From positions 16,812-80,811 of the forward strand of contig JAWCKG010000005.1 of NCBI GenBank assembly GCA_038852285.1: a stretch of DNA of 64,000 nucleotides. Reading direction: 5' to 3'. Positions 1 to 64,000 of this stretch are shown here, piece by piece. The stretch's first letter is position 1, and every line of letters begins with the position of its first letter. The notes beneath the pieces are model-generated. The model was not told the origin of the DNA. It was given only the letters and a program-made list of their open reading frames with translations, and did not search any database. The DNA comes from Candidatus Bathyarchaeia archaeon. Lineage in GTDB: Archaea > Thermoproteota > Bathyarchaeia > 40CM-2-53-6 > DTGE01. A program made the translations under genes and the position numbers.

Positions 1-1
1 A

Positions 2-1321
2 CCGACACTAACGCCAACACCTACTCCAACGCCCACCCCTACCGTTAAGCCAACTCCAACACCAAGTCCTACGGCGCCTCCTGTAAGCTTAAAACTTGTG
101 TGGTATGTGGCGTATCCGGATCAAATAACGGAGTTTAGAAAGCTCTATCCAAACGTGACGATTGACGCTTGGTACACGGATTATGGGTCGATGATCGGGA
201 GATTGTTCGCGACTCAGGGCAAAGAGGACGACTTAATTCAGCATTACACAGGCACCGTTTGGCTCATGTGGCCTACTGGAACAGTGAAATCAGTACCCGT
301 TTCAGAGCTGCCAAGATGGAAGACGGGTAATGTAACGCCCATCTGGTCCGATCCTGAAAAATACTTTGGAGCCGGCATTTCCAAGGAGGATTCAGCGAAA
401 ATGGCGCCGCTTATAAAAAGAGATCTATGGGTGCCGGGGAAGGAAGAGAAGGAGTTCATCCTAACGCCCCACGTGTACAATATGGATTCAGGTGGATGGG
501 ACCCTGAAATGATACCCGACAAGGAGATTCATACGATGGGCGAATTGCTAAACAGGGAATGGAAGGGAAAAGTAGCCATCTCCGATATAGCAAACTCAGC
601 GATCGCAAGAATCGCGAACTATTTGGACTACACTGGCCAGCTGAAGGTGGAAAACGTCAGCGACCTGAAGCCAAACGAGCTCACTAAAGTGATAGACGTG
701 ATGATCGAGCATAAGAAGGCAGGCCAGTTTAAAGCGTTCTGGCCTGGATACGCCTACGCTGTCGCCTTACATGTAGCCCGGGAAATATACATCTCGGATG
801 TATGGCAGAACGGGGTATACGACGTTAGGAAAGCGGGCGTCCCACTCTACCAGGTGATCGCCGACGAAGGCCATGATGGATGGTTTAGCGGATACTTCAT
901 CGGAGCGGGAACTGGAGCGGACAAGCTTCCCTGGTGCTATAAGTTCATAGATTTCGGGTTCAGCGGCGTCATGACAAGGTATATAGGATCTATAACGACA
1001 TACTATACTTCAACGGGGCCGGTGTCTCAGGAATGCAAAGACGCCATGGGCCCTGAGTTCTGGGGCTGGTTCTATGGAGGCAAGAGAACCTACAAACCGA
1101 TTACTGATTTGTTCCCCAATAGATCGGAGCGAATCGCCCAAGCCTTGTTTGAACCAGAGCACTATACATGGTCGATGACCTCTGGAAAAGAGGATCCTAA
1201 AGGGAACCTGAGAGACGGGGGAGAGTATTTCACGAGGATAGGTAGGATTAGATGTTGGGGCGGCTTTCCCACAAACGCTGAAAAATACACTGAGGAGTGG
1301 TCTAGGCTTAAAGCCGCCTAA
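2..1321 (+). CDS. ABC transporter extracellular solute-binding protein, N-terminally truncated by the window edge. A Pro/Thr-rich linker precedes the globular domain.
   Basis: The frame stays open from nt 2 (PTLTPTPTPTPTPTVKPTPTPSPTAPP...) into the annotated 407-aa ORF. The PT-repeat linker is typical of archaeal surface-anchored binding proteins. Two ABC permeases follow immediately downstream. Confidence 0.55.
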   Translation, partial: PTLTPTPTPTPTPTVKPTPTPSPTAPPVSLKLVWYVAYPDQITEFRKLYPNVTIDAWYTDYGSMIGRLFATQGKEDDLIQHYTGTVWLMWPTGTVKSVPVSELPRWKTGNVTPIWSDPEKYFGAGISKEDSAKMAPLIKRDLWVPGKEEKEFILTPHVYNMDSGGWDPEMIPDKEIHTMGELLNREWKGKVAISDIANSAIARIANYLDYTGQLKVENVSDLKPNELTKVIDVMIEHKKAGQFKAFWPGYAYAVALHVAREIYISDVWQNGVYDVRKAGVPLYQVIADEGHDGWFSGYFIGAGTGADKLPWCYKFIDFGFSGVMTRYIGSITTYYTSTGPVSQECKDAMGPEFWGWFYGGKRTYKPITDLFPNRSERIAQALFEPEHYTWSMTSGKEDPKGNLRDGGEYFTRIGRIRCWGGFPTNAEKYTEEWSRLKAA

Positions 1322-1431
1322 AACCCCCTTTTTTAACTATCATATTTTATTATGGTATGAGTGGAATCTAGAGTTCAATATAACCAGGCTTCGTGGACGC
1401 GTTTTCGCGTAGTGGTGGTTGGTGAGCCTCC

Positions 1432-2277
1432 ATGAATAAAAGAACGTTGTTGGGATTGCCAGGTTTGACGTGGTATACTCTATTCCTGCTCGCACCTCTA
1501 GGAATCACTGTGGTGAGCAGTTTTCTCAGCTCATCTGTGGGAGGCGGTTTAAAGCCCTCCTTCACGCCAGCGAACTATTTAGCCATTCTAAGGGATCCTA
1601 CCAACGTGAGTCTGCTTTTGTTCACGTTGAGGCTTTCCTTAATAGTTACGGCGTTAAGTTTCATAGTCGGCTACATCTTAGGATACTACTTGGCGTTGAT
1701 GGTGAGAAGCGTACCGGTGAAGATGGCGTTGTTCTTCCTTTTCCTGACGCCGTTCTGGATTGAAACCACCACTAAGGCGATTTCATGGTTTCCCGTGTTG
1801 GGTGAAAGCGGTTTTCTCAACGTGCTACTGATGAAGGTGGGTTTGATCAGAGAGCCGATATCGATCTTCCTGTTTTCCCAGTTTTCAGCGACGATGGTGA
1901 TGGTTGTGACGTATTTTTTGATGATGGCGGCGCCTGTCTTTTTAACTTTAAGTAGGATGGATCCAGTTTTGCTGGATGCCGCTCAGTCGCTTGGAGCCGA
2001 TAAGATTCGAACATTTTACCACATAACATGGAAGTTGTCTCTGCCCGGAGTAATCATCGGCGTCGCCTTTGTCTTTGTTCTCAGCGTCAGCGACTTCGCC
2101 ACACCCTCAATCATGGGAGGAGTTATACAGACGATTGGGATGCAGATCGCTTATCAAACGTTTTCTCTAGCCAACTTCGCAGCGGCTTCAGCTTATTCGA
2201 CGATCATAACGGCGATAACCTTAGGGGTTGTCGCTTTGCTTTTCAAGGTTGTAGACGTGACGAGGCTTATCTTCTAG
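1432..2277 (+). CDS. ABC transporter permease (binding-protein-dependent inner membrane component)
   Basis: Multi-TM protein with an EAA-like loop (AAQSLGADKIRTFYHITWKLSLPG). Adjacent to the SBP gene and a second permease. Confidence 0.75.
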   Translation: MNKRTLLGLPGLTWYTLFLLAPLGITVVSSFLSSSVGGGLKPSFTPANYLAILRDPTNVSLLLFTLRLSLIVTALSFIVGYILGYYLALMVRSVPVKMALFFLFLTPFWIETTTKAISWFPVLGESGFLNVLLMKVGLIREPISIFLFSQFSATMVMVVTYFLMMAAPVFLTLSRMDPVLLDAAQSLGADKIRTFYHITWKLSLPGVIIGVAFVFVLSVSDFATPSIMGGVIQTIGMQIAYQTFSLANFAAASAYSTIITAITLGVVALLFKVVDVTRLIF

Positions 2278-2280
2278 GGG

Positions 2281-3072
2281 ATGAGCGCGATGAAGTTTAG
2301 CTTGAAGGGCCTGGTTTCTTTCTTCGTGTTTTTAATGCTGATCATCGTTTACTCTCCGATCATAATGATGATGATTTTCTCTTTTAACAGCGGTCGTAGA
2401 ACGACCTTTCCTTTCGAAAGCTTTAGCGTTCGATGGTATGCAGAGCTCTTCCATAAAAGGGAGCTGATGAACGCCTTAGGATCATCGTTTATGTTGGCGA
2501 TTGCCGTCGCGTTCATCACCCTAGGAATCGTCGTCTCCATGGGCTTATTTTTAAGAGGGTTAACTAGGGGAAGAAAGATGGTGTTTTACATCGTCGCTCT
2601 TGGCATCATCGTTCCAGGCATATCCTACGGTTTGGGAACAGGAATCCTTTACCGGATGTTGAACATACGGTTGTCAAGCTGGACGGCTCTGCCTGTCCAT
2701 GTGGTTTGGGCGGTGCCGTGGGGCTTGATAATTTTATTGACGGCCTTCACCCCCGAGCTGGCGACGTATGAGGAAGCGGCGAGGACGCTGGGAGCCTCTG
2801 AATTGGAGGTTTTCAGAGAGGTAACGATGCCTTTGATCTCCTCGGAGATGATGGCCGCCGCTTTATTCGGATTCCTGCTCTCCTGGGGTGAGTTGATAAG
2901 AAGCATGTTTGTGGCAGGGGGCGCCGCCACAATGCCGGTGTTCATCTATGGCTTCTTGTACGCCTCTCCACCCACGCCCATGCTCTACTCTCTAGGAACA
3001 TTAAACGTGGCTTTCTCATTCATCCTCATGATCGGCGTTGTGACGATGCTTAGAAGGAGGAGTGCCCCTTAG
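2281..3072 (+). CDS. ABC transporter permease
   Basis: Multi-TM protein with an EAA loop (EEAARTLGASELEVFREVTMPLIS). Lies 4 nt after the previous permease. Confidence 0.75.
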   Translation: MSAMKFSLKGLVSFFVFLMLIIVYSPIIMMMIFSFNSGRRTTFPFESFSVRWYAELFHKRELMNALGSSFMLAIAVAFITLGIVVSMGLFLRGLTRGRKMVFYIVALGIIVPGISYGLGTGILYRMLNIRLSSWTALPVHVVWAVPWGLIILLTAFTPELATYEEAARTLGASELEVFREVTMPLISSEMMAAALFGFLLSWGELIRSMFVAGGAATMPVFIYGFLYASPPTPMLYSLGTLNVAFSFILMIGVVTMLRRRSAP

Positions 3073-3087
3073 GAGGCTTAGTGGGAT

Positions 3088-4818
3088 TTAAGGCTCAGCG
3101 GTTTCCAATCTATGCTCCCTGTACAGTTTCTTCCTGTATTCTCGGCTCCTAGAAACCTCTATCATTTTCTCGGCTTTAGCCTTCCCCTCTAACGCTCTCG
3201 CCTTTACATAGTCGTCGATCCGCAGTATCATGCATGCGGCCTCAACGGCCGAGGAAATGGCGAACTCCTTCACGGCCAGCAGGTCATACACCCTCAAAGC
3301 GGACATGTCGACTATTTTACCTTCCAACGCGTCGAATCCCACATGTTTTTCCCCGCTTCTATGTTTGGCTTTCATCGTTGGCAGTATGGTCAGCGGGTCT
3401 AGACCAGCGTTTTTAATCAAGGCCTCGACTGGACGGATGATGGAATCGGCGAAGCGTTGGATGATGATTCTCCTCAGGGGTTCCGCCTCGCGGGCTTCGA
3501 CGTGTAGCATCCTTGAAACCTCTAAATCGGCCGCCCCGCCGGCGAAGACCACTTTAGGGTTTTTGAAGACCATGTTTAGAACGGTCAACGCGCATCTCAC
3601 TTTCCTCTCCCACTTATTTAACGATCTTTCAGATAACCCCTTTAACAATAGGGTGAGGGAGCGTGGGTTTCGGCATCCCTCTATGAACATCCAATCATGG
3701 CCATGATGTTTTCGGACCTCTACCAGCCTCGCGTAGCCTAAAGCTTTGTCAGAAACGTCGTTTACATCGTATACGATTTGGCCGCCTGTAGCCTGGGCGA
3801 TCCTCTCTAAGTCCTCTATGGTGAATCGCCTCACAACCAATATGCCCGCGTCGGAGAGCATCTTAGCCGCCAGGGGGTCGATTCCCTGCTCTAAAATGAC
3901 AACGTTGGCGCCGGCTTCCCTTATTCTCCTCACCGTACCCCGGAGCCTGTTAACCCTGTTTTCCCTCACCGCTTCGATTTCAGCGGGATCTTCAATCGAA
4001 ATCGTATGTTCATAATCGGTGTAACCTCTCTTTTTATCGCGGATTTCGCCTTTAAGGACCAGAATGGAGGCGTTTGAAACCATTCTCGGCATGCTTTCGT
4101 CAGCCGGCTCTCTTCTAACGGCGAAGCCGTCTACGAGCCTTGACTCCTCTAATGAGCCTCCCTCCACATTCGTAATTCGAATTGCGTTTAAATCGAAGCC
4201 CTCTCCTTGTTTTTTCCTCAACTTTAAGGCGGCTTCCACGCATAGCTCCCCGAGTTTCTTAGCCTCCTCTGGGAATATATTGGATGCCAGCCATGTTAAC
4301 TCAAGTTTATTCGCGACGTCTAAATCTACGGCTAAGTGTCGGTAATGTTGAATGGCTCTGGCGGCGGCCCATCCGTATCCCTCTATGACTTCATGGGGTG
4401 AAAACCCTTGCTCTATGAGTTTCCTGCTCTCTGAGAGGAGGCTTGCCGTAAGGAGGACCGTTGTCTTCCTACCGTCACCCACCTCTTTTCCCAAGGCCGT
4501 TACAAGAGAGGCCATGGATTTGGCGATAGGGTAGTCGAACTCTAACTTTTCGAACATGGTTTGACAGTCCTCGGTCACCCATACGACGCCGTCGCCTCCA
4601 ATGATCATTTTTTCGAGTCCTCTCGGCCCGTAAGTCGATTCGACCAGCTCTCCTAAAACCTCTACGACGACGATGTTGTTTACGCGGAAATCTTCACCCG
4701 AATACCTTTCAACCTCCCTGCTTAGAATGGTTGGTTTCTCGATCACGCTGTGCGAAATGGGCTTCCTAGAGAAGTCTACTCTCTGAAACCTTTCCGTCAA
4801 CGCTTTATAGGGATGCAA
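3088..4818 (-). CDS. Thermosome-like group II chaperonin paralog, divergent
   Basis: Motifs: GPRGLEKMI (cf. GPKGMDKML), VFAGGAADLE, and C-terminal ILRIDDYV. The canonical GDGTTT nucleotide-binding loop reads GDGRKTT. There is an N-terminal extension of roughly 35 aa. Confidence 0.8.
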   Translation of the reverse strand: MHPYKALTERFQRVDFSRKPISHSVIEKPTILSREVERYSGEDFRVNNIVVVEVLGELVESTYGPRGLEKMIIGGDGVVWVTEDCQTMFEKLEFDYPIAKSMASLVTALGKEVGDGRKTTVLLTASLLSESRKLIEQGFSPHEVIEGYGWAAARAIQHYRHLAVDLDVANKLELTWLASNIFPEEAKKLGELCVEAALKLRKKQGEGFDLNAIRITNVEGGSLEESRLVDGFAVRREPADESMPRMVSNASILVLKGEIRDKKRGYTDYEHTISIEDPAEIEAVRENRVNRLRGTVRRIREAGANVVILEQGIDPLAAKMLSDAGILVVRRFTIEDLERIAQATGGQIVYDVNDVSDKALGYARLVEVRKHHGHDWMFIEGCRNPRSLTLLLKGLSERSLNKWERKVRCALTVLNMVFKNPKVVFAGGAADLEVSRMLHVEAREAEPLRRIIIQRFADSIIRPVEALIKNAGLDPLTILPTMKAKHRSGEKHVGFDALEGKIVDMSALRVYDLLAVKEFAISSAVEAACMILRIDDYVKARALEGKAKAEKMIEVSRSREYRKKLYREHRLETAEP

Positions 4819-4843
4819 TGGGTTCTCTTCCCTACGGTTTTTT

Positions 4844-5584
4844 TTAAGTTGCCGAATGGCCTCTTATAAAGTCCCATTCCTCTAGGATTTCGTTCACGGT
4901 TTTCATCCTGGCGAATTTTCTTTTCCAAATGTCTAGGCATGCATTCTGAATTTCCGGCCATATGGTTCCAACGGCGTCTACGGCCACTGTAATCCTGTAT
5001 TCTCTGTGGAAACCGCTTTTGATGGTTGAGTCGACGCATATATCCGTCATGACGCCGCATACATAGAGGTATTTCACGCTTTTGGAGCGTAGCTCGCTGT
5101 CTAAAGGTGTTTCGTGGAAAGCGTCGTAACCGCATTTTTCTATCACTACTTCTCCGGGGATTGGTTTTAATTCGTCCACGATCTCGGTTGATGGGTCTCC
5201 TCTCAGGCAACAGCTTGAAGGATGATACGGACCGATTGGCGCGCCAGGTTGATGCTCGAACACCTCCGGGGCGAAGGGGTAGGAGCTTAACCTTAAGCTG
5301 CCTGGTTCATGAATGTATTTCGTGAACACTACGCTAAGCCCGATTTTCCTCGCTTTATCCAACAGCTTTTTAATGTTCGGGAGGCAAACGGTCCTACCGG
5401 CGGGGACCTCTAGGGCAGCTCCCTCCTCTAAAAAGCCCCTCTGCATGTCGACAATCAGCAGGCAGGCTTCCCTCAGGCTAGTGGGCTTTAAGTATTCGTC
5501 GATAAGCCTTTGCTTAGCCTCCTTCAAATCATCTATAGGGGCCTCCGACCTGAAAACCTTTAAAGCGTCCTCGAAATTCACCAT
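4844..5584 (-). CDS. Isochorismatase-family cysteine hydrolase
   Basis: LLIVDMQRGF and CGVMTDICVDST motifs typical of the isochorismatase/nicotinamidase fold. Confidence 0.75.
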   Translation of the reverse strand: MVNFEDALKVFRSEAPIDDLKEAKQRLIDEYLKPTSLREACLLIVDMQRGFLEEGAALEVPAGRTVCLPNIKKLLDKARKIGLSVVFTKYIHEPGSLRLSSYPFAPEVFEHQPGAPIGPYHPSSCCLRGDPSTEIVDELKPIPGEVVIEKCGYDAFHETPLDSELRSKSVKYLYVCGVMTDICVDSTIKSGFHREYRITVAVDAVGTIWPEIQNACLDIWKRKFARMKTVNEILEEWDFIRGHSAT

Positions 5585-5734
5585 TATTATTTACCCATCC
5601 CATATCATATTTTCTCGCGCCAACCCTATTTAAAGTAGGCTTACAGTTTAAGGGCGTTTAACGAGTAAGATAGGAGCCTAGAGGAGGGCCGACCCCAAAA
5701 CGACAGTTTAAGAGAGCAGAGCGTGAAGGTAATT

Positions 5735-6712
5735 TTATTTTCTAACCGAGCGTTTTAGCCCGAACATTGATTCTTTGGTTAAGTCCATAAACACTCCTTT
5801 TTCGCCGCCCAATGTTAAGACGATTTTTTTGTCGGCGGTGGCTTGTCCCACTTGACCTACCGTTAACCCACATTTCTCGAAGATTTCACTGCATTCTGAG
5901 GCGCGGTCGGTGGCGAGGATGAACCCTACGCTGGGATACATGGTTAGCCAATCTGAGAGGTTGACGGAGTCAGGCCTGGGGATTTTCTCAAGGTTGCACG
6001 TCACGCCCATTCCGCTGCTTTCACACATCATCGTTAGGCTGCCGATGACTCCGGGCGCTGAGATGTCTCTAGACGCGTGGGCTAGATTTTTTTCCGCTAT
6101 GGTCATCATGGATGAAAGCTTCCGCTCCACGTCGCTTCGACTTGACTCTACGATGGAGTCGAAGCATCTGATCCATCTCCTCGTTTTAGCTGAGCCGGCT
6201 AGGTCTATGGCCACTAGGATTTTATCGCCAACCATCATTCCCCCGCTGGGTATGATTTGAGAGGCTACACCGATCACCGCCGCGTCGATGGATTCATAGG
6301 TTTGATCTGGATGCGTGTGGCCCTTCAACACCTTTAACCCGTACATGTCTACGCCGGCCTTAACTCCTTCAGCCATCCTTAACCGGTTTTCCCTACTCGG
6401 AGAGGATATGACGTTTACATATCCTATCGGCTTAGCGCCCTTTGCCACCACATCGTTTACGTTCACCACTACCGAGTAGAGCCCGGCCATGTATGGGTTA
6501 AGCTTCACAAGGTCTTCGAGGATTCCGTCAGTTGACACGACGACTTTTAACCCCGCTACTTCGATGAAGCCAGCGTCGTCCAGTTGCAGATCCCCGAACA
6601 CCCTTAAAATGTCTCCTAAACAGCTCTTTCTAGTGAATCCTCGAAACCCTTTACACAACTCTATGATTTCCTTCACGCTCATCGTCAGTCGACATGGCAT
6701 GGGATTTAACAA
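5735..6712 (-). CDS. AIR synthase-related protein (PurM superfamily, ThiL/HypE-like)
   Basis: DDAG...VVSTDGILEDL N-domain motif, glycine-rich C-domain, about 325 aa. Confidence 0.6.
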   Translation of the reverse strand: MLNPMPCRLTMSVKEIIELCKGFRGFTRKSCLGDILRVFGDLQLDDAGFIEVAGLKVVVSTDGILEDLVKLNPYMAGLYSVVVNVNDVVAKGAKPIGYVNVISSPSRENRLRMAEGVKAGVDMYGLKVLKGHTHPDQTYESIDAAVIGVASQIIPSGGMMVGDKILVAIDLAGSAKTRRWIRCFDSIVESSRSDVERKLSSMMTIAEKNLAHASRDISAPGVIGSLTMMCESSGMGVTCNLEKIPRPDSVNLSDWLTMYPSVGFILATDRASECSEIFEKCGLTVGQVGQATADKKIVLTLGGEKGVFMDLTKESMFGLKRSVRK

Positions 6713-6775
6713 GATTTAAAAGTTGAGGTGTGAAACTCGATTCAAATTCATGTAAATGGAGGGAGGAGTCAAAGG

Positions 6776-7552
6776 TTGAGAAAGGTGTTTTTAGGTGAAA
6801 TGACTAGAACGGAGGTTGAAGAATATCTGAAGAGTGGAAATAGAATCATTGTTCCAACAGGCTCCGTAGAGCAGCATGGACGGCATTTGCCGCTTCTAAC
6901 GGATACATTTATCCCCTTAGAGGTCGCGAGAAGGGTGGCGCTTGAAGTAAACGCTTTGGTCGCCCCCCCGATCAGTTATGGGCTTTCCCAGGTGCACAGC
7001 GGGTTTAAGGGATCAGCCTGGTTCACGTTGAAGACCTATATCGGCGTCATCGAGGATGTATGTGTAAGCTTGGCTGAAAGCGGGTTTAAAAGAATCATAT
7101 TCTTAAACGGCCATTACGACAACGAGCTCGCTATGTACGTGGCTTTAAAAGATGTTGCCGGAACCGAGAAGATTCCAGGGGACGTAAGAATAATGGCCTT
7201 CTCCTACTGGAACGCCTTACCACCGGACGTAGGCGTCAAGTACTTGAGCTTTGAAGCTGGATGGCACTCCAACATCGGGGAGACGGCGGCTATGCTCGCC
7301 ATAAGGCCTGAGCTGGTGGGCATGAATCGCGCTAAAGCAGAGTGGCCCAAGTTAGCGAAGGACTCCATGCTCGTATTCACCGTGATCACAGACGCCAAAG
7401 GCGCTTGGAAAAAGCTAGCCCCCAAGGTGGGGGTCTGGGGAGACCCCACCAAGGCCACGAAGGAAATGGGAGAGGAATTTCTAAAGAAAATCACCGAGAG
7501 CGTCGTTAAGGCTATCAACGACGTAGAGGAAGCCTACAAGAAAATGGGTTAG
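6776..7552 (+). CDS. Creatininase-family amidohydrolase
   Basis: N-terminal ...EVEEYLKSGNRIIVPTGSVEQHGRHLPLLTD... matches the creatinine amidohydrolase/ArfB-family signature. Confidence 0.7.
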   Translation: MRKVFLGEMTRTEVEEYLKSGNRIIVPTGSVEQHGRHLPLLTDTFIPLEVARRVALEVNALVAPPISYGLSQVHSGFKGSAWFTLKTYIGVIEDVCVSLAESGFKRIIFLNGHYDNELAMYVALKDVAGTEKIPGDVRIMAFSYWNALPPDVGVKYLSFEAGWHSNIGETAAMLAIRPELVGMNRAKAEWPKLAKDSMLVFTVITDAKGAWKKLAPKVGVWGDPTKATKEMGEEFLKKITESVVKAINDVEEAYKKMG

Positions 7553-7569
7553 AAGTGTGGTTAAAGGGT

Positions 7570-8220
7570 TTACCTCTCAGCTTTTAGGATCCTCCAACTC
7601 AGGTAGAAGGTGGAGGATAACATTCCGATGGCGGCAGCCGCGTAGAGAATCTTTGCTAACCAAACGCTCAATCCTAATAATGCGATAAACGTAATGCCTA
7701 TAGTTCCACCGCATGACCCGCATCCACCCACCCATAGAGCTGCGTTTAGAAGGGACGACGCCAAGGCGCTTAGAGGACTAGCGTAAAGCCCTCCCCTATT
7801 CAACCTTGAAATAGCCCTGCGTGGGCATCGGAACCTATTAAAATGGGAGTAATCATACGCCACGGTTAAGTATAAACCCGTCAAAAAGGCCATGGGAATC
7901 AGCGCCAATAGGTCCTTTATTTTAAACGTAAACTCCCAGTCCACTTTTCCCAGAGTAATCCCGTAAAAAGCCATCAAGGTGTGATCAAGAAAGAAGAATG
8001 CTCTTTTCCAGGAAGATATCCCCCACCCTAACACCTCTAACGCCTCTAAGAGATTAGAAACACGTGCCTGCATTGAATCTTTAAAATACATCATCGGAGT
8101 CACCGTGGAAAGGGCGATAAATATACTGTAGTATAGGAGAATGCCGACTAAAGACACTACCTTATGGGAAATAAGGGCCTTTTTCAAGTAACCTATAATA
8201 TTTTTTACCTGCCTTAACAT
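7570..8220 (-). CDS. Integral membrane protein of unknown function
   Basis: Multiple hydrophobic helices and a CGSCGG motif. No recognised family. Confidence 0.45.
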   Translation of the reverse strand: MLRQVKNIIGYLKKALISHKVVSLVGILLYYSIFIALSTVTPMMYFKDSMQARVSNLLEALEVLGWGISSWKRAFFFLDHTLMAFYGITLGKVDWEFTFKIKDLLALIPMAFLTGLYLTVAYDYSHFNRFRCPRRAISRLNRGGLYASPLSALASSLLNAALWVGGCGSCGGTIGITFIALLGLSVWLAKILYAAAAIGMLSSTFYLSWRILKAER

Positions 8221-8532
8221 GGATAGCCTCGAAAAACTCGTCTAAACCCACCATTCAATAGGTTTGACAGGTGCTCTTAAAAAGCGTTTCCTCCTCAAAA
8301 ACCATGTGTTAAGAACCTTCAAATCTGCGTTGCCTACTGCCACCGGCTTAGCTAAACCAATAAATCCACACCCGGGGAAGGCCCAGCACTCAATCTTCGT
8401 CACTCATCCTCAAGAAACATCAGTAAAGATTGAGATTTTTTACGTAACTTCCGCTCTTCCTACGCTCGCAAAGGAGAAAAGGTTTAATACTAATGGCATT
8501 GTCTTATGGCCGAAATTTCTATGGTGCGTTGA

Positions 8533-10485
8533 ATGAGACGAAACCTTGTAGAGAAGATCGTTGAAGCCCACCTTGTAGAGGGCGAATTAAAGCCCGGACG
8601 GGAGATAGCACTGAAAATCGATCAAGTCCTCATCCAAGACGCGACAGGAACAACCGTAGCCCTAGAATATGAGAGCATGAACTTGGGACGGGTGAAGACC
8701 AATCCGTCCGTGATATACGTGGATCATAACACTCTTCAAACAGGGTTCGAAAACGCGGATGACCATAGGTACTTGCAGACCTTCGCGGCTAAATATGGAC
8801 TGTACTTTTCTAAGCCGGGCAACGGGATTTGCCATCAAGTAAATCTGGAAAGGTTTAGCAGGCCAGGTAGAACATTGCTGGGATCTGATTCACATACCCC
8901 CATGGCTGGAGCGGTCGCCATGCTCGGAATCGGGGCGGGCGGCCTTGACGTAGTCTTAGCCATGGCTGGACAACCCTTCTACACAACCATGCCAAAGGTG
9001 GTTGGAGTAGAATTGAAGGGTAAACTGAAGCCCTGGGTCAGCGGAAAGGACATCGCCCTAGAGATGTTGAGAAGACTCGGCGTCAAAGGCGGGTTGGGTA
9101 AAGCCTTCGAATACTACGGAGATGGCTTGAAACATCTCAGCGTCTCAGCCAGGGCCACCATCTGCAACATGGGCACAGAGATGGGAGCCACCACCTCCAT
9201 ATTCCCCTCAGACCAAGTTACGAAAAGGTTTTTTGAAGCTCAACAAAGGCTTAGGGATTGGAAACCTCTTCAACCCGACGGGAACGCCGAGTACGATGAG
9301 TACTTGGAGGTAAACCTTGAAGGACTTGAGCCTTTAATCGCATGTCCCTCTTCACCGGACAACGTTAAACCAGTTCGAGAGGTCGAGGGAATTAAGGTTC
9401 ATCAGGTTTTAGTGGGAAGCTGCGTCAACTCCTCTCTTGAGGACTTGATGCTTGTAAGCAAACTGCTGGCTCGACATGGGATTCACCCCGAGGTCAGCTT
9501 CGCCGTCGCCCCGGGGTCTAGGCAGGTGCTTGAAGCGCTAGCTGAAAAAGGGGCTTTAAAAGCCATCATCGCGGGCGGGGCTAGGATGCTTGAAAGCGCC
9601 TGCGATGGATGCATTGGAATGGGACAAGCCCCTCCAACCGACGCGGTTTCGCTTCGAACATACAACCGAAACTACCCGGGTCGTAGCGGAACTAGAGGCG
9701 ACAAGGTGTATCTGTGTAGCCCCCAGGTAGCTGCAGCCTCGGCCATAAGGGGGGTGATCACCGACCCGAGGAAGCTGGGTACGCCGCCAAGGATCCCAAC
9801 ACCTAACAGGTTCCCCGTAAACGACCGCCACATTATACCGCCTTCGGAAAGGTGGGAAGAGGTTCAAGTCATTAGAGGGCCTAACATCAAGCCAATACCA
9901 TTAGGTAAACCTTTGGACCAAAGCCTAGGCGGGGAGGTATTATTGAAGCTGGGGGACGATGTCACGACGGACCAAATAATGCCTGCTGGAAGCCAGATCC
10001 TACCTTTGAGAAGCAACATTTTAAAGCTCAGCGAATTCGTTTTTAAGCATGTGGATCCCTCCTTCGCTGAGAGGGCGAGGAGGCTTGGTGGAGGAATCAT
10101 CGTCGCGGGGGAAAATTATGGTCAAGGCTCGTCGAGGGAGCATGCCGCTCTCGCCCCAGCGTACCTAGGGGTTAAAGCGGTCATGGCTAAAAGCTTCGCC
10201 AGAATACATAGGGACAACTTAATCAACTTCGCCGTAATACCCCTCCGATTCAAGCATAAGGAGGATTACGGGAAAATAGAGGTAGGAGATTACATCGAAT
10301 TGCCACATATACTGGAGAGGTTAAGGGAGCATAGAAACATGGGCTTTGAGGCCTCAGATATCGGGGCGTATAACAGATCTAAGGGATTTGCGTTCACCTT
10401 GATCAACGATTTAACGAGGAGACAAGTGGACATAGTAATCTATGGAGGCGCCCTTAACTACGCCCTTCAGAGGCTGAATCCTTAG
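8533..10485 (+). CDS. Aconitase-family hydratase with fused large and small domains
   Basis: 650 aa. Carries GSDSHT, the catalytic Cys ligands (GSCVNSS, CDGCIGMG) and the C-terminal swivel-domain motif SREHAALAP. Confidence 0.85.
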   Translation: MRRNLVEKIVEAHLVEGELKPGREIALKIDQVLIQDATGTTVALEYESMNLGRVKTNPSVIYVDHNTLQTGFENADDHRYLQTFAAKYGLYFSKPGNGICHQVNLERFSRPGRTLLGSDSHTPMAGAVAMLGIGAGGLDVVLAMAGQPFYTTMPKVVGVELKGKLKPWVSGKDIALEMLRRLGVKGGLGKAFEYYGDGLKHLSVSARATICNMGTEMGATTSIFPSDQVTKRFFEAQQRLRDWKPLQPDGNAEYDEYLEVNLEGLEPLIACPSSPDNVKPVREVEGIKVHQVLVGSCVNSSLEDLMLVSKLLARHGIHPEVSFAVAPGSRQVLEALAEKGALKAIIAGGARMLESACDGCIGMGQAPPTDAVSLRTYNRNYPGRSGTRGDKVYLCSPQVAAASAIRGVITDPRKLGTPPRIPTPNRFPVNDRHIIPPSERWEEVQVIRGPNIKPIPLGKPLDQSLGGEVLLKLGDDVTTDQIMPAGSQILPLRSNILKLSEFVFKHVDPSFAERARRLGGGIIVAGENYGQGSSREHAALAPAYLGVKAVMAKSFARIHRDNLINFAVIPLRFKHKEDYGKIEVGDYIELPHILERLREHRNMGFEASDIGAYNRSKGFAFTLINDLTRRQVDIVIYGGALNYALQRLNP

Positions 10486-10888
10486 GTTCGCCCTCCATGA
10501 ACTTCTGTTTCTCAACGTATTCCACCCTAGGCGGGCTGAACACATCTAGGAAAACCCCGTTCTCAGGACCGTAAACCCTGACCTCATGGCTTTCATAAGG
10601 CTTGATCCTGTAAACCATACCCTTTCTGACCGTCTTCCTCACCCCATTACAGGTGAAAACGGCTTCACCTGACAAGCAGACCCCCATCTGCTCATGGGGG
10701 TGGCTGTGAGAGGGCACCACGGAGCCCGGAGGGATCTCAACTAAGAAAAAGGTCATGCGGTCCCCGCTGAGCAGAACCCGACCATAAACTCCTGGGAAAA
10801 ACTCATACCTTCGAAGGTCATTGTAATCTAACGTTTCCATCGCATCACATCCGTTGACTTTTAAGAGGATGAACGAGGCATTTATCAA
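10454..10888 (-). CDS. Cupin-domain protein
   Basis: Two-His cupin motif (HSHPHEQ...) in a small beta-barrel-sized protein. Confidence 0.55.
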   Translation of the reverse strand: MINASFILLKVNGCDAMETLDYNDLRRYEFFPGVYGRVLLSGDRMTFFLVEIPPGSVVPSHSHPHEQMGVCLSGEAVFTCNGVRKTVRKGMVYRIKPYESHEVRVYGPENGVFLDVFSPPRVEYVEKQKFMEGEPKDSASEGRS

Positions 10889-10988
10889 TGTTCTTTTCTT
10901 ATCTACATCTCAACGTTCTTTTTTCAAGCAGTCACTATTTAGAGGATGGGGAACGTAAAAGAAGGGTAACCTGAGTTTGATGATCGGC

Positions 10989-12509
10989 TTAAAGGCCCAG
11001 CATGCCTGGGTTTAGAATATTGTTTGGGTCCAGTAACTTTTTGACGCTCTTTAAAAGGTAGTAGTAGGGGGCGTAAAGTGTTTTCAAGTAGCCCTCAGTC
11101 CCCCACTCGCCGGCGAAGTATGGTTGCCATCCGCAGTCTGATCTCATGTATTCATCGCGTATTCTTTTGGAGTGATAAACCACTCTTTCTCGGCTAGGCA
11201 TGTGGTACTGGTCTCCAAGGACGCCGGGATATATGGCTATTGCAGAGGGGTTGAGCACGTAGCCGAAGAATGTGCCGCTGATATCATGTTTCTGGAGGTC
11301 TTCCTTATTTTCCTCCAAGTACTTGTAAAGGATTTCTCGGCTTTTCGCGAATTGAGAGGGCCTTATGAGTCCGCCACCTCCGATGAAGGATGTCCCTAAA
11401 CCTGTGTCAACGTTCATGAAGGGTTGATAGAACCCGTGAAGCTGGTTGTCATGGTAGTCCATGGCGTAGTGTCTACCCATGATCCATCCCCCGTTTTCCC
11501 CGACTATTTTCTCGATCATCTTAACCTTTTCCTCTAAGACGGTTCGGCTGTGCTCTTCCACCACGGCGAACGCGATCATGTCTCCCTTTTTCTCAAACCT
11601 CTCCACGTTTCCTGACTCCTCTAAGTCATCGTATATGGCTTTAAGCCATCTTCTCATCTCAGGCCCTACGCCATCATAGCTAACCTCGTTTCGCAAATAG
11701 GCTAGGAATTGGATGATGAGTTTATCGTGAAAATTCATGTCCGTAGCCAGCCTTTTACTCGATATTTTTTGGAATATTGTTTGCATGTCCGCTACGTTGT
11801 CAACGCCCCATCCTACACCGTCAGCGAACTCCGGTTTCGCCCATAAACCGAAGGACACTTTAGTTTTCACTCCTAGCGTTCCATGATCGCCTATGAAGAG
11901 GCCTGTAAGGTCAGGGGTTCCATGATAACGAGCATAAAATTTATGCGGCCATTTATAGGCTGAGGCGGTGCGTATGAGCTCACCGGTCGGGAGAACGACT
12001 TCAACTCCTCTTATCACATCGCCCGTACCCCCATATTTCAGCGAGGCATGCCAGTTACTGGACATACTGGCCGCGCCGCCGACGCTGGCGGCCAAGCCGC
12101 TCCCAGGACCCCTAAAGGTGTCTAGCCCCCTTTTCCACAGTTGATGTATCAGGTTGGCGAAGGTTGCCCCCGCCTCTGCGACGGCCACCATATCACCGTC
12201 ATCAACTTCTATTTGATTCATCCTCGTCATATCTAACAGGACACCGTAAGGTTTCAGGGGCATCCCAGCCCCCACCGGGGTAACTCCACCACCCCTAGGC
12301 CAGATCGGAACGCGTAGTCTGTTCGCCAAGTCGACGATGGCGGAAACCTCATAGGGGTCGCCGGGTCTGACGACAACCTCAGGCATCCTTTCCCGCCATG
12401 GCCCCACATCCTTAGCGTAAGCCCATCGTACGTGAGGCTCCTCTGAAACGTATTTCTCCCCAACTATATCAGAGATCCGCTCCGCCAAAGATCTCATCTC
12501 ATTTTTCAC
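10989..12509 (-). CDS. FAD-linked oxidase (GlcD / D-lactate dehydrogenase-like flavoprotein)
   Basis: PCMH-type FAD-binding motif (VPIWPRGGGVTPVGAG) and a C-terminal FAD-oxidase domain. Adjacent to a CCG-domain Fe-S protein. Confidence 0.8.
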   Translation of the reverse strand: MKNEMRSLAERISDIVGEKYVSEEPHVRWAYAKDVGPWRERMPEVVVRPGDPYEVSAIVDLANRLRVPIWPRGGGVTPVGAGMPLKPYGVLLDMTRMNQIEVDDGDMVAVAEAGATFANLIHQLWKRGLDTFRGPGSGLAASVGGAASMSSNWHASLKYGGTGDVIRGVEVVLPTGELIRTASAYKWPHKFYARYHGTPDLTGLFIGDHGTLGVKTKVSFGLWAKPEFADGVGWGVDNVADMQTIFQKISSKRLATDMNFHDKLIIQFLAYLRNEVSYDGVGPEMRRWLKAIYDDLEESGNVERFEKKGDMIAFAVVEEHSRTVLEEKVKMIEKIVGENGGWIMGRHYAMDYHDNQLHGFYQPFMNVDTGLGTSFIGGGGLIRPSQFAKSREILYKYLEENKEDLQKHDISGTFFGYVLNPSAIAIYPGVLGDQYHMPSRERVVYHSKRIRDEYMRSDCGWQPYFAGEWGTEGYLKTLYAPYYYLLKSVKKLLDPNNILNPGMLGL

Positions 12510-12513
12510 CTCA

Positions 12514-12666
12514 TCACGGTATTTTACTCAATATCTTAGCGAAGTGCACCAGTTTTTTACATTTGGGGCAAACAACATGCTTGTACCGATTTATTACATC
12601 GAAGTCTATCATATTGCCAGGTAAGCGCCACTGATTCCCACATAAAGGACACTCCAAAGTCGGCAT
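12514..12666 (-). CDS. Small zinc-ribbon protein (50 aa), not present in the ORF track
   Basis: Manual translation of the minus strand gives MPTLECPLCGNQWRLPGNMIDFDVINRYKHVVCPKCKKLVHFAKILSKIP, with CPxC...CPKC pairs. It sits exactly between the GlcF-like and GlcD-like genes on the same strand. Confidence 0.35.
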   Translation of the reverse strand: MPTLECPLCGNQWRLPGNMIDFDVINRYKHVVCPKCKKLVHFAKILSKIP

Positions 12667-12671
12667 TTTCT

Positions 12672-13883
12672 TCACCTCTCCTCAATGGAGGTTAAGGCCA
12701 GCTCGACAATGTCTTGAACCTTCAAGGTGCCACCTGCCGCTAGCGAGGCGTCTTCAAGGTTCCTCTTACAGAAGGGACAGGCTGAAGTCAATATCTCAGC
12801 GCCAGTCGCCGCGGCTTCTCGAACCCGCTCACCAGCGATACTCAAAGATATGTCGGGGAAGGCCCCTCTTACGCCGCCGCCGGCACCGCAGCAAAAAGCC
12901 CCAGCCTTAACCCGCTCCATCTCCACCAATTCCAAGCCGGGAATCTGATTGATCAGGTCCCTAGGGGCTCCGTAAACGCCCAGATGCCTGCCAAGATGGC
13001 AGGGGTCATGATACGTAACCCTAACGTTCAAAGGCTTAACGAACTTTAACCCATCCATTTCAAGCAGGAGCTGGGATACATGCTTCAACTCAAATCTTAA
13101 AGGCCTGCCCAACACCTCTGGGTAGTCGGAGGAGAATGTTCTAAAACATCCGGGACATGAAAACACAACGGTCGAGGCTCCTGTATCCTCGATCATCTGA
13201 ACAACCTTTTCAGCCAATTCCACCGCCACCTCTCGGAAACCTGTCCTAAACATGACTGAGCCGCAGCAAACTTCCTCAGGCAGAACCGTAAAGTCAACCT
13301 TAGCGGTTTGAAGCAGCTTAACCGTAGACGTAGCTAGCTCAGGTAGCCTTAACGCCGATGTGCAGCCCACAAAATATACTACATCAGCTTTTTTAGGCAG
13401 TTTCATTTGGGAAGGAATCCAAGCGAACCGTTTCTCCGGGGGCTCATCGTAAGGGTTATAGTATTTTCTTATCCTCTCCGCGAATTCTTTATGCTCTTTC
13501 ATCGGGCCTACTCCACTGTCGACTAAATCAGCCCGTAATGCCTCGATAACACCGACTGTATCGACTAGAGCTCCGCACCATTGCTTACACGCACCGCAGG
13601 TCGTGCACAAGTATACGTCCTCAGCCATCGCCGGGGTAGGTTTCAAAGCTTCATACAAGAGTCCCCGAGCTATCAACATCTTTCCGGAGGCGCCAACAAT
13701 CGAGGTAAATCCTGAGGTGTAATCCTTAAAAGGACATATTTCTCGGGTGTAGCCGAATGGCTCCGCGTACCTAATGGCTTCTCGACAAAACTTACAGTTT
13801 TTGCACCATGAAATATAGTCTTCAAAGGCCTTTATGCGGAGTTTTTCGGACCGCTTAGTCCCTACATACATAGAGATAGCCAT
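12672..13883 (-). CDS. Fe-S oxidoreductase with two 4Fe-4S motifs and two CCG domains (GlcF/HdrD-like)
   Basis: CKNCKFCREA...CPF and CTTCGACKQWC ferredoxin motifs, plus the CCG-domain signatures YHDPCHLGRH and CCGAGGG. Confidence 0.8.
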   Translation of the reverse strand: MAISMYVGTKRSEKLRIKAFEDYISWCKNCKFCREAIRYAEPFGYTREICPFKDYTSGFTSIVGASGKMLIARGLLYEALKPTPAMAEDVYLCTTCGACKQWCGALVDTVGVIEALRADLVDSGVGPMKEHKEFAERIRKYYNPYDEPPEKRFAWIPSQMKLPKKADVVYFVGCTSALRLPELATSTVKLLQTAKVDFTVLPEEVCCGSVMFRTGFREVAVELAEKVVQMIEDTGASTVVFSCPGCFRTFSSDYPEVLGRPLRFELKHVSQLLLEMDGLKFVKPLNVRVTYHDPCHLGRHLGVYGAPRDLINQIPGLELVEMERVKAGAFCCGAGGGVRGAFPDISLSIAGERVREAAATGAEILTSACPFCKRNLEDASLAAGGTLKVQDIVELALTSIEER

Positions 13884-14021
13884 TATTCATCGACCAGAAA
13901 GTCCATTATGAAGTAGAGGTTTTGTTGAAGTTATATAAAGGATTTTTTCATCCTGTAGCTTTTTGATCGGTTCATCCACATTATGCCTTGAAAAGTTGAA
14001 CGCTAAACGTGTATCAGCTTT

Positions 14022-15947
14022 TTATTCCTTCAATGATATTCCGCTGTTTTCTAAATGCGTTGCCACCTCGTCAAGCTCAAGCTCCAAAAGTTTTGATTTT
14101 CTAGGCACTCCCTCCGAATCCCATCCTCTTAACTCATAGTACCAGTCTAGCATCCGCTCGTAATTTTCAACGACGGCACCTTCCGTGGGCCCGTTGAGAA
14201 GCTTTTCAGTTCTCCATCTTTTAGCGATTATGTCGTCTTTTCTTCTTACGCCTTCACGTATGTTAAATGCCCTCTCGAGGTTAAACAGTCTTTCTCCCGC
14301 TTTAACAAGCTCCTGATCGTTGATTTCCCATCCTGTCAACGCGGAAAGGAGAATGGCGAACCTCTTAATCGTGAGGCCTGTTTCCCCATTGGGGGAACTG
14401 GTGTGAAATAGGCATGTTCCAAGGGCTTCGTGAACGTTTCCGCAGTTTTGGCATACCACTACTATCTTCGCTTTTTCTTTTGACTCATCTAATGGGCTTA
14501 TGTTCGATGGGTCAGGTAACCCGTATGCTTCCATGCCGCTGGTCGCTTTGAACATGCTAGGGTTGCCAACCCAGTGATAACGTATGTGACAGGCTCCTCT
14601 ATTGCAGGTCCCGTATTGCAAGGCCATCTCCTTTATGGCTCTCGGTGAATGACCAGGTTGCTCTAATCCCTTCACGTGTAAAGCGAGGTCCATGGCATTT
14701 TTACCAAGTTTCTCGGCGACTCGAACAACGCCTTCGGCGAGCAGATCTCCGATTCCTTGTCTTGTCGCTATTTTCTCCGTCAGGTCTACGAGGACTTCAG
14801 GGTCACCCCACGATAACCTCATTCCCTCAGTTTCCTTCAGGGTTATCAACCCTTTTTCAAAGCATTCGACGGCGAAAGCGATCATATAACCGGTGGATAT
14901 CGTATCCATTCCGTAAATGTTGCATAAATAGCTGGCCCTTGTAATCGCTTCCAAGTTATCGATTCTTAAGTATGGGCCCATTAAGTCGATGGTTTCGTAT
15001 TCCGGTCCTCCCATCGGCGGCGACCTGTATGGACCGGATTTGATTTCCGAGTATCTTTCACACCCATAGGAGCAGGCTTGACAGGCCCGGGCCTTCACCA
15101 AATAGTTTCTCCGCAACTTTTCGACGGAGACGTTTTCCCATCGATCAAAGTATCCGGACCGGTCGTGCCAAGTGGGAAGGGCTCCGAAAGCGTTGAGAGA
15201 GCCCGTATAAGCCGGTGTGCCTTCGTAAGCGTATAGCGCGTATAGGGGATTGTTTCGAACAGCTTTCTCTATCTCAATTAGGGCTTTTCGGCACGTTTCA
15301 GGGTCGTTTACCTTTATATCCTTCGTTCCTCTGACGGCTACGGCCTTCACGTTTTTGGATCCCATTACGGCGCCTACTCCACACCTGCCAGCCGCCCGGC
15401 ACAAATCGTTCATAATAGCCGCGAATCTAACCAGCTTTTCCCCCGCTGGCCCTACGATGGCGAGGCGTGCTTGGTATTCGCCGAGATCTTCTTTGATGAT
15501 GGCCTCAGCCTCGGGTACTGGTTTACCCCAAGCATCCCCTGCATCCCTAATTTCTACCAGATCGTTACATACCCATAGGTAGCATGGCTTTTCAGCCCTC
15601 CCTTCTAAGATGATCATGTCGTATCCGGCGTATTTCATCTCCGGTCCGAAGAATCCCCCCGACCTAGCCGCGGCCCATAGCCCTGTTAGAGGCGATTTCG
15701 TCACGGCCTGCCACGATCCCCCACCTTCGCATAGCGTGCCAGCCATAACTCCGGCTGTCAATATGAGCTTGTTCTCAGGGCCCAGGGGATCTACGCCGGG
15801 CTTCAATTCATCGAACAGAATTTTTGTGGCTAGCCCTGGCCCTCCAAGGTACTTTCTCGCCTGATCTTCTTTTAAGGGCTCCTTTATAATTTTCTTATTC
15901 TTCAGGTTTATGCGAAGGATTGTTCCTGCGAATCCACCTAAAACCAT
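14022..15947 (-). CDS. aor: Aldehyde:ferredoxin oxidoreductase (tungsten-type AOR family)
   Basis: 641 aa with AOR N- and C-domain motifs along its length. Followed by a polyferredoxin gene. Confidence 0.9.
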   Translation of the reverse strand: MVLGGFAGTILRINLKNKKIIKEPLKEDQARKYLGGPGLATKILFDELKPGVDPLGPENKLILTAGVMAGTLCEGGGSWQAVTKSPLTGLWAAARSGGFFGPEMKYAGYDMIILEGRAEKPCYLWVCNDLVEIRDAGDAWGKPVPEAEAIIKEDLGEYQARLAIVGPAGEKLVRFAAIMNDLCRAAGRCGVGAVMGSKNVKAVAVRGTKDIKVNDPETCRKALIEIEKAVRNNPLYALYAYEGTPAYTGSLNAFGALPTWHDRSGYFDRWENVSVEKLRRNYLVKARACQACSYGCERYSEIKSGPYRSPPMGGPEYETIDLMGPYLRIDNLEAITRASYLCNIYGMDTISTGYMIAFAVECFEKGLITLKETEGMRLSWGDPEVLVDLTEKIATRQGIGDLLAEGVVRVAEKLGKNAMDLALHVKGLEQPGHSPRAIKEMALQYGTCNRGACHIRYHWVGNPSMFKATSGMEAYGLPDPSNISPLDESKEKAKIVVVCQNCGNVHEALGTCLFHTSSPNGETGLTIKRFAILLSALTGWEINDQELVKAGERLFNLERAFNIREGVRRKDDIIAKRWRTEKLLNGPTEGAVVENYERMLDWYYELRGWDSEGVPRKSKLLELELDEVATHLENSGISLKE

Positions 15948-15964
15948 TTTCTCATCTCTCCCTT

Positions 15965-16459
15965 CTAGAGTCTTTCCGGAGGTCCTATGGGCTCCTTTCG
16001 CCCTATCGAGATGGCCCCACCGTATTCCATCAGCCTCCTTAAATAGGCGGCTTTGTTAGGCTCCACATAGTATAGAACTTTTTTCGGACAATGCTTCACA
16101 CACTCCGGGTCGCCGCCGCACAGATCGCATTTAATAGCCTTACCTGTAACTGGATCTAGCGTTAAAACGCCGTATGGGCATGCGGTGACGCATCTGCCAC
16201 ATGAAGTACATTTTTCCTCATCGATGACCACAGCGTTGGTTTTGGGGTTTCTGTTCATGGCTTTAATAGGACATGCGTCCATGCACAGGCCACATTGAAT
16301 GCAGATCATTGGTATGTCAACGTATGGCTCTGACCTGATCACGTGGATCCTAGATCGAGCAGGGTTGAAGACTTTGCTTTTTATGAAGGAACACCATAGG
16401 ACACATTTCTCACAGCCCGTGCATCGCTCTGGATGGACTGCAAGGATTTTCTGCGCCAT
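15965..16459 (-). CDS. 4Fe-4S polyferredoxin, likely electron acceptor for AOR
   Basis: Four CxxCxxCxxxCP motifs in 164 aa. Lies 18 nt upstream of aor on the same strand. Confidence 0.8.
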   Translation of the reverse strand: MAQKILAVHPERCTGCEKCVLWCSFIKSKVFNPARSRIHVIRSEPYVDIPMICIQCGLCMDACPIKAMNRNPKTNAVVIDEEKCTSCGRCVTACPYGVLTLDPVTGKAIKCDLCGGDPECVKHCPKKVLYYVEPNKAAYLRRLMEYGGAISIGRKEPIGPPERL

Positions 16460-16756
16460 TTATAATTCTTCCTCCTGATTAAGCTCGCAAATTTTTAGTT
16501 GCCCATTTATATTTAAAATATAGTATTTACAACGAATCTGAAATACACCTAAATTATCCTTTTAAGCGGTTTTAAGGTGTTTGAACGCCGTTTTAGTAAG
16601 CCTAAATCTTGTCATATTCGCATTATAACTAGCCACATAATTTACACTTAAAAGTTTTGTCAATAAATGCTTATCCTGGCCTCTTTCATTTCCTATTCTT
16701 ATAAATTATTTGGTGGGTTAATGTTGTTAATTTAGGGGAATGCGAGTTAATTACTG

Positions 16757-17581
16757 TTAATATTTTATAATCGTATGTTGATAGCGTATTTGACTCGTAT
16801 TTTTTCGATTTAGTGCCTTTAAGTGAACAGTTGAAAAAAGCTCATTCCAACGAGACGTTGATGTGGAGGATTTTAAGATGATTCTGGCGTCTACCGCTTG
16901 TAATCCCTTTTCATAGACTAATACAGGGTTGAGGTCTAATTGCTCAATTACCCCTTCGTAGCGCGCAGTCAGATTTGACACTTTGACTAGTGCGTCGACG
17001 ATGGCTCCTATGTCTAGGCGGGGCTGTCTTCTATACCCTTTCAATATTTTTGAGGCTTTCAACTCTTCTATCATTTCCTCCGCGTCTTCCTTGTTGATGG
17101 GCGCGATTCGAAAGGACACGTCCCTGTAGAGTTCAACGTATAAGCCGCCCATGCCCAACATAACGGTTGGGCCGAACTGCGGATCAGCGAGCGAGCCGAT
17201 GATTAATTCAAGCCCCGGCGGCGCCATCTTCTGGACCAATACGCCTTTAAACTCCGCTTTCGACGCATACCTCCTCAGGTTCGCTGCAACAACTTCAAAC
17301 CCAGTTTTAACCTCCTCAGGGTTCTTCAAGTTTACGAGAACCCCGCCTACATCGCTTTTATGCGTTACATGAGGCGAAACGACCTTCAACACCACTGGGT
17401 ATCCAAGCCTCTCAGCCGCTTCAACCGCCTCCCCCGGCGAGTCGGCCAACTGGAACCTCGGCGTGTCGACTCCATACTCCATGCATATGATCTTCGCCTC
17501 ATGCTCGTAAAGGACGGCCCTGTTCTCAGCTTTGGCGTTTTCGAGGATGTGATCGACTTTTGATGTCAACAGAAACCACAC
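16757..17581 (-). CDS. ADP-forming acyl-CoA synthetase beta subunit (ATP-grasp), with a C-terminal extension of about 35 aa
   Basis: The ATP-grasp ACD-beta region aligns with the second beta copy at 53252. The tail KSSTSTSRWNELF... is encoded by AT-rich DNA and may reflect a lost stop codon. Confidence 0.7.
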   Translation of the reverse strand: MWFLLTSKVDHILENAKAENRAVLYEHEAKIICMEYGVDTPRFQLADSPGEAVEAAERLGYPVVLKVVSPHVTHKSDVGGVLVNLKNPEEVKTGFEVVAANLRRYASKAEFKGVLVQKMAPPGLELIIGSLADPQFGPTVMLGMGGLYVELYRDVSFRIAPINKEDAEEMIEELKASKILKGYRRQPRLDIGAIVDALVKVSNLTARYEGVIEQLDLNPVLVYEKGLQAVDARIILKSSTSTSRWNELFSTVHLKALNRKNTSQIRYQHTIIKY

Positions 17582-17750
17582 CTTAGGTGGGTTTTAAGCC
17601 TGGATTTAAAGTTCACTGTCTCAGGCAGGTTTTTATATATATGCTGTTCTGAGCCATAACCGTTTGGTGTTTCGTATGGTGGCGGAGCCTTGGATTGGGC
17701 CTAAGTGGATTTCGAGTCGATGGAACTTCGATGAAGCAGTGTTGAAGGAA

Positions 17751-18899
17751 ATGAGCTTGCCGAGCAAGGTTCAGATATATGATGTTACGTGTAGGGATGG
17801 TGAGCAGCGGCCCGGGGTTGTGTTTCGGAGAGAGGATAAGGTTAAGATTGCTCGGAAACTGGATGAGGTGGGCATTCATCGAATCGAGGCTGGGATGCCC
17901 GCTGTTTCGGAGGACGACTTTGAGGCGGTGAGGGAGATCGCTCACCTTGGGTTAAGCGCCAAGGTTTTGGCCTTCAGCAGGGCGAGGAGGGATGACGTTG
18001 ACTTGGCCTTGAAATGCGATGTGGACGGCGTGTTGATAGAGGTTCCCTCCAGCGACGCGCTGATAGAGCTGGGATTCGACTGGACGAAGAATAGAGTTTT
18101 GGAGGCCGCTGTGGACAGCACGGGATACGCTAAGAAGCACGGCCTGTATGTGGCCTTTTTCCCCTACGACACGACGAGGGCTGACCCCGTTTATGAGAGG
18201 AAGTTGATGACATCGGTGGTGGAGGAGTCTCACGTCGACTCGATGGCGGTGGTGGACACGTTTGGCTGCGCTTCGCCCCAGGGCATGGCTCGACTCGTGA
18301 GGACTGTGAAGAGCTGGATAAACGTCCCATTGGAGGTTCACTGTCATAACGACCTTGGCTTGGCGACCGCCAACTCCTTAGCGGCTGTGACCGCTGGCGC
18401 TGAGGTAGTTCACACCAACGTTAACGGAATCGGGGAGAGAGCCGGGGGCGCCGCAACTGAGGAGGTTGTGGTTGGCCTCCGCGTTTTATATGGAGTAGAC
18501 CTGGGAATCCGATACGAGAATCTGGTGGAGTTGTCGAAGCTTGTGGAGGAGCTGAGCCAAGTTAAGGTTCCCTCCCATAAGCCGGTTGTAGGTGACACGG
18601 CCTTCGGCTATGAGGCTGGCATACCCGTGATGTTCTGCCGCAGGTTGAAGAAAATCGATCGGTTAGAGGTGGCTTTGAGCTATCTTCCGGAGTTTGTGGG
18701 GAACAAGCTGTACATCGCGTTCGGTAAGAAAAGCGGTAGACATGGCGTAGAGTGGCGTTTGGAGGAGATGGGGTTGAAGGCTTCGGATGAGCAGGTCGGC
18801 GAAATTCTGGCTGAAGTTAAAAGCCTAGGCATCGAGAAGAGAAGAGCCCTAACCGATAAAGAAGTAGACCAAATAATAAAAAAGCACGTTAAATCTTAA
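17751..18899 (+). CDS. DRE-TIM metallolyase (2-isopropylmalate / homocitrate / citramalate synthase family) lacking the regulatory domain
   Basis: IYDVTCRDGEQ, HCHNDLG and other IPMS-family motifs. The ORF is open from 17664, but the conserved N-terminus begins at the ATG at 17751. Confidence 0.75.
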   Translation: MSLPSKVQIYDVTCRDGEQRPGVVFRREDKVKIARKLDEVGIHRIEAGMPAVSEDDFEAVREIAHLGLSAKVLAFSRARRDDVDLALKCDVDGVLIEVPSSDALIELGFDWTKNRVLEAAVDSTGYAKKHGLYVAFFPYDTTRADPVYERKLMTSVVEESHVDSMAVVDTFGCASPQGMARLVRTVKSWINVPLEVHCHNDLGLATANSLAAVTAGAEVVHTNVNGIGERAGGAATEEVVVGLRVLYGVDLGIRYENLVELSKLVEELSQVKVPSHKPVVGDTAFGYEAGIPVMFCRRLKKIDRLEVALSYLPEFVGNKLYIAFGKKSGRHGVEWRLEEMGLKASDEQVGEILAEVKSLGIEKRRALTDKEVDQIIKKHVKS

Positions 18900-19004
18900 A
18901 ACGTTTAAGCCTCAAAACTTCAAATCCCAGTCACCTCTAATTTCTTTAACCTTAACTGTAACGATACCGTTTAAACGGCGAGGACGCTGAGGAGGGGCTG
19001 AAGG

Positions 19005-20402
19005 TTGAGCGACATAATCGCGCAGCTGGACCTTTTTTTTAAGGCGAAGTCTGTGGCGGTCATCGGCGCCTCCTCTACGAGGGGAAAAATTGGATACGAG
19101 GTTTTGAAAAGCCTGTGCAAAGGCGAATATAAGGGGAAGGTTTACCCGGTCACCCTCGGTAAAAAGAGGATTCTAGGCCTCAAATGCTACCGGAGCATTT
19201 TAGAGATTCCGGGGAAGGTTGAGTTGGCGGTCGTCATTGTGCCGTCTAAAAAAATATTATCCGTTCTCAAGGAGTGTGGAAACGTTGGGGTGAGGAACGT
19301 CGTCATCATTTCAGCTGGGTTCAAGGAGATGGGCGGTGAATTCGCACAAATAGAGCAGGAGGTGAAGAAGCTGGCTAAAGAGTATTCGATGAGGATTATC
19401 GGCCCCAACTGCATAGGCGTCTACGATTCCGAGACCAAACTGGATACCTTCTTTCAGCCCAGGGTGAGGATGCTCCGCCCTCCGCCCGGAGGCGTTGCGA
19501 TAATGAGTCAGAGCGGGGCCTACGGCCTTACGCTTTTGGAGTGGATTGCTGAAAGCCGCTTCGGCGTCAGCAAGTTTGTCAGCTACGGGAACAGGGTTGA
19601 CGTCGACGAGGCGGACTTGATTAGATACTTTAAGGCGGATGAAAAGACGAAGATAATCGCGATATACGTTGAGGGCGTTGAAAATGGAAGGAAGTTCCTT
19701 GAAGCGGCTAAGGAAACCTCAAAAGAGAAGCCCATACTGGTTTTAAAGGCGGGCAAGACGGGTTTAGGCTCGGAGGGCGCATTAACGCACACAGGCTCGC
19801 TGGCAGGCTCATACGAGGTGTATAAGGCGGCCTTCAAACAGGCAAACCTCATAGAGGCGGAAACCCTCGCAGAGCTGTTCGACATGATGAAGGCGTTGGC
19901 CATGCAACCTCCCGCCGAGGGTAGAAACATAGCCATGACCTCCAACGGAATGGGCCCATGCATAGCGGCCATGGACATCTGCGAGCGGAGAAACCTCACC
20001 GTGGGAGAATACGGCGAGGAGACGGTGAATAGGCTGAAGGAGAGGCTTCCACCTTACTGCGTGGTCGGTAGGGTTGTAGACCTTTCAGGAAGCGCCACCT
20101 CGAAGGATTATGAGGCAACGCTTGAAGCCTTCTTAGAGGATGAGAAGGTCAGCCTCTTGATGCCCTTCTTCATTTTCCAAGACGCCCCCTTGGACGAGGG
20201 CATCATCGAAGTCCTGAGGAAGGTTCGGAAAAAGGCCTCGGAGCTTCAGAAACCAATCATATGCGGGGCGAGTGGAGGACCATACACTAGAAAACAGGTA
20301 AAAGAGGTTGAGCTAATAGGCATACCCGTTTACGAAACGCCTGAAAGAGCCGTCTCAGCGGCCCACGCCCTGATAAAAGCTGGAGAAATACTAAAGCGGT
20401 AA
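19005..20402 (+). CDS. ADP-forming acyl-CoA synthetase alpha subunit (CoA-binding plus ligase-CoA domains)
   Basis: N-terminal CoA-binding fold SVAVIGASSTRGKIGYEV, 465 aa, similar to the copy at 51862. Confidence 0.85.
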   Translation: MSDIIAQLDLFFKAKSVAVIGASSTRGKIGYEVLKSLCKGEYKGKVYPVTLGKKRILGLKCYRSILEIPGKVELAVVIVPSKKILSVLKECGNVGVRNVVIISAGFKEMGGEFAQIEQEVKKLAKEYSMRIIGPNCIGVYDSETKLDTFFQPRVRMLRPPPGGVAIMSQSGAYGLTLLEWIAESRFGVSKFVSYGNRVDVDEADLIRYFKADEKTKIIAIYVEGVENGRKFLEAAKETSKEKPILVLKAGKTGLGSEGALTHTGSLAGSYEVYKAAFKQANLIEAETLAELFDMMKALAMQPPAEGRNIAMTSNGMGPCIAAMDICERRNLTVGEYGEETVNRLKERLPPYCVVGRVVDLSGSATSKDYEATLEAFLEDEKVSLLMPFFIFQDAPLDEGIIEVLRKVRKKASELQKPIICGASGGPYTRKQVKEVELIGIPVYETPERAVSAAHALIKAGEILKR

Positions 20403-20517
20403 GAATAAATAAAATTCAACCTACGTCAAGTAAAACGGCCCTTCGCGACCAGAGTTCGGATGCCTGAAAACTTATATTTAGCATCCTCAACTGATAGGAA
20501 GGTTCCGGTGAAGGTGG

Positions 20518-21045
20518 ATGAAGATTATCGATCTCTCTGTGCCCGTTACCCCTAGGCTGGAGGTGCCAAGCTATAAAGGAGTTAAACTCTTTGAGTGGCG
20601 GACACCTTACGCGACTTGGGATAAAGACGGATACATCTCCACCAAGTTCACGGCGTGGTCTCATGTAGGCACTCACGCGGATTCGCCCCACCACTTCGTT
20701 AAAGATGGACAAAGCATAGATCAGATACCTCTAGAAGTTTTCGTCGGCGACGCCATCATGTTAGATTTAACTCAAAAAACCCATGGAAGAATAACGGCCT
20801 CGGAGCTGGAGGAAGCTTTCAGAAGGGTTGAGTCCAAAGGCGTAAAGTATAGGCCAGGATGGAAGATGCTTCTACGAACCGACCACATAAAAGTATGGCC
20901 TAACACCGAGTACTGGACTGAAGGACCCTCTCTAAGCAGGGAGGCAGCGGAGTGGATCGTCTCCAAGAAACCTTCATGCGCCGGATTCGACTTCTTCCAA
21001 GACATCAAAGGACCTAAGGAAAAGGCCTCCCACCACACAAGATAA
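20518..21045 (+). CDS. Cyclase-family protein (kynurenine formamidase-like)
   Basis: HVGTHADSPHHF metal-binding motif. Somewhat short (175 aa), so possibly C-terminally truncated. Confidence 0.6.
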   Translation: MKIIDLSVPVTPRLEVPSYKGVKLFEWRTPYATWDKDGYISTKFTAWSHVGTHADSPHHFVKDGQSIDQIPLEVFVGDAIMLDLTQKTHGRITASELEEAFRRVESKGVKYRPGWKMLLRTDHIKVWPNTEYWTEGPSLSREAAEWIVSKKPSCAGFDFFQDIKGPKEKASHHTR

Positions 21046-21606
21046 TTCTAGGAGCGGACATCTGCCAACTAGAATACTTAACAAACCTTGACCAAATAAA
21101 AAAGACCAGTTTACGCTCGTCGCCTTACCATTAAAGATCACGGGAGCGAAGCCGCATTAGCTCGCGTAATAGCCATTATAGATTAGAATAACGCCCTTAA
21201 CTGAGAATGTTGTTGCCCCGTATGTGCGGTTTTCAGGCTGTGTTAGCGGCCTTTTTGACGCTACTAGGGCAGGTGGAAATGTGTAGCTAAGCCCTAAAAG
21301 ATTGCAACTCGACGAAAAGACTTAACCAGCCAAGGCTTATAGCAGATGCATTCATAAAGCATCAACCAACATAAGCCAACCAGCCACAAAACTCAGTTAA
21401 GAGCGTGATTATAAGGAAGATGATGGGTAGCATAGGTTTAAGAGATTTTCCTTGATCCTTCCCGCCTCCGTTACATACGAATGTATTACTTTTTGCTTCT
21501 AAGGGCTGGGGTAAGGCTACCCTATTTTCATCTTGGCGGGCTATATGACTTATTGTTTAAACCTTTACTTATAAAATTATTAATTTTTAAAATATTAGAT
21601 AGTTGC

Positions 21607-22692
21607 CTAGCGTTTTATCCTCGCTGTTCCGCCCGCCGCCACGTATTTAACCTCCTCTAATGTTACTTGGGAGGTGTCTCCTCTAGTTGATTGAAGAAGG
21701 GCCCCATGCGCTGCTCCGAACTCGACAGTTTCCCGAGGCGTTAAACCTCTAAGAAAACCGTAGATTAATCCACTGGTGAACCCGTCTCCTCCCCCTACTC
21801 TATCCTCTATTTCCAAGTTTTCATACCGCCTAGACTCATAGAATTCCCGGCCATAGTATAAGATAGCGCTCCAATTGTTCAGTAAACCCGATACAACCTC
21901 TCTTAGGGTTGTTCCTATCACTTGGACGTGGGGGTATGTTTGGACGACTTCACTAACCATTCTCTTGTAGCTTTCCACTTCAAGCTTACGGTATGCCTCA
22001 TCGACGCCTTTCACCTTAAAGCCTAGAACCTTCTCGAAGTCCTCTTCGTTTCCGATCAAAACATCGACGTACTCTACTAGTCCCTTAGTGGTTTTCTGCG
22101 CTTGCTCGCTGGACCAAAGTTTGGATCTGAAGTTTAGGTCGTAGCTTGTGACGACACCGGCTTTATGAGCTTCCTCTAAGGCTTCCTTCGCGACTTCAGC
22201 GCATGTTTCGGAGAGGGCTGTGAAAATCCCTCCTGTGTGGAACCATCTCACCCCATCGGAAAAAATTTTTTTCCAGTTCACTTCCCCAGGCTTCATGTGG
22301 GATGCGGCGCTGTGACCCCTATCATAGAGAGTTACGCTTGCCCTAACACCTGTGCCCACCTCAGTAAAGTTCAGTCCAATGCGATCCCTTTTCCCGACTC
22401 CATCGTAAGGTACCCAAACAACGTTGGACACATCCACCCCGGCGGCTCTCGCGTGGTTCCTTATCAAATATCCTAACGGGTTTTCCACCAGCCGACCTAC
22501 CCAGCCAGTTCTTAACCCAAGCCTAGACCCCGCGTACGCCACGTTATACTCCCCTCCTCCAACCCAAACCTCCAGCGTAGAAGCGAACTCCAGCCTCCCA
22601 TGGCCGGGCGGTGACAGCCTTATCATGCACTCGCCTAGGGTGAGCAAGTCTAACCTGCATTCTTCTTCTCCCTTAATCTTCAAACTACTCAT
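21607..22692 (-). CDS. PfkB/ribokinase-family sugar kinase
   Basis: Ribokinase-like fold motifs, including a C-terminal GAGD-type anion-hole region (VGGGDGFTSGL). Confidence 0.75.
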   Translation of the reverse strand: MSSLKIKGEEECRLDLLTLGECMIRLSPPGHGRLEFASTLEVWVGGGEYNVAYAGSRLGLRTGWVGRLVENPLGYLIRNHARAAGVDVSNVVWVPYDGVGKRDRIGLNFTEVGTGVRASVTLYDRGHSAASHMKPGEVNWKKIFSDGVRWFHTGGIFTALSETCAEVAKEALEEAHKAGVVTSYDLNFRSKLWSSEQAQKTTKGLVEYVDVLIGNEEDFEKVLGFKVKGVDEAYRKLEVESYKRMVSEVVQTYPHVQVIGTTLREVVSGLLNNWSAILYYGREFYESRRYENLEIEDRVGGGDGFTSGLIYGFLRGLTPRETVEFGAAHGALLQSTRGDTSQVTLEEVKYVAAGGTARIKR

Positions 22693-22854
22693 ATCGATTT
22701 TACCTCCATCCCCTCCATAACATCACAACGGTTTATGATGAATGCAGTTGTTGAAGAATAACTTTTCTCCCTAATCTCTAAGGGATGCTGTTAAGACAAG
22801 CCGGCTTCCAGCTAAGCCCTTATTTTCATCAGCACCCTTTCTTATTTGACTCTT

Positions 22855-23949
22855 TCATGGGATCAAGGCGGCTTTTCCTACTTCCCGTTTCTCCATCGCG
22901 TTAATAGCTTTGTTTACTTCTTCAAGTTTGAACTTATTGGAGATGATCTTATCGAAGGGATACTTGTCGACATGGCGTTCCAGGAACCTTAACGCTTTGA
23001 GCAGGTTTACGTGACGCACGGCCGCCGCCTTCCCACCGTACAGCTTCATTCTCTTTAACGTGATTCGAGTTGGGTTTATGGACACTGACCCGGCTTCCGA
23101 GGCGGTTCCGATCAGCAAGTATCGGCTGGGATCCCTACCCATCTCTAAGCCTTCAGCTATAACCGATGGGGATCCAGTGCACTCCAATATGAGGTCTGGT
23201 CCGAACCCATCGGTTAACTCCTTAACCCTCTTCACCCTTTCCTCAGGCGTTCCATACTCTTTCAAGTCTATGATGTGATCTGCTCCGAATTCTAAGGCTT
23301 GCCTTATCCTGAAGTCCGATTGCTCGACGACGATCACCTTGTAGGCGCCCATCTCCTTGGCTAACGCGACGCCGTATAGGCCGAGGGCCCCCGCGCCCTG
23401 AATCAACACGTTGTCGGCGATATTGACTTTCACGGTTTCCAAGCCCTCGATCATGGTAATCAACGCGCACGTGGCAGGCGACACCACCTCATCGGAAAGC
23501 GTGTCCGGAACCTTAAAAATCGGCGTTCCAGGGCTTAAATAGATGTATTCAGCGTAGGTTCCGTTCAAATGAGGAGGATCCCTGCACGAAGCGTATCCAT
23601 AGTATTTTCTGTTTAGACATCCCTGAGGGTCCTGTCTCACCACACAGTAATAGCATTTCCCACAGGCGATTACATGGCTGAATATGACACGGTCCCCCTC
23701 CGTTAGGGGGTTGCCAGCAGCGTCGGAGGTTAACCCCTCTCCCAGCCTGTAAACTCGCCCAACGCCTTCATGCCCCAATATCGAAGGATAGGATACCGCT
23801 CTCCTCCCCCGGTAGATGTGAAGATCTGTGCCGCATACGCTAGCCATCTCCACACTAAGCAAAACCGCTCCCCTCTCAACCTCTGGCATAGGGAAGGTTC
23901 GGATTTCAAATGGTTTTTCAGGACCCGTTAAAACCGCAGCCTTAACCAT
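22855..23949 (-). CDS. Zinc-dependent alcohol dehydrogenase (MDR family)
   Basis: CGTDLH and GHEGVG catalytic-zinc motifs, structural zinc Cys cluster, Rossmann GAGALG. Confidence 0.85.
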   Translation of the reverse strand: MVKAAVLTGPEKPFEIRTFPMPEVERGAVLLSVEMASVCGTDLHIYRGRRAVSYPSILGHEGVGRVYRLGEGLTSDAAGNPLTEGDRVIFSHVIACGKCYYCVVRQDPQGCLNRKYYGYASCRDPPHLNGTYAEYIYLSPGTPIFKVPDTLSDEVVSPATCALITMIEGLETVKVNIADNVLIQGAGALGLYGVALAKEMGAYKVIVVEQSDFRIRQALEFGADHIIDLKEYGTPEERVKRVKELTDGFGPDLILECTGSPSVIAEGLEMGRDPSRYLLIGTASEAGSVSINPTRITLKRMKLYGGKAAAVRHVNLLKALRFLERHVDKYPFDKIISNKFKLEEVNKAINAMEKREVGKAALIP

Positions 23950-24064
23950 TCAATCAACCTCCCTAGAATACCTAAAACCCCACGTATTTAATTCTAATCT
24001 TTAGGAGGCGGGGCCATTACAAACCTTATATGGGTTAAATCAGTAGATAAGGAGGTGATCTCCT

Positions 24065-25417
24065 ATGAAGACTGTGAAAATATTGAAGACGCCTCCTGGG
24101 GTCTTGGCCAAGCAGGTCATCGATAAGGTGAAAAAGTTTGAAATGCCGATCACGGGGGTGATGTTCCACGCTGAGTCCGATTGGCCCATTGTCTTTGCCG
24201 AGGGTAAAGGCGCGGTCCTAGTAGATTTAGAAGGAAACGAGTACATAGACTTTAACGGCGGGTTTGGAAGCGCCTCCACAGGGTATTGCCACCCAAAGGT
24301 GGTTCAGCGCGTTAAGGAGCAGGTTGAGAAGCTCACAATGGCTGGGGGGAGGCTTCTCCACCCGGTTAGGGCTGAGCTCGCCGAGAGGATCGCGCGGATT
24401 TCGCCGGGGGGGTTGGAGAAAAAGGTGTTGATCGCGAACACGGGAACTGAGGCGGTGGAGATCGCCATCAAGCTTTCCCACGCCTCTTCTGGGAAGCCTG
24501 AAATCATCGCCTTCCAAGGCGGCTTCCACGGCCGTTTCCACGGGGCCATGGCTTTATCCAGCAATCGAACGGTGAAGAAAGGATACTATCCATGGATGCC
24601 TGGTGTGATTCACGTACCATACGCCGAATGCTTTAGATGCGTGTTCGGAAAGGAATATCCAGAGTGCGACCTTCAATGCCTCAAATACGTTGAGCACGTG
24701 ATCTCGGATCCAGGCTCAGGGGCCTCCGACATCGCGGCGGTGTTCGCGGAGCCCATTCAAGGCTTCGAAGGCTTCGCTGTCGTTCCCCCCGACGAGTTCA
24801 TGGCTACGCTGAGAAAGATCTGCGACGAAAACAACGTGCTCCTCGTAGCCGACGAAGTATACACGGGCTTCGGCAGAACAGGGAAATGGTTCGCCTGCCA
24901 GCATCAAAACGTGGTGCCCGACATCATTACTAGCGGGAAGGGCGCCGCCAGCGGACTGCCCTTCAGCTGCGTCATCGCGCTCGACCACGTCGTCGAAAGG
25001 CTGAACCAGAAGGGCGTGGTCCACAGCGCCACATTCTTAGCCAACCCCATCAGCTGCGCCGCTGCCATCGGAACCTTAAACGCCATAGAGGAGGAAAAAC
25101 TGCTGGAACACTGCGTCAAGGCAGGCGACACTTTGCTGAAGGGCTTAAAAGACTGGTTTGAGGATAATGGGTTTAAGGGTGAAGTCAGGGGAAGAGGCCT
25201 GTTCCTAGGAGTGGAGTTCGTTGAAAACCTCAAGACCAAAAAGCCTGACAGAGAGCTGCCCGCCAAAATCTCAAAGGAATCCATCAAACGAGGCCTATTC
25301 GTCGAAGTGGGTGGCCGGTACCGAAATTGTCTAAGAATCACCCCACCCCTTGTCATAACGATGGATCAAATCCATGAATCTCTAGAAATACTGGAGGAAG
25401 CGGCGAAAACCACCTAA
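24065..25417 (+). CDS. Class III (omega) aminotransferase, PLP-dependent
   Basis: 450 aa with ...LVADEVYTGFGRTG... and a TSGKG lysine region characteristic of AT-III. Confidence 0.85.
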   Translation: MKTVKILKTPPGVLAKQVIDKVKKFEMPITGVMFHAESDWPIVFAEGKGAVLVDLEGNEYIDFNGGFGSASTGYCHPKVVQRVKEQVEKLTMAGGRLLHPVRAELAERIARISPGGLEKKVLIANTGTEAVEIAIKLSHASSGKPEIIAFQGGFHGRFHGAMALSSNRTVKKGYYPWMPGVIHVPYAECFRCVFGKEYPECDLQCLKYVEHVISDPGSGASDIAAVFAEPIQGFEGFAVVPPDEFMATLRKICDENNVLLVADEVYTGFGRTGKWFACQHQNVVPDIITSGKGAASGLPFSCVIALDHVVERLNQKGVVHSATFLANPISCAAAIGTLNAIEEEKLLEHCVKAGDTLLKGLKDWFEDNGFKGEVRGRGLFLGVEFVENLKTKKPDRELPAKISKESIKRGLFVEVGGRYRNCLRITPPLVITMDQIHESLEILEEAAKTT

Positions 25418-25446
25418 CTCAACCCTGAGGGCCTTAACCTGAGCTT

Positions 25447-26490
25447 TCACAACACTTCTGGGATTACATGCTCCACGTATAAACGCAGGTTTAGCTCCAT
25501 TTTTTCCGGAGGCACTGTAAAAGCGAAGATAAAATGCCGGACCCCTGCTTCAACGTACTCTCTTACGCGTTTAAGGCAGTCGCTTGGCGTCCCGAATATG
25601 AAACTCTTATTCACCGGCTCGATGGGCAGAGCTCTCGCCGTGTTTAATAGCTCCTGAACTGCTTCGTCATCGTATACCTTTTTAAGGAGGTGGAATTCCG
25701 ACACGTTAAACCCATAGTCTTCAAATACTTCAGGCGTCCAGTACAGGAGGAGGGTTTTAGCCGGCAGCTCGATCATCTCCCTAGCTTTCTCTCTATCCTC
25801 ATCGACGACTGTGTGAACGAACAGCGCGGGCTCTATATCCCCCTCAGATCTCCCACTAGTTTGAGCGTAAGATTGAATCATATCTAACTTTTCCCTGTAT
25901 TGTTTTGGAGGGAAAGCGAACGCTATTGGAATCCAACCGTCAGCCTCAACTCCTGTTATTTTCATCGAGTTGGGTGAGGCGGCCGCCACCCAAATCGGAG
26001 GATGCGGACTCTTAATAGGCTTCGGCCTCAAATATGCTTTTTCAAGCCGATAAAAACGCCCCTTGTAGGTTATTGGATTCCCCGTCCATAAAGCCTTCAT
26101 TATCTGTATTGCTTCCTTCAATCTAGCGATTGGATGATCCCATGAGATTCCGTAAGGCTCTAAGTTGGTGGCTTCGCCGGCTCCAAGGCCAAGTATCGCG
26201 CGACCTCCGCTTAAGTGGTCTAGAGTCGTCACGGCCTGAGCCAACACCGCTGGATGCAACCTATGGGGGTCGCTTACCGCCGTTCCCAACGTCACCTTAC
26301 GCGTTTCAGAGGCAAGGGCGCTCAATACCCCCCAAGTGAAATAAGCCCCCCAGGGCTTCACACCTAAGTCAACCAGGTGATCAACCATCCAAATAGAGCT
26401 TAAACCTAAATCCTCAGCCAGCTTAGCCATCCTAAAAGTCGCTTCTAAGGGATGGTCTGGAATTTTAATTCCAAACTTTACCTCGCTCAT
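25447..26490 (-). CDS. Luciferase-like (LLM) flavin/F420-dependent oxidoreductase
   Basis: LLM TIM-barrel motifs (SIWMVDHL, LGLGAGE) in 347 aa. Confidence 0.75.
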   Translation of the reverse strand: MSEVKFGIKIPDHPLEATFRMAKLAEDLGLSSIWMVDHLVDLGVKPWGAYFTWGVLSALASETRKVTLGTAVSDPHRLHPAVLAQAVTTLDHLSGGRAILGLGAGEATNLEPYGISWDHPIARLKEAIQIMKALWTGNPITYKGRFYRLEKAYLRPKPIKSPHPPIWVAAASPNSMKITGVEADGWIPIAFAFPPKQYREKLDMIQSYAQTSGRSEGDIEPALFVHTVVDEDREKAREMIELPAKTLLLYWTPEVFEDYGFNVSEFHLLKKVYDDEAVQELLNTARALPIEPVNKSFIFGTPSDCLKRVREYVEAGVRHFIFAFTVPPEKMELNLRLYVEHVIPEVL

Positions 26491-26613
26491 TCAACTCACT
26501 CCTCCTGCTTTAGACCATGCTCATAAAAAATATATTTCATTAAAAAGTTATTCAAGCTCACCTAATCTACTGGGGAGAGGTGGCTTACAATCGAATCCTT
26601 TAACACCGATGTA

Positions 26614-28305
26614 TTGGTTATAGGTGGAGGAGGTGCCGCGGCGAGGGCTGCGTTGGCCGCCCGGGAGCGGGGATCCGAGGTCGCGGTGCTAGTGAAAGGC
26701 CGACTCGGTGGAAGCGGGTGCACACCATACGCGGCATCGGAGTGGCTAGCGTTTGGGGCGGCCTTAGGCCACGCGGATCCCAGGGATAGCCCTGAGCAAC
26801 ATTATAAGGACATACTGGAGAAGGGCGCTTACGTGTGCGACCCTAGGCTCGCTAGGATATTGGCCTATGAATCCCCTGAAAGATTGCTCGACTTAGAAAG
26901 CAGGGGAGTTAGGTTCGATAAAACACCTGATGGCAGATTTGTACAGCGGATGTCGGATGGAGCCACCTACCCTAGAGCGTGCGCGAAGGGAGCTGAAACC
27001 GGACGGGAAATCATGAGGGTGCTTTCAAACCAAGTTAAGGAGCTGGGATGCGACGTGTATGAAAATACGATGGCCGTAGACCTAATATCTGTCCGCGATG
27101 CCGTATACGGGGTCATCGCATTAGACATGGAATTGCGTGAATACGAGGTTTTCTGGGCGAAGGCGGTGGTCATGGCCACCGGGGGGGCTGGATCCCTGTT
27201 CAAGCACAACGTCTTCCCTGAGGGGATGACGGGCGACGGCTACGCCATGGCTTACAATGCTGGAGCTGAGCTTGTGAACATGGAGTTCATTCAAATAGGC
27301 CCCGCAATCCTGCGTCCCACGAAATTCGATGTAGGAGGCGTGTTGTGGAGGCTGGGCCCCCGGTTGTACAACAGGCTTGGAGAAGAGTATCTGCGGAAAT
27401 ATCTTCCAGTAGGCGTTACGGTGGAGGAGGTGTACGCCCTGAAAAGCGTGAGCTTTCCCTTCTCCACTAGAAACAACTCCATGTACATTGACATCGCGAA
27501 CTTCACGGAGATCGTGGAGGGTAGAGGAAGTGAAAGCGGCTGCATTTACTTCGACCTAACCCATGTGGATCCAGCTCGAGTCGAGGAGGAAGCTGGGGTT
27601 CCATTCAACTGGCTGAGGAGCTTCGGAGTCGACTTAACGAAAAGCCCTGTGGAAATCGCCCCCGCCGTCCAGCATTTCAACGGCGGCGTACACGTCGGGG
27701 AATGGGGTGAAACAAACTTGAGGGGCCTCTTCGCGGCGGGTGAATGCCAGGGTGGACAGCATGGGGCGGATCGGCCGGGTGGAGACGCCCTAGCCAACTG
27801 TCAGGTCTTTGGGTTTAGGGCCGGTCACATGGCTTCGAAAATGGCTGAAAAAACATCGCTTAGAAAGGCTTCTCATCGTAGGGTTAAGAATCTAATTGAG
27901 AAGCTGCCGAAGCCCATCGACTCCCAGGTGGCTTCCAGGGTGATTAAAGAGATCCAGGAATCCATGTGGAGAAACGTAACCGTGGTGAGGACTGAGAATG
28001 GCCTGCAGGAGGCTTTAAGAACGTTAAGCCGACTGGAGGCTGAGGCGGCGGAGGGACAGAGAGGGGATGGAGACGTCGTTAAATCCTTGGAGATTAGAAA
28101 CATGATCGCGGTTGGTAAGCTGGTTTCCACCGCGGCCATGACCCGCAAGGAGAGCAGGGGCACTCATTATAGAAGGGATTACCCCCAGAAGGGGGGCGAT
28201 GAGTGGTTAAGGTTCGTATGTTTAAAGCGTGTCGATGATCAGGTAACCGCGACGCTTAAGGACGTTGAAACCGGTGAATCTTTAAATGGAGACGCTCCTC
28301 CTTAA
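26614..28305 (+). CDS. FrdA/SdhA/NadB-family FAD flavoprotein, apparent TTG start
   Basis: N-terminal VIGGGGAAARAA dinucleotide fold, the active-site ESRGTHYRRDYP motif, and a C-terminal helical domain. No Fe-S partner gene is adjacent. Confidence 0.8.
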   Translation: MVIGGGGAAARAALAARERGSEVAVLVKGRLGGSGCTPYAASEWLAFGAALGHADPRDSPEQHYKDILEKGAYVCDPRLARILAYESPERLLDLESRGVRFDKTPDGRFVQRMSDGATYPRACAKGAETGREIMRVLSNQVKELGCDVYENTMAVDLISVRDAVYGVIALDMELREYEVFWAKAVVMATGGAGSLFKHNVFPEGMTGDGYAMAYNAGAELVNMEFIQIGPAILRPTKFDVGGVLWRLGPRLYNRLGEEYLRKYLPVGVTVEEVYALKSVSFPFSTRNNSMYIDIANFTEIVEGRGSESGCIYFDLTHVDPARVEEEAGVPFNWLRSFGVDLTKSPVEIAPAVQHFNGGVHVGEWGETNLRGLFAAGECQGGQHGADRPGGDALANCQVFGFRAGHMASKMAEKTSLRKASHRRVKNLIEKLPKPIDSQVASRVIKEIQESMWRNVTVVRTENGLQEALRTLSRLEAEAAEGQRGDGDVVKSLEIRNMIAVGKLVSTAAMTRKESRGTHYRRDYPQKGGDEWLRFVCLKRVDDQVTATLKDVETGESLNGDAPP

Positions 28306-29775
28306 CCTTCCATCGGCGCTGTAGAGGTTAACCTCGACCTTTCCACCTCCAAGGATGTGAGACGCGCATGCCATGCATGGATCGTATGCCCTCATGACCA
28401 CTTCGATTCTGTTCAAGGAGGCTTCATCCACGGCGCCGCCGCGAAGGATTTTCCCCGCGGCTTTCCTGATTGATATGTTAATGGCGGGGTTGTTGCATGT
28501 GGTGGGTGGTATGAAGTTGGCGGCTTCCACCCTCGCGTCCTCAGTGGGCTTATACCAATGTAACAAAAGCCCTCTAGCAGCCTCCACGACCCCGAAGCCT
28601 TCCTTTAAAGTCGACTCCTGGGGAATATTCCTTACATTCTCATCGGTGATCTCCTCGTCTAAGCTGAGCTCAAGAACCCTTTCAGAAGCGTATAACAGCT
28701 CGATCAGCCTCGCCCAGTGGTAGGCGAAGATGTTGTTGATGGGCTTGCGTTTAAAGGTTTCAACCATCCTCTCGTATTCCCGCTGGGCCTTAGAGGTGGC
28801 CATACCTTTAGCCACGTTTAACCTGGCAAGGGGGCCAACTCTGAAAACACCGTTTTCAGGAGCCTCCGTCAAACCACGCCAACCCACTCGTCTGAGGTAA
28901 GGAAACTTCACGTACGTCCACTCCATTATCTCCTCCGCGACGTGATCAAAGTATTCCTCCGGCCTTATCTTCGCGTACGTCGACCCGTCAGGAGCCGTGA
29001 TCTTAATATCCCCATCATACAGGTTCACATGGCCTTCCCGGTCCACGAGGCCCGCGTCGTAGCTGGTGAGCGCGAAGTCCTCATCTACAAGTAGACCTCT
29101 ATGGTCAGCGTTCTTTAACACCTCTTCATCGTAGAGTTGGAGGGTAAACTCGGCGAACTCCACGCATGACCGAGCCATCTTCTCTATCTCCTTCCTCTCC
29201 TTCTCAGATATGGGTTTAGACAACCCTCCTGGAACTCCGGTGACTGGGTGAACGGCCTTCCCCCCAACGATCTCCACGATCCTCTGTCCGTAAGCCCTAT
29301 GCTCAATCACCTTGCGGCCAACACCCTCCCCATACTTTTTCAGAACTCCTAGAATGTTCCTTTCAGCAGGCTTCTCCCCCACTCCCACAAGGAAGTCTGG
29401 TCCGCTGAGAAAATAGAAGTTGAGGATGTGGTCGGCTATCATGTACCCGTTATGCATCATCTCCCTCAGCTTCGCCGCCGTTGGAGTGGGCTCCAATCCC
29501 AACAGGCTGTCCACCGCCTTCACCGAGGCTAAGTGATGAGCCGGGGAGCATACCCCGCAGATGTTGGAGGTGATCCTAGGCAGGTCCTCGATCAACCTGC
29601 CTACGCAGAATCGCTCGAAGCCCCTGAGCTCCGGAACCTGCAGATATGCGTTTTTAACCCCGCCCCTCTCATCCATGAAGATGTCGATTTTCCCATGCCC
29701 CTCAAGCCTAGTCACGGGATCAATGGTCAATCTGCCCTCCACTATAACCATAGTTTTACCGCCCGCCTCCTCCAA
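28282..29775 (-). CDS. mvhA: [NiFe]-hydrogenase large subunit (MvhA-type, F420-non-reducing)
   Basis: N-terminal RICGVCSPAHH and C-terminal DPCMACASH Ni-Fe ligand motifs. Confidence 0.85.
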   Translation of the reverse strand: MEEAGGKTMVIVEGRLTIDPVTRLEGHGKIDIFMDERGGVKNAYLQVPELRGFERFCVGRLIEDLPRITSNICGVCSPAHHLASVKAVDSLLGLEPTPTAAKLREMMHNGYMIADHILNFYFLSGPDFLVGVGEKPAERNILGVLKKYGEGVGRKVIEHRAYGQRIVEIVGGKAVHPVTGVPGGLSKPISEKERKEIEKMARSCVEFAEFTLQLYDEEVLKNADHRGLLVDEDFALTSYDAGLVDREGHVNLYDGDIKITAPDGSTYAKIRPEEYFDHVAEEIMEWTYVKFPYLRRVGWRGLTEAPENGVFRVGPLARLNVAKGMATSKAQREYERMVETFKRKPINNIFAYHWARLIELLYASERVLELSLDEEITDENVRNIPQESTLKEGFGVVEAARGLLLHWYKPTEDARVEAANFIPPTTCNNPAINISIRKAAGKILRGGAVDEASLNRIEVVMRAYDPCMACASHILGGGKVEVNLYSADGRLRRSVSI

Positions 29776-30721
29776 CCCTCACACCTCTACCGATCAGTGA
29801 GGATGAAAAACAGTATTTGTACAGAGCCCCCACCGGGTCCTTTAGGGCCTCTAATGCGCCTATGCTTATAGGTTCATCTGTGGTTAGGATGGATCCTAAG
29901 GCGCCGATCATCCTGGCTCCTTGATCTGAAACGTTAAGCCTCCCGCCGCAGCCCCCGCAGGGCACGTTCGCCTCAACGCATTTGGCTCCACAGCCCCCTC
30001 GTGTAGCGGGCCCCATGCACAGTAAGCCCTGCTCTAAGAAGCATTTCTCCGGGTCCAAGGCCCTCCGGTATAGTCGATTCATGGACTGGACGGTTTTGCT
30101 GACTCTCTCCCTTCGACACTCGTCGCATACACTTTTGTCGGATCCTATGTAGAACTTGGGCCCCTGCGCGTTTCCAGCTGTGAGTATTTGAAACAGCCTC
30201 AGTATCAACTTAACAGGTGGAGGACACCCTGAAACATAGTAGTCGACTTTAGCCACGCTCTCGATGGGTTTGTTCAGCTCCAAGATGTCCGGCAGGTATA
30301 GCTCACCCTCAGGGGCCTTAAACACTCTGCTCGGCTTGACGGCTTGAGGGTTTCCAGTAGTAGGCGTCTCTTCGTATACTGTTTTAAGCATGTCCTGTTT
30401 TGAGCCTAGGTTTGCTAAGCCTTGGGTGCCACCCTCACAGGCGCATGAGCCGAAGGCCACCAGTGTTCTGGCCTTCGACCTCAAAAGTTTGACGATGTGC
30501 TCGTTTTCTTCATTTCTTATAGACCCGTTAACGATGGCCACATCCAAGTTTGGTAGGCTTTCCAGATCCTTGTATTTTACATCCATGGCGACAGGCCAAA
30601 AGACGATGTCTATGTCCTTTAAAACCTCTAGCAAGGCTTCGTTTACATCCAATAGGCCTACGTCGCATCCCCCGCATCCAGCGGCCCAGTAAACCGCCAC
30701 CTTCAGCTTACTCAAGCTCAC
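29756..30721 (-). CDS. mvhG: [NiFe]-hydrogenase small subunit (MvhG-type)
   Basis: Proximal-cluster Cys motifs (GCGGC...GSC) and CxxC...CGxC distal motifs. Overlaps the mvhA start. Confidence 0.8.
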   Translation of the reverse strand: MSLSKLKVAVYWAAGCGGCDVGLLDVNEALLEVLKDIDIVFWPVAMDVKYKDLESLPNLDVAIVNGSIRNEENEHIVKLLRSKARTLVAFGSCACEGGTQGLANLGSKQDMLKTVYEETPTTGNPQAVKPSRVFKAPEGELYLPDILELNKPIESVAKVDYYVSGCPPPVKLILRLFQILTAGNAQGPKFYIGSDKSVCDECRRERVSKTVQSMNRLYRRALDPEKCFLEQGLLCMGPATRGGCGAKCVEANVPCGGCGGRLNVSDQGARMIGALGSILTTDEPISIGALEALKDPVGALYKYCFSSSLIGRGVRVGGGGR

Positions 30722-31148
30722 TCAACTCCGTAGAGGATTCCTTCAAGGGGTTTGGGCCAAGCCTCTTCAATTCCTCAACGAACTCCCTTACCTTCCTCGA
30801 GAACTCCTCTCCTTCAGAGGCGGATATCCACTCCAATCTAAGCCTTTCCGGCTCGACGCCGAGCTGTGTTAGGAGAAGCTTTAGGATTTGAACTCTGTTC
30901 CGAGCCTTCAGATTCCCGTTGACATAGTGGCAGTCGCTAGGGGGGTGGCAGCCACCTATGAATACGCCGTCGGCGCCTTTTTTGAGGGCCTCCAAGACGA
31001 ATTCAGGGTTTACTCGACCAGTGCACATAACTCTGACGATTTTCAGGTTCGGAGGGTACTGAAACTTGCTTGTACCAGCCATGTCCGCGCCTGCGTATGT
31101 GCACCAATTGCAGGCGAAACAAACTATGTTAGGTTCGAATTCGGACAT
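30708..31148 (-). CDS. mvhD: MvhD-like [2Fe-2S] electron-transfer subunit
   Basis: 146 aa with CFACNWC... Cys pairs. Positioned between hdrA and mvhG. Confidence 0.75.
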   Translation of the reverse strand: MSEFEPNIVCFACNWCTYAGADMAGTSKFQYPPNLKIVRVMCTGRVNPEFVLEALKKGADGVFIGGCHPPSDCHYVNGNLKARNRVQILKLLLTQLGVEPERLRLEWISASEGEEFSRKVREFVEELKRLGPNPLKESSTELSELE

Positions 31149-31151
31149 CGG

Positions 31152-33140
31152 TTAACGCCTCACTGTGGACAAAATGGCTTCAACCTCGCTCTTCAACTGC
31201 TCATCTGTGAAATGCCTCATTTTAATCGCGCCTGAGGGACATGTGGCGCCGCAGACGCCGCATCCTTTACATAGAACTTGGTTGACCTTAGACCTCTTCA
31301 TTCCCTCTCTGACTTCGAGCTCGATCGCGTTGAAGAAGCAGGCCTGAACGCATAGACCGCAGCCCCCACATCGGTCCTCGTCAACCTCGGCTGTTATCGG
31401 CTCGACGGTAACCACTCCCTTAGATAAGAGGGCTGACGCCCTGCTGGCCGCGGCGCTGGCCTGAGCCACCGTGTCCGGTATGTCTTTAGGCCCCTGGGCG
31501 GTGCCGCAAACATATATGCCATCCGTGAACGTTTCAACCGGCCTAAGCTTTGGGTGGGCTTCAGCTAAGAATCCGTCAGGAGTCGTTGAAAGCTTCAGTA
31601 TGGTTCTCAGCTCCTCGACATCGGATGGAATTAGCCCGGCGGCCAACACGACGAGGTCGAATTCTTCCTCGAACACCTCACCCAGATAGGTGTTTTCATA
31701 TCTTAACCTTAAGTTTCCGGAGACGTCTTCAAGCACCTCAGCGACCCGGCCCCTCACCACTTTCACCCCTTCTCCTTGCACCCTTTCCAGAAACTCCTCG
31801 TATCCTTTCCCGAAGCATCTCAAATCTGTGTAAAAGATGACCACATCCGAGCTTGGATCCTTTTCTTTAACCTGGTGTGCTTGCTTGACGGAGGCCATAC
31901 AGCATATCCTAGAGCAGTACTTGTTGGAGTTTACATCCCTAGATCCGACGCATTGTAGGAAAGCTACCCTTCGAGGCGGCTTACGGTCGGAAGGCCTAAG
32001 TATTTGACCATAGGTGGGCCCTGAGGCGCTGACCATCCGCTCGAACTCTAGGTTTGTTATCACGTTTTTGTATCTTCCATACCCATATTCATATTTCTGT
32101 GAGCAGTCGTATGGTTCGTACCCGGTGGCGATGACGATCGCCCCTACCTTGAGCTTCACCTCCACGGGTTTCTGATCAAAGTCCACCGCCTTTTCAGGGC
32201 AAAACTTCTCGCATACCCTGCAAACGCCTTTCTGATGGTACAGGCAGTGCTCTGGGTCTATGGTGTACTTTAAAGGAACAGCCTGTGGGAACGGGATGTA
32301 TATGGCTTTCCGCTCGCCGAGGCCCATGTCGAACTCGTTGGGAACCCTGACGGGGCATTTTTCAGCGCATAACCCGCAGGCCCTGCACAATTCTTCTCGA
32401 ACAAACCTAGGCTTCCTTAAAACGGTGACTTCGAAGCCTCCTACATTACCCCCCACGGACTTTACTTCGGAGTAGACGAGCAATTCGATGTTTTCGTGTC
32501 TCGAGGCCTCTACCATTTTCGGCGTCAGTATACATGAGGAACAATCTAACGTTGGAAACGTCTTGTCAAGTTGAGCCATATGTCCCCCGAGGGAGGGTTG
32601 CTTCTCAACCAAGTAGACTTTGAAGCCTTGATCCGCTAAGTCGAGTGAGGCTTGAATGCCGGCTACGCCACCACCCACCACTAAGACAGATTTTTCCACC
32701 TCTATGGTAAGGGGTTCAAGAGGCTCATTATGGAGGCTTTTCATCACCGCGGCGGCTACCAGAGCCTTGGCCTTCTCCGTAGCCGCTTCTTTTTGGTTCA
32801 TATGAACCCAGGAGCATTGCTCCCTGATGTTCGCTACCTCCAGCAGGTAGGGGTTGAGTCCCGACTCCTTCACCGTCCTCCTGAATGTTTCCTCATGCAT
32901 CCTCGGCGAGCATGCCGCCACAACCACGCGATTTAATCCCCGTTGCTTCACGTTGTCCTTTATCAATCCTTGTCCTGGGTCGGAGCAGAGGTAAACATAG
33001 TGGGTTGAAAACTCTACCCCGGGAAGTTTCCCAGAGAACTCAGCCAAGGCCTCCACGTTTACTGTTCCGGCGATGTTGCTTCCACAATGGCATATGAAGA
33101 CGCCTATTCTCACAGGCTCTTTTAGAGGCTCATCCTTCAC
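31152..33140 (-). CDS. hdrA: Heterodisulfide reductase subunit A (FAD, multiple Fe-S)
   Basis: 662 aa with the GGGVAG FAD motif, several CxxCxxCxxxCP ferredoxin motifs, and an N-terminal Cys cluster. Confidence 0.9.
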   Translation of the reverse strand: MKDEPLKEPVRIGVFICHCGSNIAGTVNVEALAEFSGKLPGVEFSTHYVYLCSDPGQGLIKDNVKQRGLNRVVVAACSPRMHEETFRRTVKESGLNPYLLEVANIREQCSWVHMNQKEAATEKAKALVAAAVMKSLHNEPLEPLTIEVEKSVLVVGGGVAGIQASLDLADQGFKVYLVEKQPSLGGHMAQLDKTFPTLDCSSCILTPKMVEASRHENIELLVYSEVKSVGGNVGGFEVTVLRKPRFVREELCRACGLCAEKCPVRVPNEFDMGLGERKAIYIPFPQAVPLKYTIDPEHCLYHQKGVCRVCEKFCPEKAVDFDQKPVEVKLKVGAIVIATGYEPYDCSQKYEYGYGRYKNVITNLEFERMVSASGPTYGQILRPSDRKPPRRVAFLQCVGSRDVNSNKYCSRICCMASVKQAHQVKEKDPSSDVVIFYTDLRCFGKGYEEFLERVQGEGVKVVRGRVAEVLEDVSGNLRLRYENTYLGEVFEEEFDLVVLAAGLIPSDVEELRTILKLSTTPDGFLAEAHPKLRPVETFTDGIYVCGTAQGPKDIPDTVAQASAAASRASALLSKGVVTVEPITAEVDEDRCGGCGLCVQACFFNAIELEVREGMKRSKVNQVLCKGCGVCGATCPSGAIKMRHFTDEQLKSEVEAILSTVRR

Positions 33141-34030
33141 TGGACGCTCACCTTGGTGATCTTCCTTAAAAACGGCTGGGTAGATATGGCGTGGGCCTGT
33201 AACCCCAGAAGTCTTGGGTTTAAGCCAAACGCCAACCCTAGTAGCTGGGTTAAATGGACGACTGGTATGTTATATTCTAAGCCCTTCTTCTCGGCTAGCT
33301 CCCTTTGACCTCTATCGAACTGTAGGTGGCAAAAAGCACATACGTTTAATATGCAATCTGCTTGCGACGCCTTTACGTTCTCCAACTTCTCCTTCGTCAT
33401 GTCTAAGGCGAGCTCCAAGTTGGAGGACCTTACCCCTCCGCCTGCTCCGCAACACATGTGCTTGTCCTTATAATCGACGCTTTCGGCCCCTAGGTTTCGA
33501 ACCAACTCATCCACAAATACGGGTTTCTCAGGGTTATCGATCTTTTTCAGAGTTCCAGGCCTCAGAAGATGACATCCATAGTGCACGGCGATTTTCAATC
33601 CAGTCAAGCTCTGACTCAGCCTTTTCACTTGGTCCAAATGTCCCTCATATATCAGCTTGGCGAAGTGATGAACCTCCACGTTTCCCCTGTAAATCCTTCC
33701 AGTTTTAGAAAGGAGCGCATTCACGGTTTTCCTTGTTTCCTCTTCATTTTTGAGCGTATTGTTTGCTTCAAAGAGGGTCCCGAAGCATCCGTTACACAAG
33801 GTAACCACGTCAGCGCGGTTTTCCTCCGCTATGGCAAGGTTTCGAGCCGCCACCGTCAACCAGGTTTGTTCACTAAAAGAGCCAACAACCCCGGGTGCGG
33901 GGCAGCATGAAGCTCCAAGCATGTCTTTCAAATTCACCCCGAGTTTATTGAAAACCATCTTGGTGGCGGATTCTATGCCAGGATACCTATTAGGGACGAT
34001 GCACCCTAGGAACAGGGAGTAACTCGTCAA
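33137..34030 (-). CDS. hdrB: Heterodisulfide reductase subunit B (two CCG domains)
   Basis: CCPAPG and CCGAGGG CCG-domain signatures. 4-nt overlap with hdrA. Confidence 0.85.
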   Translation of the reverse strand: MTSYSLFLGCIVPNRYPGIESATKMVFNKLGVNLKDMLGASCCPAPGVVGSFSEQTWLTVAARNLAIAEENRADVVTLCNGCFGTLFEANNTLKNEEETRKTVNALLSKTGRIYRGNVEVHHFAKLIYEGHLDQVKRLSQSLTGLKIAVHYGCHLLRPGTLKKIDNPEKPVFVDELVRNLGAESVDYKDKHMCCGAGGGVRSSNLELALDMTKEKLENVKASQADCILNVCAFCHLQFDRGQRELAEKKGLEYNIPVVHLTQLLGLAFGLNPRLLGLQAHAISTQPFLRKITKVSVQ

Positions 34031-34539
34031 CCAGTCATCCTCCTGAAACCAGTGGCCTCCAAGATGGTTTCAAGCTCCTTCAGCGATTCAGGGTAGCTGT
34101 GGACGGTCGGAGGTAGCTCGCTCAAACCTAGGCTTTTCCTGACAGCCCTCACTTCATCGTTTATCGGCACCAAGTGACCTGTATCACAAAATAGCCGGGC
34201 CACCTTTTGATGAGCGGCCTTCATGAACCCCTTTCGAACGGCGATATTCCTCAGCCTCTTTATGACCGAGGTTGGCTGGGCGTCACGGGGGCATCGATCA
34301 AAACAGACATAGCAGGTGGTGCATAGCCACAAATCATCGGAGTTTAACACATCTTCGAAACCCATAAGAACCTTTTCCATCAACCGCCTCACCCTTAACT
34401 GTGTCCTTCGACCAGATGGACAGCTACCCGTACAAGCCCCGCATTGAACGCATTTCAGAAGATTTCGACTATGGGATATGAGTTCATCTAATACGGTTTC
34501 AACGGCTCGGGATCGACTTTCTTGGATGGACGTGGGCAA
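34027..34539 (-). CDS. hdrC: Heterodisulfide reductase subunit C (2x[4Fe-4S])
   Basis: CVQCGACTGSCP and CTTCYVCFDRCP motifs. Overlaps the hdrB start. Confidence 0.85.
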   Translation of the reverse strand: MPTSIQESRSRAVETVLDELISHSRNLLKCVQCGACTGSCPSGRRTQLRVRRLMEKVLMGFEDVLNSDDLWLCTTCYVCFDRCPRDAQPTSVIKRLRNIAVRKGFMKAAHQKVARLFCDTGHLVPINDEVRAVRKSLGLSELPPTVHSYPESLKELETILEATGFRRMTG

Positions 34540-34902
34540 AGTTTTCTCCTCAAACCGTGTTGTGGAGAGGGTGCGAGTTGGGTCATATTAACGGAGTTAA
34601 AATATTTAAAGATTATTTAATGTGATGCCGTGCTGGAGACCCCTGCTTTATGACAAAAATATTTTAATTTTATCGGATAAAACCTTCCGATGCTATGTTT
34701 TTTTTAAAAAAAAAGTTTGTCGCTTTACTAAAATTAATTTTCAGATGAGAACTACGAGCTCGCTTTCTTAAACCTCAAATATTATTTAAAAATTTCAAGA
34801 CTTAAACCTATATATAGCACTTTCAAGTGAATTAAACGTGGCTGAAGGCTTTTTTATGTTAAGAGGTTTAAAAATTAATGATTTGTCGGTCTTCGCGACT
34901 GC

Positions 34903-35595
34903 GTGGGATGCTGTATGAGAAGAAGCCTATCTGGGTGGCTTGATAGGAGGGAGAAGGCGCGGACGTTGAGCATCGCGAAGGAGCAGATGAAGAAGGCTTT
35001 AGACACGGTTTACGAGTTAGAGAAAGGCCTAAGGGAGGCTTCTCAGGGAGATCATGAGGCGTCAAGGAGTTCCATTGAAAGGCTGTTCGTGATGGAGGAG
35101 GAGGTGGATCAGTTAAGGAGGGAGGTTTTTCAGCGCTTAGCGAGGGTTGAGTTGAGGACCAGGGATCGAGAGGACCTCCTGCACTTTGTGAAAAGAATGG
35201 ATGTCATGGCGGATCATGTGAAGGATTCCGCTAGAGCGGTGTTGATCCTATTGAAGTCTAAGTCTATTCCCTCCACCATTTGGGACGGCTTAATCAAAAT
35301 GTCTAAAAGCTTGGTGGAGTGCGCTTCATCGCTGAGGATGAGCATTGAAAGGCTTGAGGACGATGTTAAGAAGGCGGAGGAGTTTTCGCTGAAAGTAGAT
35401 GAATGGGAGCATAAGGTTGATGATCAAAACCTAGATTTGAGGAAGCTTTTAATCGAGGGGGCTGGGAAAATCGATCCCGCCACCCTCATAACTCTTAGGG
35501 ATCTGGTGTTTTCCATGGAGGAGGTGGCGGATAGTTGTGCAGACACCGCCGACTACATACGTGTGTTGATCTCAGGCGGGATGGGCCCCCATTAA
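34903..35595 (+). CDS. DUF47 / PhoU-like protein (distant PhoU homolog, TIGR00153-like)
   Basis: Helical, Glu/Arg-rich repeats with the EEEVDQLRRE...LRTRDREDLL pattern. The start may be the internal ATG at 34915. Confidence 0.6.
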   Translation: MGCCMRRSLSGWLDRREKARTLSIAKEQMKKALDTVYELEKGLREASQGDHEASRSSIERLFVMEEEVDQLRREVFQRLARVELRTRDREDLLHFVKRMDVMADHVKDSARAVLILLKSKSIPSTIWDGLIKMSKSLVECASSLRMSIERLEDDVKKAEEFSLKVDEWEHKVDDQNLDLRKLLIEGAGKIDPATLITLRDLVFSMEEVADSCADTADYIRVLISGGMGPH

Positions 35596-35607
35596 CCGGG
35601 ATATAGA

Positions 35608-36279
35608 TTAGAATAGCCCAACTGTGATTACTCTAATTTGGTCTACTGTGTTTTCACACCAATCTGCGACGTATTCTATGGCGTCTAGCAGCTGGCTGAT
35701 CAATATGGCTTCCCCTGGGTTTATGTTTCCATAATCCATGCTGGGGTAATGCTCCCTAGCTTGCTGGTATAAGCCGTCCACCTCCTCCTCAAGCCTCTCC
35801 ACTTGGTCAGCTATTTTCAAGGATTCTTCCAGGTCTTCGCTGAGCTTGTCAACGCATCTAGCCACCGCGTTAACGCATTCCCCAACCTTGCCAATCATGC
35901 TTAAAACCACGTTCATCAACTCTGATGGTAGCTTATGGATCGGCGCCGACACTAAGATTCTAGCTGCTTCCAAGCTCCAGTCCGCGATCCAGTCGATGAG
36001 GCGAACCAAGCGTAGGAGATCGCCTCTATCAGACGGCTCCAACTCGCTTTTAGCCACCTCCAACGTAATTCTTCTCCTAATCGAGTCCGCTTCCCTTTCA
36101 TGGCTGAACACTAAATTTATGCTGGAGGAAGCCACGTCGACATCTCCTACCGATTTGAATTTAACGGCCTTAGAAAGCTCTTCAAAGCATTTGATTGTTG
36201 AGTCCAAATGGTTTCTAGCCAGCTGAATAACGCTGATCCTTTTTCTTCTATCAAGCCAATCCAATATTCTTTTACTCAA
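35608..36279 (-). CDS. DUF47 / PhoU-like protein, co-transcribed at the end of the ABC importer operon
   Basis: Same fold pattern (EREADSIRRRITLE...SDRGDLLRLV). Its start overlaps the stop of the upstream ABC ATPase. Confidence 0.6.
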   Translation of the reverse strand: MSKRILDWLDRRKRISVIQLARNHLDSTIKCFEELSKAVKFKSVGDVDVASSSINLVFSHEREADSIRRRITLEVAKSELEPSDRGDLLRLVRLIDWIADWSLEAARILVSAPIHKLPSELMNVVLSMIGKVGECVNAVARCVDKLSEDLEESLKIADQVERLEEEVDGLYQQAREHYPSMDYGNINPGEAILISQLLDAIEYVADWCENTVDQIRVITVGLF

Positions 36280-37375
36280 CCTTTATCGCTTCCATCAAAC
36301 CTTCCTTCGGATAAAAGTAGATGTGAATTCTTTTCGGATTTAACCTTACACTTACTTTTTCCCCTAATCTAAACCTTACCTTTGATTCGATTGGGGTTCG
36401 AATAGTGATCAAATCGTCGTTGATGAGGCGAACCTCAAACCTTGTGATCCCTCCGGTGAACCTCACCCTCTCCACTTCACCGGCAACAACGTTCACATCG
36501 CTGCCCGAATATTTTTCAAGCTTCATGAACTCAGGTCTTATCGCCAAGGCGACCCTGTCACCTATTTTAAACCCATCAGCCTCGGCTTTTATCATTAACC
36601 CTCCATGAACCTCCACAAAGGTTTCCCCCTTACCTACGTTGACGACAACACCGTCCAAGAAGTTGGCTTCGCCGATGAAGTTGGCTATGTAAGGAGTCTT
36701 AGGATGAAGGTACAGGTCTTCTGGCGACCCAACCTGCTCAATCCTGCCCCTCCTCATCACCACAATTTTATCGGAGATCGTCATAGCCTCCTCTTGGTCA
36801 TGGGTTACATGTATGGCCGTTAAGCCTAGATCCTCCACCAGCTTCCTCAGCTCGTAGCGCAGGATGACCCTTAACTTCGCGTCTAAAGCCCCTAAAGGCT
36901 CGTCGAGCAGCAGAAGCTGCGTTCCAGCCGAGAGGGCCCTAGCCAACGCAGCCCTCTGCTGCATGCCTCCGCTAAGCTCCTCGGGATAAGCGTCCTCCCT
37001 GCCGCTTAACCTCACCATCTCCAACATTTGCTTCGCGAGCTTTTCAGTATCCTCTTCACTCCAACCCTTCACCGCCGGTCCATAAGTGGTGTTGCCCCAT
37101 AGATCCATGTGAGGGAACAACGCGTAGTTTTGGAACACGAACCCGACCCCGCGATCTTCTGGAGGAACCTTGGTCACATCTCTGCCGTCGATTAATATCC
37201 TTCCTTCATCGGGCTCCACTAACCCCGCTATGAGGCGTAGGGTGGTGGTTTTCCCGCATCCACTGGCCCCCAGCAAGGTGACGTATTCACGGTTTTTCAC
37301 CGTTAAGCTGATCCTGTCCACTGCCACAACTTTTCCATACCTTTTCGTGACGTCAATTAATTCTACGTCAGGCAA
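36272..37375 (-). CDS. ABC transporter ATP-binding protein with a C-terminal TOBE-like domain (FbpC/CysA/PotA type)
   Basis: Walker A GASGCGKTT, signature LSGGMQQR, Walker B LLLDEP, plus a C-terminal beta-rich extension of about 120 aa. Confidence 0.9.
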   Translation of the reverse strand: MPDVELIDVTKRYGKVVAVDRISLTVKNREYVTLLGASGCGKTTTLRLIAGLVEPDEGRILIDGRDVTKVPPEDRGVGFVFQNYALFPHMDLWGNTTYGPAVKGWSEEDTEKLAKQMLEMVRLSGREDAYPEELSGGMQQRAALARALSAGTQLLLLDEPLGALDAKLRVILRYELRKLVEDLGLTAIHVTHDQEEAMTISDKIVVMRRGRIEQVGSPEDLYLHPKTPYIANFIGEANFLDGVVVNVGKGETFVEVHGGLMIKAEADGFKIGDRVALAIRPEFMKLEKYSGSDVNVVAGEVERVRFTGGITRFEVRLINDDLITIRTPIESKVRFRLGEKVSVRLNPKRIHIYFYPKEGLMEAIKVE

Positions 37376-37398
37376 TTTGATTCAGACCTCCGCTAACG

Positions 37399-39117
37399 CT
37401 ATTTTGAAATCCATTTAAAAACCACCAACAACACCAGCGATATGCCTATCAGATAGGCGGAGGAGAATAGGGCGGCGGGAATGGCTAACGCTTCAACCAT
37501 GTTGACGACCAAGGTAGGAACCGTGATGTCCTTCCCCATGACGATGAAGGTTGCGCCTGTTTCGCCCAGGGAATGGGTGAAAGAGAGTACGGCGCCGGCT
37601 AACACTCCCCTCTTCACCAAGGGCAGCGATATGGTCTCCGCCACGTCGTAGGATGTGGCCCCTAAGGTTCTCGCACTCTCCTCGAACAAGGCGATTTGAG
37701 AGCCCTCGTACGCCGCAATGGTGGGCTCAACGATAACGGGAACGGAGAAAACGATATGGGTTAAAATTGTAAGCCATACCCCTGGATTCAGGAGGCTTAA
37801 ACCTGAGGGCCCCCATAGCAGGAGGACCGATAAACCTAAAGCCGATGTGGGAACAATGAGAGGAATCTTCAGAACCGACCTTATCAATCCTCCAAACCTG
37901 TGTTTTTTGATGATGAACGCCAAGGGGACGGCTAAGCAAACGGATATGTATGTGGCGGTTGAAGCGACTGTAAAAGATGTAACCGTAGCCCTTACAAGGG
38001 ATTTAAAGTAGTTCGGAGGACCGAACAGCTGGTATAAGATTCCGCCAGTGACCTTCCCCGTGTATGGATCTCGACTCCAGTAAGGGATTATGGAGTTCAA
38101 CACCACAAGCACTGGGATGATCACCGTTATAACTAGGATCGATAAACTGGCCACATCTTTAACGATGTTTAACTTCTTTGAAAACGTTCTCTCAAGTCTA
38201 GGAATAACCCTTCTAAGCCCGGAGCCTAGCTCAAGCTTCTTAAACCCCCTAAACCTTAGCCTTGAGCCCATTAAAAGCTCAACAGGCAGAATCAGCGCCC
38301 AGGCCACTAATATCAGGAGGCAACCGAGAAAGGAGGCCGGTGCGAACTTAAATTCAAACACCCATCTTACGATAGCAATGGAAGCCGTTGAGTATATTCC
38401 GCTCACAACCATCGTGGCCCCGGTTTCCCCTAAGGACCGGGCGAACGCCAACACACTTCCAGAGAAGATGCCTGGGAGGGCAAGGGGCAGCAAAATTTTT
38501 CTAAAGGTTGTAAAGGAAGGCGCCCCCAATGTTCTAGACGCGGTTTCATAAACCGGGTTCACCTCTTCCATTTTGGCCTTCACCGTCAGCACAACGTATG
38601 GCAACGTGAGTCCAATATGAACCATGAACATTAAGAAGGGAATTTTAAGAAGGGGGATCAGGTAGCCAAGGTTGATGAGCCCTGAGCCCAAACCCAGAAA
38701 TCCCCCTAAACCAGCTACCGTGGTCCATGTGATCAAGGTGGCGAACCCGAAGCCTGAAGTGGGAATTACCAACGGCAACGTTACGATGTCCTCGAGTAGA
38801 GATTTTCCAGCAAACCTTTTCCTAGCCAACATGTACGCCAAGGGGACGCCGAAGATTAAGTCGAACAGCACCGTCAAGGCGGACAGTTTAAAAGAGAACA
38901 ATAATACCCTTTGGATTTGGATCCAATTCTCATTTCCTATATGGGGGTTCGCGAAAATCTCCAAGTAAATTTCGTTCCATCGAGTAAAGGTGAAGGAGAT
39001 TAAAAATATCGTGGGCAATAAGACCAAAAACATGAACGCGGTTAAAGAAGAGTAAAGGACAAGGGAATTGAACCATCTTCTAGGCTCAGTTTTAACGACT
39101 GTAAGCCATGTCTGCAT
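37399..39117 (-). CDS. Fused double-domain ABC permease (FbpB/ThiP-like)
   Basis: 572 aa with two tandem permease modules, each carrying an EAA-type loop (ETASRTLGAPSF and EESARTLGATSY). Confidence 0.85.
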   Translation of the reverse strand: MQTWLTVVKTEPRRWFNSLVLYSSLTAFMFLVLLPTIFLISFTFTRWNEIYLEIFANPHIGNENWIQIQRVLLFSFKLSALTVLFDLIFGVPLAYMLARKRFAGKSLLEDIVTLPLVIPTSGFGFATLITWTTVAGLGGFLGLGSGLINLGYLIPLLKIPFLMFMVHIGLTLPYVVLTVKAKMEEVNPVYETASRTLGAPSFTTFRKILLPLALPGIFSGSVLAFARSLGETGATMVVSGIYSTASIAIVRWVFEFKFAPASFLGCLLILVAWALILPVELLMGSRLRFRGFKKLELGSGLRRVIPRLERTFSKKLNIVKDVASLSILVITVIIPVLVVLNSIIPYWSRDPYTGKVTGGILYQLFGPPNYFKSLVRATVTSFTVASTATYISVCLAVPLAFIIKKHRFGGLIRSVLKIPLIVPTSALGLSVLLLWGPSGLSLLNPGVWLTILTHIVFSVPVIVEPTIAAYEGSQIALFEESARTLGATSYDVAETISLPLVKRGVLAGAVLSFTHSLGETGATFIVMGKDITVPTLVVNMVEALAIPAALFSSAYLIGISLVLLVVFKWISK

Positions 39118-39142
39118 CCCTATCCTCCTCCTTCGCGTTCCC

Positions 39143-40303
39143 TTAAACGCCGGGGTTTCGAGCCTTCGCCCAATCTACGAATATGGCTTCCAGCACCTCG
39201 CCAAGTGGGGGGTTAAGAACCGGCGTATCGATGCGTGGTTGAACTCCGTTTTCCTCGCTGAACAACTCTTCATCCAAGGGCACGCTTGGATTGGCTGGCC
39301 TCAGCCCATACTCTTGGGCCATTCTCTGAACCTCAGGCTTCAACAGATATATTAAGTACTGGGTCGCGGCGAACCTCTGCCAGATCGACACCCACTCTGC
39401 GTCTAAGATCACGTAGGGATGGTCGCAGAGGAGAGTCCCCCTCTCAGGGTATATGGCTTTAATGGAGTCTCCCCACTTCTTTTTCGCTTTTAAGGAATTA
39501 TCTATGACGACGTTCTCATAAACTCCGAAGACGTCGATGGCGTCAGGTCCGTTTTCAGCCGCCCAGCTTCCGAAGAACCCTGTGCTCTCGCCGTAAGCGA
39601 CTGCGTGGGATTCAATCGCCCTCACAAACTCGACGACTTCTGGTTTTTTCAGATCCTCTACCTTGATTTCATCAGGCCTTTTATTCAACGCCTCAGCGAA
39701 CTCCAACACGGCTACCATGGCTCCACCGTTCGACAAGAGCGGATCAGGATGACCATATTTGAAGTGAACTCCTTTCTTACTTAGCTCGTAGAGGTCACGG
39801 AAGCTGGTAACGTTATATTTTGATAGGAAAGAGCTCCATCCAGCGATGACCACGGGAGATGTGGCCAAGGCCGTCCAATCCTTAGCGATGAGCTCTTCAT
39901 GGCCCTCACGCATCCACTTGCCGTTTAAATACGGGATCCACAGACTGGAGGCGGGGCTCCAAGCCGTGGGCTTGGCGCTTCCCAAGAGGATTAGGTTCAC
40001 GGTTTTATGAGAACCCGTTACCGTCAACTTAACCTTAACAGTTATGTTAAACTCGTCTTTAAACCATTCTTCAAAATCAGGGGTCACCCTCTCAATCCAC
40101 CCCTGCTTCTCGCTGGTGCATAGGAACTCAAACTCTATGTATTCGGGTTTAACCGTGGCGGTGGAGGGTTGAGTAAGGCTAGTGAATATGAATGAGATAC
40201 CTGAGAATATTAGAAAGCCAATTATTACCCCTGAGATGAGCATTAGGTATCCTCGCCTAGGAAACAAAGGCCTCCTCGACATGCTCCACACCTCTCCAAC
40301 CAT
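39143..40303 (-). CDS. ABC transporter substrate-binding protein with an N-terminal membrane anchor
   Basis: N-terminal TM helix followed by a periplasmic-binding-protein-like domain. First gene of the SBP-permease-ATPase operon. Confidence 0.7.
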   Translation of the reverse strand: MVGEVWSMSRRPLFPRRGYLMLISGVIIGFLIFSGISFIFTSLTQPSTATVKPEYIEFEFLCTSEKQGWIERVTPDFEEWFKDEFNITVKVKLTVTGSHKTVNLILLGSAKPTAWSPASSLWIPYLNGKWMREGHEELIAKDWTALATSPVVIAGWSSFLSKYNVTSFRDLYELSKKGVHFKYGHPDPLLSNGGAMVAVLEFAEALNKRPDEIKVEDLKKPEVVEFVRAIESHAVAYGESTGFFGSWAAENGPDAIDVFGVYENVVIDNSLKAKKKWGDSIKAIYPERGTLLCDHPYVILDAEWVSIWQRFAATQYLIYLLKPEVQRMAQEYGLRPANPSVPLDEELFSEENGVQPRIDTPVLNPPLGEVLEAIFVDWAKARNPGV

Positions 40304-40692
40304 TCACGTTCATCTACGCTCCAAGTTTAATGGGTCATCTCGAAGCCGAGCCTCATTAGCGCAATGTCGCTCACCGTTTCCTCAAAGAATAGCTAACAAG
40401 CGCATTTATATCGTTTCACGTCTTATGTTCGCTCTGTTCCTAATCATCTAAGGCTTTTAACGATTGCGGGTTAAACCTCATGCCCCTTTAAACCAGAATT
40501 CCACGAAACGTGGACAAGGAGGTTTGAAAGCCGCGTGAAGGGGGTTTTTGAAACCTTAACAGGGACGCTTGGTTAAGGTCAAAGCGAATATACTCCGACT
40601 TTGAGCAACGTTCTTGACTCGTGAAAGTTTGATTTCGATTGAGATTACGCGTCTTGTTTCCGCTCCAATCAGCCGCTGGATATCGTAACCCA

Positions 40693-42222
40693 TTAACCCT
40701 CTAGGTATTGAGCCACCTTCTTTCTAAGGGTTTCCCTATATTTCCTTAGGTTTTTACTCAAACTTTGATGAGCTGCCTCGAATTTAGACATGGTTTCTCT
40801 GAGGTTTTTCAGCGACCTACGCACTTCCATAGGCGCTGATGATCCCCCAGAGCGGCGGTGACTTACACATATGGACGGGTCTATGGCCGATTCCAGCTCT
40901 TTGGAAGACATGTGAATCATCCGTCCTAAAACTTCCTGGGAAGCCTTCTCCAAGTCTTCGGGTTTAACGTCTCTTATTCCCTTACCCGAGTTGGCCAGCT
41001 TCATAACCATCCTTCCCACTATCATGTGGGATTCTCTGAAGGATATTCCATGCCGCATAGTTAACGCTTCAGCCAAGTCTACCGCTGTGGAAAACCCCTT
41101 CTCCACCGCTTCTCTTAGACGATCCCGGTTTATCTTCAAGGTGCTGAACACGCCTTGAAGAACCTTCAAGGATGACTTTGCCGCTTCGAAGCTCACTTTA
41201 ACCGGGATTTTCGATTCCTGAAGGTCCCTGTTGTAGCCTGAGGGCGTCCCCTTTATCTGAGTCAGGAGGTTAATTAACGCTGAATATACGGTTCCAGCCC
41301 TTCCCCTCATCAACTCTAGGGGACAAGGGTTCTTTTTATGAGGCATTACGCTGGATGTAGAAGCGTATTCATCTGCGAGCTCCACATAGCCGTACTCCCA
41401 TGTCGACCATAGTATCAGGTCTTCCGCCATTCTGGAAAGGTCAGCCATCAGGTTCGCCAGACATGCCACAGCTTCCACAGCGAAGTCTCTGCTTGAAACC
41501 GCGTCCAACGAGTTTTCAACCAAACCGTCAAACCCAAGAAGCTTCATGGTTTTAGCCCTATCGATGGGGAAGCTTGTTCCCCCCACGGCGCATGCTCCAA
41601 GGGGAGACATGTTCACCCGCTTATAGCAGTCTAGAAGCCTCTCACAGCTCCGGCCAAGGACCTCCATATAGTACGCGTAGTAATGCGCTAGAACTCCTGC
41701 CTGCGCGTGCTGTGTATGCGTGTACAACGGCGCCAGGGTGTTGATTTCCTCCAAAGCCCTCGAGTGTAGCGTCCTCATTAAATCGAGGATCAAACCTATC
41801 GTTTCGACTATCTCAACCCTCAACTTCATCCTTAGGTCTAAGGCTACCTGATCATTTCTTGAGCGGGCAGTATGCATCCTCCCCCCCTTTTCAATTCCTA
41901 TGAGAGAGATCACTTGGCTTTCAACGTACTCGTGGATGTCCTCAAACCCGCCTTCCAAAACGGGGTTAGGTTCAAGCAGATTGGCTCTAACCTTCTCCAG
42001 GGCCCATAAAATCGCCTTCAACTCCAGCTTCGTGATGATGCCCTGCTCAGACAACATGATGTCATGAGCTTCTGTGCCGTCAATGTCCTCCATCGCCAAC
42101 CATAAGTCATCTTGGAGAGAGGAAACAAACTTCGCTGTTTCCACCCCATAACCCTTTGTGAGCCTCGACCGATAGACCCCTTCGTAAACCAAGCTGCCAA
42201 ACACCCTAACTTTAATGCTCAA
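40693..42222 (-). CDS. argH: Argininosuccinate lyase (fumarate-lyase family)
   Basis: Fumarate-lyase signature GTSSVMPHKKNP and the ArgH-like ENSLDAVSSRDF motif. Confidence 0.8.
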   Translation of the reverse strand: MSIKVRVFGSLVYEGVYRSRLTKGYGVETAKFVSSLQDDLWLAMEDIDGTEAHDIMLSEQGIITKLELKAILWALEKVRANLLEPNPVLEGGFEDIHEYVESQVISLIGIEKGGRMHTARSRNDQVALDLRMKLRVEIVETIGLILDLMRTLHSRALEEINTLAPLYTHTQHAQAGVLAHYYAYYMEVLGRSCERLLDCYKRVNMSPLGACAVGGTSFPIDRAKTMKLLGFDGLVENSLDAVSSRDFAVEAVACLANLMADLSRMAEDLILWSTWEYGYVELADEYASTSSVMPHKKNPCPLELMRGRAGTVYSALINLLTQIKGTPSGYNRDLQESKIPVKVSFEAAKSSLKVLQGVFSTLKINRDRLREAVEKGFSTAVDLAEALTMRHGISFRESHMIVGRMVMKLANSGKGIRDVKPEDLEKASQEVLGRMIHMSSKELESAIDPSICVSHRRSGGSSAPMEVRRSLKNLRETMSKFEAAHQSLSKNLRKYRETLRKKVAQYLEG

Positions 42223-42438
42223 GAAATCGTTATTAATGTTGACCCTGCCTTAATCGAACCGACCTCACGAGCCTTTGGCTTCACCGTTGACTTCTAATGG
42301 ATTAATACGCAGTGAAAAACAGGGGATAAAATTGTAGGCGAGAGCTACTATCCGGAGAGCGTTGCCTCCTCTTGAGGGGTTTCGGAGCCTTTTTTGGCAT
42401 CCTCAAATAAGGTAGAGAGTCATGTGAAAATTATACTT

Positions 42439-42948
42439 TTAATGAGTGTTAGTAGCCTTTGACTCCAGGGCTTCCCTAAGCTCCATAAGACGTTCACCCA
42501 TCTTCCTCCAGTCGAAGCTAAGCATTCGCAGCCTGAGACTGCAGACTCGAAGCTCCTTACTTAACTCCTCCACGAATATGCCGTGGTTTCCGTCGACGTT
42601 GCATGTTGGACTTCCCGTCCTCCCGATAAACCCTACAACCTCGTATCCTTTGCTTTTATACTCTTTAATCTGCTGGACCGCTTTAACCGCTAACGCATGG
42701 CAGTGACGGCGGAATCCTTCGTTGTCGTAGAATTTTCTATCCCGCGCCTTTCTATCCAACCCGTACATTTCCTGTTCAGGGCAAGGAAGTTGAATGACGC
42801 CGATTTGATGGGCTTGGATTAAATCCATTATTTCATTTACAATGGCTGGGTAATGGCTTGGACTGCTTGACCCCTCGCAGACGGCGTTCATATTCAATAT
42901 ACAATGGGAGAGAAGTATGACCTTGCCGCTCCTTCCATCTTGGATCAT
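42439..42948 (-). CDS. DUF523-family protein (TudS-like, putative 4Fe-4S)
   Basis: ILLSHCILN...LPCPE pattern resembling DUF523. Translationally coupled to the upstream radical SAM gene. Confidence 0.5.
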   Translation of the reverse strand: MIQDGRSGKVILLSHCILNMNAVCEGSSSPSHYPAIVNEIMDLIQAHQIGVIQLPCPEQEMYGLDRKARDRKFYDNEGFRRHCHALAVKAVQQIKEYKSKGYEVVGFIGRTGSPTCNVDGNHGIFVEELSKELRVCSLRLRMLSFDWRKMGERLMELREALESKATNTH

Positions 42949-42951
42949 GCT

Positions 42952-43950
42952 TCACCACAACGCGGTTGAAATCTTCACAGGACCTATTAGCGGTATTCTG
43001 CACCCGCATCGGGGACATCTATTCCCGCTCAACCTGTTTTTCAGGACCGTAAAGCCTTGCCTCGCTATCAGGAGGCCACCGCATTCCGGGCAATACGTGT
43101 TTTCGTATCGATGGCCTGGAACGTTTCCTAAATAAACGTATTTCAACCCATGTCTGTAGGCCGCTTCCACAGCTCTTTCAAGCGTTTTTACTGGGGTGCT
43201 CGGCCTATCCGTCATTTGGTACTCTGGGTGAAAACGAGTAAAGTGTAAGGGAATTTCTTCATCCATTTCACTGAGCCTTGAACAAACCTCCTCTACGGTG
43301 GCTTGATTGTCGTTTACCCCTGGAATTATGAGGCATACCACCTCCACATGGAGCCCTAGACTTCGGGCTAGGTTTATGTTTCTCCAAACCTTTTCAACAT
43401 CCGCTCCACAATACTTCCTCACGGCTTCGCATCCACCTTTCAAGTCGATTTTAACAGCGTCTAATCCAGCGTCTTTAAGCATCTTTAAGGCTTCTGGGGT
43501 CATGTACCCATTAGAAACATACGTGTTGTAAAGTCCCCGACTCTTGGCTAGGTGGAAAAGATCTAGGCTGTATTCAAGTTGAAGAGTTGGCTCATTAAAG
43601 GAGACAGAGGTCCCGTCGCAACCCCCCTCTAACGCCCTTTCAACCAGCGTCCATGGATTCACATAGTTCCCATCGTTTAAGCTTGGAGGCGTTTTGCTGA
43701 TTTCATGGTTTTGACACCAGGGACAAGTGAAGTTACAACCCCAACTGCCGATCGTCAAGGCGAGGCTACCAGGCTTATAGTGGAAGAAAGGCTTTTTCTC
43801 GATAGGGTTAATGGAAACGCTGGATAGATCACCGTAAATCACCGTGTACAAGCATCCCTTAATGTTCTTCCTCGTTTTGCAGAATCCCCATCCGTCCTCC
43901 TTTACGATACATCGCCTCTCGCATGTAAAGCATTGAGCCCTACCGTTCAC
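42952..43950 (-). CDS. Radical SAM enzyme of the AmmeMemoRadiSam type
   Basis: N-terminal QCFTCERRC...GFCKTRKN zinc-ribbon-like region and the CNFTCPWCQNHEIS (Cx3Cx2C-QNxEIS) motif diagnostic for this subfamily. Confidence 0.75.
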   Translation of the reverse strand: MNGRAQCFTCERRCIVKEDGWGFCKTRKNIKGCLYTVIYGDLSSVSINPIEKKPFFHYKPGSLALTIGSWGCNFTCPWCQNHEISKTPPSLNDGNYVNPWTLVERALEGGCDGTSVSFNEPTLQLEYSLDLFHLAKSRGLYNTYVSNGYMTPEALKMLKDAGLDAVKIDLKGGCEAVRKYCGADVEKVWRNINLARSLGLHVEVVCLIIPGVNDNQATVEEVCSRLSEMDEEIPLHFTRFHPEYQMTDRPSTPVKTLERAVEAAYRHGLKYVYLGNVPGHRYENTYCPECGGLLIARQGFTVLKNRLSGNRCPRCGCRIPLIGPVKISTALW

Positions 43951-44093
43951 TAAGCTTTCATATAACCTAGCTTCCCGAACAACCCGTAAACTCGTAATTT
44001 CGTGTAGAGAAGGCGACCGTGAAGTTATCCTTTAAATTTTAGCTCGACTCCTATAAAATCGTTTGTTAGAATTTACGGCCAGAGGCCCTTTAA

Positions 44094-45362
44094 ATGAAGG
44101 TCAAGTTAAGGTACGGTGAAAGGTTTCTGAACCTTGAGTTGAAAGATGAGAAGATAGTTTTCGACCTAGACATAGCTGACCACCCCTCGATTCAAAACAT
44201 GGAGGATCGACTTCGGCTCGAGCTGAAGAGGCCTCATTCCTCCCATCCCATCTCGTCGATCGCTGGAGCTGAGTCAAAAGTAGCCTTGCTCGTCGACGAC
44301 CTTACACGACCAACCCCCCAGAGTATCCTTCTCCCCATAATTCTAGGAGAGTTGGAAAAGGCTGGAGTTAAGAGTCATAACGTTAAGGTGATCGTCGCTT
44401 TGGGAACTCATAGACCTATGAGCAGTCAAGAGATCGAAGACAGGTTCGGAGAGGTGGCTGAGAAATATGAGGTTGTGAACCATGACCCCAAGGATTCGAA
44501 GGCGTTAACGAACATCGGTGCCACAGGTAAAGGCTTCCCGATCATGATTAACCGAGAATTATGGGAGGCGAACCTAACGATCGGTGTCGGTAACATCGTC
44601 CCCCATATGTACGCTGGGTGGGCTGGAGGGGGGAAAATCGTGCTTCCCGGGGTTTCTGGAGAGCAGACCACGGGTGGAATACACCTTCTTGGAGGAAGAA
44701 TTAGGCCGGCGTTCAAGTTTCTAGGCAGATTAGACCACGAAGTGAGAAGGTTAATAGACGAAGTCGCCTTAAAGTCAAGGTTAGGCTACATTGTTAACAC
44801 AGTGTTAAACAGAGATAGAAGGGTATGCGGTCTAACGGTGGGGCATCCTGTAGAGGCGTTCAAGAAAGGCGTTGCGTTCGCTGAGAAAATCTATAGGCAA
44901 ACCATTCCAGAGCCAGCCGACCTTGTCATCGTCTCCAGCTATCCTGCGGATGTCGATTACTGGCAAGCCATCAAAGGGGTTGTTTCAGCCAGCCTAGCGG
45001 TTAAGCCTGGAGGGGTTGTGTTATTGGTCACCCCCTGCCCTGAGGGAATTTCACCAACCCACAGAGCGATGAGGGAGTACGGATCCTACGGGTATGAGGA
45101 GTTAAATAAGATGGTGGAGGAAGGCGATATCGAAGACGCTGTGGCGGCTGGAACTCTCCTCTACCACGCCCAGCTTAGGGAGAAAGCCAGAATCATCATT
45201 TACTCGGACGGCTTAAAGGAGAAAGACGCTGAAGCCCTAGGCGTGGCCTACGCCGGCGACTTTGAGGAAGGCTTGAAGTTGGCTGAGGAATTCTTGGGAG
45301 AAAAAAAACCCAAAATCGGGTTGATACGTAATAGCGAGGTCCTTCCAACCCTTCCCATCTAA
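44094..45362 (+). CDS. LarA-like protein (nickel-pincer lactate racemase family, DUF2088)
   Basis: LVDDLTRPTP and ALGTHRP motifs characteristic of LarA. Confidence 0.7.
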   Translation: MKVKLRYGERFLNLELKDEKIVFDLDIADHPSIQNMEDRLRLELKRPHSSHPISSIAGAESKVALLVDDLTRPTPQSILLPIILGELEKAGVKSHNVKVIVALGTHRPMSSQEIEDRFGEVAEKYEVVNHDPKDSKALTNIGATGKGFPIMINRELWEANLTIGVGNIVPHMYAGWAGGGKIVLPGVSGEQTTGGIHLLGGRIRPAFKFLGRLDHEVRRLIDEVALKSRLGYIVNTVLNRDRRVCGLTVGHPVEAFKKGVAFAEKIYRQTIPEPADLVIVSSYPADVDYWQAIKGVVSASLAVKPGGVVLLVTPCPEGISPTHRAMREYGSYGYEELNKMVEEGDIEDAVAAGTLLYHAQLREKARIIIYSDGLKEKDAEALGVAYAGDFEEGLKLAEEFLGEKKPKIGLIRNSEVLPTLPI

Positions 45363-45390
45363 CCATCAATTCGATTCTTCAGGTTATCTG

Positions 45391-46572
45391 TCATCGATAC
45401 CCCCTTAACCCTGCTGCCAGCAAGATAAGAGCCGCCGAGAACATCGAAGTTAAGCTTAACATCAAAGTTGAGAAAGGCATAAGGACCGCCATAGAGCCGG
45501 CTATCGCCCTACCGATGGCCCCCCCTATGTCAGCTGAAGCCCACAGCGCCGCGATGGCCACGCTTAAATCCTCTGGGGGCTGGGTGTCGGTGAGCAGCGC
45601 TGAGGATGGTGGAACACGAATGCCCCAGGCGACACCGTATATCAGCATACCCAACGCTAAGTAGATGAAGCCGCGGGCCAGCGCCAGCGTGGTAAAGGCT
45701 AAGGCCGATAACGCGAAGCCGATCATCACAGGCTTCTTCCTACCAATTCTATCTGAGATCGAGCCTATCGGAATCCTCACCAAGGCGTTTAATCCTCCGA
45801 GTAGGGTGAATAGAACCGCGATGATGAATGGTGGCAAAAGCAGCTCGCGTGCCCCATATACGGGGAAGATGACTTGGAAAACTCCGTCGGCCACGAAGAA
45901 CATGACCGTGGCGAGGCAGAGAGTTGAAACTTCTCTGCGTTTAAGGATCTCAAAGAGGTGGAGCGCGGAGTCGAGTTTTGAGCCGTCTAAATTTCTCCAC
46001 CGGGTCTCCGTGGCCTTAAGCTCCCCGGAGGCTGCCAAAGCGGCGAGGGTGAGCAAACCTAAAGCTGGGAAAATTATGAGGGTGATGATAAGGGTTTTAA
46101 ACTCGAAGACTCTGAGGAGAACGCTTCCCAACGCTGGGCCGATGACCATGGCCATGCCGATGGAGAAGTAGTATCTACCTGAAACCATCCCTATCTTACC
46201 AGGAGGAGCTAGGTTAAGAGCCGTTGAGGCGATTATCGGACCGAAGGACGCGGAAGATAAACCGTACATAATGAGGATCGGCGCCAAGACGCGGGATGAT
46301 TTCGCTAGGTAGAGCAGTATGAAGGAGAGAATGTGGACAACGTAAGCGGATGATATGAACGGCCAGACTCTACGCTTCCTAGCCGCCACTCCGAAAGGAA
46401 CCTTCGTTAACAAGGTCGTCAGGGAGAGAGACCCCATGATCCATCCTACCTCCACTAATGAGGCCCCTAACTCCAAGGCGTACAGCGGGAATATTGGGGA
46501 AACAGCTTGCCAACCGACGAAGAAGGCGAATGACATCCATGTAATCACGTCTATACGTCTCCCCACGTCCAT
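45391..46572 (-). CDS. MFS transporter
   Basis: 12 predicted TM segments and MFS loop motifs (GSISDRIGRKK). Confidence 0.8.
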   Translation of the reverse strand: MDVGRRIDVITWMSFAFFVGWQAVSPIFPLYALELGASLVEVGWIMGSLSLTTLLTKVPFGVAARKRRVWPFISSAYVVHILSFILLYLAKSSRVLAPILIMYGLSSASFGPIIASTALNLAPPGKIGMVSGRYYFSIGMAMVIGPALGSVLLRVFEFKTLIITLIIFPALGLLTLAALAASGELKATETRWRNLDGSKLDSALHLFEILKRREVSTLCLATVMFFVADGVFQVIFPVYGARELLLPPFIIAVLFTLLGGLNALVRIPIGSISDRIGRKKPVMIGFALSALAFTTLALARGFIYLALGMLIYGVAWGIRVPPSSALLTDTQPPEDLSVAIAALWASADIGGAIGRAIAGSMAVLMPFSTLMLSLTSMFSAALILLAAGLRGYR

Positions 46573-46913
46573 CTTTCAACCCTCTTTTCACTCAGCATTA
46601 GCCTGAAGGGTTAAAGAGCCTTGAAGGCGTAAGCCACCAACGCTTCCCATCCTGATCAGATGACACTCCAACTACATCCTTCCTCGACTGGAAACCCCTA
46701 TGCCCGTCGGCAAGGTAGCCGTGATATTTCAACATATCTAATCCATTTAATAGGCGTATGGTTGAACCGGAAAATATAAGGCTCATGCTTCGATGATTCG
46801 CATCGACCTGGAATGATTCGACGTTGATGAGGGCTTGGTGGGTTTGCATTGAAGAAGTGGTTTAATAAGCCAGCTCATCGTTTAATGTTAGCTGTGAAAG
46901 GAGGGTTTAACAT

Positions 46914-47474
46914 ATGCCCATTATGCGAAGTAAGGATTGTGAGCTTGAAGGCTTGATGGACACCGCTAGACTCATGATGGTTGCGGCGAGAACTGCCCCT
47001 AAGTCCGGCGGCGTGGACGATGTGGAAACCGTCCTCCTCTACGGTGAAGAAAAAGATAAGTTGGCGGTTGAAATGGAGCGGATAGGGGAGGAGAGAAATA
47101 AACCTGGATTTCTCAGGGATGCGAAAAATGTGAGGGATTCAGACGTGGTGGTATTGATTGGAGTAGACGCTGCTAGAAGCTTCGGTTTAAACTGCGGGGC
47201 CTGCGGCTACACCACGTGTAAGGAGTTTGACGAAGCTGTTAGAAAAAGGGGTCTTGACTTCGAAGGCCCTTCATGCACATTTAAGGTACTAGATCTGGGA
47301 ATAGCTCTCGGCTCATCCGTTAAAACGGCAAGCCTTCTCGATGTTGATAACAGGATCATGTACCGAATCGCAGCGGCCGCTCATAGACTAGGGTTCCTAG
47401 AGAAATCCACATTATCCATGGGGATCCCCCTTTCAGCGAAGGGAAAAAACATATACTTTGACAGAAAAGCATAA
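46914..47474 (+). CDS. DUF2148-like ferredoxin-domain protein
   Basis: CGACGYTTC Cys cluster and conserved N-terminal ARTAPKSGG. Confidence 0.55.
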   Translation: MPIMRSKDCELEGLMDTARLMMVAARTAPKSGGVDDVETVLLYGEEKDKLAVEMERIGEERNKPGFLRDAKNVRDSDVVVLIGVDAARSFGLNCGACGYTTCKEFDEAVRKRGLDFEGPSCTFKVLDLGIALGSSVKTASLLDVDNRIMYRIAAAAHRLGFLEKSTLSMGIPLSAKGKNIYFDRKA

Positions 47475-47751
47475 ACAAATCCCTCCCATTTTTTAATGAT
47501 AAATTTACAGCCCATCAGAAATATTATGATCATTGGAACAGGCGTAGCAGTGTACATGGATTGAATGGTCTGGTTATGAGTGGTCTCAAATTTGTTGATT
47601 ATGAAAAATAAAACGGGTATTTTTCTAGATATTCGAGAGGAAGGTTATCATTATAATTACTGTCAGTTATTGGAAATAAAACTTGGGAAGAGATGGATGA
47701 TCTTAAATGTGGAATCGGTGCTTTATAATCGATGATTTTCAGTGTTTACGT

Positions 47752-47979
47752 CTACTTTGGCGCAGGGGCTTGTTCCCCCGGCTTTGGCTTCGCCTTTCTT
47801 ACTCTGCGTTTTCTCGGAACCGCGCGCCCCCTTCTCCTAGTGGGCTGGTTGATAATGGATAAGACTAGCTCTCGAATTTTTCCGCTCATATCACCTGGCA
47901 GCGCGTTTACGCCGTTCCTTAACTCCTCAGCTAGAGCCAGAAGCTTCGCGGCAGACCTAGTCCCTACTTTTCTCGACAT
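47752..47979 (-). CDS. Hypothetical small basic protein (75 aa), uncertain
   Basis: An amphipathic N-half and a very basic C-tail sit in a locally GC-richer patch. An overlapping plus-strand ORF makes the strand choice uncertain. Confidence 0.2.
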   Translation of the reverse strand: MSRKVGTRSAAKLLALAEELRNGVNALPGDMSGKIRELVLSIINQPTRRRGRAVPRKRRVRKAKPKPGEQAPAPK

Positions 47980-48931
47980 AAATCATCAAAATGTTTTATA
48001 TATTTGGTCTAATAAATAAAGCTTTCTCATCTTAAACAATGGAGTTCATGCTTCTCATAAAACTCGTTTTGTGTTAAGTACAAATTAAAGAAGGAATATG
48101 ATAGATACGTTGCAAATACATATGATTTGAGAAATACTGGTTAAAGAGGACCATTACCTTACTTGAAAAATAACGCTTTCATTAAACCTGAAAAGAATTA
48201 AAAATAGTAGTACATTTTAAGATAGTTTAGAGAAGTGTTAAATTCTGTTTCTGTTTAATAATTCATTCATCGGTTATAGACGTCTATGTCTTGAGGGACT
48301 AGTGTTATGTGGAATGATGCTAGGAGCGGTTTGAAAAATTTTTAGCTGACGATTCAAAGAACTATTCTAATCTGTAAAAGATGTGACTCAATTGTTTATT
48401 TGACGAAGTAAATTAGGTTTGCTTTCAACTACTAGGGCTATGCTGATTACACTCCACACCCTAGATCCGTTTCGCTCCGTCAGGCTAAACTGACTGGATT
48501 CTAATCTTCACAAGCTTCTATAGACTTCTTAAATATTGATTTAAGCCATCTAACCTTATCTTTAACCATTTTAAAATTTTAGTTAACACAGAGCCATACG
48601 TCGACATTGTGCTGATTTATATTAAATGCGACTTACATATCGACGCATGTCAAATTAATGTGATACGCAGAAAACCTGAAATTGACGTTATAAAAATTCA
48701 ATGACCAAAAATTAAGACGTTAATTAACATCCTCACGGGCTGGTGTGTATAGCTTTTCACAAACCTATTCCATCTTTTTCCAAGCCATAAGGATAGGGTG
48801 AGGGATTCAATGCGTCCCACACCTTTTCTATGAAGCTGATAAAACCATCTAAGAGAAGACTACGATTTAGAATGTTATAGACCTTAAGATTAAGAATTTA
48901 AATGGGAGGTGCGTGAAATCAATATGAATAT

Positions 48932-49035
48932 GCGGGGGTTGCCAAGTCAGGTCAAAGGCGCAGGGCTTAGGACCTACATCAACGTAGGAAACCCTGTCCC
49001 GAAGGGGTTCGTGGGTTCGAATCCCACCCCCCGCA
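48932..49035 (+). tRNA. tRNA-Leu(UAG) with a roughly 19-nt intron in the anticodon loop and a long variable arm. No encoded CCA.
   Basis: Acceptor GCGGGGG pairs with CCCCCGC. T-arm is GTGGG-TTCGAAT-CCCAC. Anticodon stem is CAGGG/CCCTG, loop CTTAGG with the intron at 48972..48990. Variable arm is TCCCGAAGGGGTTC. Confidence 0.8.
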
Positions 49036-49126
49036 CTTTTGCGTTTACTTTTATTATCGTATGGAGAATATGATAAAATATTGTTCCGGTAAGAAGTCAA
49101 ACTCCTCCTTTAATTGGTATCTAGCT

Positions 49127-49617
49127 TTATGCATCTCGCCCTAATGACTTCCTTTGGAACAAAATGCCTAAACATTCTATTAAAACTGAATCCACCATCA
49201 CTTCTAACTCTATGATGGCGATTCCTCCGTTTGGTTTCGACTTGTCTCTCAATTTTCTAAAATAGTATACCCGATTTGGCAAATGATGATTAACGTTTCG
49301 CATAAAGACTAAATCTAGGCTCCTTCTAGGTAGAGGTAACTCATCTTTCGAGATAAGGATCGTTTCAACGTTATCTAAGCTTTTTATTTGGCTTTATCCT
49401 TGATAAATTCTAGAAATCCGGGATCTGTGCCAACCGAAAACACTTGGCCTTTTCTCCCGACTGTATTTGTAAACCGTGTAGAATAATATCCGCCTCCAGC
49501 TTCAATGTCAGCCACTATTTGTACTGACTGCGATATGAGTGCTTCCAATATCTCATCAGGTTTGTTTTTGAGGTCAGACGCTTTCCTATTAAACATCTCT
49601 GCCTTAAGATTTCTCAT
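49127..49617 (-). pseudogene. Class I SAM-dependent methyltransferase disrupted by a frameshift
   Basis: The N-part (49384..49617) carries motif I VADIEAGGGYY and post-I VFSVGTDPG. The C-part continues in a -1/+1 frame down to the stop at 49127 (LDLVFMRNVNHHLPNRVYYFRKLRDKSKPNGGIAIIE, matching MTase motifs II-III). Confidence 0.6.
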
Positions 49618-49765
49618 TCTCTACATATCTCATCAACAATTCTGAATGTTCATAATTTTAAGTATTCATTGGAAACAAAAAAGGACTTTATCTTAACATC
49701 TTTGTTTGGGTAAAAACGAGAATTTAAACCATTTTAAAACCAAATAGCCTCTATTAGGAACAATT

Positions 49766-49948
49766 GTGTCTTTGCGCCTCAGCTTGTATAAGGCTCATAA
49801 GGCAGTTTTAGATGGAGAGCATGTTCAGCCCAAGTTCATCGATTCAGGCATATACGTCGTTGTAAAGCATCCAATGTACCTTGGAACCTTACTCTTTTGC
49901 CCATCATTTCTACTCATAAGCCTCCCGCTTCTTTCAACAGGCATCTGA
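49766..49948 (+). pseudogene. C-terminal fragment of an ICMT/phospholipid-methyltransferase-family membrane methyltransferase
   Basis: GIYVVVKHPMYLG matches the G-Y...RHP-Y-G motif of the ICMT family. There is no coding-like N-terminal region upstream. Confidence 0.4.
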
Positions 49949-50063
49949 GTCGTGTTCTTCACAACGCTCGAAAAGACTTAGCTGACATAATTAGAGGAAG
50001 TCTCTTTAAGTTAAAAGTACATCAAACATTATCCTATACAGTTATTTAGGCGGAAGAAGAAGG

Positions 50064-50498
50064 TTAGACCTTCTCTGCTTCTATCTGAGCAAGCTTATAT
50101 TTTGCTTTCAGAAGCTTCGAATAAAGGGCTGATACCTTGGCAGCGTTCTTGCTTAATAGGGCCTTAAGAAGGTCCCCTTCAATCTCGGCTACTTCTAACC
50201 GTTGATAATAGTCCAGTGTTTCTTTGAAGTGGGCTAATACGATTTTACCTGTCAGGATTGGATGATTGTTTGTGACGTTAGCCTCTGGAAAGCGCATCCC
50301 ATGCTCAAATTCGACTTCTAATCCAATCCGAAAATTCTCAACGGATATTTCCATGCCGCTTGTTTCAATTTCCGCCAAGATTTTCTTGGCCTCATCGATC
50401 GTAACCTCAGCCTTTTCCAGATAGGTCCAATCCCTAATTCCAAGTTTCTTGCAAACATTTTGAACTTCTTCAATTGAAACGTACTCTGGAAGCTTCAT
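50064..50498 (-). CDS. Hypothetical protein (144 aa) in the accessory region
   Basis: Clean ORF with normal composition. No recognised motif. Confidence 0.45.
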   Translation of the reverse strand: MKLPEYVSIEEVQNVCKKLGIRDWTYLEKAEVTIDEAKKILAEIETSGMEISVENFRIGLEVEFEHGMRFPEANVTNNHPILTGKIVLAHFKETLDYYQRLEVAEIEGDLLKALLSKNAAKVSALYSKLLKAKYKLAQIEAEKV

Positions 50499-50809
50499 AT
50501 AGTTTCACAACCCTACAGAAATAAACAGCGATGAAATAGGATTTATGCTTATCGACCTCAAGGTACATATAATCGTAGGATCATTTTCTCAGACTACGAG
50601 GCCTAAAACTTTTCTTCTTCTGGAAATCTTCCGTTGACGTCTATTTAATTAACCATTCGTCAAATGTATTAAAATTTTAATGTGTTAGGGTTTCTTGAAT
50701 CGCGATTCCTATGAAATTTCGGGCGAATAGATTGGGGCATGGAACCCAACATCGCCATCGATTAGGTTGAAGAAAAGGTTATTATATTGGGGGTCTAAGG
50801 TTAAGCTCG

Positions 50810-51214
50810 GTGACCGGAATGGTTGAGGAGAAGCCCACAACCGCTTATATACTCTCCTTGATAGGGGGAGTCATGATCTTGGTAGGTGGCTTAAGCACAG
50901 TTGCCGTGATGGGAATGTGGCGGTGGGGCATGATGCATGGATGGAACCTCAGGTTTGCTCCAACAGTGATCGATAGATGGACTTTCATACCGATGATGTT
51001 CACCATCTTAGGTTTGTTCGGAGCGATCTGCGGCATCATAGTCATCGTGGGATCTCATATGCTTAAATCACGTCCTGAGGAGCATTTCAAATGGGGGACA
51101 ATGATCCTTATATTCTCGGTGCTGAGCATCTTTGGAGGGGTGGGTGGTTTTGTAGTTGGGCTAATCCTAGGAGTTGTAGGGGGAGCATTGGCTATTTCTT
51201 GGAAGCCAAGGTAA
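50810..51214 (+). CDS. Small membrane protein (4 TM, glycine-rich)
   Basis: Hydrophobic helices with GGxGG patches. Confidence 0.5.
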   Translation: MTGMVEEKPTTAYILSLIGGVMILVGGLSTVAVMGMWRWGMMHGWNLRFAPTVIDRWTFIPMMFTILGLFGAICGIIVIVGSHMLKSRPEEHFKWGTMILIFSVLSIFGGVGGFVVGLILGVVGGALAISWKPR

Positions 51215-51861
51215 ACTCAACGGAACCTTCTCTAGGTTAGGAAGATTTCGCAACTAGACAAGCCTTGCGTAAAACTTAGAGCTTTGATTATGCGAATTCC
51301 CCTTAACGATTTACCTTCTTCCATCTTATCTCGGAAACATCCCCTCATCGTACCGGAAAGGCCGTTTCCTTGGCATACCAGGGTCCATAGTAGGCTCAGG
51401 CCATTTTAGTCGCAGGCATTTATCTAGTCATGGCAGGTCGGACAAAGATATATACGGTTCAAGGGCGACACGTTGTCGAGGGGCATAGGAGCGTGTAAGA
51501 CAACCTCAGTGCTTAGGGTTCATCCTGCTGACACTGGAATGGCTGATCCATCGGCCAACTTTTATCACCGCGATTCTGTGGCCAAATCTAACGTTTTCAT
51601 ATTATGGATTGCTGTGAAGGAGGAGGATTAATATCCCATACTTGGTGAAGGTTACGAAAAATACGTTAGGAATGTACGGACGTTCATACCTAGAATAGGG
51701 GGTCAGCCCCTCTCTGCAGAGCCCCTAGGAGCACCGCATGAAGAAGTGCTCCTTCATGGAAGAGAATGTGTTATTTTAGACTAATTTCCACGTTGTTTGG
51801 GTTGCTATGAATATGAGCCTTATTGCGCAAACCTTTTAAAAAAACTCTATCAACTTTATAG

Positions 51862-53250
51862 TTGATGCCTATGGTTGAAATTAAGGAGAAATTGGAACCT
51901 TTTTTTAACCCGAGCTCCGTGGCAATAATAGGCGCTACTACTAGAACTGGGGCCGGCGCGTTCAACGTTATGGAGAACATGATACGGTTTGGCTACGAGG
52001 GCGAAATTTACCCAGTGAACCCGAGGTATGAGGAGGTTCTAGGAAGGAAGTGCTATAAGGACATTAAGGACGTCGATGGAAAGGTGGATCTTGCTTTAAT
52101 AGCCATTCCTAGGCACATAGTCCCCGGCGTTGTGAAGGACTGCGCGACAAAGAGTATAAACTCGGTCATAATCGTGAGTCAAGGATTCGCGGAGGTTGGA
52201 GGGGAAGGCAAGAAGTTTCAAGATGAAATTGTAGAGACGGCGAAGAAAACTGGAATGAGAATATTGGGTCCGAACACTTTAGGAACCCATAACTTCTTCG
52301 ACAACTTCACATCTTCGTTCATACCCCTTAAGAAGAGGGATTATGAGCCCATCGGCATCATCTGTCAGACCGGGCTCTTCTTCGCCGGGTTCCCCAGGTT
52401 TAGGTACGGAAAGGCCGTAGATGTGGGAGGATGCTGCGATATAGACCCAGTAGACATGGTCAGATATTACGCTGAGGATCCAAACATAAAGCAGATTTTC
52501 GTCCATATGGAAGGCCTTCGGCCGGGTCGAGGCAGAGACTTCCTCGAGGCCGCTAGGGAAGCGAAGGGTAGGGGAAAAGACCTCATCGTTATGAAGGTCG
52601 GGGAAACTGAAACTGGGAAAAAGGCGATAATATCCCATACCGGCTCACTAGCTGTAGAGGATAGGGTGTTCGAAGGAGCTTTACGGCAAGTTGAGGTTCC
52701 ACGCGTTAGGGATTATACCGAGCTGCAAACAGTCAGCCACGCCTTACTTAAGCTTCCTAAGATGAGGGGGAACAGGTTAGCGATGCTGACGCATCATGGA
52801 GCCTCAGGCGTGATGGCGGTGGACGCAGCGGAAGAGTTTGGTTTAAAGTTCGCTGAACTGTCGGAGGAGACAAAGAAGGCTGTACAGGAGCTTTCACCAG
52901 CATGGCTTCCAATCGGAAACCCAATAGACATCTGGCCTGGGTTAATGGGGGGGCCTGAAAAGATGCATGAAACTGCCCTTAAAGCCGTCTTGGAGGATAA
53001 AAACGTGGACGGTGTACTCCTCTCCATTCATATAGCTGACTACAGCCCCTGGCCGATTGGAACCTACGGCCACATCGAAGCCCTCAGAAAGCTTGCTCCC
53101 CAGTACGATAAGCCAGTGATCGTGGTGCCAATAGGCACGGAGCAGGAGGGCACAAGAAGAGGTCTGGAGGAGGTTAAAAACGTGGCGGTGTTTGACAACA
53201 TAAGGGACGCTTTTAAGGCGTTCTCAGCATTAGCGCCCCCTGAGGTTTAG
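51862..53250 (+). CDS. ADP-forming acyl-CoA synthetase alpha subunit
   Basis: CoA-binding N-domain SVAIIGATTRTGAGAFNV, 462 aa. Directly followed by the beta subunit. Confidence 0.85.
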   Translation: MMPMVEIKEKLEPFFNPSSVAIIGATTRTGAGAFNVMENMIRFGYEGEIYPVNPRYEEVLGRKCYKDIKDVDGKVDLALIAIPRHIVPGVVKDCATKSINSVIIVSQGFAEVGGEGKKFQDEIVETAKKTGMRILGPNTLGTHNFFDNFTSSFIPLKKRDYEPIGIICQTGLFFAGFPRFRYGKAVDVGGCCDIDPVDMVRYYAEDPNIKQIFVHMEGLRPGRGRDFLEAAREAKGRGKDLIVMKVGETETGKKAIISHTGSLAVEDRVFEGALRQVEVPRVRDYTELQTVSHALLKLPKMRGNRLAMLTHHGASGVMAVDAAEEFGLKFAELSEETKKAVQELSPAWLPIGNPIDIWPGLMGGPEKMHETALKAVLEDKNVDGVLLSIHIADYSPWPIGTYGHIEALRKLAPQYDKPVIVVPIGTEQEGTRRGLEEVKNVAVFDNIRDAFKAFSALAPPEV

Positions 53251-53251
53251 G

Positions 53252-53986
53252 GTGAGGAGGATGAGGTCCAAGATTTTACAGGAGCTTTCAGCGAAGGGGG
53301 TAGAGCTCCTCAGCGAATATGAGGCTAGAATCATCCTTCAAGAATATGGCATCCCATGCCCCAAGGAGGTGATGGTCGATTACCGAGAGGGAGAGAAGGG
53401 CTCAGAGTACTTAAGAGAGCTCAAAAAGATTGAAGAATGGCCGGGGTATCCGCTGTTTTTCAAAGTGGTGTCCCGCGACATAAAGTCAGCTACAGACGCT
53501 AACGCGATAAGGAGGGCCACCTCGGATGTCGAGGCCGCCCCTCTAATAGACGCGATTATAAGCAACGCAAAAAAGTATAAAGAAGGCATAAAAATTGAGG
53601 GGATTCTGGCCAGCGAAGACGTTTCCACCCATGAAACCCGAGAGATGCTCATCGGGTCCACGGTTAACGAGCAGTTCGGCCACCTCATCTCCCTAGGATT
53701 CGGGGGCGTTTACGTAGAAGTTTACAGAGACGTGGAGTTTAGAGTAATCCCCATCAAGGAACTGGACGTCCACAACATGATCAAGCATTTAAGAGGAAGA
53801 GAGTTGCTTGGAGCGTTCAGAACGGCGAGACCTGTGGACTTGAGGTTGCTTGTTGACACCGTTCTTAAAGTTTCGAAGATGGTTGAGGAAAACCCTGAGA
53901 TAGTTGAGCTAGACATAAATCCCTTGATCGTTGGCCCCGACCGAGCTGTAGCCGTGGACACGTTGATCAGGATGCGGGCGAAGTAG
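53252..53986 (+). CDS. ADP-forming acyl-CoA synthetase beta subunit (ATP-grasp)
   Basis: 244 aa ATP-grasp protein. Starts 2 nt after the alpha stop. Confidence 0.8.
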   Translation: MRRMRSKILQELSAKGVELLSEYEARIILQEYGIPCPKEVMVDYREGEKGSEYLRELKKIEEWPGYPLFFKVVSRDIKSATDANAIRRATSDVEAAPLIDAIISNAKKYKEGIKIEGILASEDVSTHETREMLIGSTVNEQFGHLISLGFGGVYVEVYRDVEFRVIPIKELDVHNMIKHLRGRELLGAFRTARPVDLRLLVDTVLKVSKMVEENPEIVELDINPLIVGPDRAVAVDTLIRMRAK

Positions 53987-53987
53987 C

Positions 53988-56702
53988 GTGGAGCTTATAC
54001 CCACATATTGCTACCAGTGCTATAATGGTCCAGACCCCATACTGGTAAAGGTGGAAGACGGTTTCGCCGTTGGAGTCGAGCCGAACTACGCCCTAGCCTC
54101 CAAACACCATTCTGGTGGGAGGGTTTGCTCAAACGCCTATGGATTGATTGAGAAACTATATAATCCGCACAGGGTGAAGACGCCTTTACTTAGAACGAAT
54201 CCGAACAAGGGGGGAAATGAAGACCCTGGTTGGAAGGAGATAAGCTGGGGCGAAGCCCTAGACATCTTAGCAGACAGGTTTCGGAAGGTGAAGGAGAAGG
54301 GAGGCGTGGACGAGAACGGATACCCGAGGATGGCTCTGACCCTAGGGGCCGCGGGCACTCCTGAGGGCCACTTCGGCCTGTTACCAACCTTTTTATCAAC
54401 GATGTTTAGGTGGGTGGGGCCTATGGACTTGACTATAGGAACCGGTCAAGGCGTAAAATGCTACCATTCAGAGCATGTATATGGTGAATTCTGGCATAGG
54501 GCCTTCATGGTTGTCGCCGATCTCCCCAGAACGAGATATTTAATCTCTTTTGGCCACAACGACGTTGGCTCCGACGGTGTCACCGCTTGGAGGTTGGCTC
54601 AGGCCAAGGAGGATGGGTTAAAAATCGTTAAGGTGGAGCCGCATCTTTCGGCCAGCGCGGCCTTCGCGGATAAGGTGGTTTTTATTAAGCCGAAAACGGA
54701 TGCCATGTTCCTCTTCTCCATGATACATGTGATTCTTCATGAAAATAACTGGCGGGAAGTTTGCGACCTAGAGTTCCTAAAGAAAATTACGAATAGCCCC
54801 TATTTGATAGGACCTAACGGATACTACATAAGAGATGTGGAAACAAGAAAGCCATTAGTATGGGATCCCGGTGACGTAAGAGCGAAACGTCACGACGACC
54901 CCTCAATTAAGGACTACGCGTTGGAGGGAAAATTTGAGGTAGGGGGAGTGGAGGTAGGACCTAACGGAGAGGTTTGGGAGCATGAAACCGTTGAATGTAA
55001 GCCCAGCTTTCAACTGCTTATGGCTCATGTGAAGGAGTATACGCCTGAATACGCAGAGAAAGTATGCGAGATTCCTAAAGGCACTGTGAGGGATGTAACT
55101 AAAGAGTTCCTTGAAAACGCATGCGTAGGAATGATGGTGGAGGTGAACGGAGAGAAGCTTCCTTACAGGCCTGTCGCCATAGAGTTGGGAAAGACCGTCA
55201 ATAACGGCCCCGGAGGATATGAAACCTGCTGGGCTCGAACGGTATTGCTTTCACTCGTCGGAGCGCTGGAAGTCCCAGGAGGAGCCATCGGCTCAGGAAG
55301 CAGGTTAAACCCTCCTTACGAGATGCGGTGGATGAGCGTAGAACCCGGCCCGGATGGCTTTATGCTTCAAAATCTAAATCCAACGGGCAAGGAGGAGTGG
55401 CCTCCAAAGGTGATGTTTAGAGGGCCCTTCACGGCGCTTTGCCCCATCATGGGATCCCGAGGATGGGCAAGCGGAATAGCCCCATTTACGCTGGCCTGGA
55501 TGTTCATGGATGAGACCCCTGAGGGCTGGCCTAATCCATCACCTCCCGACATCTGGATCATATACCGGGCAAACCCGCTCAGAACCCAGTGGGACCCAGG
55601 CCTCATGGAAAGGGTGGTGAAGAAGTGCCCGTTCATAACCCACATCACCTACATCATAGATGAGACAAGCTGGTACGCCGACCTGGTCCTACCCGACCAC
55701 ACAGACTTGGAAGGATACCAACTAACTCCAATCTTCTCCAAGCATTGGTATAGCCTGTGGGATCACTACGGCTACATCCTAAAGCAACCGGTCGTGAAGC
55801 CCATTCACAACACGATGGACATGACGGACATCATAGTCGAGTTAATGGACAGGTTGGGACTGCTGGTAGAGTTTAACTCTCGGGTTAACAGGGGGTCCGG
55901 CACTGGGATCCCACTAGCCGGCGGAAACTACGATTTTAGGCTGAAGGAGGATGAAAAACACGGTTCAGAGGAGATCTGGGATAGAATATGTAAAGCGGCT
56001 ACAGCGATGTTAAGCGACGGAAAAGAAACATACGGATTAGACTGGTTTAAGAAGAACAGCATTTATTTAAAGCCTTACCCAAAACCTGAGAAATACCTGT
56101 ATTACGTGTTAAAAAAGAAGGGCCTCAGGTTTGAGGTCCCCTATCAGGAAAGCGTCAAGAAAGTTGGAGCTGCGCTTAAAAATAGGCTCCATGAACGGGG
56201 GATTAAATGGTGGGATAGACAGCTTGAAGAATATCAAGCGCTACCGCGCGCGAAGGACTTTTCTAAGTTGTGGGATGAATACTACTTAAAGATTGGAGTG
56301 AACCCTGAAGACTTTGACATGTGGTTGATCGCCAGCAGAAGCCCCAACTTGGTGTGGACGGGCAATGTGTCAAACCGTAGGATGCTTAAAGCGGCGGCGA
56401 GGGCCTTAGACTTCGGAGGCGTTGTGATAAACAGGGAGGCGGCTGGTGAAAGGGGGATTGAACATGGAGACGCCGTCATCGTGGAGTCTCCCTTCGGGAA
56501 AAAGAAGAGTAGGGTGATCGTAAGGGAGGGACAAAGGCCAGATGTGGCCCTGCTCGTCGGCCAGCTCGGCCAATGGGTAGCCCCATACGCTAAGGATGTA
56601 CCCGCACCGAATGTAAGCGACTTCGTCAAGCTTGACCTAGACATTCTAGACGCTGGAGGGTCCTCATGCGACCTGACTCGAGTAAGAATCTATAAGGCAT
56701 AA
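53988..56702 (+). CDS. Molybdopterin (bis-PGD) oxidoreductase catalytic subunit. Cytoplasmic (no Tat signal), with a degenerate FS0 motif.
   Basis: 904 aa, DMSO-reductase-family architecture. The N-terminus reads CYQCYNGP (CxxCxxxP in place of CxxCxxxC) with a fourth Cys at RVCSNAYG. There is no twin-arginine leader. The GTG start lies 2 nt after the ACD-beta stop. Confidence 0.85.
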   Translation: MELIPTYCYQCYNGPDPILVKVEDGFAVGVEPNYALASKHHSGGRVCSNAYGLIEKLYNPHRVKTPLLRTNPNKGGNEDPGWKEISWGEALDILADRFRKVKEKGGVDENGYPRMALTLGAAGTPEGHFGLLPTFLSTMFRWVGPMDLTIGTGQGVKCYHSEHVYGEFWHRAFMVVADLPRTRYLISFGHNDVGSDGVTAWRLAQAKEDGLKIVKVEPHLSASAAFADKVVFIKPKTDAMFLFSMIHVILHENNWREVCDLEFLKKITNSPYLIGPNGYYIRDVETRKPLVWDPGDVRAKRHDDPSIKDYALEGKFEVGGVEVGPNGEVWEHETVECKPSFQLLMAHVKEYTPEYAEKVCEIPKGTVRDVTKEFLENACVGMMVEVNGEKLPYRPVAIELGKTVNNGPGGYETCWARTVLLSLVGALEVPGGAIGSGSRLNPPYEMRWMSVEPGPDGFMLQNLNPTGKEEWPPKVMFRGPFTALCPIMGSRGWASGIAPFTLAWMFMDETPEGWPNPSPPDIWIIYRANPLRTQWDPGLMERVVKKCPFITHITYIIDETSWYADLVLPDHTDLEGYQLTPIFSKHWYSLWDHYGYILKQPVVKPIHNTMDMTDIIVELMDRLGLLVEFNSRVNRGSGTGIPLAGGNYDFRLKEDEKHGSEEIWDRICKAATAMLSDGKETYGLDWFKKNSIYLKPYPKPEKYLYYVLKKKGLRFEVPYQESVKKVGAALKNRLHERGIKWWDRQLEEYQALPRAKDFSKLWDEYYLKIGVNPEDFDMWLIASRSPNLVWTGNVSNRRMLKAAARALDFGGVVINREAAGERGIEHGDAVIVESPFGKKKSRVIVREGQRPDVALLVGQLGQWVAPYAKDVPAPNVSDFVKLDLDILDAGGSSCDLTRVRIYKA

Positions 56703-56715
56703 AGAGGGCGACGAC

Positions 56716-57363
56716 ATGACGCATTGGGGGATGGTGATAGACCTAGGGAAATGCATCGGCTGCATGACATGTACAGTCGCGTGTGAATGCGAAAACTTCC
56801 TTCCTTATGGACTCTCATGGGCGAAGGTTGCGGATTTCGAAGATGGAAAATACCCCGCGGTTAAAAGAACGTTCCTTCCAACGCTATGCATGCATTGTGA
56901 TGAAGCTCCCTGTGTGAAGACGTGCCCCACTGAGGCTACGATGAGGCGTGAAGACGGAGTCGTCATAACCGACTATGACAAATGCATCGGCTGCAGGCTC
57001 TGCATGATCGCTTGCCCCTACGATTCCCGCTCATACGTGGAGAAACTAGAGCTACCTTTGCCGTTATCTTTAATGAAAAAAGAGGTTAGGTCCAAGTATC
57101 AGCTCATAAAAGATCAAACGGCGTCAAAATGCACCTTCTGCGCCCACAGAATAGACAAGGCGAAGGAAACAGGCAAAACACCTGGCAAGGATCCTGAAGT
57201 AACACCGATATGCGTAAACACCTGCGTAGGAAACGCCAGGTATTTCGGAGACCTAGAAAACCCGGAAAGCGAGGTTTCAAAGCTCGCGAAAAGCGACAGA
57301 GCCTTCGTGCTTTACGAGGAAGCAAAAACCCGTCCTTCCGTATACTACTTAAAGAGGAGGTGA
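56716..57363 (+). CDS. Four-cluster 4Fe-4S ferredoxin subunit (DmsB/PsrB-like)
   Basis: CIGCMTCTVAC, CMHCDEAPC, CIGCRLCMIACP and CTFC...C motifs. Confidence 0.85.
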   Translation: MTHWGMVIDLGKCIGCMTCTVACECENFLPYGLSWAKVADFEDGKYPAVKRTFLPTLCMHCDEAPCVKTCPTEATMRREDGVVITDYDKCIGCRLCMIACPYDSRSYVEKLELPLPLSLMKKEVRSKYQLIKDQTASKCTFCAHRIDKAKETGKTPGKDPEVTPICVNTCVGNARYFGDLENPESEVSKLAKSDRAFVLYEEAKTRPSVYYLKRR

Positions 57364-57372
57364 TCGACATCC

Positions 57373-59343
57373 TTGAAGGAGCAGCGAATACCGGTGGAGG
57401 TCGTTAACCCCGTCGGATATAAAATACCTGAAATATTATATGATCTTCGCCAACGACCTCTGGAGTTCAACCTGGAGGAGCTTAAGAAGAGGCTACGCAG
57501 CATCCGCAAGTATACTGTCGACAACTTGGACTCACTACTCCAGCGTTTAGAGAGGTCTTTGAAACGATACCCGGAGGTCAGTCTCATCTATGCCCGCGAC
57601 GCTGAGGAGGCGGTGGAAGCTTTGAAGAATGTATGCGGATCGATTAGAAGGCTTTCGGTAAATAAGTCAAACACTGTGGAGGAGTTGAGGAAACCGTTAG
57701 CCGAGCAGGGCTTCGAAATCGAAGAAACATATTATCAACAATTTGAGGACTTCACACCTGTTAAGGAGAGGAAGCCCTACTGGCAGATGCCGGAGGTTCC
57801 CTCAGAGGTTAAGTGGAGGTCGTTTACCTCCAACCCATTTCGATGGGAAGTGAATAGTGGAGGGTTAAGTGAAAGCGGTAGGGTCATCCTGTTCGGCATT
57901 AACGCCATCTCAGCCGAGGACGGCACAATATTCTTCTTAGAGCATTCAAGAAACATTTCGGGAGGACTGCGCGAAGCATCACATATGATATTTTTAGTTG
58001 GCCTGGAGAAGGTGGTGCGCAACCGAGAAGACGGAGTTTTTCAAACTCGATCTGCAGGTTTATTTGGCTTTGAAGGCATTACGTCTGAGTTGAAGCTCCA
58101 AGGCGCGGAGCGTGAGCCACTATACGAGAGCCGAGGGCAGGCCTTGAACCCAAGAATCTCCATCATCCTACTGGATAATGGGAGAAGGGCCATTCAGAAA
58201 AGAGAAGACCTCAGAGAATTGCTTTACTGTATTGGTTGCCGGACATGCAACGCCGTGTGTCCATTCTCTTATTCTTCCATGCGCGCAGGGGAATGGACGA
58301 AAGGACCTAGAAACTGGATTAAAATGTTTAGGGAGACGTTCATGCAGGAGGCGCGGACTAACGCAGAAATGGTTTGGGATTGCACGACCTGTAAGTCATG
58401 TGAGGCGCATTGTCCACTTGAAATAGGGCAGGTCTATAAGTTCATTAAGATGAGGGAACAATTGGTCGAGGAGGGGAGGGGGCCTCTACCTCAACATGTC
58501 CGCTTCGGCGAAAGTGTGAAGGCGAACTACAATCCGTACCGAGAGCCGCATAGTGAAAGGTTCGCGTGGCTTAACGAGACCTTAAAGCGAAAGGCTGAAA
58601 CAGTGTACTTCGCGGGTTGCACCGCATGTTACAGGGAAAAGTCCATCGCTGAATCTACTGTTAAAATTTTGAATTCTCTTAACATAAACTTCGGCGTTCT
58701 CGGAGAACAGGAGTGGTGTTGTGGTTCACCTCTACTGCGAACTGGTCAAAGAAGGCTAGCCCTCGAAGTGGCTAAACACAACGTCAACTCGATAGTGGAA
58801 AGTGGAGCGAAAAGAGTTGTTACGTCTTGCGCTGGATGCTATGTAACTATGAAAGAAGACTATGAGAGGCTGCTCGGCCTCAAGCCTGATTTCGATGTGT
58901 TACATATCTCGGAGCTTCTATACTCACTCTTGGAAATGGGGAACCTAACGTTTAAAAAGGGATTAAACATGGTCGCAACCTACCATGACCCATGCCACTT
59001 AAGCAGAAGCCGAGCAGTATTCCTACCTGAGCCGGAAAGGCATAGGGTTTATGAGCCCCCAAGACGGGTTCTCCAAGCCATACCGGAATTGAAGTTTGTT
59101 GAAATGCTAAGAAGCCGAGACCATGCATGGTGCTGTGGCGCGGGAGGGGGCGTTAAAGCAGCCTCCCCAGACGTGGCGGTGTGGATGGCAACTGAGAGGA
59201 TTAAAGAGGCGGAAGAGGCCAAGGCTCAGGTAATGGTAACCGCCTGCCCATTCTGCGTGCGAAACCTGCGAGACGCTACGGTGGCGGCTAACAAACCAGT
59301 CAGGGTATTCGACCTGACAGAACTCGTATCTCAAGCCTTATAG
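57373..59343 (+). CDS. LUD-domain (LutB-like), 2x[4Fe-4S], two-CCG-domain (HdrD/LutA-like) fusion protein
   Basis: N-terminal LUD/DUF162-like region, CIGCRTCNAVCP and CTTCKSCEAHCP ferredoxin motifs, then CCG signatures (CCGSP; HDPCHLSR...CCGAGGG). No TM helices. Confidence 0.8.
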   Translation: MKEQRIPVEVVNPVGYKIPEILYDLRQRPLEFNLEELKKRLRSIRKYTVDNLDSLLQRLERSLKRYPEVSLIYARDAEEAVEALKNVCGSIRRLSVNKSNTVEELRKPLAEQGFEIEETYYQQFEDFTPVKERKPYWQMPEVPSEVKWRSFTSNPFRWEVNSGGLSESGRVILFGINAISAEDGTIFFLEHSRNISGGLREASHMIFLVGLEKVVRNREDGVFQTRSAGLFGFEGITSELKLQGAEREPLYESRGQALNPRISIILLDNGRRAIQKREDLRELLYCIGCRTCNAVCPFSYSSMRAGEWTKGPRNWIKMFRETFMQEARTNAEMVWDCTTCKSCEAHCPLEIGQVYKFIKMREQLVEEGRGPLPQHVRFGESVKANYNPYREPHSERFAWLNETLKRKAETVYFAGCTACYREKSIAESTVKILNSLNINFGVLGEQEWCCGSPLLRTGQRRLALEVAKHNVNSIVESGAKRVVTSCAGCYVTMKEDYERLLGLKPDFDVLHISELLYSLLEMGNLTFKKGLNMVATYHDPCHLSRSRAVFLPEPERHRVYEPPRRVLQAIPELKFVEMLRSRDHAWCCGAGGGVKAASPDVAVWMATERIKEAEEAKAQVMVTACPFCVRNLRDATVAANKPVRVFDLTELVSQAL

Positions 59344-59390
59344 GCTCCTCGAGGAGTAATGGTAGCGTCATCTGCTCGGCCAACTGTTTT

Positions 59391-59425
59391 ACGTTGAAAA
59401 TTAATTTTTACGTTGAAAATTAATT
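59391..59425. repeat. Exact tandem direct repeat acgttgaaaattaatt x2 (period 19)
   Basis: Identical 16-mers at 59391-59406 and 59410-59425. Confidence 0.8.
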
Positions 59426-59491
59426 AATGAGTGACGAGGCCTCATAAGGGGGCGTTCAACGATTTTTTTTAGAAGGTGCTCCCTTGTCGGG

Positions 59492-59533
59492 GATTGTGAA
59501 GAATGATTAAATGATTGTGAAGAATGATTAAAT
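59492..59533. repeat. Exact tandem direct repeat gattgtgaagaatgattaaat x2 (21-nt unit)
   Basis: Two perfect head-to-tail copies at 59492-59512 and 59513-59533. Confidence 0.85.
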
Positions 59534-59583
59534 AGATCTCGACGGATCCCTTACGGGTTCAAAATTCATATTCTCGCCAACGA

Positions 59584-59748
59584 TTATCGTCGGTCAACGA
59601 CGAAATATTTGTTACCTTTCTTAACGACCTTATGACCTCCCTGCTTCAGAAACCTCATCTGCGATTCAGCTCCTCTAGGATACTTTTCGTTTATCACGCC
59701 GCCAATTTTGAGGGTACGCCAATAAGGCGCGAGGTCCCATTCACCCAT
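59584..59748 (-). CDS. Hypothetical small protein (54 aa), not in the ORF track
   Basis: Manual translation gives MGEWDLAPYWRTLKIGGVINEKYPRGAESQMRFLKQGGHKVVKKGNKYFVVDRR. A GGAG motif lies 9 nt upstream of the ATG. The ORF overlaps a composition-poor plus-strand ORF. Confidence 0.2.
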   Translation of the reverse strand: MGEWDLAPYWRTLKIGGVINEKYPRGAESQMRFLKQGGHKVVKKGNKYFVVDRR

Positions 59749-60272
59749 TTCGCTTCTCCTTCAGCGGCGCGGGCCGCTCTCCAAGCGAAAACACCTATGG
59801 GTAAAGAACAGCCGATCGTTGCGTTGTGTTTTTCTAGCTAGGATTGCTCGAATCACGCTAACCGTGGTGATTCTACTCCCATGGCATTTTTTCATCAACT
59901 TGTCAGCTTCAATGGGCGCTGGAATAACAACAGTGCTGATCCCGTCTTCTCGTTATCTTCCCTGAAATTTTCTCAACTCTTGGCAAATCCTTGCTGTTCC
60001 TTAATTTTTCACGCCAACTTTTTATCTTCACCATCCTACCCACATTCAAGATGATTAACCTCATTTTCATTTATATGAGTCACTAATAGAGAGAGTGAGA
60101 GGGGACGAATTCAACTTAACGCAAATATGGTGAACAGATGTTTAGATGGAGGCTATTCGATGATGAAAATGGGTGTAAAGCGTTGGGGTTCGCTGGCGGG
60201 TTTAATAAGCCAATGTCCTATCCCCTAATACGTTTTTCGAAAAATCCATCGAAAATTTGATGGGTCTCTCCC

Positions 60273-60674
60273 TTACTTTAGCGGCACATACATGCTGGAT
60301 CTTGACGCTCCGATTCCTGGGGTTCCATGGACCACCTTTTTGATCGGCGAAGAGAACTCGCCGAGGTAATGGCCCACCATCTCCGGCCTAATCTTTACTG
60401 GGAGAAATTCTTTTCCGTTATACACAAGAATGGTGAGGCCCACCATTTCAGGTAGGATGACCATGTCCCTGCAGTGGGTTTTTAAAACGTTTTTCCCTCC
60501 TTCCTCGCCTTTCTTCAGGTTTCTTAAATTTTCCAGGAGGACTTTCTGTTGCGGGGTCAGCCCTCTGAGAAGGGACCTCCTCTGTCTTGAAGGGAGAAGC
60601 TTGATGAACTCATCCATGGAAAGCTGTTTCAACTGTTCCAATGTATATCCACGGTACATGAATTCCTTAGGCAT
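60273..60674 (-). CDS. rps19: 30S ribosomal protein uS19 (S19p/S15e)
   Basis: [11 protein letters not shown]...[15 protein letters not shown]...VYNGKEF...[11 protein letters not shown]...[12 protein letters not shown] matches the uS19 consensus. Confidence 0.9.
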
Positions 60675-60741
60675 TTAACGCCACCGCCGCGATATGATTT
60701 CCTTATCCTACAGTTTCTTGGTGAAAACCTTCTATTTAACC

Positions 60742-61470
60742 TCAGCGTTTAGTTCTTCCTGTTCTCTTGGCGGCGATCAACCCCACCTTACGTCCCGGAG
60801 GGGCGTGTCTTGAGATGGTGGTTGGCTTGCCTGGATGTCTATGTCTCCCGCCGCCAAATGGGTGGGAGGCGGCGTTCATCGCCTGTCCCCTGACCCTTGG
60901 CCAGGTTCCGCTTCTCGCCCTCATCTTATAATGGTTTTTGCCGGCTTTAAGTAGGGGTTTCTCGAGCCTTCCGGAGCCCGCGACAACCCCAACTGTGGCC
61001 TTGCATCGATCATCTAAGTAAACGGTTTTTCCAGAAGGTAGCTTAACCTGTGTGCCCGCCGGTGTGTGGGCTACCACCATGCAGTAGGCTCCTGAGCTCC
61101 TAGCGATCCTTCCACCGTCGCCGGGCTTTAACTCGACATTGCACACCAAGGTGCCCTCGGGAATCGAACCTAACGTCAAGATACTTCCGATCGTGGGGGC
61201 TGCGTCTCCGCCCACGGCCACCTCGTCTCCCAGGCCTAGGCCCTCTGGTGAGGGAAGGTAGAAGCTTCCCTTCCCATATAAATCGATCAACGCTAGAGGC
61301 GCTCCCCTACCGGGGTCATGGGTTAAGCCCTTCACCACTCCTCTCAGACCCGTCCTCCATGAGGTTTCATCCAGAGTCGGGTAGGAGGAGCTCGCGACCC
61401 TTCGATGTGTAGGGGAGGTGAACACGGATCCACCTCTGCCCCTCCTTCTTGCGATGATTCTTTTTCCCAT
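60742..61470 (-). CDS. rpl2: 50S ribosomal protein uL2
   Basis: MGKRIIARRRGRG...GNV...HPFGGG uL2 hallmarks. Immediately upstream of uS19 on the same strand. Confidence 0.9.
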   Translation of the reverse strand: MGKRIIARRRGRGGSVFTSPTHRRVASSSYPTLDETSWRTGLRGVVKGLTHDPGRGAPLALIDLYGKGSFYLPSPEGLGLGDEVAVGGDAAPTIGSILTLGSIPEGTLVCNVELKPGDGGRIARSSGAYCMVVAHTPAGTQVKLPSGKTVYLDDRCKATVGVVAGSGRLEKPLLKAGKNHYKMRARSGTWPRVRGQAMNAASHPFGGGRHRHPGKPTTISRHAPPGRKVGLIAAKRTGRTKR

Positions 61471-61586
61471 TTCTTCCTACCGCCTAAACTTAGCCTTAGA
61501 CACCCTGTTACTCAGACTCTTTAACTTTTTCTTTCACCAACCCCAATATTTCTTCATATAGGTATTTCATTTGGAGGACGGTTGAC

Positions 61587-62678
61587 TTGAACGTTTTAGA
61601 CCAACTGGAAACAGTTAAAGGGGTGGATAGGTTTGATATGTTAGGCAAGTTAAGGGAGATCCCACGCTACATTCCGGAAACTTTAACACGGCTCTCCAAG
61701 CTTAAGTTGAAGGCTTACGGCTTAAAATACAGTGCCGTGGTCATAGGAGGTCTAGGCGGGTCCGCAATAGGCGGGGATGTTCTCAGGGACTGGCTGAGCG
61801 GAGATATTGACGTACCCATCGTAGTGAACCGTGGTTACGGATTACCCGCCTTCGTTAATGAAAGAACTCTCTTCCTAGCTGTCAGTTATTCAGGCAACAC
61901 GTTTGAAACCCTAACCCAATTCGATGAGGCTTTAAAAAGGCGATGCGCGTTGTACGCGATTACCTCCGGCGGGCAGCTGGAGAAGAGGTGCCTCAGCTTT
62001 CATGTCCCCCTTCTGAAGGTTCCAGCCGGTCTTCCCCCGAGAATCGCCCTACCCCATCTCTTCGCTTCACTAGGGTATGTAATGTTACTGGAGGGTTTCC
62101 TCAAAGGGCTCGCCGACCTCGAGAAGGCCTCCCAAGCGATGATGAAGCTTGAGGAAAAGATCGGAATACACGTACCTTCGGAGTCAAACCCCTGCAAGAA
62201 GCTGGCTTTGAGCCTTGATGGAAAACTGCCTGTGATACTGGGGTTGGACCGCTTCTCCAGTGTAGCTCGAAGGTTCAAAACCCAGCTTAACGAGAACTGT
62301 AAGGTCCAAGCCCGGTACGAGTTAATTCCAGAGCTCTGCCACAACGAAGTCGAAAGCTTCAGGCCCACAACGGGAAAATTAGCCTCGGATTCCCCGTTCG
62401 CGTATTTTTTGATGAGAAGCGAGGCTGAAAGCGGAGTTGAGTCCGCTGTCTTCGAGGTAATAAAGGAAAAGCTAAACCGCATGGGAGTAAAGGATGTTCA
62501 CGAGATATGGGGGGTCGGCGGCCTCTTAGAAAGCCTGTTAACATCCATTTACACCGTTGACTACTTAACCTGCTATTTGGCGATTCTGAGGGGGGTCGAC
62601 CCAACCCCGGTGGAGTCCATCGAGGAGTTTAAGGTCTCCTTTAAAGAGAGGCTTCGGAGAAGCCATCAACCACCTTAA
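61587..62678 (+). CDS. Bifunctional phosphoglucose/phosphomannose isomerase (SIS-domain, crenarchaeal type)
   Basis: Double SIS-domain layout with GGLGGSAIGGD, about 360 aa. Confidence 0.75.
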   Translation: MNVLDQLETVKGVDRFDMLGKLREIPRYIPETLTRLSKLKLKAYGLKYSAVVIGGLGGSAIGGDVLRDWLSGDIDVPIVVNRGYGLPAFVNERTLFLAVSYSGNTFETLTQFDEALKRRCALYAITSGGQLEKRCLSFHVPLLKVPAGLPPRIALPHLFASLGYVMLLEGFLKGLADLEKASQAMMKLEEKIGIHVPSESNPCKKLALSLDGKLPVILGLDRFSSVARRFKTQLNENCKVQARYELIPELCHNEVESFRPTTGKLASDSPFAYFLMRSEAESGVESAVFEVIKEKLNRMGVKDVHEIWGVGGLLESLLTSIYTVDYLTCYLAILRGVDPTPVESIEEFKVSFKERLRRSHQPP

Positions 62679-62679
62679 C

Positions 62680-63978
62680 TTAACCTTTGGTCACCCCTAG
62701 GGGCGTTAACCTAGCGACCTTTCTGGCGACGCCGAGCCTATGGCTGACCTCGGCCACTCTGTCGACGTCTTTATAGGCGTCAGGAGCCTCCTCGCTTACT
62801 ACGGCCATGCTGGCGGCTCTGATCATGATCCCTTGATTTTCAAGGCTTTTTTTCACTTCTCCTCCCCAAAACCTCTTTTTAGAGGCGGCTCTGCTCAGGA
62901 TTCTTCCAGCTCCATGAGCCGTGGATCCGAAGCTCAGCTTCATCCCCGCTTCTGACCCTACCAAGAGCCATGAGCTTGTCCCCATGCTTCCAGGTATCAG
63001 CACGGGCTGTCCGACACCTCGATATTTAGCTGGAACCTTAACGTGGCCTGATGGAAAGGCCCTAGTGGCACCTTTACGGTGGACACACACTGTTTTCATT
63101 CCACCGTCGACTTCATGGTCCTCGATTTTAGCTATATTGTGGGCGACGTCGTAAATGAGACTCATTCCCAACGCGTCAGCGCTCTTCCCCAACACCTTCT
63201 CGAAAACCTCCCTGGTCCAATGTGTGATCATCTGCCTGTTCGCCCAAGCGAAGTTGCATGCTGCGGCCATCGCTGGCAAGTAATCCTCTGCCTCCTTGCT
63301 CTTCAATGGAGCGCAGGCAAGCTGTATATCAGGGAGAGGTATGTTGTATTTTCTCACAGCCCTCTCCATCACCCTAATGTAGTCATCGCAGACCTGATGG
63401 CCGAATCCTCTGCTTCCCGTGTGGACGAGAACCATTACCTGCCCCACCCGCTCGACGCCGAAAGCCTGCGCGCATTTTTCATCGTAAATCTTGTCCACCC
63501 TATCGATCTCCAAGAAGTGGTTTCCACTACCCAGACTTCCCAGCTGTGGCATTCCTCGACTCTTCGCTGTCGAGGAAACCTTATCGGGATCCGCTCCATC
63601 CATGCATCCGTTTTCTTCGCAGTGGAGCTGGTCTTCGCTCCAACCGTATCCCCTATCGATCGCCCATTGAACGCCGTCGACAACAACCTTGTTTAACTCG
63701 GTTTCCGTAACCTTGATTTTACCTCGGCTGCCTAGGCCGCATGGAATGTAATTGAAGAGAAGGTCGATTAGCTTCGAGAGAACAGGCTTTACATCATGTT
63801 CGTTCAAACTCGTCCTTATAAGCCTCGCCCCGCAGTTTATGTCATAACCCACCCCACCTGGACTCACCACGCCTTCATCGAAGTCTGTAGCGGCCACTCC
63901 GCCGATGGGAAATCCATAACCCTCGTGACCGTCGGGCAGGGTTATTGCCCATTTATATATCCCAGGCAAATGTGCCAC
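62680..63978 (-). CDS. rtcB: RNA-splicing ligase RtcB, with the N-terminus probably beyond the window end
   Basis: GYGFPIGGV, GSGNHF, CNFAW...HNIA and HGAGR motifs. The ORF runs to within 22 nt of the window end. Confidence 0.85.
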   Translation of the reverse strand: MAHLPGIYKWAITLPDGHEGYGFPIGGVAATDFDEGVVSPGGVGYDINCGARLIRTSLNEHDVKPVLSKLIDLLFNYIPCGLGSRGKIKVTETELNKVVVDGVQWAIDRGYGWSEDQLHCEENGCMDGADPDKVSSTAKSRGMPQLGSLGSGNHFLEIDRVDKIYDEKCAQAFGVERVGQVMVLVHTGSRGFGHQVCDDYIRVMERAVRKYNIPLPDIQLACAPLKSKEAEDYLPAMAAACNFAWANRQMITHWTREVFEKVLGKSADALGMSLIYDVAHNIAKIEDHEVDGGMKTVCVHRKGATRAFPSGHVKVPAKYRGVGQPVLIPGSMGTSSWLLVGSEAGMKLSFGSTAHGAGRILSRAASKKRFWGGEVKKSLENQGIMIRAASMAVVSEEAPDAYKDVDRVAEVSHRLGVARKVARLTPLGVTKG

Positions 63979-64000
63979 ATTGGCGCATTGCTCTATTGTG

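Follow-up and report, generated by a model that had tools for sequence, protein, structure and literature searches.

The window, the whole 64-kb stretch of Bathyarchaeia DNA that was analysed, contains a cassette of five genes on the plus strand, separated by gaps of 1, 1, 13 and 9 nt (Table 1). First come both subunits of an ADP-forming acyl-CoA synthetase (ACD), then a Mo/W-bisPGD catalytic subunit, an iron-sulfur (FeS) subunit and a protein that joins LUD, ferredoxin and CCG domains in one chain. The initial annotation had placed this last gene in a molybdoenzyme operon and had taken its product to be soluble. Both statements are borne out: the Mo-bisPGD subunit, the FeS subunit and the two ACD subunits are its four upstream genes, and the protein looks soluble, as no transmembrane-like segment is present in it or in any other of the five cassette proteins. 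No open reading frame of at least 80 aa occurs between 59343 and 60273, and no tRNA genes lie near the cassette. Scans for sigma-70 promoters and intrinsic terminators stayed at chance level, these models not being applicable to an archaeon.

Table 1. Coordinates of the cassette genes, the domains of the fusion protein and the downstream T run, as positions in the window.
Feature	Position	Strand	Details
ADP-forming acyl-CoA synthetase, alpha subunit	51862..53250	+	462 aa; first cassette gene; Pfam Succ_CoA_lig, CoA_binding_2
ADP-forming acyl-CoA synthetase, beta subunit	53252..53986	+	244 aa; ATP-grasp; Pfam ATP-grasp_5, E 1e-47
Mo/W-bisPGD catalytic subunit, PadB-like, cytoplasmic	53988..56702	+	904 aa; Pfam Molybdopterin, Molydop_binding
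Four-cluster iron-sulfur subunit, PadC/PsrB/ArrB type	56716..57363	+	215 aa; Pfam Fer4_11
LUD-Fer4-CCG2 fusion protein	57373..59343	+	656 aa; TTG start; uninterrupted ORF
LUD (DUF162) domain of fusion	57460..58212	+	approx. residues 30-280; Pfam LUD_dom, hhalign to YkgF
2x[4Fe-4S] ferredoxin domain of fusion	58213..58470	+	residues 281-366; Pfam Fer4_8
HdrD/LutA-type module of fusion, two CCG domains	58471..59340	+	residues 367-656; Pfam CCG x2
T8 run, possible archaeal terminator marking the operon end	59463..59470	+	about 120 nt past the stop codon; read from sequence

The cassette ACD-alpha scores 352 bits on TIGR02717, below the cutoff of 567, while the window's other ACD-alpha reaches 474 bits. 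The FeS subunit matches the NCBIfam models ArrB, QrcC, DsrO and TtrB at 156-173 bits, and its 17 cysteines form four cluster motifs, as in proteins of the PadC type.

A LutB-like and an HdrD/LutA-like module in one chain

The open reading frame of the fusion is real, and its product is a single protein composed of a LutB module and an HdrD/LutA-type iron-sulfur module. At NCBI, the protein P0001, from a MAG of Candidatus Bathyarchaeia, is 100% identical over the full length; NCBI annotates the fusion only as 'heterodisulfide reductase-related iron-sulfur binding cluster'. Pfam, hhalign and Foldseek agree on the architecture first proposed, a LutB-like part (LUD and two [4Fe-4S] clusters) followed by an HdrD/LutA-like part with two CCG domains. 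Both CCG domains are detected by Pfam with E 4.7e-37, and residues 282-351 match Fer4_8 with E 5e-10. The LUD domain of the initial annotation held for the family and was borderline for the single sequence: the LUD_dom match to the fusion alone is marginal, covering residues 71-223 with E 7e-4, and its 19.8 bits fall below the Pfam gathering score of 22.6, whereas 15 of 15 full-length homologues match at E<=0.01 (best 2.4e-8), which makes the assignment, judged from these profile matches, firm for the family as a whole.

Profile comparison with the LutABC (YkgEFG, LldEFG) proteins gave the same picture. The N-half of the family profile is colinear with E. coli YkgF/LutB (query 34-379 with YkgF 48-402; hhalign probability 98.4%, E 1e-14), and the C-half with the whole of YkgE/LutA (412-655 with 5-236 of 239; probability 94.5%, E 7e-8). 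No relationship to E. coli YkgG/LutC emerged when the same profile was aligned with it by hhalign; the N-domain is LutB-like, not LutC-like. An AlphaFold model of the fusion (pLDDT 83.6, pTM 0.85) agrees in fold with the LutA-LutB integrative model 9a6l, whose LutB and LutA chains are retrieved by Foldseek with E 4e-14 and 8e-12, respectively. The target TM-score is 0.81 for the LutA chain and about 0.7 for HdrB; LutC 2g40 is also among the matches. In comparison with LutB/LldF (TIGR00273; 84 bits against a cutoff of 444.8), the fusion shares the LUD domain followed by a 2x[4Fe-4S] Fer4_8 domain, but Pfam finds no DUF3390 and the dicluster is succeeded by two CCG domains instead. In comparison with LutABC, the LutA-like module is fused in cis and LutC is absent.

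The LUD domain retains the LutB hallmark stretches G175-x-N-A-x-S-A-E-D-G-T and L266-x-D-N-G-R271 and the hallmark residues R45, S99, N194 and D268-N-G-R271, which are invariant in 36 fused relatives; their retention argues for a role of the domain beyond docking. H191 is a further conserved LUD residue. Two CxxCxxCxxxCP motifs (C286-C296 and C337-C347), with the sequences CIGCRTCNAVCP at residue 286 and CTTCKSCEAHCP at residue 337, mark the ferredoxin domain. They are followed by two complete HdrB-type CCG motifs, C416..C449C450..C486xxC489 and C541..C587C588..C625xxC628. The pattern C-Xn-CC-Xn-C-X2-C thus occurs twice behind a dicluster domain, as in proteins of the HdrD/HdrB type, and the count of 5+5 cysteines matches HdrB, while the hhalign alignment suggests a smaller number in YkgE. 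C486 is replaced by Ser in the cassette orthologues P0004-15. With two ferredoxin motifs and ten CCG cysteines, the cofactor-binding set for a wire that ends in a predicted catalytic CCG site is complete.

The nearest structural and sequence relatives of the fusion are EtfD, HdrB, TfrB and LutA. Among HdrD/TfrB/GlcF-type CCG proteins, the C-half (dicluster and two CCG domains) scores best on TfrB, with 254 bits against a cutoff of 385; all curated Hdr, Tfr and DsrK models stay below their own cutoffs, and HdrB chains in the PDB are matched in both sequence and fold. Unlike these proteins, the fusion carries an additional N-terminal LUD domain and a LutB-type dicluster domain of its own, and it is paired with a Mo-bisPGD enzyme, not with GlcD or the flavoprotein of a fumarate reductase. 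The best PDB match of the Fer4 and CCG part is mycobacterial EtfD (9ojn; E 2e-29 in sequence, 2e-20 in Foldseek), in which, as in the fusion, an electron-output module is built on CCG domains. EtfD is membrane-anchored, receives its electrons from ETF and has no LUD domain.

How unusual is such a fusion? The view of the initial annotation that LutA and LutB are separate proteins in bacteria was too strong. LldH of Desulfovibrio vulgaris (DVU3033) and a 'LutB' of Thermodesulfovibrio both combine DUF162, a 4Fe-4S dicluster and a pair of CCG domains in one chain (PMC4481167; PMC5165239), and a 2013 paper on LUD names Fer4_8 and CCG among the domains that often co-occur with it. An NCBIfam equivalog for this arrangement exists (NF045670 LdhH, the large subunit of LldGH), and fused forms account for 41 of the best 150 among 635 representative N-part relatives. 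Given these bacterial single-chain precedents and fused relatives, the fusion is not an unusual feature. Its architecture is not new, and alone it would be ordinary; what stands out is the genomic context. The LdhH model matches both halves of the fusion, yet with 196 bits, far below the cutoff of 800, equivalog level is not reached. Nor does the context agree: the fusion has a Mo enzyme as partner and lacks the LldG/LutC partner, the lactate permease and the por-pta-ack surroundings of LldH.

In a neighbor-joining tree of N-parts, the cassette proteins belong to a clade whose other members, LutB-like proteins with alternating split and fused forms, adjoin tungsten AOR enzymes and ferredoxin genes; none of the 13 loci of these AOR-linked sisters encodes LutC. 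This clade is separate from that of the LutC-linked LldH proteins, the fused members of which are only 23-29% identical to the N-part of the fusion. To our knowledge, LutC is required in all characterised Lut/Lld enzymes. A LutC-like protein is absent from the cassette loci and from the 64-kb window by hhalign, phmmer and tblastn, and phmmer with YkgG, the N-part of YkgF and the N-part of the fusion itself found no second LUD protein among all open reading frames of the window.

Conservation of the cassette and the place of the membrane anchor

Does the same fusion occur with its partners in other archaea, as the initial annotation had asked? The order ACD-alpha, ACD-beta, Mo-bisPGD subunit, FeS subunit, fusion is found again in eight more loci, whose flanks are unrelated. 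The same five genes stand in the same order in L001, L002, L003, L006/L007 and L095, and L005 and L096 are contig-end fragments of the arrangement. The cassette spans at least three phylum-level lineages; the named MAGs belong to Thermoproteota and Thermoplasmatota, and the window itself to Bathyarchaeia. Across the loci, the Mo subunit is 73-79% and the FeS subunit 68-76% identical, the gene for the fusion follows at a spacing of 9-30 nt, and ACD-beta is syntenic throughout; ACD-alpha is 71-80% identical and syntenic in L001, L002, L003, L006 and L095. Within the data set, the full-length fusion family is found only in this context. We did not find a published description of a soluble five-gene archaeal cassette of this kind, and the literature yielded none that links padB with Bathyarchaeia and HdrD, or AOR with LutB/DUF162.

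The Mo subunit begins directly at its FS0 region, the motif of which has no third cysteine, and has no twin-arginine leader. Many of its homologues (48-77% identity) are named 'phenylacetyl-CoA:acceptor oxidoreductase' by JGI, and the curated NCBIfam models that match it best, PhsA and ArrA, stay far below cutoff. In three loci with Mo-subunit homologues of 49-60% identity (L089, from MSBL1; L090; L091, from Caldarchaeum), the FeS subunit is followed by an NrfD-family protein of 257-292 aa, which sits exactly where the fusion sits in the window. No NrfD-like gene is present in the window cassette by Pfam and a transmembrane check. The fusion seems to stand in for the membrane anchor of a molybdenum enzyme that resembles phenylacetyl-CoA oxidoreductase.

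A PaaK-like phenylacetate-CoA ligase (415 bits) lies beside the Mo-subunit homologue in L091, and L090 carries 2-hydroxyacyl-CoA-dehydratase-like genes accompanied by genes for activases, and also encodes an acyl-CoA dehydrogenase and a thioesterase. These neighbours, the ACD of the window and the JGI names tie the family to CoA-ester metabolism, and we assign the Mo subunit, with due reserve, to a PadB-like, CoA-ester-linked family, 'PadB' being a label of JGI automatic naming. Searching plasmids with the Mo subunit by tblastn returned only matches of at most 29% identity, and no authentic pad cluster was located there. In comparison with PadBCD of Thauera and Aromatoleum, the large Mo and four-cluster FeS subunits of the cassette have similar sizes, and a CoA-activating enzyme is co-encoded, like padJ in pad clusters (PMC4453571; PMC5109826). 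The cassette differs in that the position of NrfD/PadD is taken by the LUD-Fer4-CCG protein, that an ADP-forming ACD replaces the AMP-forming PadJ/PaaK ligase, and that no padEFGHI genes are adjacent.

Could the fusion instead be a conventional LldH/LdhH-type dehydrogenase for L-lactate or another 2-hydroxyacid, feeding electrons from lactate to a Mo enzyme that acts as a cytoplasmic terminal reductase (e.g. for sulfur or arsenic compounds, like Psr/Phs/Arr)? The architecture is shared with LldH, the LdhH model also matches the N-terminal part, the best curated matches of the Mo subunit are reductases, and a coupling of lactate oxidation to heterodisulfide reduction by HdrD/GlcD units has been proposed in related archaea (PMC10667645). 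We nevertheless consider this quite improbable. The LdhH score is far too low, neither LutC/LldG nor a lactate permease is found in any cassette locus, the N-part falls outside the LutC-linked clade, and the obligatory ACD pair would go unexplained. Catalytic subunits of Psr, Phs and Arr are exported, whereas the Mo subunit has no Tat signal, and in L089, L090 and L091 the neighbours of its family are CoA-ester enzymes, not sulfur or arsenic genes. A periplasmic reductase of the Psr/Phs/Arr type was rejected on the absent Tat leader together with these neighbours.

Exchange of the CCG half

The C-half of the fusion is 68% identical to a stand-alone HdrD-like protein (P0016), which adjoins GlcD-like FAD enzymes, but only 34-41% identical to the C-halves of the cassette orthologues P0004-15. 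The identity breaks at about residue 367, the boundary in front of the CCG module. At 55-70% identity, the LUD and Fer4 domains evolve together with the Mo and FeS subunits, and the CCG half is exchangeable; on these identities, it was swapped for one of the stand-alone HdrD lineage. That the cassette stayed intact through the exchange is in keeping with an output module that is generic and interchangeable. As donor, the HdrD paralogue of the window itself (12672-13883) was considered and rejected, its identity of 45% being far below that of P0016-type proteins. A profile search of genome contigs with the full-length alignment was dominated by the CCG pattern and recovered only stand-alone HdrD-like genes, no full-length relative, and none of these genes has PadB-like or ACD neighbours at cassette-level identity.

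This likeness to stand-alone HdrD-like proteins from other contexts, and an NCBI name that says merely heterodisulfide reductase-related, would also suit an HdrD-like disulfide reductase that stands on its own, or an unrelated Fe-S protein; its place behind the Mo and FeS genes would then be functionally meaningless. Such a coincidence is hardly credible in view of eight further loci, drawn from at least three phylum-level lineages, in which the position is the same, the spacing short and the flanks unrelated, the restriction of the full-length family to the cassette in this data set, and sister proteins that are equally tied to AOR and ferredoxin genes.

Proposed electron path and possible roles of the LUD domain

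The fusion is probably the third, electron-exit subunit of a cytoplasmic, soluble three-subunit Mo/W-pterin oxidoreductase related to PadBCD. The initial annotation had suggested that the CCG/LUD module serves as electron entry or exit of the molybdoenzyme, and this gains support from the synteny in eight loci and from NrfD in the same position in three; the synteny likewise suggests a physical complex with the Mo and FeS subunits. The Mo subunit would oxidise an acyl-CoA at its alpha-carbon; this acyl-CoA is probably an arylacetyl-CoA that arises when aromatic amino acids are degraded, and the co-encoded ACD would supply or consume the substrate. Electrons would pass from the four clusters of the PadC-like subunit to the two [4Fe-4S] clusters of the fusion and leave at the CCG clusters of HdrB/HdrD type; their acceptor would be soluble or peripheral to the membrane, possibly a disulfide (e.g. 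a heterodisulfide-like cofactor) or a quinone. The fusion would thereby fill the job of the NrfD-type anchor PadD, quinone reduction, in membrane-bound relatives, while the most likely task of its LUD domain is to dock the module to the Mo and FeS subunits or to bind a second small substrate. For alpha-methylene oxidation at an estimated value around 0 mV, a heterodisulfide-type acceptor would leave little thermodynamic margin without coupling to thioester cleavage.

Class II benzoyl-CoA reductase (BamB-I), a tungsten enzyme of the AOR family with an HdrD/HdrA-like electron module, provides a precedent for a CoA-ester pterin enzyme that is wired to CCG-domain Hdr-like subunits without a membrane anchor. 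Bam is not known to contain a LUD domain; conversely, neither its AOR-family W subunit nor its flavin-based bifurcation subunits have a counterpart in the cassette.

Is the LUD domain a second catalytic site? In a refinement that does not exclude the electron-exit role, the Mo subunit would only hydroxylate, yielding a 2-hydroxyacyl-CoA, and the LUD domain would oxidise the 2-hydroxyacyl(-CoA) to the 2-oxo product; both electron pairs would leave via the CCG clusters, and ACD would harvest the thioester as ATP. We hold such a two-site alpha-oxidase to be unlikely, although several observations point towards it. The LUD domain has its homologue in what is presumed to be the substrate site of LutB-type L-lactate dehydrogenases, keeps the invariant hallmark residues and co-evolves, with Fer4, with the Mo and FeS subunits while the CCG half does not stay fixed. 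LldGH, which shares the architecture, is by genetic evidence a dehydrogenase of an L-2-hydroxyacid, lactate (PMC4481167), the PadB-like operon of L090 is flanked by 2-hydroxyacyl-CoA-dehydratase-type genes, which points to 2-hydroxyacyl-CoA chemistry in the family, and the equivalent place in a second cassette of the window is held by a GlcD-type D-2-hydroxyacid dehydrogenase. Against it, bacterial PadBCD is described to carry out the alpha-oxidation of phenylacetyl-CoA to phenylglyoxylate with its three Pad subunits alone (PMC5109826; PMC4453571). The missing LutC of cassette and window and the lack of an obvious 2-hydroxyacid intermediate for the AOR-linked sister proteins also speak against a second site. 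Nor, as far as we know, has the site of catalysis in LutABC ever been mapped.

A broader proposal is that LutC-lacking LutB(A)-type proteins form an unrecognised class of electron subunits of Mo/W-pterin enzymes (AOR in many uncultured organisms, and the PadB-like enzyme in cassette lineages), with the cassette LUD domain as a second catalytic site for a 2-hydroxyacyl intermediate. The soluble complex would then take arylacetyl-CoA to an arylglyoxylyl product, an acceptor of the thiol/disulfide type would receive four electrons at the CCG clusters, and the thioester would be conserved as ATP by ACD. We regard this as distinctly unlikely; if true, it would mean a quinone-independent, ATP-yielding route of aromatic amino-acid oxidation, and a first function both for LUD outside lactate metabolism and for the HdrD-like proteins of non-methanogenic archaea.

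The cassette opens three questions to experiment. The LUD domain occurs here without LutC and tied to another kind of enzyme, and its role can be addressed in this setting. The same applies to HdrD-like CCG proteins in archaea that make no methane, where the role of the GlcD-HdrD units of Bathyarchaeia, Methanomethylicia and Korarchaeia has been called 'puzzling' (PMC10667645), and to the way in which strict anaerobes, possibly without high-potential quinones, dispose of the electrons from C-H hydroxylation by a PadBCD-type Mo enzyme. The cassette suits heterologous expression, as it is small (five genes), soluble and conserved. No mcr genes were noticed in the 64-kb window. The GlcD-type dehydrogenase of the window's second cassette stands beside an HdrD-like protein and an AOR.

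Domain make-up of the fusion protein

The initial annotation described the protein of this reading frame as a soluble single chain joining a LutB-like module to an HdrD/LutA-like module. This domain make-up is confirmed. An NCBI protein of a Candidatus Bathyarchaeia MAG matches the whole chain at 100% identity; that entry's sole annotation reads 'heterodisulfide reductase-related iron-sulfur binding cluster'. In Pfam, the CCG domain is matched twice (E 4.7e-37) and residues 282-351 match the Fer4_8 dicluster domain (E 5e-10); the sequence holds two CxxCxxCxxxCP and two complete five-cysteine CCG motifs, with no hydrophobic stretch of transmembrane character. LUD_dom is marginal in the fusion alone (residues 71-223, E 7e-4): its 19.8 bits lie below the gathering score of 22.6, so the Pfam test for a LUD domain is borderline on the single sequence. 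At the family level it is not. In alignment A1, consisting of the fusion and 14 full-length homologs (42-81% identity), LUD_dom is matched by 15/15 sequences at E<=0.01 (best 2.4e-8). The family profile is colinear with E. coli YkgF/LutB (query 34-379 vs YkgF 48-402, probability 98.4%, E 1e-14), its C-terminal half aligns with the whole length of YkgE/LutA (412-655 vs 5-236 of 239, probability 94.5%), and profile alignment revealed no relationship to E. coli YkgG/LutC. The isolated N-terminal 282 residues match the NCBIfam models LutB (E 4.5e-11) and LdhH (E 3.5e-8). A confident AlphaFold model (pLDDT 83.6, pTM 0.85; 36-sequence alignment as input) was matched by Foldseek to mycobacterial EtfD, to the two chains of 9a6l, the integrative LutA-LutB model, and to HdrB as found in several Hdr complexes, with a weaker hit on the LutC crystal structure 2g40.

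Is such a fusion new? DVU3033 (LldH) of Desulfovibrio vulgaris combines DUF162, a 4Fe-4S dicluster and a pair of CCG domains in one chain and, as shown by deletion, forms L-lactate dehydrogenase with the DUF162 protein LldG (PMC4481167). Thermodesulfovibrio is reported to have the same single-chain architecture (PMC5165239), NCBIfam holds an equivalog model for the LldH-type fusion (NF045670, LdhH), and Fer4_8 and CCG are listed as frequent companions of LUD in the paper that defined this domain (PMC3924224). Residues 1-366, used as query in an exhaustive HMMER search, retrieved 635 representative clusters (E<=1e-3). Of the top 150, 41 reach 600 residues or more and carry two or more CCG motifs, and another 56 lack a CCG motif and are split proteins, 380-500 residues in length. 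The premise that LutA and LutB are separate proteins in bacteria is therefore too strong, and the LutB-LutA fusion as such is already known. It is the gene context, rather than the fusion itself, that makes the finding interesting.

A conserved cassette and its LutC-less relatives

The fusion gene closes a cassette of five same-strand genes separated by 1, 1, 13 and 9 nt, which also encodes both subunits of an ADP-forming acyl-CoA synthetase (ACD), a Mo subunit and an FeS subunit. None of the five products contains a transmembrane-like segment. The identical order recurs in L001, L002, L003, L006/L007 and L095, with L005 and L096 as contig-end fragments of the same arrangement; a Brockarchaeota contig holds the Mo subunit and a partial fusion. 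Sources, where named, are Thermoproteota and Thermoplasmatota MAGs. Partner proteins are 73-79% (Mo), 68-76% (FeS) and 71-80% (ACD-alpha) identical between cassettes, and the flanking genes are unrelated between loci. Unlike LldGH, where a LutC-like gene precedes the fused protein, the cassette lacks such a gene; protein searches and tblastn found none in the cassette loci or in the 64-kb window.

Downstream of its cassette, L002 (11554-17574) encodes a fumarate-reductase/succinate-dehydrogenase flavoprotein, a Fer2_3+Fer4+CCG subunit (TfrB/SdhB-E-like) and a pair of AOR (a tungsten enzyme) and ferredoxin, so that CCG proteins again cluster with pterin enzymes.

A metagenome scan with an alignment of the N-terminal part, followed by tblastn with reference proteins, separated three tiers. 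The first (59-64% identity) is the five-gene cassette. The second (29-37%) comprises LutB-like genes, mostly split (about 440 aa, then a separate LutA-like gene) and sometimes fused; an AOR-family tungsten enzyme and a ferredoxin directly adjoin in 11 loci, most of the remainder being on contigs too short to show neighbors. In L113 a weak Mo-like and FeS match stands in place of AOR, and LutC occurs in no locus of this tier. The third (23-29%) shows the LldGH arrangement: a LutC-like gene lies ahead of the one for the fused protein. The fused out-group proteins P0044 and P0090 likewise adjoin AOR genes. Genes for AOR and ferredoxin directly adjoin those for LutB-like proteins (29-37% identity; separate from or joined to a LutA-like part, never with LutC) in 13 metagenomic loci (L097, L098, L101, L104, L105, L108, L109, L110, L114, L116, L118, L008, L094). 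In a quick neighbor-joining distance tree of the N-terminal parts, computed without support values, the LutC-linked clade stands apart from a pterin-enzyme-linked clade, inside which the PadB-linked proteins are monophyletic. In the literature searched we found no paper linking LutB/DUF162 proteins to AOR or PadB-like enzymes, nor any description of the wider link between pterin enzymes and LutB-like proteins that lack LutC.

Features of the window discussed in the text
Feature	Position	Strand	Context or source
GlcD-like FAD oxidase	10989-12509	-	second cassette
Stand-alone HdrD-like Fer4+2xCCG protein	12672-13883	-	second cassette
Tungsten AOR	14022-15947	-	second cassette
Polyferredoxin, 163 aa	15965-16459	-	second cassette
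ACD-beta	16757-17581	-	second cassette
ACD-alpha	19005-20402	+	near second cassette
Two adjacent CCG/ferredoxin ORFs	33140-34587	-	probably HdrB- and HdrC-like
ACD alpha subunit	51862-53250	+	Pfam/NCBIfam
ACD beta subunit	53252-53986	+	Pfam
Mo-bisPGD subunit, 904 aa	53988-56702	+	Pfam/NCBIfam
Four-cluster FeS protein, 215 aa	56716-57363	+	Pfam/NCBIfam
Fusion ORF, 656 aa	57373-59343	+	uninterrupted, TTG start
19-nt unit TTTTACGTTGAAAATTAAT	59387-59425		x2.1 tandem duplication
T8 run	59463-59470		after fusion stop codon
21-nt unit GATTGTGAAGAATGATTAAAT	59492-59533		x2 tandem duplication
Small ORF, ~50 codons (MGEWDLAPYWRTLKIGG...)	about 59590-59750	-	read by eye from sequence

The CCG half and other CCG loci

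Against the homologs P0004-15 of the cassette family, identity over residues 1-366 is mostly 55-70%, with 43-62% at the two ends of this span (70 residues at the start and 50 at the end); over residues 367-656 it drops to 19-44%. A different C-terminal half is found in three members, the window protein, P0002 and P0003. In the window protein it shares 68% identity with P0016, a stand-alone HdrD-like protein of 404 aa, 58-63% with P0017-25 and 45% with the window's own HdrD-like paralog, but only 34% with the cassette ortholog P0005 and 34-41% with the CCG halves of other cassette orthologs. The first CCG motif has five cysteines in this module and Ser at position 486 in P0004-15. These identities show that the CCG half of the three proteins comes from a stand-alone HdrD lineage, with a recombination joint at window 58471 (residue 367), just after the second ferredoxin motif. 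The CCG module is therefore exchangeable, with LUD and Fer4 tracking the Mo enzyme. P0016 and P0023 adjoin GlcD-like FAD enzymes, AOR genes, and CoA ligases or transferases.

The window also holds a second, parallel cassette (10989-17581 and 19005-20402). It follows the logic of the fusion cassette: pterin enzyme, ferredoxin, CCG protein, a 2-hydroxyacid-dehydrogenase-type module and ACD, with GlcD for LUD. Elsewhere, the CCG/ferredoxin part of the fusion has matches in two neighboring ORFs (E 3e-15 and 9e-5), probably HdrB- and HdrC-like genes, so the region carries three or more CCG-domain loci.

The Mo subunit and a possible electron route

What might the Mo subunit oxidize? Curated families PhsA, ArrA and type II DMSO reductases match it far below their cutoffs, and many homologs (48-77% identity) bear the automatic JGI label 'phenylacetyl-CoA:acceptor oxidoreductase'. 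It has no twin-arginine leader and begins directly at the FS0 region, with the motif C8-x2-C11 ... C47 and Pro/Asp instead of the usual third cysteine (53988-54130). In bacteria, the Pad pathway relies on PadJ to activate phenylacetate, on PadBCD for alpha-oxidation to phenylglyoxylate and on PadEFGHI to make benzoyl-CoA (PMC5109826, PMC4453571). The gene neighborhoods agree with a CoA ester as the putative substrate. L091 (Caldarchaeum MAG) encodes, near its Mo and FeS genes, a PaaK-like phenylacetate-CoA ligase (TIGR02155, 415 bits) and an ABC transporter of the amino-acid type. In L090 the pair is surrounded by two genes for HGD-D (2-hydroxyacyl-CoA dehydratase/benzoyl-CoA reductase-like) and two for BcrAD/BadFG activases, as well as genes for an acyl-CoA dehydrogenase and a thioesterase. 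In the window the two genes come after the ACD, whose alpha subunit diverges further than the other copy there (352 vs 474 bits on the acetyl-CoA synthetase model).

L090:4549-12889 amounts to a bacterial PadBCD-like operon (Mo, FeS, NrfD) bracketed by the HGD-D and activase genes, with the dehydrogenase, the thioesterase and a TetR regulator upstream, an unusual combination.

An NrfD-family gene (257-292 aa) lies 3' of the FeS gene in 3/3 loci with more distant Mo subunits (L089, MSBL1, 60% identity; L090 and L091, about 49-50%). It is missing from the cassette clade, where the LUD-Fer4-CCG gene takes its place. The simplest reading is that a soluble iron-sulfur output module took over from a quinone-reducing anchor. 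The initial annotation, correct in its observation, had proposed electron entry or exit for the molybdoenzyme; this replacement, together with the lack of transmembrane segments, supports such a role and adds a direction, exit, while its interpretation as a whole is right only in part. In L089 (7001-12179) the gene of the PadB-like Mo subunit is separated from the FeS and NrfD genes by an inserted gene of the metallo-beta-lactamase/ODP family (317 aa), and a complex-I-like (Nuo/Fpo) gene set lies directly upstream on the other strand.

The cofactor-binding motifs suffice for a wire, two cubane clusters ending in two HdrB-type clusters. Operon linkage to the cytoplasmic Mo/FeS pair and ACD is strict; that the fusion adjoins the Mo/FeS genes by chance is very unlikely. 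On balance we favor a scheme in which the Mo subunit would oxidize an (aryl)acetyl-CoA, electrons would pass through the PadC-like subunit to the fusion, whose CCG site would hand them on to a disulfide-type acceptor or a quinone, and ACD would make or harvest the thioester. Could the LUD domain itself oxidize a 2-hydroxyacyl intermediate? This refinement is attractive because LutB hallmark residues are invariant in the domain, the L090 neighborhood points to 2-hydroxyacyl-CoA chemistry, and a GlcD-type 2-hydroxyacid dehydrogenase occupies the equivalent place in the second cassette; we nevertheless rate it as rather unlikely. An ordinary lactate dehydrogenase feeding a Mo reductase appears quite improbable, given the missing LutC, the position of the cassette proteins outside the LutC-linked clade, the missing Tat signal and the CoA-ester enzymes around the Mo subunit. 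A soluble PadBC-like enzyme with a LutB/LutA-HdrD module instead of the anchor, plus ACD, had no description in the literature searched.

No ORF of at least 80 aa lies between the fusion and the ribosomal protein genes on the other strand. Two perfect tandem duplications fall within 59387-59533, with the T8 run between them, and the small ORF lies in the otherwise empty 930-bp gap from the cassette to the rpS19 gene.
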